38,649 bases of DNA, taken from contig CAMHMW010000001.1 of assembly GCA_946186335.1 (NCBI GenBank), positions 1 to 38,649 of the forward strand, read 5' to 3'. Origin of the DNA: an uncultured Candidatus Melainabacteria bacterium (GTDB lineage: Bacteria > Cyanobacteriota > Vampirovibrionia > Gastranaerophilales > Gastranaerophilaceae). A program made the translations under genes and the position numbers. The notes below the pieces were generated by a model. That model searched no databases, was not told the origin of the DNA, and saw only the letters and a list, made by a program, of their open reading frames with translations. Of the stretch, positions 1 to 38,649 are shown piece by piece (position 1 is the stretch's first letter; every line of letters begins with the position of its first letter).

Positions 1-2
1 TT

Positions 3-3000
3 GCCGGATATGATGCAGCTCCGATAGGTGCTCCTCATGCGGAAGCTCCCGGTTCCGGCTTCATTGATAAGGTCAGAAAAATGTTCGGCGGGCAGAAAAC
101 TCCCGAGCAGATTTTAAATTCCACAAAACTTGAGGATCAGGTGAAAACCCTCAGTGTTCTCAAAAATCCTGACGGAACTCAAATGTATTCTGAGGCAGAA
201 CTAAAACAGGCACTGATACTTGCAAATAGCAACAATATACCGATAACATCAAAGGATTTATTTGCTATAGCAACAAGCGGTATGCCGAAAAAGGATGTTT
301 TATACACAATAAGCCACATATTTGATCATGACAGTCTTGCAATAACGAGAAAAATGACAAATTCTGACGGAATTATACTGAACGGTTCGGATTTGGTTCG
401 CTCAGGTTCCGTTTATAAATTTACTGCAATGGATATTCAGGAAGTCAGGATGTCTGTTTTAAATTCAAAAAATTCCGCAGAAACACTGAATTTCTTTAAT
501 GATTTAATAGATAACAGATTTAATACTCCGCTGAACAAGCAATTCGTTCAGTTACATGCAACACTGACCGGCGGCAGAACCCCCGATTCGGACGGTGATT
601 TGTTAAACTGGCTTTTGAAAAATGTTCAGGAACCCCAAAACAGAGAATCATTGATTAAAGGTTTAATCGCTTCAAAAAATGACGGCACGCCGATTATCCA
701 TTCTACAGTTTCGGAAACTTCCGTATCGGAAGCAGAATTGAGAGAAGCACCCGGCGGTGCATTTACTGACAGGTTGAAGAAAATATTTTCATCCGAATCA
801 GAAACAGAAAGATTATTAAAATCTACAAATACGGAAGACAAAGTTCGTATCCTGAGTGGAATACAAAAATCTGGAGATGCTGCTAAATTGTCGGAAGCCG
901 AGATTCGTGAAATATTGCAGTCAACTGATGTTGAAATTCCGACAAAAACATTGTATGCACTAATTTCTACTGATTACAAAGGCTACGGTTTTGCAGATAA
1001 TTTGAAAAGCATTATGTCTAATATAAAAACAGAGGACGATGCTCAATTAATTGCTGCTCTTGTCAAGGCTGATAAAGTTACTGTTAACGGCGGACAAATT
1101 ATTGCACCGGAGCAGAATTTAGATTTGCCTCAATTGTCTGTGGTACTTGAACATAAACATGAATCAGGCATAACAAATTATAATAAATTTATATCTGATT
1201 TGTTAGAAAACGGATGTTCTGAACCAAAGGATGTCGGCTTGTCTGATATTGGTAAAGATGGTCCGTTGACATTATGGGATGTGACTGCTGCCGTAAATAA
1301 TGATGAGCAAAAAGATGCATTGATTAATGTATTAAAATTTTATAATGCTAATTCCGGCGGCACAATACCCATGAAAAGTTTTGTTAACCCGACATTCGAT
1401 ATCCCCGCAAAAATTGATACAGATTTAAAATTTCAGGCATACAATTTACTTTTTGACGGTGGAAGTAACCGTTACAGTGCAGGTACTATGAATGAAATTA
1501 TTCCGCTGATAAAATCTGAGGCAGATTTACAAAATCTGAGAACGGCATTAAGTATAAAAGGTCTAGATGCAAAAACTGTTGTCGATACCGTAAAAAGCGG
1601 CGATGCTAATCCTGCCGTATTAAAAGCAAAGGTAAAAACATTACAGGGATTTGGTGCAGCCGAAGTAGATGAGTTGTGTGCAGTATATAATTTTGAACAC
1701 AGAGAAGCGGCTGTAAATCTTCTCCTGTTAAAATCATCAAGTCCTCACAGATATGACAAATTGGTTGAAAGCGGTTTGTTAGATTTAATTAAAGCAGGTA
1801 AGGTAAACGAAAACATATTAAAAAATATTGACAGAGATACCTTTCTCTCTAACAGAACATTAAAAGATATAAGAAAAATTCGCGATGGAGAATCACTGAT
1901 TAAAACACTGGATAAACCTGATGATTTGGTAAATATTTCTAAATTTGTTGAAAACGGAGATGTTTGTGAGTTTAACGGTAAATTATACGTAAATGACAGT
2001 GGCAAAGCGGTCGAAATAAAATTATCGAAAGAAAAATTCGAAGAATTATTCCCGCCTCTTACAAGAGTATCTTTTGAACAGAAAGGACTGGGTAACTGCT
2101 GGTTTGTATCTGTACTTGACAATTTGATGGATGCCCCGAAAGGTCGGGTTGAAGTATATAAGATGTTTGAACAGCAAGGAAATGACATTATTGTCAGATT
2201 CCCTGACAGTAAAGATGTCGTAAAATTTAAAAATGGAGAAGTTCTTGATGCTCACGGATACCAAATAGGAAACATTCAAGGTATATCAACAGATGCTTCT
2301 TCAAAAGGTATTTTGATGGTAGAACAGGCAACATCCGTTCACAGATTACAGGCAAAATCAAGAGGTTATAATCCTGAAACAGCAACAGTCAACGAAATCG
2401 GAGAATATGCCGCACAATATACGGATGTTGCGGTAATGATGGATAAAGCCGCAAGCGGCTGGCAGGGAAAAGCGCTTGAAGAAATCTTGGGTTCTGCATA
2501 TCCCGTAACAGGTATCAGCAGAATGGAAAAATACGGAACGGTCAGAATGCGTCAGGCAATAATTGAAAATTCAGCTAATCCCGACAAAATTCTTTATATG
2601 GGTACACGTGCAGATTTAACAACTGAAATTGAGGGTGAACTTTCTGTTGAATATGATTTATACTCCGGTCATGCCTATGCAATAAAAGGATATAACCCTG
2701 ATACAGATATGGTATATATTACAAATCCGTGGCATACATCCGTGGTAACAGAAATTCCAATGGATGAATTATTAAAATATATGGATAGTATAAATATTGC
2801 ACATATGGATAAAAATATGCCGTCAACTAATATGAGGAGTGCTGAGGCACCCGATGTACTGCCTCAGTCATCAGGAGGTTTCTTCAACAGAATGTTTGGT
2901 AGCAAAAATGAGCCCGATGTTTCTCATATCCAAAATAAAAACGTAAGAGGTAAGCTTACAACAAATCCAAATAAGTTGAACGCTTCTCCTGATTTGAGAG

Positions 3001-4529
3001 AAGGAACACATTTTGACCTGAAAATTAATGATAGAATAATGAACGGTGCTAATCTTGAGGGGTCACTTGTTAAAACACTAACTTCCCCCGCTCAGTTGAA
3101 TAACATTTCACGATTTGTCAAAAACGGAGAAGTATGTTCTGTCGGAAACAAGTTATATGTGAATCATGGTGGTACGCCTGTTGAATTAAAAATATCCAGA
3201 CAAAAATTTGAACAATTATTCCCGTCAGAGTTAAGCCTTAACATGACAGAACAGATGATCGGAACGGATATTTGCTGGATTGCTTCAAAAATAAATGCAA
3301 TGGTAAGTACACCACAAGGGCGGGCTCAGTTATATGAAATGCTTGAGGAATTACCAAATGGCGGAGTTACTGTTCATTTAAAAGCCGGAACGGTAAAAGA
3401 TGTAGAATTTCCTGACGGATTCCCGTTACCGGTTTCAGAGGCATCACTGGGCAATAATGCGGCTCTGGGTTTGAGTATGATTTTGCAGTCTGTTCTTGCT
3501 ACAACAAAACCGACAACAGTTGCGGCTACAAAAAATGTTGACATAAGAAGATTTAGACAGTTACAGCCCGGTCAAACTATGAATGACTTTGATATGCATG
3601 ACCTTGTTACCAATGCCTGCAGTATGGTATTTAACTCAAAATCGGCATTGAGTGCTTTGGGTAATTCTTCTAAACATCGTGACTATGTGTCAGGAGCGGA
3701 TATTCGTGCTGCAATAGAAAACTTCGTAAACGGGCGAGACAGAGCTACCGTTATTTGGAGCAGTCATGAAAAATCAATAGTGGCTTATGACAGAGCAAAG
3801 GGAACTGTTACATATCATGACCCTTATAATGGCGGAGTTGATGTCGAATGTTCATTGGATGATTTTGTAAATAATGCGGAAACGCTAATCGTATTTCCAA
3901 AACCCGAGCCTGCGCCTCAGGTGGTACACCCAACCGAAACAACCGTAAGAACAGATACTTTCATTCAGGAGAATACCCCGCAAAACATAATCAGTGCAAA
4001 TCGCTCTGTTGTTATTGACAGAATATACAGCGGAGATGTTCAGGCAACCGTTACTGCTGAAGGTAAAGTTTTGGTCACACTGGGTGACGGTCGTGAAATG
4101 CTTATTGACGTTCCGGCAGGTGGTTCTAAAAAAATATCAAATCATATAACTTTGTATAACGACAACGGAGTTATAACATTTGAAAATACCAAACAAACAT
4201 CATCTGTAAGAACCGCGGACAGAACAGAACAAGTTCATAACAGGGCGCACATCAGAGAGCATGTTACCCCTCAACAATTTGAACCGAAAAGGACATCACT
4301 TACTCATGAATGGCGTTCTGTTGCCCAAACGGCTGAAGGAAGTGACATACTTGCCAAATATAATCCTGTGGAAATGTCGGTAACAATTTCCAAAAACGGA
4401 AAGAACTATAATATTCCGTTGACAAAAGGTGAAAGTATTCCTGTTCACGAACAAAGTACAGGTCTGTACCTTATAGTAAAAATGGATAAATACGGTATAG
4501 TATCCATAACAACAAGTGAAACTCCATAA
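3..4529 (+). CDS. Very large modular protein, 5'-truncated by the window edge: N-terminal helical repeats, two calpain-like (papain-fold, C2-type) cysteine-protease cores, two C-terminal beta-rich modules
   Basis: The ORF track gives 81..4529 (1482 aa). The same frame is open from nt 3 to 80 (AGYDAAPIGAPHAEAPGSGFIDKVRK), so the ATG at 81 is probably internal. Calpain-type active-site blocks occur twice (see sub-features). There are no in-frame stops, and a strong partner ORF lies downstream. Confidence 0.75.
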   Translation, partial: AGYDAAPIGAPHAEAPGSGFIDKVRKMFGGQKTPEQILNSTKLEDQVKTLSVLKNPDGTQMYSEAELKQALILANSNNIPITSKDLFAIATSGMPKKDVLYTISHIFDHDSLAITRKMTNSDGIILNGSDLVRSGSVYKFTAMDIQEVRMSVLNSKNSAETLNFFNDLIDNRFNTPLNKQFVQLHATLTGGRTPDSDGDLLNWLLKNVQEPQNRESLIKGLIASKNDGTPIIHSTVSETSVSEAELREAPGGAFTDRLKKIFSSESETERLLKSTNTEDKVRILSGIQKSGDAAKLSEAEIREILQSTDVEIPTKTLYALISTDYKGYGFADNLKSIMSNIKTEDDAQLIAALVKADKVTVNGGQIIAPEQNLDLPQLSVVLEHKHESGITNYNKFISDLLENGCSEPKDVGLSDIGKDGPLTLWDVTAAVNNDEQKDALINVLKFYNANSGGTIPMKSFVNPTFDIPAKIDTDLKFQAYNLLFDGGSNRYSAGTMNEIIPLIKSEADLQNLRTALSIKGLDAKTVVDTVKSGDANPAVLKAKVKTLQGFGAAEVDELCAVYNFEHREAAVNLLLLKSSSPHRYDKLVESGLLDLIKAGKVNENILKNIDRDTFLSNRTLKDIRKIRDGESLIKTLDKPDDLVNISKFVENGDVCEFNGKLYVNDSGKAVEIKLSKEKFEELFPPLTRVSFEQKGLGNCWFVSVLDNLMDAPKGRVEVYKMFEQQGNDIIVRFPDSKDVVKFKNGEVLDAHGYQIGNIQGISTDASSKGILMVEQATSVHRLQAKSRGYNPETATVNEIGEYAAQYTDVAVMMDKAASGWQGKALEEILGSAYPVTGISRMEKYGTVRMRQAIIENSANPDKILYMGTRADLTTEIEGELSVEYDLYSGHAYAIKGYNPDTDMVYITNPWHTSVVTEIPMDELLKYMDSINIAHMDKNMPSTNMRSAEAPDVLPQSSGGFFNRMFGSKNEPDVSHIQNKNVRGKLTTNPNKLNASPDLREGTHFDLKINDRIMNGANLEGSLVKTLTSPAQLNNISRFVKNGEVCSVGNKLYVNHGGTPVELKISRQKFEQLFPSELSLNMTEQMIGTDICWIASKINAMVSTPQGRAQLYEMLEELPNGGVTVHLKAGTVKDVEFPDGFPLPVSEASLGNNAALGLSMILQSVLATTKPTTVAATKNVDIRRFRQLQPGQTMNDFDMHDLVTNACSMVFNSKSALSALGNSSKHRDYVSGADIRAAIENFVNGRDRATVIWSSHEKSIVAYDRAKGTVTYHDPYNGGVDVECSLDDFVNNAETLIVFPKPEPAPQVVHPTETTVRTDTFIQENTPQNIISANRSVVIDRIYSGDVQATVTAEGKVLVTLGDGREMLIDVPAGGSKKISNHITLYNDNGVITFENTKQTSSVRTADRTEQVHNRAHIREHVTPQQFEPKRTSLTHEWRSVAQTAEGSDILAKYNPVEMSVTISKNGKNYNIPLTKGESIPVHEQSTGLYLIVKMDKYGIVSITTSETP
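42..92 (+). repeat. Linker motif copy 1 (EAPGSGFIDKVRKMFGG)
   Basis: Translation of nt 42-92 in the frame of the giant ORF. It shares E-A-P-G-x-x-F-x-D-[KR]-x-[KR]-K-[IM]-F with copy 2. Confidence 0.7.
744..794 (+). repeat. Linker motif copy 2 (EAPGGAFTDRLKKIFSS)
   Basis: Direct translation. It sits immediately before the second N-terminal helical repeat unit. Confidence 0.7.
1896..2056 (+). repeat. Pre-protease module, copy 1 (intragenic duplication)
   Basis: LIKTLDKPDDLVNISKFVENGDVCEFNGKLYVNDSGKAVEIKLSKEKFEELFPP aligns without gaps to copy 2. Confidence 0.8.
2070..2790 (+). other. Calpain-like protease core 1 with an intact Cys-His-Asn triad
   Basis: EQKGLGNCWFVSVLDNL (Cys codon 2097-2099), YSGHAYAIKGY (His 2670-2672) and YITNPWHT (Asn 2724-2726) match the calpain blocks QGxLGDCW / GHAYS / RNPWG in the correct order and approximate spacing. 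Confidence 0.65.
2844..2903 (+). repeat. Linker motif copy 3 (EAPDVLPQSSGGFFNRMFGS)
   Basis: Direct translation. This looser copy lies between the end of protease core 1 and the second pre-protease module. Confidence 0.55.
3066..3226 (+). repeat. Pre-protease module, copy 2 (intragenic duplication)
   Basis: LVKTLTSPAQLNNISRFVKNGEVCSVGNKLYVNHGGTPVELKISRQKFEQLFPS. About half the residues are identical to copy 1, and nucleotide similarity is also visible. Confidence 0.8.
3246..3870 (+). other. Calpain-like protease core 2, a divergent variant with Cys-His-Asp
   Basis: IGTDICWIASK (Cys 3273-3275), WSSHEKSIVAY (His 3765-3767) and TYHDPYNGG (Asp 3819-3821). The His-to-Asx distance is 18 residues, identical to core 1. 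The core follows the same upstream module as core 1. Confidence 0.45.
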
Positions 4530-4537
4530 ATTTTATG

Positions 4538-4566
4538 TTGATAAAAATGTAAAAATAATGTAAAAT
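4538..4566 (+). promoter_or_regulatory. Candidate sigma70-type promoter, TTGATA-N17-TAAAAT
   Basis: TTGATA at 4538-4543, a 17-nt spacer and TAAAAT at 4561-4566. It lies 9 nt after the giant ORF's stop and 21 nt before the ATG at 4588. Confidence 0.45.
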
Positions 4567-4587
4567 GCAAATACAAAGAGGTTTAAT

Positions 4588-4935
4588 ATGGTTCCGAAAA
4601 TGAGTAATGAAAATCATTTAACAAAATATTTTAACAGATTACAGGCACAAATAGAACAGGCACAAAAAGATAATTTGCCGATAGAGCCTTATGTAAAAAA
4701 ACAGATACAGGTATTGCAGGAAGCCCACGATGAATTTGTTCTGGCAGCCCAAAAGGAAGGTATGGATATGGCAGATCCGCATGTGGGCGAAATTGAGGTT
4801 CAGCAATATACCCTGATGAAAGATTTGGCAACAAAAATTGGTATGTCACCCGAAAAGTACGACAAATTAATAAAAGATGTTCAGATACGTATTTTTGGGG
4901 AAGAAAATTATAAAAGATTTTTTGAAGGGAAGTAA
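4588..4935 (+). CDS. Hypothetical small helical protein (115 aa)
   Basis: SD AAAGAGG lies 6 nt upstream of the ATG. Composition is Lys/Glu/Gln-rich and helical-looking. I recognise no motif. Confidence 0.7.
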   Translation: MVPKMSNENHLTKYFNRLQAQIEQAQKDNLPIEPYVKKQIQVLQEAHDEFVLAAQKEGMDMADPHVGEIEVQQYTLMKDLATKIGMSPEKYDKLIKDVQIRIFGEENYKRFFEGK

Positions 4936-5033
4936 TTCTCTCTTTTTTTTACTGAATGTGAAGTATTTTTATATTTTATAAAAATATGCTAAAATAATCC
5001 TGAACTTTGTATTAAATAAGATGAGGACAAACT

Positions 5034-5999
5034 ATGAACGCATTATGGCAACACATTCAGGATATTTTGGGGCTCCCCGCTTTTTTAATAAATCAGTGTA
5101 ATTTTTTACCTGATTACGTTAAATTTGCGATTATTACATGTATAAGTTTTATACCGTGGTTGTATTTCCTATATTATGTAATTGAACTGATTGAAAGATT
5201 TGTTCTAAAACACATAAATACTTTCCTGAAATTAGCAAGAAGAGTCGGAGTATTTTTCGGTGCCGCAATATCTGTTATTCCCGAATCAGGTTATCAGGTT
5301 ATGGCAAGTACGTTTTATTCAAGAAAAATGATTTCAAAAGGTACTTTGCTGGCATTCTTTATTTCATGTTCCGATGATGCCCTGCCGCTTTTGTGTATGG
5401 ATTTCAGCAAGGCTCCGGTTATTATTCCGATTGTAATTGTTAAGACGGTTGTTGCTATTGTGGTTGGTGTTGTTGTTGATTTGATTTTCGTATTTAATAC
5501 AAAAATTGAAAATTCAAATCCTGTCAATCTTGATTTGAATGAACCCGCATGCTGCGACCATAAACTTATGACACAGCAGGTTCCGCCGTATTGGTGGATG
5601 CACCCGCTTATTCACACCTTTAATGTATTTTTGTTTGCAACTTTTGCTTTGATATTCTTTGAATTTTGTATTGCAAAGGGTTTTGGCAGTCAGGGTGCTA
5701 TGGCACAGGCAATGTTTATAGATTCTCCGATACAGGTTATAGGAGGTGCGTTGTTTGGTTTAATACCGAACAGTTTGACCTCAATATTCCTTGCTATTGC
5801 TTATTATAAAGGGTTAATAAGTATCCCGACACTGATTGCAGGTCTTATTTCAACAACAGGTTTGGGTCTGAATGCTTTGAGCAAATACAATAAAAATAAT
5901 ACCGATAATTCGTTTATCACGATAGTTCTTTTTGTAACGGCTGTCGTTACGGGCTTGCTGGCATATTATAATATGTTATGGCTTGGTATCGGAGGTTAA
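5034..5999 (+). CDS. Polytopic (about 10-TM) permease, paralogue 1; tentatively ArsP_2-type putative heavy-metal exporter family, 'Ser' variant
   Basis: SD GAGGA lies 6 nt upstream. There are about 9-10 hydrophobic segments and a central loop NEPACCDH. Motifs IPESGYQVMAS and GLIPNSLTS are shared with the downstream paralogue. Confidence 0.55.
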   Translation: MNALWQHIQDILGLPAFLINQCNFLPDYVKFAIITCISFIPWLYFLYYVIELIERFVLKHINTFLKLARRVGVFFGAAISVIPESGYQVMASTFYSRKMISKGTLLAFFISCSDDALPLLCMDFSKAPVIIPIVIVKTVVAIVVGVVVDLIFVFNTKIENSNPVNLDLNEPACCDHKLMTQQVPPYWWMHPLIHTFNVFLFATFALIFFEFCIAKGFGSQGAMAQAMFIDSPIQVIGGALFGLIPNSLTSIFLAIAYYKGLISIPTLIAGLISTTGLGLNALSKYNKNNTDNSFITIVLFVTAVVTGLLAYYNMLWLGIGG

Positions 6000-6006
6000 C
6001 GGACTA

Positions 6007-7032
6007 ATGGCGGCAATTCTGCATTTTCTGGTAACGACATTTCATTATCTGACAAATCTGCCGGAGCATTTAATTGAACCTATAGAATGGATGCCGGAGT
6101 TCTTGAAAGATGCGTGTATAGACAGCCTTAATCTTGTTCCGTTACTGTTCATAATTTTTGTAATACTTGAAATTATTGAGCACTATTTTGCAAAGAAAAA
6201 ACATTTAATAGTGTTCTGGATGAAGAAGATAGGTCCTTTATTCGGCAGTTTATTTGCATCTTTGCCCCAGTGCGGGTTTTCGGTAATTGCAAGCACGCTG
6301 TACGTTCGCAGAATACTCAGCAGAGGTACAATTCTTGCGGTGTATTTGGCAACCTCCGATGAGGCAATTCCCGTTATTATGGCGGAGCCGTCAAAGGGTT
6401 ATCTGATTTTGCCGATAATTTTGGTAAAAATATTTATAGCGGTAATTGTGGGTTATCTTGTGGATTTATTTATTGGGTATGAGGCAAAAGAGCCTGCCCC
6501 CTTGCATAAAGAACCCGAGCCTGAACATGAACACAAGCACGGCGAAGATTGTTGTGATTGTACTCATCATCCGAAAAGACTTCGTGATGCTATCAGGACA
6601 AAAGGTTTTTGGGTTCATCCCGTTAAACATACGGTAAATATTTTTGTATTCATTTTAATTATTTCCATAGCGTTGAGTTATTTTATGGAAGTTGTCGGAA
6701 CGGAAGAAAATCTTGCCAAATACTGTCTGATAAATTCTCCTATACAGCCGTTTTTGGTTTCATTGTTGGGTTTAATACCTAATTGTGCGGTTTCTGTCGG
6801 GATGACACTTTTATTTCTGAAACATACAATAAGTTTCGGGTCTTTGATAGCGGGCTTGTCCACTTCGGGCGGACTAGGACTTTTGATATTGTTTACCAAG
6901 AATAACGATAAAAAAGATACCGCAATAATTATAGGTATTTTGGTTGCGGTAAGTACGTCAGTCGGTCTTATATTACAATACAATGTGTTTGGTATAAATA
7001 AAATATTTTCTGTATTTGGTTTGGATTTATAA
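6007..7032 (+). CDS. Polytopic (about 10-TM) permease, paralogue 2; Cys-containing variant with a His/Cys-rich loop
   Basis: The track start at 5983 is a TTG overlapping the upstream gene. The ATG at 6007 follows GGAGG (5991-5995). Motifs are LPQCGFSVIAS and GLIPNCAVS, with loop EPEPEHEHKHGEDCCDCTHHP (6511-6573). It is collinear with paralogue 1. Confidence 0.55.
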   Translation: MAAILHFLVTTFHYLTNLPEHLIEPIEWMPEFLKDACIDSLNLVPLLFIIFVILEIIEHYFAKKKHLIVFWMKKIGPLFGSLFASLPQCGFSVIASTLYVRRILSRGTILAVYLATSDEAIPVIMAEPSKGYLILPIILVKIFIAVIVGYLVDLFIGYEAKEPAPLHKEPEPEHEHKHGEDCCDCTHHPKRLRDAIRTKGFWVHPVKHTVNIFVFILIISIALSYFMEVVGTEENLAKYCLINSPIQPFLVSLLGLIPNCAVSVGMTLLFLKHTISFGSLIAGLSTSGGLGLLILFTKNNDKKDTAIIIGILVAVSTSVGLILQYNVFGINKIFSVFGLDL

Positions 7033-7046
7033 TATAAGGATGATAC

Positions 7047-8522
7047 ATGGTTAAATCCTCGGAAAAATTAGAACAGGCATTAGAAATTCACAAAAAGGGG
7101 AATTTGACTCAGGCACGAGATCTGTATAACGAAATTTTGGCTGAAGAACCGGAGAACGCTCAGGTTTGGGATTTGCTTGGTGTTTTGTATTATCAGGCAA
7201 ATAAGTTTGAAAAAGCGGAAGAATTTATAAAAAAAGCAATATCTTTAAACCCCCGTCTTTATTATCTGGAAAATCTTGCAAGGGTGTATCTTGATAAGGG
7301 TGATTACAAGGTTGCATCAGGACTTTATGAAGATATAGTTCAGCATTCTCCGACTTATGAAAACAGTTTTAACCTTGCTATGTCATATAAAGGTGCGCAT
7401 GAATGGGAAAAGGCAAAAGCAGCATACCATAAATCTCTCGAGATAAATCCGAAAGGTTATGAATCATATTTTAATCTTGCTTACCTTGCTTTAAATGATA
7501 ATGAACCGCAGGAGGCTATTCGTTGTTATGAAAAAGCGTTAGAGATAAATCCCGAGGATTGGGAATCTGTGTATTTCCTCTCGCTTGCTCAGATGCAGAC
7601 AAAAGATTACAAAAACGGGCTGAAAAATTTTGAATCCCGTCTGTGCCGTCAAAGTGCAATATTATCTCAGGAAAAAATATACCCTAATCTTATGAAAACC
7701 AGACCGCTGTGGGAAGGTCAGGATTTAACGGATAAGGTTTTGTTTACTTATTATGAAGCAGGTTATGGTGATTTGCTGATGCTTTACCGCTTTATGCCGG
7801 TATTGACCAAAATGGCAAAAAAAGTCATAATAAAGCCTCAAAAAGAACTTGCACCGTTATTCAGAGAAAATTCGTACGGGGCGGAGGTTATTGAAATTTT
7901 TGATTTTGAAAAGGAAATTGATTTTGATTATCATATACCGTTTTTGAGTGTTCCTTATGTTTTAAAATGTAATGCTCAGGATATGTTTATTCACCATGAT
8001 GACGGGTATTTGAAGGCTAATCCGCCGAAGGTGAGATATTATAAAGAAAGGTATTGTGAAAACGATAAGTTTAAAATAGGCATAAAGTGGCAGGGAAATA
8101 CCCATTATGACAGAGAAAGAGTTATAAATGTCACAGACTTTTTCCCGCTTTTTGAAATTTCAGGCACACAGTTTTATTCATTTCAGACACTTGACGGTTC
8201 TGAGGAATTTGAAAAGTTAAAAGATAAATGTAATATTATAAATCTTGGGGAAACATTTTCTAATTTTTCGGATACTGCGGGGGCGCTGGAAAATATGGAT
8301 TTGATAATTTCAAATGATACATCTTTGGTTCATCTTGCAGGCGCTATGAAAAAACCTTGCTGGGTACTGTTACCATATATTTATAACTGGCGGTGGCATA
8401 CGGATTTAACAAAATGCGACTGGTACGACAGTGTAAAAATATACAGGCAAAAAGATCATGGCGACTGGAACAGTGTTTTTACAAAGGTTAAGGAGGATTT
8501 GAGCAGTATAATAAATATGTAA
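7047..8522 (+). CDS. TPR-repeat protein with a C-terminal GT9-like (heptosyltransferase-fold) glycosyltransferase domain
   Basis: The N-terminal ~200 aa are TPR-like (e.g. AQVWDLLGVLYYQANKFEKAEEFIKKAISLNP). The C-terminal blocks GIKWQGN..H..DRER, FSDTAGALENMDLIISNDTSLVHLAGAMKKPCWVLLP and NWRWH match the TPR+GT9-like family as I recall it. Confidence 0.6.
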   Translation: MVKSSEKLEQALEIHKKGNLTQARDLYNEILAEEPENAQVWDLLGVLYYQANKFEKAEEFIKKAISLNPRLYYLENLARVYLDKGDYKVASGLYEDIVQHSPTYENSFNLAMSYKGAHEWEKAKAAYHKSLEINPKGYESYFNLAYLALNDNEPQEAIRCYEKALEINPEDWESVYFLSLAQMQTKDYKNGLKNFESRLCRQSAILSQEKIYPNLMKTRPLWEGQDLTDKVLFTYYEAGYGDLLMLYRFMPVLTKMAKKVIIKPQKELAPLFRENSYGAEVIEIFDFEKEIDFDYHIPFLSVPYVLKCNAQDMFIHHDDGYLKANPPKVRYYKERYCENDKFKIGIKWQGNTHYDRERVINVTDFFPLFEISGTQFYSFQTLDGSEEFEKLKDKCNIINLGETFSNFSDTAGALENMDLIISNDTSLVHLAGAMKKPCWVLLPYIYNWRWHTDLTKCDWYDSVKIYRQKDHGDWNSVFTKVKEDLSSIINM

Positions 8523-8590
8523 ATGTTTCGTTTACATGGTGGCAAAACTTTTTTTGACGGGGTTTATAAAAAATAAAAAATGAAAGGATT

Positions 8591-9349
8591 ATGAATATGG
8601 TAGAAGCGATTAATGGTGTGAATTCGAATAACAATGCATGGGCTTATACGGCAGGCGGAGCGGCAGCCGGTGCTGTTGCGGGCGGACTTGGCGGATATAT
8701 GTCAAAACCTTATGTAAGAAACTATTTGCCGACAGATGGTTTTTGTGATGCTTTCGTTTCACAGTTGAGAAAAATGAACCCAAATGAAGCAAAACAGTTT
8801 GACGAAGGGGTTGAATTTGTCAAAAATCTGGATTCTGTGGAGCCGTTAAAATTCAAGATTAATGTGCTTGTATCAAAGGTATTTGAAAAACTTGATGATG
8901 AAAAATTTGCACAGTTAAAAACTGCAGTTGCACAGAGTCAGGAAAAGATTAAATCATCAGGTATAGAGGGTGCGGAGGCTATCAGTAAATTTGCTGATGC
9001 AATCGTAAATGCCGAAAACCCGGCACAATTGAAAGGTACGGTTTCTAACCTCATAAATAAAGGACTGGACAGTTTAGATGTTAATACAATAAAAGATTTT
9101 GTAAAAACAATTGAAGATAATTCAAAAATAATTAAAAAAGCAGTCGGCTCAGCTGCTTTCTTCCATAATTTTGACATAACAAACAAAAAATTCTTTGAAG
9201 TTGAAGGAGATCCGTTCAATGCAATGGTAAGAAAAGCGGCAAAACATGTACAACTGAAAACAGCAGGCATTTATGGTGCTATAGGTGCTGCCGTTGTCGG
9301 TGCGGGAGCATATCTGGCATCAGCGCTGTCAAATAAAAACAACGCATAA
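8591..9349 (+). CDS. Hypothetical protein with Gly/Ala-rich (glycine-zipper-like) hydrophobic segments at both termini and a helical central domain
   Basis: N-terminus AYTAGGAAAGAVAGGLGGYM; C-terminus AGIYGAIGAAVVGAGAYLASAL. SD AAAGGA is upstream. The start could be the ATG at 8591 or 8597. Confidence 0.65.
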   Translation: MNMVEAINGVNSNNNAWAYTAGGAAAGAVAGGLGGYMSKPYVRNYLPTDGFCDAFVSQLRKMNPNEAKQFDEGVEFVKNLDSVEPLKFKINVLVSKVFEKLDDEKFAQLKTAVAQSQEKIKSSGIEGAEAISKFADAIVNAENPAQLKGTVSNLINKGLDSLDVNTIKDFVKTIEDNSKIIKKAVGSAAFFHNFDITNKKFFEVEGDPFNAMVRKAAKHVQLKTAGIYGAIGAAVVGAGAYLASALSNKNNA

Positions 9350-9367
9350 TAACAGTTATAAAATAGT

Positions 9368-9399
9368 AAAAAGGAGTGTCTTTCAGGCACTTCTTTTTG
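9368..9399. terminator. Candidate bidirectional hairpin terminator between convergent genes
   Basis: AAGGAGTG (9371-9378) pairs with CACTTCTT (9388-9395), including one G-U pair. It is flanked by an A-run and a T-run. Confidence 0.4.
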
Positions 9400-9402
9400 T
9401 TG

Positions 9403-11796
9403 TTATTTTGTCTGGAATTCGTTTTTTAGTTCGTATTTTTTACTTTTGGGTTCGTAGGTAAAAATTTTATATTCGTTGCCATCTGAGGATATTTTTACCG
9501 AATTGTGCAAATCTGTTCTGTAAATTTCGGTATTTCTTAAAACATCAAGGGTTCCTTTGTTCGGATGTCCGAAATAATTTATACCGGTTGAAATTACGGA
9601 AATTTTGTTGTTGAGGTGCGTGAGCATATCTGTGTTTACAACCCTTGGACCGCCATGATGTCCGACTTTTAATATTTCAACATCATGCGGAATATCCTTT
9701 TTTACCTGATTAAACGATTCATATCCCGCATCACCCATAAAAAGCATATCAAAATTTTTGTATGATACAAGTGTTATGACGGAACACCCGTTACTCTCGT
9801 CTTTCCCTTTAATATCCGCTTTATAGGTTTTTATTTTTAAGTCTTTTTCGCTGTATATTTCTTCGTTATTGTTTACGATTTTATAATTCTGTCCCGTTTG
9901 GTTTATAGTTCTGAAAATACTTTTACCGGTATAGGTATCTGTGCTGCGGGAATTAAGATAGAGTGTTTTTGTCCGGGTATTTGTTATAACATCTGAGGTT
10001 CCGCCGGCATGGTCGTTATCAAAGTGGGTAACAATAACCCCTTCCAAATTCTTAATACCTCTATCTTTCAGATATTTAAGCATTATGATTTTTGCCTGAG
10101 AATTTCCGCTCTCAAACGGGGCTTTGCCGGTATCTATCATAAAGTATTTATTTTCAGGTGTTTTAATCAGGAAGGAATCAGCATTCTGTACGTCAAACAT
10201 GATTATTTCAAGGTCGTGTGATACGGGTCTTACCGTTGTCAGAAGCAGAATGACGGATATTATTCCGATTGTTGCAATTGCCTGTTTGTATTTGTCGTAT
10301 TTGATAAGGAAAGTTGCTCCTGCAATCATCGAATAATACAGAATAATCTGAAAAATATTCGGGTGAGTTGTTTGCAGAAGGCAGAATTTAAGATTACCAA
10401 AGAAATCAGAGATTATTACAAGTAAATCAAGTAAGTGTTTCAGATAAAAATCAAAAGTAAAACAGGTAAAATCAGCAAATTGCGGAATTATTGAAATTGC
10501 GGAACTCACAAATCCGCAGAAACTTATCACGCTAACCAGCGTAACGCTTGCAATATTTGCAAAAACGGAATAGAGGCTGAACGTATTAAAATAAAACATC
10601 TGAATCGGGGCAACCCAAATTTGTGCAATAATCGGAATAATAACGGGTAAAATAAGCCAATTCGGAATGACCGAAACTTTATTTGCCGCCATATTAACGG
10701 TTAACAAAAGTCCCAGAGTTACCATAAAAGAAAGCTGAAAACTTACGTCATTTATGTATGCGGGGTTATAAATCAGCATAAGAACGGCGACAAAGGACAA
10801 TAGAGAAACGCTGTGCGCATCTCTGTCCAAAAGTTTTCCGATAAGAACAAATATCAGCATGAGTGCGGCACGTATTACGGATGCTCCGAGTCCCGTCATA
10901 AAAGTGTATAATACAATTACGCCCATTCCTGAAATTACTCTCGGACGAAACGGAACTCTAAGAAGTTTTAGGATAAAAAACCAAAAGGTGAAAATAAACC
11001 CGACATTCATCCCTGATGCTGCCAGAATATGCAAAAGCCCCGAATTAATGAAAGAGTTTTTGATATAATCCGGCGGAGAAACCGCATCATCTCCGAAAAC
11101 AATTCCGCCCAAAATCTCTAAACTAGGACTGTCAAGATATTTTGAATGTGTTTCAATGATTCTGTTTCTTGTATCATTGAGTTTTTGGAGTATCTTCCAT
11201 TTAAAACCGTCAGGTTTTGAAATTTCTGTAATTTTATTCCCATCTGTGTAAAATGTTGTAAAAGTATTGAAATTTCGCAGATATGCGCTGTAATCAAACT
11301 GTGACGGGTTTGTGGATGAAAACGGACGGCGCAGTTTTCCTGAAACTTTAATTTTTTCGCCGATATTCAGTGGTTGTTTTAAGTCTTTTGAATTTGAAAT
11401 TGTAACGAAAGTCTTTGCTTTAATACTATTTTTGTCTGCCTGCTCAACTTCCAGAAAGAATTTTGTTTTGTCGTTGTCGGTATATTCGGGGATACTGACA
11501 ATTGTACCTGACAATTCCGTTGTCGCAGGTGTCATTTGTAAAAGTTCATCATAATTCTTTATTTTAAAAAATGTTAAGAAAAATCCCGCATAGAAAATAA
11601 AAACAAAAATGAAAATCTTTTTAATATCAAAAATTTTTAAATAGAGTAATATAAGCATTACAGCCGTGAAAATCATACCGCTCGGGATGGCTATATTGTA
11701 AAAACAGGCAAGAATTCCGCTCATGAATACAAATGAAACAAATAGCATAACAAAATTCTTGTTTTGTATGAGTTCGAGAAATAATTTATTTTCCAT
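9403..11796 (-). CDS. comEC: DNA internalisation competence protein ComEC/Rec2 (membrane channel plus C-terminal metallo-beta-lactamase domain)
   Basis: 797 aa with a multi-TM central region. The C-terminal MBL-type block is VIVTHFDNDHAGG ... KVGHHG. The size and architecture are typical of ComEC. Confidence 0.85.
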   Translation of the reverse strand: MENKLFLELIQNKNFVMLFVSFVFMSGILACFYNIAIPSGMIFTAVMLILLYLKIFDIKKIFIFVFIFYAGFFLTFFKIKNYDELLQMTPATTELSGTIVSIPEYTDNDKTKFFLEVEQADKNSIKAKTFVTISNSKDLKQPLNIGEKIKVSGKLRRPFSSTNPSQFDYSAYLRNFNTFTTFYTDGNKITEISKPDGFKWKILQKLNDTRNRIIETHSKYLDSPSLEILGGIVFGDDAVSPPDYIKNSFINSGLLHILAASGMNVGFIFTFWFFILKLLRVPFRPRVISGMGVIVLYTFMTGLGASVIRAALMLIFVLIGKLLDRDAHSVSLLSFVAVLMLIYNPAYINDVSFQLSFMVTLGLLLTVNMAANKVSVIPNWLILPVIIPIIAQIWVAPIQMFYFNTFSLYSVFANIASVTLVSVISFCGFVSSAISIIPQFADFTCFTFDFYLKHLLDLLVIISDFFGNLKFCLLQTTHPNIFQIILYYSMIAGATFLIKYDKYKQAIATIGIISVILLLTTVRPVSHDLEIIMFDVQNADSFLIKTPENKYFMIDTGKAPFESGNSQAKIIMLKYLKDRGIKNLEGVIVTHFDNDHAGGTSDVITNTRTKTLYLNSRSTDTYTGKSIFRTINQTGQNYKIVNNNEEIYSEKDLKIKTYKADIKGKDESNGCSVITLVSYKNFDMLFMGDAGYESFNQVKKDIPHDVEILKVGHHGGPRVVNTDMLTHLNNKISVISTGINYFGHPNKGTLDVLRNTEIYRTDLHNSVKISSDGNEYKIFTYEPKSKKYELKNEFQTK

Positions 11797-11831
11797 AATT
11801 CCAACGAATGTATGATACCATGTTAAAAATA

Positions 11832-11860
11832 TTGTGTAAAATATAATTATATGCTAGAAT
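11832..11860 (+). promoter_or_regulatory. Candidate promoter for pilT, TTGTGT-N17-(TGc)TAGAAT
   Basis: TTGTGT at 11832-11837, extended -10 TGCTAGAAT at 11852-11860, about 30 nt before the ATG at 11890. It lies in the 93-nt divergent region shared with comEC. Confidence 0.45.
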
Positions 11861-11889
11861 ATAAATACGTTAGAATAAGAGGATAATAT

Positions 11890-12984
11890 ATGAGCAGCAC
11901 TAATGATTTTTATATTGAGGACTTTTTAAGACAGGCAGTATCTGTCGGTGCTTCCGATGCTCACATCTGTGAGGGAGAGCGTCCTGCAATAAGAGTTTCC
12001 GGTCAGATTATGAGAATTAACCTGCCGCCGTTAACGAGTGAAGATATAGAATTTGTAATCAGAACTGTTGCTCCTCAGCACTTGAAAGACAGAATTACAA
12101 GATTTTTTGATATTGACTTTTCATACGAAATACCGGGATGTTCAAGATTCCGTATCAACATGAGCCGTCAGCTCGGTAAAACGGCGATGGTAATTCGTGC
12201 AATTCCGTATTATATCAAAACTTTTAAAGAATTATATCTTCCGTCAACATTGGAAGAATTGGCTCAATATAACAACGGACTTATTCTTGTAACAGGTCCG
12301 ACAGGTTCGGGTAAATCAACGACGATTGCTTCTTTGATTGATTACATCAATGCAACATCGTCAAAACACATTGTTACGATAGAAGACCCTGTGGAATTTA
12401 TTTTTTCAAATAAAAAGTCTATTGTTTCACAGCGTCAGTTATTGATTGATACTCCGTCATTCCCTGACGGTGTTAAGTACGCATTAAGACAAGACCCTGA
12501 TGTTATATTCATCGGTGAAATTCGTGACAGAGAAACTATTGAATCTGCGCTGAAAGCGGCAGAAACAGGTCACCTTGTTGTATCAACAATCCACACCAAC
12601 GACTCTGTTCAGACGGTTGAACGTATTATCAACTTATTTGAACCCGGTGAAAGACCTTTCGTAAGAACTCAGATTGCACACTCCATGAGAGGGGTTATTT
12701 CACAGAAACTTGTTCCGACAGCAGAGGGCGGAACACGTATGCCGGCGGTTGAAGTGCTGGTTGTTACACCGACAGTTAAAGACTTTATTCAGAAAGACGA
12801 ACTCGATCAGGTTTATGAACTCGTTAAGAAAGGTTCTTTCAACAACATGGTAACAATGAATATGTCATTGTTTGCTCTGTATGATGAAGGCAAAATTTCA
12901 AAAGAAACCGCGATTGCATACTCTGATAATAAACCTGAACTTGAACAAATGATGAGAGGGGTTTACTACGGTACAGGAACATAG
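11890..12984 (+). CDS. pilT: Type IV pilus retraction ATPase, PilT/PilU family
   Basis: 364 aa. Walker A is GPTGSGKSTT, Walker B/Asp box is DPDVIFIGEIRD, and the His box is GHLVVSTIHT. SD AGAGGA is upstream. Confidence 0.85.
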   Translation: MSSTNDFYIEDFLRQAVSVGASDAHICEGERPAIRVSGQIMRINLPPLTSEDIEFVIRTVAPQHLKDRITRFFDIDFSYEIPGCSRFRINMSRQLGKTAMVIRAIPYYIKTFKELYLPSTLEELAQYNNGLILVTGPTGSGKSTTIASLIDYINATSSKHIVTIEDPVEFIFSNKKSIVSQRQLLIDTPSFPDGVKYALRQDPDVIFIGEIRDRETIESALKAAETGHLVVSTIHTNDSVQTVERIINLFEPGERPFVRTQIAHSMRGVISQKLVPTAEGGTRMPAVEVLVVTPTVKDFIQKDELDQVYELVKKGSFNNMVTMNMSLFALYDEGKISKETAIAYSDNKPELEQMMRGVYYGTGT

Positions 12985-13027
12985 TTTCTGTTCTTATACC
13001 CTGTGAAATACAAATAATCTCTCTTGC

Positions 13028-13819
13028 ATGCTTGGGGAAGATATGCAGAACAGTTTTGTTACGGATGCTATAAATTTAAAATCCTATAATCTGAGCGAAT
13101 CAGACAAAATTATTGTCATGTATTCAAAAGATAAAGGGCTTATCCGCGGGGTTGCAAAAGGGGTTAAAAAGCCGAAAAGCAAACTCGGTGCGAGAATGGA
13201 TTTGCTTGTAGCAAACACTTTAATGCTCCATAAAGGCCGTAACCTTGATACTATTTGTCAGGCGGATGTTTTAAATTCTTTTTATAAAACAAGACAGGAT
13301 ATTGATAAAATCTGTTATTCAACTTATATAACAGAGGTTGTCCATAATTTCGGGGTAGAGGATGACCCGTGTTCGGAAAAAATATATGAACTGTTGTATA
13401 AGGCTTTGAACAGTGTTTCTGTTGCAGAAAATAAAGTTGAAATCATGCTTGCGGTTATAAAATTCCAGATGAAAATGATGATAGAATCAGGATTTTCAAT
13501 TGAACTTGACGACTGTCTGTGCTGTCACAAGTCCGTTGAAAACTCTAACATGTACTTTGTTCCGACACTTGGCGGAATTGTGTGCGAAGATTGCGCTTCA
13601 AGGGTAATGCAGAATAAAAAATTACTTCCCTTTAAAATGAGAGATTTTTTTAAACAGATGGCATGTAATGATTTTGATGTAAAAGGCGAATACGAGCAAA
13701 AAGCAAATGAAAAAGTCTGTGATGTAACTTTTGAACTTCTGAAAGAATACATTATGCTCAAATCTCCCAAAAAGTTCAAATCAACGAATATTCTTGGTGA
13801 AATTCCCCTTTATAAATAG
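13028..13819 (+). CDS. recO: DNA repair/recombination mediator RecO
   Basis: The N-terminal OB-like region is AINLKSYNLSESDKIIVMYSKDKGLIRGVAKG. The C-terminal zinc motif is CLCC...CEDC. Length is typical. The alternative start at ATG 13043 cannot be excluded. Confidence 0.75.
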   Translation: MLGEDMQNSFVTDAINLKSYNLSESDKIIVMYSKDKGLIRGVAKGVKKPKSKLGARMDLLVANTLMLHKGRNLDTICQADVLNSFYKTRQDIDKICYSTYITEVVHNFGVEDDPCSEKIYELLYKALNSVSVAENKVEIMLAVIKFQMKMMIESGFSIELDDCLCCHKSVENSNMYFVPTLGGIVCEDCASRVMQNKKLLPFKMRDFFKQMACNDFDVKGEYEQKANEKVCDVTFELLKEYIMLKSPKKFKSTNILGEIPLYK

Positions 13820-13905
13820 TAGTTTATTATATACAATATAGTGAAGATATAAATATTACTCCGACAAAACAGGTCGTACAAAATTAATTTTTAATATGAC
13901 CTATT

Positions 13906-13945
13906 TTGACACATTAACCGTTTATTATAAAAATGTGATAAACGG
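13906..13945 (+). promoter_or_regulatory. Candidate promoter with an overlapping 8-bp inverted repeat upstream of the AAA+ gene
   Basis: A perfect -35 TTGACA lies at 13906-13911, with -10 candidates TATAAA/TAAAAA at 13926-13933. The inverted repeat CCGTTTAT (13918-13925) / ATAAACGG (13938-13945) straddles the -10. Confidence 0.35.
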
Positions 13946-13963
13946 AAATAAGGAGTAAATAAA

Positions 13964-15949
13964 ATGAACAATTACGAAAAGAGAAAATTTTTGGATTATT
14001 TCAGCAAGTTATTAAATGATTTGGATCTTAGTTCTTACATGTTTGATGAAGTTTTTAATTTCTTTCTTGCGGAATTTAAAGTCAGTAAGAAATTATTTCC
14101 CTATGATGAGGATGATGAGTTAAAAGTGGGTAAAGCAAAAGAGCGGGTAGAGTTTTTGAAGATTCTGAACAAGGTTTTGAGTGAACTGAAAGAAAAAATT
14201 AAGCCGAGAAACACTGTGCTTGAAACTCAGTTTTTGACGATAAAAGAAATTTATATGTTGAATAACGAAGAATATGAAATTATGCAGATTCTTGCACTTA
14301 AAGAAATAAATAATATTTTTAACAGATTTTTTGATTCTATAAATCATTCGCCTTTAACAACGTTTTCGAGGGCATATTTAAAAATGAGATACGGGAAAAA
14401 AGAACGGGTAATGGAATCTTTGTATTTTAAAAATATATTGGAGGACAGACGTTGTGAATCAATAAATTCCTCATTGATTAAAATTTTTGACAATCCGAAA
14501 TGCAATACGCAGGATAAAATTGTCAATGTAATTATTGGAAATCAGGAAAAATCAAAATTATCGTTATCCGATTACAAACATTTGAAAGATAAGCCTGAAA
14601 AAGCGGTGAGAATATTAACATCAGCAGTTGAGCATAAGAAAAAGGGTGTAAATATTCTGTTATACGGCGGAGTGGGAACCGGAAAAACCGAATTTGCGAA
14701 ACTTATTGCAAATAATGCGGGGGTACCTATGTATTCGGTTATTACTCAAAAGAGCGACTATAAAGAACCGGACAGAGAAGACCGTCTTGTAGATTTATAC
14801 TCAAAACAGCATCTTTTGGCTCGTTCAGACAGGGCATGTATTTTGTTTGATGAAGGAGAAGATGTTATGAACAGGGGTTTTTCTGCTTTTGGCGGGGCAT
14901 CAAAGGGTTATCTGAATAATCTTCTGGAAACTTCATCTGTTCCTGTAATCTGGACAACAAATGATATTTATCATGTTGACCCTGCATTTTTAAGACGTAT
15001 GACATATTGTATTGAGTTTGAGAAATTGTCGGAGGAAACGAGATTAGATATCTGGAAAAAACTTCTGAGGAAAAATAAACTCAAAGTTGAGGATTCAAAA
15101 CTTGCCGAGTTGAATAAATCGTATGATATTCCGCCGTCTTTGATAGCGAATGCCGTTGAATCAACAAAAATGATAGACGGGAATGAAAATGACTTTGAAG
15201 ATTTTATTGAAAATGTTGCAAAGGTTGTTACAAAAAGGAAAAATGTCAAAACCCAAAAGGACTTTGAGATAAAGACTTATGACATAAATCTTGTTAATAC
15301 GGATACCGATATGGATGATTTAACCAAAAAAATCAAAAATGCAGGTAAATTGAATTTCTCTCTGTGTTTGTACGGTGAACCCGGAACGGGTAAGAGTTTA
15401 TATGCAAGGTATCTGGCAAATATACTCGGGTTAGAGGTGGTATTTAAGCGGGCATCAGATTTGATTTCAAAGTGGCTTGGGGAGACTGAACAGAATATTG
15501 CCGCCGCTTTTGATGAGGCAAAATCAAAGAAGGCTATGCTGATTTTTGATGAAGCGGATTCTTTCCTCCATAACAGAAATAATGCCCAGAGAGGCTGGGA
15601 GGTTTCTCAGGTTAATGAAATGCTGACGTGGATGGAATCTCATGAATATCCTTTCGTCTGTACCACAAACCTTTTGAAAACCCTTGATGAAGCTAGTTTA
15701 AGACGCTTTACTTTCAAAATAAAATTTGATTTTCTTTCAAAAGATCAGGTAAATTCGGCAATAGAACACTTCTTCGGAATAAAGGATGCAAATGTTAATA
15801 TCAAAGGTTTGACGGCGGGTGATTTTGCTACCGTTAAAAAGAAAATTGATTTTCTCGGCATTAAAGATTTGACTGAGATTACCAAAATGCTGGAAGATGA
15901 GGTGAAGGTCAAAAAATCAGAAAATCTGCAAAGTACCGTTGGGTTTTAA
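13964..15949 (+). CDS. Tandem AAA+ ATPase (two classic AAA modules) with an unknown ~220-aa N-terminal helical domain
   Basis: SD AAGGAG is upstream. Module 1 has Walker A GGVGTGKT and Walker B CILFDEGED. Module 2 has GEPGTGKS and MLIFDEADS with SKWLGETEQ. Both modules end in LRR[MF]-type motifs. Confidence 0.75.
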   Translation: MNNYEKRKFLDYFSKLLNDLDLSSYMFDEVFNFFLAEFKVSKKLFPYDEDDELKVGKAKERVEFLKILNKVLSELKEKIKPRNTVLETQFLTIKEIYMLNNEEYEIMQILALKEINNIFNRFFDSINHSPLTTFSRAYLKMRYGKKERVMESLYFKNILEDRRCESINSSLIKIFDNPKCNTQDKIVNVIIGNQEKSKLSLSDYKHLKDKPEKAVRILTSAVEHKKKGVNILLYGGVGTGKTEFAKLIANNAGVPMYSVITQKSDYKEPDREDRLVDLYSKQHLLARSDRACILFDEGEDVMNRGFSAFGGASKGYLNNLLETSSVPVIWTTNDIYHVDPAFLRRMTYCIEFEKLSEETRLDIWKKLLRKNKLKVEDSKLAELNKSYDIPPSLIANAVESTKMIDGNENDFEDFIENVAKVVTKRKNVKTQKDFEIKTYDINLVNTDTDMDDLTKKIKNAGKLNFSLCLYGEPGTGKSLYARYLANILGLEVVFKRASDLISKWLGETEQNIAAAFDEAKSKKAMLIFDEADSFLHNRNNAQRGWEVSQVNEMLTWMESHEYPFVCTTNLLKTLDEASLRRFTFKIKFDFLSKDQVNSAIEHFFGIKDANVNIKGLTAGDFATVKKKIDFLGIKDLTEITKMLEDEVKVKKSENLQSTVGF

Positions 15950-16044
15950 CCCTCGGTATTTTTTTGTCTGTATTGACATTTATCCCCAAATATGAGAGAT
16001 TTAAGGAAACTAACCGAATTTCTCAAGATAAAGGATTAAGACCT

Positions 16045-17454
16045 ATGCTGTCAATAGAACATACATTATACCCGATAATTGTAAAAATTAATGAATGTTT
16101 ATCAAATTATATTCTTGTATTTTTGTTGTTGGGTGTAGGTCTTTGGTACACAATAAGAACAAAATTTGTTCAGGTGAGATGCTTCGGGGAAGGGTTAAAA
16201 AACACTTTTGGCGAACTTGTACATTTTGGGAAAACTCATGAAAACGGTATGAGTTCTTTTCAGGCTTTATCAACCGCTATTGCGGCGCAGGTCGGAACGG
16301 GAAATATTGTCGGGGCATCGGGCGCAATTCTTGTTGGAGGTCCGGGGGCAATTTTCTGGATGTGGGTTATTGCATTTTTCGGGATGGCAACAATATACGC
16401 TGAAGCAACTCTTGCGTTGAAAACAAGAATTGTTGAAGAAAACGGAAATATAAAGGGCGGACCTGTCTATTATATAACAACGGCTTTTAAAGGTTTGTTC
16501 GGAAAATTCCTTGCGGGATTTTTTGCAATTGCAATAACTCTGGCTCTTGGCTGTATGGGGTGTATGGTTCAGTCAAATTCTATCGGATACAGTATGCAGG
16601 AAGCATTTAATATTCCCGGATGGTCTGTCGGAATTGCTTTGGTTTTGGTTTGTGGTGTAATTTTTATCGGCGGGGTAAAACGGCTTGCCGCAGTTACCGA
16701 AAAAATTGTACCGTTTATGGCGGTTTTATTTATAATCGGTGCAATAGCAATTTTAATTGTCAGAATAAAATATATCCCCGAAACATTTGGTATGATTTTC
16801 AAATACGCTTTTCATCCGCAGGCGATTATCGGGGGCGGGCTTTGGTATGCGATTATGACAACAATAAGTCAGGGAGCGAAAAGAGGGCTGTTTTCAAACG
16901 AAGCAGGTATGGGTTCAACCCCTCATGCCCACGCACTTGCTCATGTTGATAATCCGCATAAACAGGGGACTGTCGCAATGATGGGAGTGTTTATGGATAC
17001 ATTTGTAATCCTTACCCTTAACGCTCTTGTTATTATTTCAACCCTTTATACAACGGGCGCACCGTTAGAACACGGCTATACTGGCGCAATAACGGAAGTT
17101 CTGAATAAAACAAACCTTGTACAGACAGCATTCGGAACGGTTTTCGGGGTAAAATTCGGGGCGGTATTTGTGGCGATTTGTTTGATGTTTTTTGCGTTTT
17201 CAACCATTTTGAGCTGGAATTTGTTCGGTAAAATTAATACAATGTATTTGTTTCAAAAATTCCATCCCAAAGCCGTAACTCTTATATATTTGTGCATTTC
17301 TCTGTTTTTTATAATGACAGGAACACTCGTTTCAAGCGATTTTGTCTGGGAAGTAACAGATATGTTCAATAATTTGATGGTTATTCCGAACGCCATTGCC
17401 CTGTTTGCTCTGACGGGAATGGTTCTGTCAATATTTAAGCACAGAAAAGACTAA
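16045..17454 (+). CDS. Alanine/glycine:cation symporter (AGCS family)
   Basis: It has the GGPGAIFWMW hallmark and about 11 hydrophobic segments. The track start at 15964 is a TTG extension. The ATG at 16045 follows AAAGGA and gives a typical N-terminus. Confidence 0.8.
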   Translation: MLSIEHTLYPIIVKINECLSNYILVFLLLGVGLWYTIRTKFVQVRCFGEGLKNTFGELVHFGKTHENGMSSFQALSTAIAAQVGTGNIVGASGAILVGGPGAIFWMWVIAFFGMATIYAEATLALKTRIVEENGNIKGGPVYYITTAFKGLFGKFLAGFFAIAITLALGCMGCMVQSNSIGYSMQEAFNIPGWSVGIALVLVCGVIFIGGVKRLAAVTEKIVPFMAVLFIIGAIAILIVRIKYIPETFGMIFKYAFHPQAIIGGGLWYAIMTTISQGAKRGLFSNEAGMGSTPHAHALAHVDNPHKQGTVAMMGVFMDTFVILTLNALVIISTLYTTGAPLEHGYTGAITEVLNKTNLVQTAFGTVFGVKFGAVFVAICLMFFAFSTILSWNLFGKINTMYLFQKFHPKAVTLIYLCISLFFIMTGTLVSSDFVWEVTDMFNNLMVIPNAIALFALTGMVLSIFKHRKD

Positions 17455-17455
17455 G

Positions 17456-18283
17456 TTATTCTTTTACTCCGCCCTGTAAAATATCGTTTATAATATACTT
17501 TTTGCCGGCAAGAAATACCGCAATAACAGGAATTGTGCAGATAACCGAGCAGGCGAGCAAATCTCCCCAAAGGGTAATTTCACGAAAACTCCCTTTAAAT
17601 ATTGCAAGTCCGACAGGGAGGGTTCTCATAGATTCTGTATTTGTAACGATTAACGGCCACATAAAACTGTTCCACGTTGAAACAAACGTAAATATCGTGA
17701 GAGTTGCAACAGCAGGCAGAGCAAGCGGCAGTGCTATTTTGAAAAATGTTGTAAAAATGTTGCATCCGTCAATTTTGGCGGATTCCTCCAAATCTTTGGG
17801 CAAACTCAAAAAATATTGCCTCATCATAAAAATTCCGAAACCCCCGAATAGCCCCGGTAAAATCAATGCCTGATAAGTGTTTATCCAGTGAAACTGACGC
17901 ATAAGGAAAAATAACGGAATAATGTTAACCTGAGGAGGCACAAGCATTGTTATAAGAATCAGCAAGAACAAAGCATTTCTGAATCTGAAATTTAATCTAG
18001 CAAAAGCATAACCCGCAAGGGATGCGAAAAGAACCTGCCCCGCAGTTGTTACAACAGCCACAAAAAGACTGTTTATAAAATATTTCCACAACGGAATTTT
18101 TTCAAATACGCTGAGGTAATTGTCTGTTGTCAGCGGTGAATATAATAATTTGCCCCCGCCCTGATTAAATATTTCACCGTTAGGGACAAATGACAGATTT
18201 AACATTGCAAAAAACGGATATAACATGCTTATTGCAATTAAAATCAAAATTAAATAACAAAAAAATCTTCTCACTTTTCCCAT
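17456..18283 (-). CDS. ABC transporter permease, MalG/carbohydrate (BPD_transp_1) type
   Basis: 275 aa with 6 TM segments and an EAA loop, LEESAKIDGCNIFTTFFKIALPLALP. Confidence 0.8.
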   Translation of the reverse strand: MGKVRRFFCYLILILIAISMLYPFFAMLNLSFVPNGEIFNQGGGKLLYSPLTTDNYLSVFEKIPLWKYFINSLFVAVVTTAGQVLFASLAGYAFARLNFRFRNALFLLILITMLVPPQVNIIPLFFLMRQFHWINTYQALILPGLFGGFGIFMMRQYFLSLPKDLEESAKIDGCNIFTTFFKIALPLALPAVATLTIFTFVSTWNSFMWPLIVTNTESMRTLPVGLAIFKGSFREITLWGDLLACSVICTIPVIAVFLAGKKYIINDILQGGVKE

Positions 18284-18336
18284 AAAAAAATTATAACATA
18301 CTATAAAATATTAGGTGTTTATTTAAAATTTTTCCA

Positions 18337-18345
18337 TGCTACAAT
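18337..18345 (+). promoter_or_regulatory. Candidate extended -10 element, TGcTACAAT
   Basis: TGCTACAAT at 18337-18345, about 36 nt upstream of the ATG at 18382. The -35 is weak. Confidence 0.3.
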
Positions 18346-18381
18346 AAATGTCATAAGAGAGATTTAAACAGGAGAGCTTAT

Positions 18382-20115
18382 ATGGAGACATTTGAATTTA
18401 ATTTGTCCATGGATGAACTTGAAAAAAGAACCCATAAGGATTATCTGATTACAAAGAAATTTTTAAAAGCGAATGCACCGGAATATCTGGCTCTGGCAGA
18501 GGGTGACAAAAAAGCCCTTAAACATCTTGTAAAAGCGGCAGCAATTCTTGAAAAAATTAATATGCAGATAGACTGTAAGCACAATCTTGCGGTAAAAGAA
18601 TTTTTGGAAAGTGAAGTTAAAAAAGGTAATAAGCAGGCAAAATTAACAAAGATTTTGTTTGATGCGCAAAAGGGCGTAAATGCAATAGATACAATGTCAA
18701 ACCATATACACCTGATTAAAGGAATTGATGAAAAACCGGGAAAAGGTGTATATCCGGAAGATTTGTCAAAAGAGGAATTTCATTCCGTTCTTCTGAGAAT
18801 GCTAAAAGACGGTAAAATTGATGAGGTAAAAGAAATTTTAACCGCCCGTTCTATGGTTGTTCGTGCTGCGGAAGATTTGGCAGGGATTGATTATATAGAT
18901 TATTTTGCCGAAGATTTTGCCAAAATGGCTGATGAGGTTGAAAAAGCGGCAGAAGTTTCCACAAACAAAGATTTTAACGAATATCTGTTATTGCAGGCAA
19001 AAGCACTAAGAACGGCAGATCCTATGCTTGATGCTTATGCCGATAAAAAATGGGCAACATTGCAGGATACTCCGCTGGAGTTTACAATTACCCGTGAAAA
19101 CTATGAAGACGAAATGACGGGTACAATTGTTGAAAATGAAGAATTGTCTGCACTTTTGGAAAAACACGGTATATCGCCCATTCCGAAAGATTTTCTCGGC
19201 GGCAGAGTCGGTATTGTTAATAAAAAAGGAACAGAAACCCTTTTAGCGATAAAAAAATATCTTCCGACACTTGCGGACAATATGCCTTTTGCGGATGAAT
19301 ATGAACAGACGATTTCATCAGAAGCAGATGCCGGTCAGACAATGGTTGATGTTGATATGGTGATGGCTTCGGGTGATGTCGGGGAATACCGAGGGGGAAT
19401 TACCCTTGCCGAAAATCTGCCCAATAACGATAAACTTTCTCTGACTATCGGCGGCGGAAGAAGAAATGTTTACCACAGACAAATACGTTTTGTAAGCGAT
19501 GAAAAGAAATTGCAGGAAAGATTGGATGCCATTTTAGATAAAGAACAGCACAAATATTATAACAACGAAGCCGATCACTGGTTTACCATCGGGCATGAGA
19601 ACGCTCATTCTCTAGGTCCAAACGGTGGCAGCGAAAAACTCGGCAGATTACGTAATATTATTGAAGAAAACAAGGCGGATATGGGTGCTTTGGCTTTTGT
19701 TGATTTGTTGACCCGTCTGGGAATGTATACCGAAGAACAAAGGTTACAGATAATTGTCACAACAATTGCAGACAACTTTCTGAAAACAAAACCGACTATG
19801 TCTCAGGCTCACAGAGTGAGAACCGTTATGCAGAATAAATATTTTGCGGACAGGGGCGGTTATGAGATTACAAAGGACGGTAAAATTCACGTAAATATTG
19901 AAAAAGTTGTACCGATAGCAAAAGAAATGTTATCCGAAATTATCAGAATACAGATTGATGGCGATTTTAACAAAGCAGAAAAATATGTCAGTGATAATTT
20001 TGTATGGACTGATAATATGGAACTTATCGGACAAAAAATCCAAAAAGTAAGCAAGGCTCTGAACGGAACTCTGGAAACAGAACTTGCAGACAAATTATTG
20101 GCAGGAGAAATATAA
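18382..20115 (+). CDS. Zinc metallopeptidase, DPP III (M49)-like, pentapeptide HEXXH subtype
   Basis: HENAH at 19594-19608 is followed 18 residues later by EENKAD (19663-19680). This resembles the M49 paired motifs HEXX(G)H / EEX[KR]A[ED]. SD AGGAGAG is upstream. Confidence 0.55.
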   Translation: METFEFNLSMDELEKRTHKDYLITKKFLKANAPEYLALAEGDKKALKHLVKAAAILEKINMQIDCKHNLAVKEFLESEVKKGNKQAKLTKILFDAQKGVNAIDTMSNHIHLIKGIDEKPGKGVYPEDLSKEEFHSVLLRMLKDGKIDEVKEILTARSMVVRAAEDLAGIDYIDYFAEDFAKMADEVEKAAEVSTNKDFNEYLLLQAKALRTADPMLDAYADKKWATLQDTPLEFTITRENYEDEMTGTIVENEELSALLEKHGISPIPKDFLGGRVGIVNKKGTETLLAIKKYLPTLADNMPFADEYEQTISSEADAGQTMVDVDMVMASGDVGEYRGGITLAENLPNNDKLSLTIGGGRRNVYHRQIRFVSDEKKLQERLDAILDKEQHKYYNNEADHWFTIGHENAHSLGPNGGSEKLGRLRNIIEENKADMGALAFVDLLTRLGMYTEEQRLQIIVTTIADNFLKTKPTMSQAHRVRTVMQNKYFADRGGYEITKDGKIHVNIEKVVPIAKEMLSEIIRIQIDGDFNKAEKYVSDNFVWTDNMELIGQKIQKVSKALNGTLETELADKLLAGEI

Positions 20116-20144
20116 CTATTCTAATCTTAATTTAGATAGTTTGG

Positions 20145-20182
20145 GTTGAAAGTTGCTTTCCGTAAACTTTCAACTTTTTATT
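20145..20182 (+). terminator. Rho-independent terminator
   Basis: GTTGAAAGTT (20145-20154) pairs with AACTTTCAAC (20165-20174), a 10-bp perfect stem followed by TTTTTATT. Confidence 0.7.
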
Positions 20183-20271
20183 GCCTTTTGTAATGTAAAT
20201 AGGCAAATTTTTTATTTAAGATGTTTTTATTATATTACGTGTCGTGTGTATTATTGAAAGGCAGGTAAACA

Positions 20272-20565
20272 GTGGTAAATTCAGTAAATGTTCAGAATGC
20301 GGGATTCTATCCCGGTTGTACTCCCGTTATGATTGAAAATCATTCAAACCCCGAAGCGGAAACTTTCAGAGAAAAAGTTCTTGATGAAATTAAGACAAAG
20401 CAGGCTTATGTAAAAGTGGAATTTTTACAAAATACTCTTGAAAAATATAAAAATGAACTGACAAAGCCTCAGCAAAATGTATTAAATGCCGAACTGGACA
20501 ATGCACAAAGAGAACTTGCTCTGTTAAGACAGCAGTTAAATGCGAAATACGGTGTTGTAAATTAA
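20272..20565 (+). CDS. Hypothetical coiled-coil protein (97 aa, GTG start)
   Basis: It is the only long ORF in this gap. The C-terminal two-thirds are heptad-like (LEKYKNELTKPQQNVLNAELDNAQRELALLRQQL). The SD is weak and the start is uncertain. Confidence 0.5.
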   Translation: MVNSVNVQNAGFYPGCTPVMIENHSNPEAETFREKVLDEIKTKQAYVKVEFLQNTLEKYKNELTKPQQNVLNAELDNAQRELALLRQQLNAKYGVVN

Positions 20566-20607
20566 TATGTAAGTTGGGTTTTCAGCCCAACATGTAAATA
20601 ATTTGTC

Positions 20608-21402
20608 TCAGGCACCCTGTTTTGCGCATTCTTCTTTTTGATAAGCCCATGCCGAATGGTTATGTATGCTTTCGTAGGCTTCGCATTCTATTTCGAATTC
20701 ATTAACCAGCGGGTGATTTCTGAGTTTTACAACCACGTCACGCAAAACATCTTCAACAAATTTCGGATTTTCGTATGCACGTTCGGTTACATATTTTTCG
20801 TCCTGTCGTTTTAAAAGCGAATACAGTGAGCATGATGAACAACTTTCAACAAGTTCTATCAAATCCTCAAGCCATATTTGTTCAGCTTCATCATACGAAA
20901 CCTTAACGGAAATCAATGCTCTTTGGTTGTGTGCACCGTATTGTGCGATTTCTTTTGAACATGGACAAAGGGTTGTCACCGGAACCTTTACGCCAAGAAT
21001 AAATTTATAGTCGTGGTGGCTGATTTTGCCCTCAAAGGAGCAATCATAACTCATCGGGGCTGCCATTTTTGTTACCGGAGATTTTTTGTCGATGTAGTAT
21101 TTGAACTTGAATTTCAATTCTCCGCTTTTTGCGTTGAGTTTTTTTATAATTTTTTCAAGACAACCTTTGATGTCTGAACCTAAAAGGTTTTTTGAACTCC
21201 ATTCATTCAAAACTTCAACAAATCGGCTCATGTGAGTTCCCTTGTAGTTTCTGGGAAGCGAAACACAAACTCTTGCCTGAGCGGAAACCACCTGATCGGA
21301 GTTGTTTTTACGTTGTATAATAAGCGGAATATCAAAATTATTTATTCCGACCTTTTGAATATCTACATTTCTGTTATCCTGAGTGTTTTGTATATCTTTC
21401 AT
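20608..21402 (-). CDS. folE2: GTP cyclohydrolase I type 2 (FolE2/MptA family)
   Basis: The blocks GTHMSRF, LCPCSKEI and GAHNQR are typical of FolE2. The N-terminus MKDIQNTQDNRNVDIQKVG fits the family. The ATG lies inside the 3' end of mazG. Confidence 0.8.
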   Translation of the reverse strand: MKDIQNTQDNRNVDIQKVGINNFDIPLIIQRKNNSDQVVSAQARVCVSLPRNYKGTHMSRFVEVLNEWSSKNLLGSDIKGCLEKIIKKLNAKSGELKFKFKYYIDKKSPVTKMAAPMSYDCSFEGKISHHDYKFILGVKVPVTTLCPCSKEIAQYGAHNQRALISVKVSYDEAEQIWLEDLIELVESCSSCSLYSLLKRQDEKYVTERAYENPKFVEDVLRDVVVKLRNHPLVNEFEIECEAYESIHNHSAWAYQKEECAKQGA

Positions 21403-22174
21403 ATTCTTCCTTTATGGCAAGTTTTGCCTGTTTCCAGAGTTTGTCGTATTCCTCAAATGAGTATTCCGTCAGTGGTTTTGTTGCAAGTTCTTCCATTTTG
21501 CGAAATCTTTTTTCAAATTTTTTGTTTGCCTTTAAAAGTGCCTGTTCGGCATCAATTTTATTCCAGCGGGCAAGATTAACGGTTGCAAAAAGGATGTCTC
21601 CGAATTCATCCTCCATGTGGGTTTTGTCACCCTCATTTTTTGCCTGTTTAAATTCGTCAAATTCAGACATTATGCACTCATAAAGCGTATCTTCGCAGTC
21701 CCATTCAAAGCCTTGTTTGACCGCCCTTTTGGAAATTTTCTGTGCGGCAATTAGTGCGGCTTGTGAGCGGGAAAGTCCGTCCATAGCGGAAACTCTGTCG
21801 GTTTTTTCTTCGGCTTTTAATTTATCCCATTCTTTTTTAACATCGTCTGCCGTGTTTATTTTTGCAGTTCCGAAAACATGCGGATGGCGGTGAATGAGTT
21901 TTTCTTTTAATTCTTTCGCAACATCTTCAATATCAAAAGCGTTTTCTTCTTTTGCAATTTGCGAATGTAAAAGTACCTGCAAAAGTACGTCCCCCAGTTC
22001 TTCCCTGAGGTGTTTCATATCTTTATCATCAATAGCATCAACCGCTTCATAGGCTTCTTCGAGCATATTCGGTCTGAGTGTTTCGTGGGTCTGTTCTCTG
22101 TCCCAGGGACAACCGTCCGGAGCACGAAGTTTTGCTACCACTTCTATCAGTTCTTCCAGTTCTTTATATTTCAT
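21374..22174 (-). CDS. mazG: Nucleoside triphosphate pyrophosphohydrolase MazG (tandem-domain type)
   Basis: LRAPDGCPWDREQTHETLRPNMLEEAYEAVDAI, EELGDVLLQV and a second EFGDILFATVNLAR repeat. Confidence 0.85.
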   Translation of the reverse strand: MKYKELEELIEVVAKLRAPDGCPWDREQTHETLRPNMLEEAYEAVDAIDDKDMKHLREELGDVLLQVLLHSQIAKEENAFDIEDVAKELKEKLIHRHPHVFGTAKINTADDVKKEWDKLKAEEKTDRVSAMDGLSRSQAALIAAQKISKRAVKQGFEWDCEDTLYECIMSEFDEFKQAKNEGDKTHMEDEFGDILFATVNLARWNKIDAEQALLKANKKFEKRFRKMEELATKPLTEYSFEEYDKLWKQAKLAIKEEYERYTKHSG

Positions 22175-22278
22175 ATTTCTATTTTATCACAAATCATACA
22201 AAAGGTTGATTTATTATCAATACAGTATGATAGACTTAATGTGTGAATATTTATGAATAAGCAGAGAGGTTTAATTAT

Positions 22279-22812
22279 ATGTCAACGATTGAAAAAATTA
22301 CCCAGTTAAGCCACCGTATTTTTAATACGAGCGTAACAGAACAGAATGTTGCAAGAACATCAAATCCGTTTGCAGCATCAAATTTTCAGAAAAACATCTT
22401 AACGGAAGATGTTTTTGAATCAAGCAAGGGCAACCATGATGCAGGTAATATATCATTTACCGGCAGACTTAGTGCAGGCTCAAAGAGAATTTATTCAACA
22501 TTTGTAGGTTCGTTGGGTAACATCGGAAACAGAATATCAGAAGGTATCGAATCAGTTGTTGCATTTTGCGGCAAAGTAAGAGACAGCTTTGTTAATACAT
22601 GGAATAAAATTCAGGAACTCGGTAATAAAGAAGTAACATTAGACGGTACAATGGAAGTTTTGGGAAGAGATATTAAAACCTTCTTCCATGGCGGAAACAC
22701 AAGAGAAAAAGAAATTGCAAAAATGGCTGCTATGGATCCCCGTGGTGAAGTTGCACCGATGTTAACAGATGGTATCGCTGCTTTGGAAGCAGAATTTACA
22801 AAGGCAGCATAA
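22279..22812 (+). CDS. Hypothetical protein (177 aa)
   Basis: A strong SD (AGAGAGG) lies 8 nt upstream. No TM segment or recognisable motif. The gene is 15 nt from the next one. Confidence 0.65.
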   Translation: MSTIEKITQLSHRIFNTSVTEQNVARTSNPFAASNFQKNILTEDVFESSKGNHDAGNISFTGRLSAGSKRIYSTFVGSLGNIGNRISEGIESVVAFCGKVRDSFVNTWNKIQELGNKEVTLDGTMEVLGRDIKTFFHGGNTREKEIAKMAAMDPRGEVAPMLTDGIAALEAEFTKAA

Positions 22813-22827
22813 GGGAGGATTAAATAA

Positions 22828-23217
22828 ATGATGGATAGAACAACAATTAAGAACAGTAAGAATTTTACAAGAGTTGCTGATATTATTGAATCATTAACGA
22901 TTAATCCTAACCCTGATTCTGTTGGTGTTTTGGAGGAAATCGGCACAAATTCTTCAATTGATGAAGTAAGAGAATTAACATCAAAAGCACTTGTAAAAAG
23001 AAACGAACACGATTCATTATCGGTTGTAATAACAAATAAAGGTAAAGGTATTAATGATTTATCAACAGTTGTTGCAATGAGTACAATCAATGAACTCCTT
23101 TCACTTGAAAACAAAGAAGTTGCAATGGGAATTTTGGAAAATACAATTTCAGGTGAATTTGAAGAAGAAGTAAAAGAAAACGCACGTTCGGTAAAAGCCT
23201 TAATGGCATTGAGTTAA
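22828..23217 (+). CDS. Hypothetical protein (129 aa), possibly HEAT-like helical repeats
   Basis: A strong SD (AAGGGAGGA) is upstream. SIDEVRELTSKALVKR and EEVKENARSVKALMAL resemble HEAT/PBS-lyase-type repeats, but weakly. Confidence 0.6.
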   Translation: MMDRTTIKNSKNFTRVADIIESLTINPNPDSVGVLEEIGTNSSIDEVRELTSKALVKRNEHDSLSVVITNKGKGINDLSTVVAMSTINELLSLENKEVAMGILENTISGEFEEEVKENARSVKALMALS

Positions 23218-23245
23218 GTTTGGGTATTTGAGTATTATGATATAT

Positions 23246-23275
23246 AAAAAAAGACTGCTGATGCAGTCTTTTTTC
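23246..23275. terminator. Bidirectional rho-independent terminator
   Basis: AAAAAAAGACTGC-tgat-GCAGTCTTTTTT is a perfect 8-bp GC-containing stem flanked by an A-run and a T-run, between convergent genes. Confidence 0.8.
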
Positions 23276-23315
23276 TTATGAAAAATGAAAATAAAATTTA
23301 TCAATATTATTGCGA

Positions 23316-23672
23316 TTAAGCCTTTAATAAACTGTCAAATGTGAAAACCAAATCAACAACAGAGAGCCATCTTTTGTGCGGATATTTTTTCAGCAGGACA
23401 AAGACAACAAGTCCTAAAATTCCTTTAAGAAGTGAGATATATAAATCACGTTTCTTTTTATCAAGGAACTGATTAATCGTACCGACACCTTTTGCGGCAG
23501 CCTCAACGCTTTTGCTTAAACCTTCAAGATTTTTGCAAATCTGCGGTTTTAATTCGCTAACCTGAGAATTTATCTCACAAACAGTTCCGTCAGCCTGTTT
23601 TATCACAGAGATAACCTTGCCTGCCACAATTAATTCCGCTATAAATACTATTGTAAAAAATAAAGTCAGCAT
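23316..23672 (-). CDS. Hypothetical membrane protein (118 aa): N-terminal TM, helical linker, C-terminal TM
   Basis: TM1 is LFFTIVFIAELIVAGKVI and TM2 is ILGLVVFVLL. SD spacing is poor, so the start is uncertain. Confidence 0.5.
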   Translation of the reverse strand: MLTLFFTIVFIAELIVAGKVISVIKQADGTVCEINSQVSELKPQICKNLEGLSKSVEAAAKGVGTINQFLDKKKRDLYISLLKGILGLVVFVLLKKYPHKRWLSVVDLVFTFDSLLKA

Positions 23673-23752
23673 CTTTTATGTTTTCTTCCTATGTGTTATA
23701 TTAAATAGTATAGTATCATAAAAATTTTTTGAATAGGTCGAAAGTACTATTT

Positions 23753-25096
23753 ATGAAAAAATTAAGGTTTTATACGGCTTTGATAGCCGCACGCTTTATA
23801 TATCTTGCAATAAAATTGCTTAATAAATCTTCGGGAACTTCATTTGTGGGGATGAGTGTTCTTAAAATTTGTCCGGATTTTCTGACCTTTTGCAGAAAAT
23901 ATGTAAAATCAGGGCATGCCGTAAATGTGACGGGAACTAACGGAAAAACGACAACAGCAGGACTTTTGGCACACATTCTTGAAAAAGAGGGAAATATTTT
24001 GCACAACGTCAAAGGGGCAAATATGCTCACAGGTATTGCAAATGCTTTCGCTCTTAAAATAACTCCGTTTAAGAAATTTGAATATGCGGTTTTGGAGTCT
24101 GACGAGGCATATTTAACCAAACTTTATGACTATTTTAAGGCGGATAATCTTGTTGTTACAAATCTTTTCAGGGATCAACTGGACAGATACGGTGAACTCG
24201 CAACCACCGCCGGATTTATCCAAAATGCAATTGACAAAAACGAAAACTTATCACTGCTTTTGAATGCCGATGACCCGCTTGTTACAACATTTGGAAAAAA
24301 CAGGGGAAATGTAAAATATTTTGGTTTTGAAGAAGTTGAATTCTTTTCGGATAAGCAGGCATCCTCAAATGCCCCGACAGAGGTCTTTAATTGTACATGC
24401 AACCATCCGTTGCAATATGACAGGCAATTTTTTGCACAGGAGGGGCATTATCATTGTAAAAACTGCGGATATAAACGACCCGAACCTGATTATAAGGGTT
24501 ATGCAAAAATTTATTCCGATTATACAGAATTAAAAATATTTGAGGCTGAAAGCGGTAATACGTACGAATTTAAGGTAAATCTTGTCGGATTATATAATGC
24601 TTATAATGCCTTGGGTGCAATTTCGCAAGCCTTGAAGTTTGGAATAAAATACGATACAATAAAAGAAACAGTACTTTCATACAAATCAATATTTGGAAGA
24701 GCGGAAAGACGAGTTATTAAGGGTCATCCGACACTTATTCAGCTTATTAAAAATCCGACGGGTGCAAGCGAAGTTCTGAAAACCGTTGACCTCAGTTCAA
24801 ATATCCTTATAGCAATTAATGATAATTACGCTGACGGACGGGATATTTCGTGGCTTTGGGATAGTGATTTCGAACAACTGAGGGATGCACGAAAACTTGT
24901 TATAACGACGGGTATAAGAGCAAAGGACATGGCTTTAAGGCTGAAATACGCAGGTATTCCGCAAGAAAAGATTATTGTTGAAGAGGATATAAGACGGGCA
25001 ATAGAACTTGCTTCAAATGATGAGAATACGGAACAAAAAATAACAATTTTGCCGTCATATACAGCTCTTTTGGAAATAACAAAAATGAAATTTTAA
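23753..25096 (+). CDS. murT: Mur-ligase-family protein MurT (lipid II isoglutaminyl synthase ligase subunit) with a C-terminal DUF1727-type domain
   Basis: P-loop VTGTNGKTTT. Cys-ribbon insert CTCNHP...CKNCG. C-terminal signature NDNYADGRDISWLWDSDFE. The track start at 23729 is a TTG, and the ATG at 23753 is more likely. Confidence 0.75.
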   Translation: MKKLRFYTALIAARFIYLAIKLLNKSSGTSFVGMSVLKICPDFLTFCRKYVKSGHAVNVTGTNGKTTTAGLLAHILEKEGNILHNVKGANMLTGIANAFALKITPFKKFEYAVLESDEAYLTKLYDYFKADNLVVTNLFRDQLDRYGELATTAGFIQNAIDKNENLSLLLNADDPLVTTFGKNRGNVKYFGFEEVEFFSDKQASSNAPTEVFNCTCNHPLQYDRQFFAQEGHYHCKNCGYKRPEPDYKGYAKIYSDYTELKIFEAESGNTYEFKVNLVGLYNAYNALGAISQALKFGIKYDTIKETVLSYKSIFGRAERRVIKGHPTLIQLIKNPTGASEVLKTVDLSSNILIAINDNYADGRDISWLWDSDFEQLRDARKLVITTGIRAKDMALRLKYAGIPQEKIIVEEDIRRAIELASNDENTEQKITILPSYTALLEITKMKF

Positions 25097-25112
25097 TAAG
25101 AAAGGACAAAAA

Positions 25113-25832
25113 ATGCTTTTAGGTGTAAATATAGATCACGTAGCGACATTAAGAAATGCAAGGGGCGGATATGAACCCGATCCTCTTACTGCTGCAAAAA
25201 TATGTATCGAAAACGGTGCGGATTCAATAACTGCACATTTGCGTGAGGACAGGCGCCACATGAAAGATAACGATATAAAAGCACTTTCAAAGTTACTGAA
25301 AACCCGTTTAAATCTTGAAATGGCGGTTACAGACGAGATGCAGAAAATTGCACTTTCAATAAAACCGTATTCTGTTTGTCTTGTTCCCGAAAAAAGGGAA
25401 GAGATAACAACAGAAGGCGGGCTTGATGTTGCAGGACAACTGAAAAAGATTACCGAGTTTGTTACTCCGCTTTTGGATGCAGGAATTGTGGTCAGCCTGT
25501 TTATAGATCCGACTGATGAGCAGGTCAGAGCAGCGGCAAAAACAGGGGTTCAGTTTGTTGAACTTCATACGGGTGCATATTCAAATGCGTTCGGGCTGGA
25601 AGAAGAGGAAGAAGAAGAATTTATGAAATTAAATGAGGCTTCCCGTCTCGCTCATGCGCTCGGCTTGAAAGTTAACGCCGGTCACGGTCTGAATTACCAG
25701 AATGTTAAAAGATTACATCAGATTATAGATATTTATGAATTAAATATTGGACATACTATTGTTGCCCGTTCGGTATTTGTCGGAATCGGAGAAGCCGTAA
25801 AAGAAATGAAAAAACTTGTTTCAAAGGGATAA
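25113..25832 (+). CDS. pdxJ: Pyridoxine 5'-phosphate synthase PdxJ
   Basis: LGVNIDHVATLRNARGG, ITAHLREDRRH, VELHTG and NAGHGLNY are canonical PdxJ blocks. Confidence 0.9.
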   Translation: MLLGVNIDHVATLRNARGGYEPDPLTAAKICIENGADSITAHLREDRRHMKDNDIKALSKLLKTRLNLEMAVTDEMQKIALSIKPYSVCLVPEKREEITTEGGLDVAGQLKKITEFVTPLLDAGIVVSLFIDPTDEQVRAAAKTGVQFVELHTGAYSNAFGLEEEEEEEFMKLNEASRLAHALGLKVNAGHGLNYQNVKRLHQIIDIYELNIGHTIVARSVFVGIGEAVKEMKKLVSKG

Positions 25833-25837
25833 TTCTT

Positions 25838-26167
25838 ATGGAAAAATCGAAAGAAGAAATCGTAAAAGAGATGCAATTGGTTGCAGAGCAAATGGTTATT
25901 GACGATTTGGAAGAAAATCCCGATTTGGCAAACGAATATTTTGAGTGTGATTGCTGCGGAAAGAATAAATGTCTTGCAGGTTCAATTCAGTACGGGGAAT
26001 ACAGACTGTGTAATGACTGCGTATTGCTTGCTGAAACAGGATTTGCTCTGGGTAAATTTAATGATATTCAGGCATTGATGGATGCTATGGAAGATACCAG
26101 ACTCGAGGAGCTTTGCACCTTCATAAAAGAAGAAGAAAAACGTGCAGACAGGCAAAATTCAAACTAG
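25838..26167 (+). CDS. Hypothetical small acidic protein with a Cys-rich zinc-ribbon-like motif
   Basis: CDCCGKNKC-x16-CNDC. It starts 5 nt after the pdxJ stop, with AAGGGA inside the pdxJ 3' end acting as SD. Confidence 0.6.
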   Translation: MEKSKEEIVKEMQLVAEQMVIDDLEENPDLANEYFECDCCGKNKCLAGSIQYGEYRLCNDCVLLAETGFALGKFNDIQALMDAMEDTRLEELCTFIKEEEKRADRQNSN

Positions 26168-26189
26168 GCTTGCGTTTTGAGAAAACCTC

Positions 26190-26218
26190 TTGAAAACATT
26201 TGAAAAATATGTTAAGAT
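26190..26218 (+). promoter_or_regulatory. Candidate promoter, TTGAAA-N17-(TGt)TAAGAT
   Basis: TTGAAA at 26190-26195, a 17-nt spacer, then TAAGAT at 26213-26218 preceded by TGT. It lies 37 nt upstream of the ATG at 26256. Confidence 0.45.
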
Positions 26219-26255
26219 GTTCTAGAAATTTTGAAAGGAAACGAGGTTTACAACT

Positions 26256-26579
26256 ATGTCAAGAAACAAAGCATTTATGTTTTCAATGGGCTTGATTGCG
26301 GGTGTTGTCGGCGGAATTGTTGCCGGTGTACTTTTTGCACCCAAACCGGGCGAAGAATCAAGAAAAGAACTTAAAGATACTGTTTGTGATTTTTATGACA
26401 GACACGCTCCGCAAATTACGGATGCAAAAAAACAGGCTCTTGAATCTATTGATTTAATGAAATACAAACTGGAAAGACAATTCAGAAAATTGAATAATTC
26501 ATTAAAATCTAAAAAAATGGCAAAAGCAAAAGAATTGGAAGATTCCGAAAGAGGAAGTGACAACGAGTTTGATTACTAA
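26256..26579 (+). CDS. YtxH-like general stress protein (N-terminal Gly-rich membrane anchor)
   Basis: GLIAGVVGGIVAGVLFAPKPGEESRKELKD matches the YtxH signature (G-rich TM + APxxGxExR). Confidence 0.75.
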   Translation: MSRNKAFMFSMGLIAGVVGGIVAGVLFAPKPGEESRKELKDTVCDFYDRHAPQITDAKKQALESIDLMKYKLERQFRKLNNSLKSKKMAKAKELEDSERGSDNEFDY

Positions 26580-26596
26580 ATAAAAAGGATTGAACA

Positions 26597-26965
26597 ATGA
26601 ATATTGAATTATCTCAAATTGTTTTAAATAACGGTTTAACATTTTTGGTTGTGGTAACAGCGATATTATTGTGTGTTATCGGTTATTACCTGATAAAATT
26701 ATTGAAAGATTTGTCCCTATTGACCAAAAATTTAAACGAAACTTCCGAAATTCTGAATAATGAACTAAAACCGACATTGCAGGAGTTGAACGAAACGATG
26801 CGTTCAATAAATTCTATCATTCAGAGTACGGATGAAGGCGTTGGAAACGTAAAATTAGGTTTGGCAAACGCTTTATCAAAAACCAAAGAGTGGTCCGGAA
26901 ATATTTTCGGCGGTTTTCTTAAAGGTTTTACTGCCGTTTATTCTCTGTTTTCAAAAAGAAGATAG
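26597..26965 (+). CDS. DUF948/YtxG-like membrane-anchored helical protein
   Basis: It has an N-terminal TM (LTFLVVVTAILLCVIGYYLI) and then a helical region with repeated L..L.ET motifs. The gene context with ytxH-like genes resembles Bacillus ytxGHJ. Confidence 0.55.
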   Translation: MNIELSQIVLNNGLTFLVVVTAILLCVIGYYLIKLLKDLSLLTKNLNETSEILNNELKPTLQELNETMRSINSIIQSTDEGVGNVKLGLANALSKTKEWSGNIFGGFLKGFTAVYSLFSKRR

Positions 26966-27033
26966 ACCCGTTTGGTAATGAAAAATATTAATAATCAGAT
27001 ATACTGAATGTAAGATAAAAAGGAGAACAAATT

Positions 27034-27315
27034 ATGTCATTAGGAAAATTTTTAGCAGGCTTTGCTGTTGGTGGTGCTATTGGTGCTATTGCAGGTATAT
27101 TACTTGCACCAAAATCAGGTGAAGAAACAAGACAAATGATTGCCGATTCTGCAAAGGATATGGCTCGCAGAGCGGATGAAACCGCAAGACAAATTCAGTC
27201 AAAAGCCGATGATGCGGTTTCGGAACTTCAAAGAAAAGGTGAAGAAATTAAGGGTAAATTGCAGGACTTAATTTCTAAACAAAAAAATAACGGCGAAACT
27301 CCGTCAGAAGCGTAG
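27034..27315 (+). CDS. YtxH-like general stress protein (second copy)
   Basis: FLAGFAVGGAIGAIAGILLAPKSGEETRQMIADSAKD. SD AAGGAG is upstream. Confidence 0.75.
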   Translation: MSLGKFLAGFAVGGAIGAIAGILLAPKSGEETRQMIADSAKDMARRADETARQIQSKADDAVSELQRKGEEIKGKLQDLISKQKNNGETPSEA

Positions 27316-27337
27316 ATTTGATATTTATACACAAAAA

Positions 27338-27365
27338 AGAGGCCGATTGTTATCGGTCTCTTTTT
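27338..27365 (+). terminator. Rho-independent terminator
   Basis: AGAGGCCGAT-tgtt-ATCGGTCTCT forms a 10-bp stem with one G-U pair, followed by TTTTT. Confidence 0.75.
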
Positions 27366-27405
27366 ATTATGGCTCAAATTCCGATATGATTGACTTTTCT
27401 CCCTC

Positions 27406-27433
27406 TTGAAATTTTTTTGGTACGGGGTAAAAT
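27406..27433 (+). promoter_or_regulatory. Candidate promoter, TTGAAA-N16-TAAAAT
   Basis: TTGAAA at 27406-27411 and TAAAAT at 27428-27433. A second TATAAT lies at 27435-27440. The element is about 40 nt upstream of the ATG at 27471. Confidence 0.4.
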
Positions 27434-27470
27434 ATATAATATATCCGAACAGAATCAGGCAGGAATTTAT

Positions 27471-29717
27471 ATGATTAAAAATGAATATATGGATAAGATT
27501 AGAGATTTTTTAACTTCTTCAAAGTTTGTTAAAGCGGTTTATTTAATTGCTTTTACAATTATGTTGACAGGAATTATATCTTCGCAAAACTTTTTATTTA
27601 AAAGTATTGTAGAAAACGGAATAAGTAAAAAAGATATTATTGCACAGAAAACACTGACGGTTGAAGATGTAAAAAGAACCGAACAACACAAACGCGAAGT
27701 TGCCCAAAAAGTTGAACCGGTTTTGGTGCCGGCAGAAGATGAGTTTATTAAATCTAATCTTGAGACTTTGCAAAATTCGGTTTTACAGATTAGAAAAAAA
27801 GAAAAATCATTAGAAGAAAAACGCGGAGAATTAAATATTCTGTTTGATTTGACGGGTAATACCAGCAAGGATTTTATTCTTGACTATTTGCTGAATGTTG
27901 ACGAGGCAAGCCTCAGAGAAGCGTTTGAAAAAGCATCACTTTCACTTGTTAAAATTTTGCAGGTTGGGATTACCGAAAATGATTATGAGCGAGATAAGAT
28001 TACCGCTCTTATAAAAAATAATCTCGTTTCTAATGTTTCCAAAAGACAGGTTTCTGTCATAACAGCGATGTTGGAGCAGGTTATTGTGCCGAACCTCGTT
28101 GTTGATGATATCGCCACAGATAATGCCAAATTAAACGCAAGAGATTCCGTAAAACCATACAAGGTTACTTTCCAGAAAGGTGAAAAAATCGTATTCGAGG
28201 GTGAACCTGTTACAAGATTAAAACGTGATGCTCTGCGGGTTGCGGGGTACAATGTATACGAATTAAATTCTCAAGGAATTTTATCGGTTTATATCCTTGT
28301 GTTAATTCTCACACTGACGTTTATTTCTTATATCAAGGGGTTTGAAAAGCAGTTTAAAGAACCGCGATATATGGCACTTTGTGCGATGCTTGTTCTGCTG
28401 ACATCTGCCTGTGCAATATTATTGCAGGCAGGTTCAACATCTTATTCCGAATCTCTGCGATATACCCTGCCGATACCTGCTGTAATTACGGTTGCGGCGA
28501 TATTTCTGAATCCGCGAATTTCGTTTTTACTCACAGTTTTAACTCTGACAATTTTGACGGTCGGAATGCAGTATGATGCCGAATTTATGATTATATTTAC
28601 CGTATTGTCGCTTATCGGTATGATAACTGTTTCAAAAATTCGTTATACAAGAAGATTTGATATGATAAAAGTCGGATTTCATCTTGCTGTTTCAGGGCTT
28701 TTGATAATGCTCAGTTTGTATTTTATTGATAAATGTCTCACTGATGTTGAAAATTATCTGATAGTCAAAAATTGCGTATATATATTCCTTAGTTGTATTA
28801 TAAATTCAATAATAGTTTTAGGGGTATCTCCCCTGTTGGAAAATACTTTCCAGATAATAACTCCGTACGGACTTGCGGAATTGGGCGACCATAATCAGCC
28901 CCTTTTGAAACGTCTGCAGATGGAAGCACCGGGAACATATCATCACAGTCTGATGGTTTCAACTCTGTGTGAGGCGGCATCCGAAGCCATCGGCGCAAAT
29001 CCGATTTTAGCACGTGTCGGGGCTTTTTATCACGACATCGGAAAATTGAAAAGACCTCTGTTTTTCGTTGAAAACCAGTCGTATTTCGGAATTGAAAATC
29101 CTCATAACAAGTTAAATCCGAGATTAAGCAAGATGGTTATTACCGCACACCCTAAAGACGGGGTTGAAATTGCAAAGAAAAACGGATTACCGAATGTTAT
29201 TTGTGATTTTATTATACAACACCACGGCGAAGGACTTGCTAAATATTTTTATAATCAGGCTGTGCTTGAAGAAGGGGTGGAAAACGTTAAAGAAGAACAG
29301 TTCAGATACCCCGGACCAAAACCAAATTCAAAAGAAACAGCAATTCTTATGCTTGCAGATGCGGTTGAATCGGCGGTTCGTGCGATGAAAGGTGCAACAT
29401 CCGATGAAATTGAAAGTATTATTGACAAAATTATTGTGGAACGACTGAATGACGGTCAACTTGCCGATAGCCCTCTGACATTGAAGGATTTGAAAATTAT
29501 TGCATTGACGTTCAGCAGAATTTTGCGCGGTATGCAGCACGACAGAATTAAGTATCAGGAAGACATTGCACAGGAATTTAACAAAAATAAAATAGAAATG
29601 CCGAACAAGATACTTGATGAAGATTTTGAAAAGAAAATTCAGGAGTTGGAAGACTCAAAACCCAAATATAATACTGAAAACGCTGATTGGTCAAATAACG
29701 AGAAAAAAGATTTATGA
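27471..29717 (+). CDS. pgpH: 7TM-receptor/HD-domain phosphohydrolase (PgpH/YqfF family, cyclic-di-AMP phosphodiesterase type)
   Basis: A large extracytoplasmic N-domain is followed by about 7 TM segments and an HD domain (HHSLMVS...GAFYHDIGK...IIQHHG). The track start at 27390 is a TTG extension, and the ATG at 27471 follows AGGCAGGA. Confidence 0.8.
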   Translation: MIKNEYMDKIRDFLTSSKFVKAVYLIAFTIMLTGIISSQNFLFKSIVENGISKKDIIAQKTLTVEDVKRTEQHKREVAQKVEPVLVPAEDEFIKSNLETLQNSVLQIRKKEKSLEEKRGELNILFDLTGNTSKDFILDYLLNVDEASLREAFEKASLSLVKILQVGITENDYERDKITALIKNNLVSNVSKRQVSVITAMLEQVIVPNLVVDDIATDNAKLNARDSVKPYKVTFQKGEKIVFEGEPVTRLKRDALRVAGYNVYELNSQGILSVYILVLILTLTFISYIKGFEKQFKEPRYMALCAMLVLLTSACAILLQAGSTSYSESLRYTLPIPAVITVAAIFLNPRISFLLTVLTLTILTVGMQYDAEFMIIFTVLSLIGMITVSKIRYTRRFDMIKVGFHLAVSGLLIMLSLYFIDKCLTDVENYLIVKNCVYIFLSCIINSIIVLGVSPLLENTFQIITPYGLAELGDHNQPLLKRLQMEAPGTYHHSLMVSTLCEAASEAIGANPILARVGAFYHDIGKLKRPLFFVENQSYFGIENPHNKLNPRLSKMVITAHPKDGVEIAKKNGLPNVICDFIIQHHGEGLAKYFYNQAVLEEGVENVKEEQFRYPGPKPNSKETAILMLADAVESAVRAMKGATSDEIESIIDKIIVERLNDGQLADSPLTLKDLKIIALTFSRILRGMQHDRIKYQEDIAQEFNKNKIEMPNKILDEDFEKKIQELEDSKPKYNTENADWSNNEKKDL

Positions 29718-30232
29718 TAAATTATAAAATTGATGTTGAAAACGAGTATTCGGGCTGGGATATTGATGAAAAAGAAATTTCGGATTTTGGGGGAAAAGTT
29801 ATGAATTTCTTTGCCGGTCAGCCTGAAATTACTGCGGGATGGTGTCTTAGCGGGTATGATTACAAAACAATTTCGTTTGATATTTTGTTTTGTGACGGGG
29901 AAAAAACGCATATTATAAATCGCGATTACAGGGGAAAAGACTATTCTGCGGATATTATAACCTTTGCATTGTTTGCGGATTCGGCAGATGATGAGCGTAT
30001 AATTCAGGAATTTGAAATTAATCTTGGTGAGATTATAATAGCATTAGATAAGATTAAATCTTCTGCTGACGAAAAAGGAATTTCAAAAGAAACTGAATTG
30101 AAGTTTATGATAAGTCACGGTATAATGCACCTTTTGGGTTTTGATCATCAGACGGAAGAAGAATTTAATTTTGTGGTGAAACAACAGAAAAAAGTTTTGG
30201 AAAGTATGGGAATTAAGTATGACAAGATATAA
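29714..30232 (+). CDS. ybeY: rRNA maturation endoribonuclease YbeY
   Basis: HGIMHLLGFDH is the metal-binding motif. The start overlaps the pgpH stop by 4 nt (ATGA). Confidence 0.85.
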   Translation: MINYKIDVENEYSGWDIDEKEISDFGGKVMNFFAGQPEITAGWCLSGYDYKTISFDILFCDGEKTHIINRDYRGKDYSADIITFALFADSADDERIIQEFEINLGEIIIALDKIKSSADEKGISKETELKFMISHGIMHLLGFDHQTEEEFNFVVKQQKKVLESMGIKYDKI

Positions 30233-30599
30233 ATGCCAGAATTTTTCAAGTACCTTTAAAAATGCAAGAAAAGGTATGAGATTAAGTTTAAAAAGTGAAA
30301 GAAATATAAGAGTCCATCTGTTTGCGGGTGCATTGGTACTTATAAGTGCGTATTGCCTTAATTTTTCAATTCCCCGTTTTTGCATACTGATTATGGCAAT
30401 AGCAGCAGTGATTTCCGCCGAGATGCTTAATTCTGCAATAGAATTTGCTCTGGATGCAGTTTTTCATAACAGGTTTTCAAGAATGGTCGGAATGGCGAAA
30501 GATATTGCGGCAGGTGCCGTCATGGTTGTGACAATTTCTGCAATTATTGTCGGTGTATTGCTTTTCGCACCCCCCATAATTTATTTAATAACCCATTAA
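30219..30599 (+). CDS. dgkA: Diacylglycerol/undecaprenol kinase (prokaryotic DAGK family)
   Basis: FKNARKGMRLSLKSERNIRVHL, EMLNSAIEFALD and 3 TM segments. It overlaps ybeY by 14 nt. Confidence 0.8.
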   Translation: MTRYKCQNFSSTFKNARKGMRLSLKSERNIRVHLFAGALVLISAYCLNFSIPRFCILIMAIAAVISAEMLNSAIEFALDAVFHNRFSRMVGMAKDIAAGAVMVVTISAIIVGVLLFAPPIIYLITH

Positions 30600-30607
30600 C
30601 CCAAAAC

Positions 30608-30639
30608 AAAAGTCCTTACCCCCAAATGATAAGGACTTT
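30608..30639 (+). terminator. Candidate terminator hairpin after dgkA
   Basis: AAAGTCCTTA (30608-30617) pairs with TAAGGACTTT (30630-30639). The downstream T-run is weak. Confidence 0.5.
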
Positions 30640-30667
30640 AGACTTTTACCGAAAATCTTGTTAAAAT

Positions 30668-30880
30668 CTAGTTGTTGCTTAATACCAATCGCAATGCCGC
30701 CAGATTTTTTATAGAAAACATTGTGTGTTTATTGTGCTGTTCTTTGGAAATATCAAAAATTCTTATTATTCTTTGAATTTCCGCTAAATCTTTATATGAT
30801 TCGATTTTATACACATTTTCTATCGGATCTGAAACTACTGACATCAATGTGTTTAATTCTTGTTCTTTCATTGGCTTCAA
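30668..30880 (-). CDS. Hypothetical small helical protein (67-70 aa)
   Basis: SD AGAGGA is upstream. The start could be TTG 30880 or ATG 30871. The antisense + ORF (30721..30927) is Phe/Leu-rich junk, which supports the minus strand. Confidence 0.5.
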   Translation of the reverse strand: MKPMKEQELNTLMSVVSDPIENVYKIESYKDLAEIQRIIRIFDISKEQHNKHTMFSIKNLAALRLVLSNN

Positions 30881-30978
30881 ATATCCTCTTTCCTATATAC
30901 TCTTATATAAAGTATTTTTTTTTCTGAGAATTGCCTTTTTTGTAAAAGAAATATTAATAAATCTTAATAAAACCGAAA

Positions 30979-31224
30979 TTATGCGACATAATCAATGTTT
31001 ATGGCTTTAATGTCGGAAGTATTATTCGGCCGCAAGAGGCTGTACGGTCCGTCGCCGTACACAGCCCTTGCAAAATCTGTTGTCCGGTAGTTTTCTGCTC
31101 TGAACGATGAGGGATTAGACGAAGTTGCAAGTGTTCTGTAAAATTTTGCCACAGCAGAACCCTCGGTGCCTGAATAAAGACCGGTTGGGGTTGTTATAGC
31201 GGATTTTGCATCAAAACTTACCAT
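30979..31224 (-). CDS. Hypothetical small protein (81 aa) with atypical Ser/Thr/Ala/Gly/Tyr-rich, Lys-poor composition; coding status uncertain
   Basis: It is the only ORF of at least 60 aa here. The SD is weak. The segment is visibly GC-richer than its surroundings and contains a strong internal hairpin (31038-31066). Confidence 0.4.
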   Translation of the reverse strand: MVSFDAKSAITTPTGLYSGTEGSAVAKFYRTLATSSNPSSFRAENYRTTDFARAVYGDGPYSLLRPNNTSDIKAINIDYVA

Positions 31225-31575
31225 TTTCGTAACTATCCCTACTAATATTATAAATCATGTTTAATTAAAATTAAAGTCCTTTGTATATAAATGTAAACTA
31301 TCAAATTTTGCATAAAAAAAAGACTCCTCGGAATGAAGAGCCTTGGAATGTAAAACTTTTACAATTCCTCGTAATAGTGAAGTGTGAAGTGTGTGCTTAA
31401 GTCTTTTTTAATTCCTCAACTTGAGCCACTTCCTCGTGTTTACATGTATATAAAGTTTTTTGAGTATATAAAATTGCTATATTTTTGATATTGCACTTTA
31501 CAATGCTTAACAATTTTGAAAGATGGGTAAATATCTATATGATTGTATTGTGTATGTAAAAACGGAGAAGATAAA

Positions 31576-32370
31576 ATGAATATATTAATAGCAAATGATG
31601 ACGGAATTGCTGCAAACGGGATAAGGGCTTTATCCGAGGAATTGTCAAAAAAGCATAATGTTTATATTGTTGCACCTGACAGAGAACGTAGTGCAGCGGG
31701 GCATTCTTTGACTTTGCACACTCCGTTAAGAGTTGAAGAACTGGAAAACGGCGAATACGGTGCAAAAAGAGCATGGGTTACAACAGGGACTCCGGGAGAT
31801 TGTGTAAAAATCGCAATAAATGCAATATTGTCTGATGAAGAAAAGCCCGATGTTGTTCTTTCGGGAATAAACCATGGCCCGAATTTGGGTTCTGATATTT
31901 TGTATTCCGGTACCGTAAGTTGTGCAATGGAAGGAGCTATGCTCGGGTATCCGAGTATTGCGGTTTCTCTTGCAACAATGTCTGCCGATTATGAAGATTT
32001 TAAATTCCCAGCGCAATTTATGAGTGCGCTTCTTGATAAGTTAAAAGATTTCAAGTTTCCCAGCAAATGTATTTTAAATGTTAACATCCCGAAACTTGAA
32101 GCAGGTGACATTACCGGGGTTGCAATAACCGAACTCGGGAGAAAAATGTTTACGGATGATTATGAAAAAAGAATTGACCCCAGAGGCAAGGTCTATTACT
32201 GGCTTGCCGGTGAACTTATAACCGAGCCTGATGATGCCCAGACTGATTTGGCGGCAATTCAGAATAACCAAATTTCAATAACTCCTGTTACCTATGAGAT
32301 GACAAGAACGGAAACTATTTCGGAATTGGATAAACTTCTTTGCCGCTCAGGCAGTTGCAACTGGTATTAA
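31576..32370 (+). CDS. surE: 5'/3'-nucleotidase SurE
   Basis: The canonical N-terminus MNILIANDDGI follows SD GGAGAAG, so the track start at 31543 is an extension. GINHGPNLG and YSGTV blocks are present. Confidence 0.9.
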   Translation: MNILIANDDGIAANGIRALSEELSKKHNVYIVAPDRERSAAGHSLTLHTPLRVEELENGEYGAKRAWVTTGTPGDCVKIAINAILSDEEKPDVVLSGINHGPNLGSDILYSGTVSCAMEGAMLGYPSIAVSLATMSADYEDFKFPAQFMSALLDKLKDFKFPSKCILNVNIPKLEAGDITGVAITELGRKMFTDDYEKRIDPRGKVYYWLAGELITEPDDAQTDLAAIQNNQISITPVTYEMTRTETISELDKLLCRSGSCNWY

Positions 32371-32380
32371 TAATAAACGT

Positions 32381-32406
32381 AAAAAGCCGGATATGACCGG
32401 CTTTTT
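32381..32406. terminator. Bidirectional rho-independent terminator
   Basis: AAAAAGCCGG-atatga-CCGGCTTTTT lies between surE (+) and the small minus-strand ORF. Confidence 0.8.
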
Positions 32407-32432
32407 GTTTTCTATGGCTTATGTAAATATCT

Positions 32433-32585
32433 TTATTGTTTTATTACGGGATTTGTAACGGGAACTTCGGCTAACTTGCCCCCGCCTTTGTTTATAAAGC
32501 GTATTTCATACTTTTCGGATTCTTTCGGCTTGAAATCGTCCTTCTGGTACCCATACAAAAATTTCATAAATTCCTTACTATACAT
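32433..32585 (-). CDS. Small ORF not in the track (50 aa): MYSKEFMKFLYGYQKDDFKPKESEKYEIRFINKGGGKLAEVPVTNPVIKQ
   Basis: My manual translation of the minus strand gives ATG at 32585-32583 preceded by AAGGAG (4-nt spacer) and a TAA stop at 32435-32433. The bidirectional terminator follows about 27 nt downstream. Confidence 0.45.
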   Translation of the reverse strand: MYSKEFMKFLYGYQKDDFKPKESEKYEIRFINKGGGKLAEVPVTNPVIKQ

Positions 32586-32844
32586 AAGACTCCTTGACAC
32601 AAAATATTATTAACCTTCACACATATATATAAAAACTAATTGTAGTAATTTTTTGCGTATTTTACAAAAATTGTTACAAACTTAGCATTTGATTTTTAGT
32701 AACAGGAAATTATCCTGTTGAATAAGTAATATTACTAATGTTTTAACCCTCTTGAAAAGTACATAATCAGGTATAAGAAAAATGTATGTTTTATTGCGAA
32801 ATAATGGCGCAAATAAAACAAAAAATACAAACAAGGAGGTAAAA

Positions 32845-34830
32845 ATGTCCATTAAGAAACTAACTCTGGCAGCTGCGATTGCCGTTGGAATATCAACGTG
32901 TTCCTTAACTCCGGTAATGGCAGCCTGCCCTTGTTCAGCACAGGAGCCGACCCCTGTTGTTACAGGACCGGCATGTCCCGTGACAACAGCACCGTCAACA
33001 ACGTGTAACAGGTGTAAAAAACCAAAATCTGACTGTAAATGTAAAAAACAGCGTTATCGCAAAACAAAAGGCTGTAATGATGATATCAGTTGTAACAAAA
33101 CAACAGGACCATCCTCAACCTTATGTCCACAGTCGGGGAAACCTGATAGAGCGGATATGAAACAGGTTTACGGCTATCCGCAGGCAATTTACGGTTCTAA
33201 TAACTATGTAGGTGAACCTGCAAACTCTATTCTTTCAACAGAAACCGCAATGAACGGTATTAACTCCCCCGCAGACGGCATGTTGTCTTCTGTCAGCGGA
33301 GCAACCGTTGCAAGAGATTGTAACTGCCAAACAGGTGCTGCGGCACAATTACCCTGCTTAAACGGATGTCCGAATACTGGCAGTGGCGCAATAGTAAACA
33401 GAGATAACAGAACTATGGATGGTGCATCCTGTCCTATTGATTTTCAGTCTGCAAACTCAATTGAAGCGATGAAAAAATCTTATGTTCCTTATGAGTTGCC
33501 GAAACAGGAAATAACCGGTGCGGCTTCCCCTTTAGGAGGGTGCATGTTCCCTGATGTCCCAAACAGCCATTGGGCAGCATGCGATATTGATAAACTGGCA
33601 ATAAATGATATTGTTGTCGGTTATCCGGACGGGCTGTTCAAGCCTAATAAAAACATATCACGTGCGGAATTTGCAACAATGCTTGTAAAAGGATTTAATC
33701 TTACCCCGAGTTATGGTGCAAGAACGAAGTTTACCGATGTTGCGCAGAACAACTGGGCTAATGCCGCAATAGTCAAGGCTGTTGACGAAGATTTGCTTGC
33801 AGGGTATCCGAATAAAACTTTCAGACCGAAAGCCCCAGTCACACGAGTTGAGGCTTTGGCATCAATTGCCAAAGGTATGACTTGTGATATTGACCAGTGC
33901 AAGGCTGATGAAATTCTGAGTCATTATTCTGACGGAAACAAAATCCCGAACTGGGCAAGAATCCCTGTTGCAAAATCTTTGCAGAGCGGTGCGCTGAAAG
34001 ATTCACCTGTTCCGAATATGATTATGCCGAACAAAGATGCTTCCCGTGCTGATATTGCTTCTATGATGCAAACAGTTCGTGTTGCGCTTGGTTATGACAT
34101 AAATCCGAAAACTGCAAATGCGGCTTGTCCGATTTGCCCGAGTGAAAACCTGTTTGCCGAACACGAAGAAATCGTGAAAATTCCGACACTTAAACTTTCA
34201 ATGATAGACCAGATTACCGCAAAATCTTCTCACGTAGGTCAGTATTTCAGAGCAAATACGTTAGAGGATGTCACAATTAACGGGGTTACATATCCCTGCG
34301 GTTCAACTGTTACAGGTCAGGTGGTTGAAGTTATAAGACCGTCAGGATGTAATAAAGGCGCATTGAAACTTGCGTTTACGGAAATCAAACACGGTGACTG
34401 CAAAACAAAATTACCAAAACAAATTTTGCAAGCACAGGTTAACAAATCAAAACGTGTAAATATTGTGGCAAGACTTGTTGAAATGCCGTTTACATGGGCA
34501 GGGTCGTTAGTCGGTGTTGTCGGCAGAACGGCAGGCGGTATCTTAACTAATGTCGGTAATGCAGCAGAGAATGTTTCAAACAATGCCGGCTATATGCTGG
34601 GTCATACTTTCCAGGGGCAATTCGGTGCTGCTGCACGCAACCTCGGAGAAGGTCTGTACGAAACGGCAAAGGCACCTGTTGACGCAACAAGAACTGCTTT
34701 ATCCGGTACTATGGGCTTATTCCAGACAACAGGGGATGAATTTGCTTACCTTGTTGACCCGAAAGGTTCAAAAATATCCGCAGTTAACCCAAGAGAACAC
34801 ATAACAATAGCCTTTGGTTGTGCTGAATAA
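32845..34830 (+). CDS. Secreted SLH-domain envelope protein: signal peptide, Cys/Lys-rich region, three SLH repeats, beta-rich C-terminal domain, Gly-rich tail
   Basis: The ATG at 32845 follows AAGGAGG (5-nt spacer), so the track start at 32782 is an extension. The signal peptide is MSIKKLTLAAAIAVGISTCSLTPVMA. The SLH repeats are listed separately. Confidence 0.8.
   Translation: MSIKKLTLAAAIAVGISTCSLTPVMAACPCSAQEPTPVVTGPACPVTTAPSTTCNRCKKPKSDCKCKKQRYRKTKGCNDDISCNKTTGPSSTLCPQSGKPDRADMKQVYGYPQAIYGSNNYVGEPANSILSTETAMNGINSPADGMLSSVSGATVARDCNCQTGAAAQLPCLNGCPNTGSGAIVNRDNRTMDGASCPIDFQSANSIEAMKKSYVPYELPKQEITGAASPLGGCMFPDVPNSHWAACDIDKLAINDIVVGYPDGLFKPNKNISRAEFATMLVKGFNLTPSYGARTKFTDVAQNNWANAAIVKAVDEDLLAGYPNKTFRPKAPVTRVEALASIAKGMTCDIDQCKADEILSHYSDGNKIPNWARIPVAKSLQSGALKDSPVPNMIMPNKDASRADIASMMQTVRVALGYDINPKTANAACPICPSENLFAEHEEIVKIPTLKLSMIDQITAKSSHVGQYFRANTLEDVTINGVTYPCGSTVTGQVVEVIRPSGCNKGALKLAFTEIKHGDCKTKLPKQILQAQVNKSKRVNIVARLVEMPFTWAGSLVGVVGRTAGGILTNVGNAAENVSNNAGYMLGHTFQGQFGAAARNLGEGLYETAKAPVDATRTALSGTMGLFQTTGDEFAYLVDPKGSKISAVNPREHITIAFGCAE
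33547..34089 (+). other. Three tandem S-layer-homology (SLH) repeats
   Basis: FPDVPNSHWAACDIDKL...GYPDGLFKPNKNISRAEFATMLVK; FTDVAQNNWANAAIVKAV...GYPNKTFRPKAPVTRVEALASIAK; YSDGNKIPNWARIPVAKSL...MPNKDASRADIASMM. Confidence 0.8.
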
Positions 34831-34858
34831 TTAGTCCTTTCTCGGTTATAGATAAAAG

Positions 34859-34890
34859 AAACGGCGGATGTAATATACATCCGCCGTTTT
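34859..34890. terminator. Bidirectional rho-independent terminator
   Basis: AAACGGCGGATG (34859-34870), a 7-nt loop and CATCCGCCGTTT (34878-34889) form a perfect 12-bp stem between convergent genes. Confidence 0.85.
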
Positions 34891-34905
34891 CTAATTCCTT
34901 GATAC

Positions 34906-36228
34906 TTAGCGTAAATATCTGAAATACAGATAAACCGAACTTAAAGCCAACGATATAAATACAATTAAGCATCCGTATTTCATAAACCTTAAAAATGAAA
35001 TCTTATGTCCGTGAGATGCTGCGGTTTCGCTGACCAAAACATTTGCGGCTGCCCCGATAATTGTAAGATTTCCGCCTAAACATGCACCCAAAGATAATGC
35101 CCACCAAAGAGCATGAACAGGACCTGTCATTGCGTTCGGGTTAGCAGGATTTATGAGTTCGGAAATCAGAGGTGCCATAGTTGCGGTATATGGAATGTTA
35201 TCTATTATGCCGGAGAGTATTCCCGATGCCCATAAAATTATCATTGTTGCGGCTTCAATACTTCCATGAGTAAGGACAATCAATTGATCCGCAAGGAATT
35301 TTATTCCGCCGTTAGCCTCAAATCCGCCTATGATAATGAACAGACCAATGAAGAAAAATATTGTCAGCCATTCAACATCACGATAGATTTCTTTCGGTTT
35401 TTCAAACAATAGCAGGAAAGATGCCCCCGCAACCGCAAACACGAATGCCGAAATATGTGTTATATCGTGAGTTACAAACCCTAATATAACAAGTGCCAGA
35501 GTTATGACAGAACGAATCATAAGTCCTTTATCGGTAATTGTGTTTGAATTATCAAGATTTGCAATATGTGCCATTTTTTCAGGAGTTGCTTTTAAGTGTT
35601 TCCTGAAAATAAAAATAAGTATTCCTATAGAAATCATAAATATTATAAATACTATCGGGGTGAGTTCTCTGACAAAATCCATAAAACTCAGTCCTGCACG
35701 TGTTCCGATAATAATGTTCGGGGGATCTCCGATTAGTGTTGCAGTACCGCCGATATTTGATGCAAGAACCTCTGTTATTAAAAACGGAACAGGGTCAGTT
35801 TCAAATTCTTTTGCAATTACAAATGTAATTGGCATCATTAAAACAACAGTCGTTACGTTATCTAAAAAAGCTGATGCAAACGCCGTAAATGCGGCAAGTG
35901 CGAACAAAACCGTTTTCGGATGTCCTTTTGTTGCTTTTAACAAGTTTATAGCCATCCATTTAAAAACTCCGCTGCGACTTGCAATATGGACAATTATCAT
36001 CATTCCGATAAGTAAAAATATAACTTCAAAATCAACGTATTCAAATACTCCTTTTACGTTGTTTTCAAGGTTTAGTGTCAATGGAACAAGTCCCAAAAGC
36101 ATTGTCAAAGATGCCCCGACAAGTGCAACGACAGATTTTTGTATTTTTTCGCTGGCAATAAATATGTATGCAATCAGAAGTATAGCACCTGATATTATCA
36201 TTCCATGCGTTTGTATAAAGTCTATCAT
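34906..36228 (-). CDS. ArsB/NhaD-superfamily anion/ion permease
   Basis: 440 aa with about 11-12 TM segments. GGTATLIGDPPNIIIG and GGNLTIIGAAANV are symmetric motifs typical of this superfamily. SD AAGAGG is upstream. Confidence 0.7.
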   Translation of the reverse strand: MIDFIQTHGMIISGAILLIAYIFIASEKIQKSVVALVGASLTMLLGLVPLTLNLENNVKGVFEYVDFEVIFLLIGMMIIVHIASRSGVFKWMAINLLKATKGHPKTVLFALAAFTAFASAFLDNVTTVVLMMPITFVIAKEFETDPVPFLITEVLASNIGGTATLIGDPPNIIIGTRAGLSFMDFVRELTPIVFIIFMISIGILIFIFRKHLKATPEKMAHIANLDNSNTITDKGLMIRSVITLALVILGFVTHDITHISAFVFAVAGASFLLLFEKPKEIYRDVEWLTIFFFIGLFIIIGGFEANGGIKFLADQLIVLTHGSIEAATMIILWASGILSGIIDNIPYTATMAPLISELINPANPNAMTGPVHALWWALSLGACLGGNLTIIGAAANVLVSETAASHGHKISFLRFMKYGCLIVFISLALSSVYLYFRYLR

Positions 36229-36267
36229 CTTTACCTCTTAATAAATGTATATTATATAACCTTGTTA

Positions 36268-36276
36268 ATTATATCA
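36268..36276 (-). promoter_or_regulatory. Candidate extended -10 element (TGaTATAAT) for the permease gene
   Basis: The minus strand reads TGATATAAT about 40 nt upstream of the ATG at 36228. There is no convincing -35. Confidence 0.3.
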
Positions 36277-36285
36277 CAAACAAAG

Positions 36286-37653
36286 TTACAGTTGATGCAT
36301 TATTAGTGCATAAATATCATTACCGATAAGTAAAAATGCAAGAATTATTATAAGTACAAAAAATACCGTACTTGTCCACTCAATGACTTTTTCGCTGACG
36401 GGTTTCCCTCTCAGAGTTTCAATCATCATAAACATAAAGTGACCGCCGTCAAGTGCCGGTATGGGCAAGAAATTCAAAATAGCAAGCCAGGCGGAAATTA
36501 TTGCCGTCAGCAATAGTCCGGAGGACATTCCGCCATGAGATATTACATCTCCGCCGATTTTTGCAACTGCCACAATTCCATGAACTTCTTTTGCCGGAAT
36601 TTTACCCGTAATTAACTGCCAAAATCCGTATATTTGCATTACGGTCTGTTTTACAAGATAATCCGTTCCGCCTTTTATAATCTGCGGGAAGGTTTTTGTT
36701 TTGACTGTAATTGCTTCAACCCTTGGCATAATTCCGATTAAGCCCTGTTTGTTCGGATAAATTGTTTTCAGGGTAAGGACTTTTCCTTTTCTTTCAACCG
36801 TAATATCTAACGGTCTGTAATTATCTGATACTGCATAAGCAATGTCATTAAGAGTTGTTTCTCCGTCTGCCGTATATTCAGATTTACCATATATTTCATC
36901 TCTCAGTTTTATTTGATTTTCGCTGAGTTTTAACCGTTTATCTTTATAAAATGCCAAACCCTGAAGAATTTCATCATCCAGATGAATTGCCGGTTCATTT
37001 TCAAAAGGTGCAAGTTTTACCACAACCCCTTTATCTATTTTAACATCCGGTACAAGACCTATATTCAGCCCTTCCAGTTCGCTGAGGTTATCTTCATAAA
37101 CTTCTTCGTCAACTTTGCCGTCAAATTGTGCACTGTTTTTGGCATAGAGTGTAAGTGCATAATGAGATTCTATTTTTGAACCGTTTATGGTTAAGATTTT
37201 ATCACCTTTTTTTAGTCCGCTGTTCCATACGGATTCTCCTTTATCTGCAAGTATTTTACCGACATAAACATTGGCCTTTCCTGAGGGCAGTTCCCCCCAG
37301 ATACCTGCAACCAGAAATACGAGTAAAAATGCAACAACAAGGTTTGTCAGAACCCCTGCCGATATTACTATAATTCTTTTCCAGACAGGTGCGTTTGCAA
37401 ATCTCTCGGGGGAATCAGGCGGAAGTTCGGAATCTTTTTCATCATCGGGAAATGCCACATATCCGCCCAAAAGACAGGCATGAATCAAGTATTCGACATC
37501 TCCGATTTTTTTACTCCACAGTGTAGGACCTATCGGAAATCCTATTGCAAATTTTGAAACTTTAATTCCCAGAGAGCGGGCAGCGATAAAATGCCCCATT
37601 TCGTGAACGAGAATTAAAAATCCTAAAAGTAATATCATTATTATAACTGACAT
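36286..37653 (-). CDS. rseP: Site-2 (RIP) zinc metalloprotease RseP
   Basis: HEMGHFIAAR (HExxH), a central PDZ-like region, and NFLPIPALDGGH. SD GGGAGAGAGG is upstream. Confidence 0.9.
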   Translation of the reverse strand: MSVIIMILLLGFLILVHEMGHFIAARSLGIKVSKFAIGFPIGPTLWSKKIGDVEYLIHACLLGGYVAFPDDEKDSELPPDSPERFANAPVWKRIIVISAGVLTNLVVAFLLVFLVAGIWGELPSGKANVYVGKILADKGESVWNSGLKKGDKILTINGSKIESHYALTLYAKNSAQFDGKVDEEVYEDNLSELEGLNIGLVPDVKIDKGVVVKLAPFENEPAIHLDDEILQGLAFYKDKRLKLSENQIKLRDEIYGKSEYTADGETTLNDIAYAVSDNYRPLDITVERKGKVLTLKTIYPNKQGLIGIMPRVEAITVKTKTFPQIIKGGTDYLVKQTVMQIYGFWQLITGKIPAKEVHGIVAVAKIGGDVISHGGMSSGLLLTAIISAWLAILNFLPIPALDGGHFMFMMIETLRGKPVSEKVIEWTSTVFFVLIIILAFLLIGNDIYALIMHQL

Positions 37654-37710
37654 TTATTTACCTCTCTCCCTATCCCTCTACCGCAAGGGGTGAGGAAATA
37701 GAGTTATTAT

Positions 37711-38649
37711 TTATCCCTTAAATTGTTCCAAAAATCTTACATCATCATTAAAGAATAATCTTATATCATCAATAGCATATTTCAGCATGGCAAGTCTTTC
37801 AACCCCCATACCGAAAGCAAAACCGGAATAAACATCAGGGTCAATTCCGACACCTCTCAATACGTTCGGGTCAACCATGCCTGCCCCTAAAATTTCAAGC
37901 CAACCTGTTCCTGAGCATGTGCGGCAACCTTTTCCTTCGCACATAATACACTGAACATCAACTTCTGCTGACGGTTCCGTGAACGGGAAAAAACTGTTTC
38001 TGAATCTTGTCGGACGGCTTGCTCCGAAGTATATTCTGATAAATTCGTTTAAAACCCCTTTCAAATCTCCGAAAGTAATATCTTTATCAACATAAAGACC
38101 TTCTATCTGGTGGAAGAAATTATTTTTGCGGGCATTTATGTTTTCATTTCTGTAAACTCTGCCCGGTGCAATAATTCGGATAGGCGGTTTTTGGTTTTCC
38201 ATAACGTGAATTTGAGCGCCTGATGTCTGGCTTCTCAATACAACATTTTTTGCTATATTTGTATAGAAAGTATCCTGAACGTCACGTGCGGGGTGGTCTT
38301 TGGGTACGTTTAACATATCAAAGTTAAAGTATTCTGTTTCAACTTCCGGTGAACATTCGTTCGGGGCAACAGAAAACCCAAGACTCTGAAAAATTGAAAC
38401 AATTTCATTCGTTGTTGATGTCAGCGGATGAACATGTCCGTGTGGAGTGTATTGTCCCGGCAGGGTTATATCAATTTTTTCTTTTTCAAGTTTTTGGTTT
38501 AATTCTTTAATATAAAATGCCTGAAATTTTTCGGATATGGATTTTTCAAGTTTTTGGCTTATTTCGTTGGCAAGTGAGCCGACAATTCTTTTATCTTCAT
38601 CGGATAAGTCTTTCAGCCCCTTTTTTATTTCGTTAAATTCGCCTTTGCG
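37711..38649 (-). CDS. pheS: Phenylalanine--tRNA ligase alpha subunit, 5'-truncated by the window end
   Basis: The track shows only 37711..38316, but the frame stays open to nt 38649 (…RKGEFNEIKKGLKDLSDEDKRIVGSLANE…HVHPLTSTTNEIVSIFQSLGF…). Class II motifs are PKDHPARDVQDTFY, FRNE(N) and GFAFGMGVERLAM. Confidence 0.9.
   Translation of the reverse strand, partial: RKGEFNEIKKGLKDLSDEDKRIVGSLANEISQKLEKSISEKFQAFYIKELNQKLEKEKIDITLPGQYTPHGHVHPLTSTTNEIVSIFQSLGFSVAPNECSPEVETEYFNFDMLNVPKDHPARDVQDTFYTNIAKNVVLRSQTSGAQIHVMENQKPPIRIIAPGRVYRNENINARKNNFFHQIEGLYVDKDITFGDLKGVLNEFIRIYFGASRPTRFRNSFFPFTEPSAEVDVQCIMCEGKGCRTCSGTGWLEILGAGMVDPNVLRGVGIDPDVYSGFAFGMGVERLAMLKYAIDDIRLFFNDDVRFLEQFKG

Follow-up and report, generated by a model that had tools for sequence, protein, structure and literature searches.

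We found that a contig from an uncultured Candidatus Melainabacteria bacterium (GenBank CAMHMW010000001.1; we will call its whole length of 38,649 nucleotides the window) contains part of the gene for a giant modular protein, namely the part for its last ~1500 residues. Its sequence and predicted structures point to two cysteine protease cores in this protein, both with a papain fold and of calpain type. We will refer to the first core, whose catalytic residues are Gln/Cys/His/Asn, as type 1 and to the second core, with Gln/Cys/His/Asp, as type 2. A small gene that lies just downstream probably encodes a partner of the protease.

The gene for the giant protein (nt 3-4529; this and all other features described here are on the + strand) runs for 1508 codons without a stop and ends with a TAA at 4527-4529. 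The window is the entire contig, and the frame is still open at its 5' edge, so the gene is truncated by the contig end. No ATG occurs in frame before nt 81, and similarity to an internal repeat is already present from aa 14, upstream of this ATG, which places the true start outside the window. The relatives that are collinear with the window protein have 3007-4139 aa. We scanned metagenome contigs for the 5' end of the gene, using the first 246 aa, and found no relative; among species-representative genomes, the best match to the window protein was 50% identical. Viral contigs contained no relatives of the giant protein either, and we rejected a phage origin on these grounds. A first-pass annotation, made from the sequence alone, had described a single frame of more than 1,480 codons that is open at the 5' edge, six catalytic motifs, and a spacing of 18 residues between the His and the Asn or Asp of each core. 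The frame, all six motifs, and the identical spacing are indeed present. (Our residue numbers are those of the first-pass annotation plus 26.)

Several modules of the protein are repeated. Two copies of a helical repeat unit, at nt 42-530 (aa 14-176) and nt 744-1226 (aa 248-408), are preceded by the motifs EAPGSGFIDKVRKMF and EAPGGAFTDRLKKIF, respectively, and are 27.6% identical to each other by blastp (E = 7e-16). Relatives carry this same unit upstream of their type-1 cores, too. A further helical domain, N3 (nt 1443-1892, aa 481-630), was delimited with phmmer domain maps and lies directly 5' of the type-1 unit in most relatives. Each core is then preceded by a small module: module 1, with a three-stranded sheet and a helix that ends in KFEELFPP, is at nt 1893-2072 (aa 631-690; AlphaFold pLDDT of 91-97 for residues 1-50 of the model) and module 2, which we recognized by its likeness to module 1, is at nt 3063-3248 (aa 1021-1082; pLDDT of 95-98). 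The alignment of aa 631-779 with aa 1021-1173, which spans the ~54-aa module and the Cys region, has 34.6% identity (blastp, E = 1.6e-28). Between the two module-plus-core units is a linker of 85 aa (nt 2808-3062, aa 936-1020) with the motif AEAPDVLPQSSGGFFNRMFGSK at aa 946-968. Short motifs of this kind (EAPG..F..K.F or GGFFxK) occur at unit boundaries of the window protein, at aa 13, 247, and 946, and across the family, a GGFF-type motif is present at most 130 aa upstream of 8/29 type-2 units and 0/113 type-1 units.

The protein ends with two copies of a ~80-aa repeat domain, at nt 3957-4232 (aa 1319-1410) and nt 4257-4526 (aa 1419-1508); this domain follows type-2 cores in relatives. Direct BLAST between these two beta-rich modules gave no significant likeness (E = 0.22), but iterated jackhmmer profiles that were built from each of them led to one and the same set of ~80-aa repeats in relatives, which makes the two modules copies of a single domain. 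Thus, the related helical repeats in the first third of the protein, the module before each core, and the related C-terminal modules, all of which had been proposed in the first-pass annotation, are borne out, and by sequence comparison the internal repeats are far beyond chance. (We used BLAST between segments of the protein; a self-BLAST of the intact protein yields the identity match only.) No part had a useful match in NCBIfam.

Core 1 (nt 2073-2807, aa 691-935) was identified by the Pfam model for calpain proteases (Peptidase_C2 or PF00648), by a family profile, by its predicted structure, and by residue conservation. Its catalytic residues appear in the calpain order: Gln693 (nt 2079-2081), Cys699 (nt 2097-2099) in the motif GLGNCWFVS that begins at aa 695, His890 (nt 2670-2672) in SGHAYAIKGY at aa 888, and Asn908 (nt 2724-2726) in ITNPWH at aa 906. 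The match of core 1 alone to PF00648 is marginal, with 24.5 bits (E = 1.7e-5) against a gathering score of 23.8 bits, and when it is scored inside the full protein, it falls below the cut-off, with 18.7 bits. Of 31 type-1 relatives, 28 match PF00648 at E ≤ 0.01 (the best has E = 4e-9). If the whole protein or core 1 is compared to the PDB as a single sequence, only chance matches are found; a profile of the family finds calpain-9 (2p0r, E = 1.2e-6), and the resulting alignment equates the QGxLGDCW, HAYS, and NPW blocks with the calpain blocks that hold the Cys, His, and Asn. Furthermore, the AlphaFold model of core 1 (pLDDT 85.2, pTM 0.87) has calpain cores as its top 27 matches from Foldseek in the PDB (best E = 1.7e-6), with a moderate TM score of 0.51. 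The first-pass annotation could not assign the tandem of cores to a described family, but core 1 can be assigned: taken together, these matches make type 1 most likely a diverged branch of the calpain family.

Core 2 (nt 3249-3902, aa 1083-1300) was identified by its alignment to type 1 with hhalign, by its predicted structure, and by residue conservation. It has Gln1084 (nt 3252-3254), Cys1091 (nt 3273-3275) in the motif GTDICWIAS at aa 1087, and His1255 (nt 3765-3767) in SSHEKSIVAY at aa 1253, and the Asn is replaced by Asp1273 (nt 3819-3821), in YHDPYNG at aa 1271. Neither core 2 nor any of 24 type-2 units matched the Pfam C2 model, and a profile of type 2 found nothing in the PDB by sequence. 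Type-2 units do have weak matches to the models for C70, C39, and NlpC/P60. By sequence, core 2 falls outside Pfam's C2 family; that the core is calpain-like is supported by the comparison with core 1 and by structure. The hhalign alignment of type 1 to type 2 has a probability of 100, with E = 2e-59 and 263 columns, and core 2 is homologous to core 1 along its full length. The AlphaFold model of core 2 (pLDDT 91.7) matches the cores of calpain-3, calpain-1, and calpain-9 first (Foldseek against the PDB, E = 1.5e-4), with moderate TM scores of 0.44-0.45. Type 2 is a sister subfamily that is missed by current calpain models.

The catalytic residues are conserved across the family. Among 154 units of relatives, the Cys is present in every one (154/154) and the His is absent only in truncated units and in one Leu variant. 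In type-2 units we found the Cys in 31/31, the His in 31/31, and the Asp in 30/31; in type-1 units, the third catalytic position is taken by Asn 107 times and by Asp 10 times. A Gln that precedes the Cys by 6 or 7 residues never varies in the alignment of type 1 and hardly varies in type 2. The comparison of predicted structures that was suggested in the first-pass annotation also agrees with its proposal, as the confident model of each core found calpain protease cores ahead of all other structures. Both models have the two-lobed fold of the calpain core: the named Cys is at the N-terminus of a helix, the His begins a strand, and the Asn or Asp is at, or just past, the end of the next strand. 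Since both cores retain all of these residues, their sequences suggest that both are probably active enzymes.

We retrieved relatives with a 305-aa core as the query. The family has at least 529 cluster representatives at E < 1e-3 (129 at E < 1e-30), and we collected 65 genome loci, most of which are labelled as Gastranaerophilales or Melainabacteria and are from gut genomes. Several genomes have at least two loci with giant protease genes. Proteins of this family reach 5661 aa, and a single protein can contain up to four protease units. The two types differ in their location: in 96/123 type-1 units, no more than 15 aa separate the end of the unit from the C-terminus of the protein, which is true of none of the type-2 units, and type-2 units are mostly found in separate proteins of ~800-1400 aa, followed by ~80-aa repeat domains. 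The N-terminal regions of the relatives vary both in content and in length, from about 400 to more than 5000 aa. Gastranaerophilales, which are non-photosynthetic relatives of cyanobacteria, are common in the gut and have small genomes; as far as we know, there is almost no experimental biology for this group. Our literature search found no paper that links calpains with Gastranaerophilales, Melainabacteria, or Vampirovibrionia.

The first-pass annotation interpreted the two cores as a tandem duplication of the module-plus-protease unit. The duplication is not a recent one: the cores represent two old subfamilies that are usually apart, so their arrangement is a fusion. Specifically, a type-1-terminal arrangement has been joined to a type-2-plus-repeat arrangement, and this occurs in other genomes as well. 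The order of type 1, type 2, and repeat domain, in a single frame, recurs in four relatives from other assemblies (P0006, P0007, P0012, and L005), and this answers both the question of whether homologues share the double-core architecture and the concern, raised in the first-pass annotation, that it might reflect a misjoin. The tandem could be explained instead by misassembly or by the loss of a stop codon between neighbouring genes, given that the contig end cuts the gene and that type-1 proteins normally stop 5-10 residues past where the frame in the window reads on. However, besides recurring in independent assemblies, the fusion has no stop in the window's frame across the junction, and the type-1 partner gene comes after the whole fusion in the window, as it does in L005. 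An artefact is thus extremely unlikely.

This partner gene (nt 4588-4935) starts 58 bp downstream of the giant gene, has the ribosome-binding site AAGAGG upstream, and encodes a hydrophilic protein of 115 aa that lacks a signal peptide and looks helical by sequence. (We found no consensus for a terminator 3' of the partner gene, where the local fold is no better than in shuffled sequences.) It is the only conserved neighbour across the loci: a partner gene is on the same strand and 5-100 bp downstream of the protease gene in 41/64 loci, and is absent from the other 23/64. Clusters of partners split exactly by protease type, and the nearest neighbour of the core predicted the partner's cluster in 33/35 loci. 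For example, the type-1 cores of one locus (L044) are two in number and differ in subtype, and the partners found there are exactly the two that match them. The partner in the window is of the type-1 kind. The type-2 partner is absent from the window and from L005, despite the type-2 core in each.

The partner family comprises 189 clusters, and among the 120 listed, none has a Pfam domain or a name beyond "hypothetical." As the window's partner had only sub-threshold matches in Pfam (DUF4168, WHD_MCM8, and Nif11) and no match in the PDB by sequence, we rejected membership in a known family. We also considered whether the partner might be derived from part of the giant protein, just as Spi derives from the propeptide of SpeB, and rejected this because of an hhalign probability of 0.4. 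We infer that the 115-aa protein is a cognate inhibitor or chaperone of the protease. Co-variation does not prove binding, as the matching of proteases and partners could stem simply from joint inheritance and duplication.

The N-terminus of the window protein is missing, so its N-terminal features are inferred from relatives that are 30-45% identical to it. Full-length relatives have EF-hand (calcium-binding) loops near residues 30-95 and LysM near residues 335-455; LysM is above Pfam's threshold in three of them (L002, L006, and L039). We found no hydrophobic signal peptide in the full-length relatives. Among them we saw a short, leader-like N-terminus that ends with Gly-Gly or Ala-Gly. A regular expression for this motif matched 14/114 representatives that start with Met, as compared to 4% of control windows, which is not a clean estimate because many of the entries are probably fragments. 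EF-hand and LysM are the only known domains that we found in the N-terminal regions of the relatives, with no recognised trafficking domain and no linked gene of a known secretion system; a match to RHS_core has 20 bits, against a cut-off of 2000.

The explanation that best accounts for all of these observations, and which the sequences and models make somewhat probable, is an exported giant protein with calpain-type proteases, together with a cognate cytoplasmic partner. The giant protein would be exported by a pathway that needs no Sec signal peptide and would bind peptidoglycan via the LysM that is seen in full-length relatives. Its proteases would act on targets outside the cell or on the giant protein itself. 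Inside the producer, the small partner would bind the cognate core and hold it inactive or export-competent. This resembles the logic of the staphopain-staphostatin operons (scpAB and sspBC), in which the gene for a papain-fold protease is followed by the gene for a type-specific partner of ~110 aa that lacks a signal peptide. The partner resembles staphostatins in where its gene lies, in its size, in having no signal peptide, and in being matched to the protease type, but the likeness would be one of gene logic only. Staphostatins are beta-barrels, and staphopains are small, Sec-exported proenzymes of Staphylococcus. In contrast, our partner looks helical from its sequence, in which we detected no similarity to staphostatins or to other known protease inhibitors, and the cores in the window are domains of giant proteins.

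Alternatively, the giant protein could be a self-processing scaffold, whose cores cut the precursor in cis at the linker motifs, after export or upon a calcium signal, and release its modules. The EAPG..F..K.F and GGFFxK motifs at the boundaries of the window protein and their enrichment upstream of type-2 units would fit this idea, as would the EF-hand loops and the many modules that release could serve; also, calpains autolyse upon activation. Self-processing seems unlikely to us because type-1 units have no such motif upstream of them and because it leaves the retention of a type-matched partner gene unexplained. Furthermore, the protease is at the extreme C-terminus in 96/123 cases, and known autoprocessing domains sit elsewhere. 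The obvious precedents are MARTX and the large clostridial toxins, which are likewise giant modular proteins with their own cysteine protease (although export is a proposal in our case), but their protease is from clan CD (C80) and is internal, while ours is calpain-like (clan CA) and usually terminal. Searches with Pfam found neither RTX repeats nor a C80 domain in the window protein or its relatives. We consider it still less likely, indeed improbable, that the cores act on something other than proteins, as a peptidoglycan peptidase or amidase or as a transglutaminase-like cross-linker, in a protein that remodels or supports the envelope. LysM points towards peptidoglycan, and its combination with a papain-fold hydrolase is a common design for cell-wall enzymes; the Cys-His-Asp triad of type 2 is that of transglutaminases, and type 2 has those weak matches to C70, C39, and NlpC/P60. 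Yet for both models the two-lobed calpain core comes out as the first match, with neither NlpC/P60 nor transglutaminases among the top matches; type 1 has the calpain blocks QGxLGDCW, HAY, and NPW; and a cytoplasmic partner is not expected for a wall enzyme.

The protease might also be an interbacterial polymorphic toxin, with a C-terminal protease that is delivered to competitors and a partner that serves as the immunity factor for sister cells. As with polymorphic toxins (Zhang et al. 2012, PMC3482391) and with pairs such as 9l5u, a papain-like toxin with its immunity protein that is among our weaker structural matches, the enzyme domain is at the C-terminus of a long protein and a small, subtype-matched gene is directly downstream (at the 41/64 loci described above). 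The genomic surroundings of the cassette also vary, genomes hold several copies of it, and the length of the protein differs between strains (1847, 1823, or 862 aa). But polymorphic toxins have a variable C-terminal toxin on a conserved N-terminus, and this family shows the reverse: the protease and its partner are conserved and the N-terminal region is variable. Moreover, the family lacks any known trafficking domain (the RHS match is far below its cut-off) or linked secretion system that we could find, and a partner without a signal peptide would fit a cytoplasmic target but would fit an inhibitor on the producer's side equally well. We therefore view a toxin as a minority explanation, about as unlikely as self-processing. 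A bolder version of the exported protease with its partner is that the ~110-aa helical protein is a new class of type-specific inhibitor or immunity factor, and that the giant proteins are exported weapons or surface machines that use calpain-like domains and take an unusual route that is signalled by the Gly-Gly or Ala-Gly leader. We regard this as possible but rather doubtful.

Whatever their role, these cores expand what is known of calpains in bacteria. Like calpains (MEROPS family C2), they have a two-lobed papain-fold core and, in core 1, the QGxLGDCW, HAY, and NPW blocks, and calpains are their best matches by both sequence and structure. As in other bacterial homologues, they occur in an unrelated domain context. 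They are only 10-14% identical to solved calpains in the Foldseek alignments, and core 2, with its Asp, is missed by the Pfam model. Between His and Asn, classical calpains have a spacing of 24, whereas core 1 has 18 residues. A matched small gene downstream of the protease gene is another difference from calpains. Bacterial homologues of calpain, which include Tpr of Porphyromonas gingivalis, have been described as rare, single-core, and one per bacterium (Rawlings 2015, PMC4631099). A family that, in one lineage, has hundreds of members, two or more loci in several of the genomes, a double core in the window protein, and up to four units per protein breaks with this description on all three counts. 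According to the same paper, calcium sites are missing from bacterial homologues, and the EF-hand loops of our relatives are at the N-terminus, far from the cores.

Proteins of 2000-5600 aa are costly for Gastranaerophilales, with their small genomes, so they probably matter for how these cells deal with their neighbours or their host. If the partner is an inhibitor, then it would form a bacterial calpain-plus-inhibitor pair, in parallel to calpain and calpastatin, and might be a new kind of protease inhibitor; if, in addition, the giant proteins are exported weapons or surface machines, then this would be the first functional system to be described for these uncultured gut bacteria. Because the partner is type-matched, binding and inhibition can be tested directly. 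Finally, the current Pfam model overlooks the sister subfamily with Asp in its triad, and several hundred proteins that are now "hypothetical" would receive a name from one profile for type-2 cores and another for the partner.

The giant gene (nt 3-4529, + strand) is a run of 1508 stop-free codons followed by TAA, and as the first-pass annotation had reported, its frame is still open where the window begins. Because the window is the whole contig, the gene is cut at the contig end. Furthermore, similarity between internal repeats begins at residue 14 (numbering from nt 3), upstream of the earliest ATG (nt 81), which implies that the true start lies beyond the window. All six of the calpain-type motifs that had been claimed are present, and the catalytic residues were confirmed after a shift of +26: Cys699, His890, and Asn908 in core 1 (aa 691-935) and Cys1091, His1255, and Asp1273 in core 2 (aa 1083-1300). 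The His is followed by the Asn or Asp with the claimed spacing of 18 residues in either core.

Core 1 can be placed in the calpain family, as a divergent member. Against Pfam's Peptidase_C2 model (cut-off 23.8 bits), the full giant protein scores 18.7 bits and isolated core 1 scores 24.5 bits; core 2 has no match. In this check, which the first-pass annotation had proposed, core 1 clears the cut-off by a narrow margin and only when isolated. Among relatives, 28 of 31 type-1 units (the subtype of core 1) match Peptidase_C2, with a best E of 4e-9. A profile of type-1 units matches calpain-9 in the PDB (E = 1.2e-6), and the QGxLGDCW, HAYS, and NPW blocks align. An AlphaFold model of core 1, built on the type-1 alignment (pLDDT 85.2, pTM 0.87), has calpain protease cores as its top 27 structural matches in the PDB (best E = 1.7e-6, TM 0.51).

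Core 2 represents a new sister subfamily, of Asp type, that the Pfam model misses. We found no calpain match for it by sequence, either in Pfam or with a profile of its subtype (type 2) against the PDB. The type-2 profile aligns with the type-1 profile over 263 columns (probability 100, E = 2e-59), and calpain cores are the first structural matches of the core 2 model (pLDDT 91.7, pTM 0.90; E = 1.5e-4, TM 0.44-0.45). In both models, the Cys is residue 1 of a helix, the His opens a strand, and the Asn or Asp lies at, or just past, the end of the following strand; as modeled, this is the layout of the papain fold.

We examined the conservation of these residues in 154 units from 150 relatives. 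The Cys is invariant, and the His is absent only from truncated units and from one Leu variant. At the third position, type-1 units have Asn (107) or Asp (10), and 30 of 31 type-2 units have Asp. In calpains, a Gln forms the oxyanion hole; the corresponding Gln never varies in the type-1 alignment and is almost always kept in type 2. Because the catalytic residues are kept across the family, both cores look like working enzymes, judging from sequence.

Unit types were assigned from local domain maps of the relatives. A type-1 unit consists of a helical domain, the ~54-aa module, and a core, and 96 of 123 such units lie at the protein's end. In a type-2 unit, one to four ~80-aa repeat domains come after the module and core, and these units are mostly found in separate proteins of ~800-1400 aa. 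The window's order (type 1, type 2, repeats) recurs in the relatives P0006 (3413 aa), P0007 (4056 aa), and P0012 (3007 aa) and in a 4139-codon frame at locus L005, all of them collinear with the window. The tandem, for which a survey of homologues had been proposed, is therefore real, and misassembly is very unlikely. The linker between the units is 85 aa in the window versus 530-1000 aa in the relatives.

The tandem cores are a fusion of two old paralogues. The first-pass annotation had described a duplicated unit of module plus protease, and the two copies do share sequence (34.6% identity between aa 631-779 and 1021-1173, E = 1.6e-28, BLAST within the giant protein), but they did not arise by recent tandem duplication. 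Its main interpretation is otherwise supported. The related helical repeats that it saw near the N-terminus were recovered (aa 14-176 versus 248-408, 27.6% identity, E = 7e-16); these internal repeats are far above chance. The two C-terminal modules show no likeness in direct BLAST, but profiles built from either one reach the same set of ~80-aa repeats in relatives, so they are related as suggested.

A short motif, EAPG..F.D..KK.F / GGFFNRMFG, is repeated at unit borders of the window protein (aa 13-30, 247-264, and 946-968; nt 39-92, 741-794, and 2838-2906). A GGFF-x-K/R form precedes 8 of 29 type-2 units, at a distance of up to 130 aa, and 0 of 113 type-1 units (background 1%). The motif may serve as a cleavage site or form an amphipathic helix.

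Two type-1 units occur in L003, L044, and P0016. L064 (frame 2603-17233) and P0020 (4875 aa) each have four spaced type-1-like units, in which a long insertion separates the module from the His/Asn part; this four-unit protein has no partner gene after it.

The 115-aa partner gene (nt 4588-4935, + strand) opens 58 bp past the giant gene's stop, with an AAGAGG ribosome-binding site ahead of it. In a profile search, 41 of 64 loci proved to have a copy after the giant gene, on its strand and with a gap of 5-100 bp, and it is the sole conserved neighbor. The partner is not derived from the giant protein, as it is unrelated to any part of it. By sequence it has no match in the PDB, and its Pfam matches all fall below threshold. 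The large database groups it into 189 clusters; the 120 that were listed all lack a Pfam domain and any name besides "hypothetical."

Partner clusters split exactly by the adjacent protease type: two are found only with type 2 (12 loci) and the rest only with type 1. In 33 of 35 loci, the nearest core neighbor predicts the partner cluster. In L044, the two type-1 cores differ in subtype and both matching partners are present, and L003 shows the same; genomes with both type-1 and type-2 loci have the matching partner beside each. The window and L005 have the type-1 partner only. This pattern shows that the two genes are duplicated together and diverge as a pair, and it is compatible with specific binding between partner and core. 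The gap that separates the giant gene's stop from the partner contains a promoter-like site at 4538-4566 (TTGATA, 17 nt, TAAAAT; 10 of 12 matches), so the partner may also be transcribed separately.

None of the full-length relatives examined has a hydrophobic signal peptide. Many giant relatives (L002-L007, L010, L036, L039, L055; P0006, P0007, P0054, P0120) instead open with ~20-25 hydrophilic residues, the last of which fit L-x-x-(L/I)-K-(G/A/S)-G (such as VDLNSIKGG), and EF-hand loops follow directly. This start looks similar to the double-glycine leaders that peptidase-containing ABC exporters use. Some smaller relatives have a different, helical N-terminus. In the giant relatives, the EF-hand loops fall at about residues 30-95, and at about 335-455 there is a LysM domain, which scores above the Pfam cut-off in L002, L006, and L039. 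The LysM domain suggests contact with peptidoglycan, so the giant protein probably acts outside the cytoplasm.

We propose that the giant protein reaches the outside without a Sec signal and becomes attached to peptidoglycan, where the proteases would act on outside targets or on the giant protein itself. The small, signal-less partner would bind its cognate core inside the producer and hold it inactive or export-competent. Among known systems, the staphopain-staphostatin operon comes closest in gene logic. Self-processing, as in MARTX toxins, seems unlikely to be the explanation. We are also doubtful that the pair is an interbacterial toxin with its immunity protein: in contrast to polymorphic toxins, the protease end is conserved and the N-terminal regions are variable. 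Models of both cores matched calpain cores first in the structural check, and it is quite improbable that the cores are a cell-wall enzyme or a transglutaminase.

With the core alone (305 aa) as the query, an exhaustive search of the large database yielded 529 representatives (E < 1e-3), of up to 5661 aa; 129 of them remain at E < 1e-30. Species-representative genomes contain 65 loci (the closest 50% identical to the window). Most of these have a Gastranaerophilales or Melainabacteria label, and gut or rumen samples are the source of several. No relative was found in the viral contigs searched. Rawlings reported a single calpain homologue per bacterium (PMC4631099); in contrast, a single protein here has two cores, and several genomes have at least two loci. 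Our literature search found no paper connecting calpain with Gastranaerophilales, Melainabacteria, or Vampirovibrionia. The family is a lineage-specific expansion of calpain-like units within giant proteins, and the matched partner gene is new.

A few loci are from metagenome bins labeled with other phyla (L007, L010, and L060, Muribaculaceae; L020, Fusobacterium sp.; L026, Heliobacteriaceae), which may be mis-binned Gastranaerophilales contigs or reflect gene transfer. In one species sampled three times (L066, L067, L068), the giant gene upstream of the small protein P0154 was called as 1847, 1823, or 862 aa and the neighboring genes are otherwise identical, which suggests strain-level length change or disruption.

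The remaining genes in the window are ordinary chromosomal genes (G+C ~37%). Two adjacent, overlapping paralogs (5034-7032; 321 and 349 aa) match only the first half of the model for ArsP_2, a putative 10-TM metal exporter. A 577-aa open frame (18382-20115) has no Pfam match at E ≤ 1e-5, and three consecutive small genes (26256-27315) match YtxH, DUF948, and YtxH. A 682-aa SLH-domain protein (32782-34830) and a MurT-type ligase (23729-25096) fit a diderm relative of the cyanobacteria and the Gastranaerophilales assignment from the giant gene's relatives.
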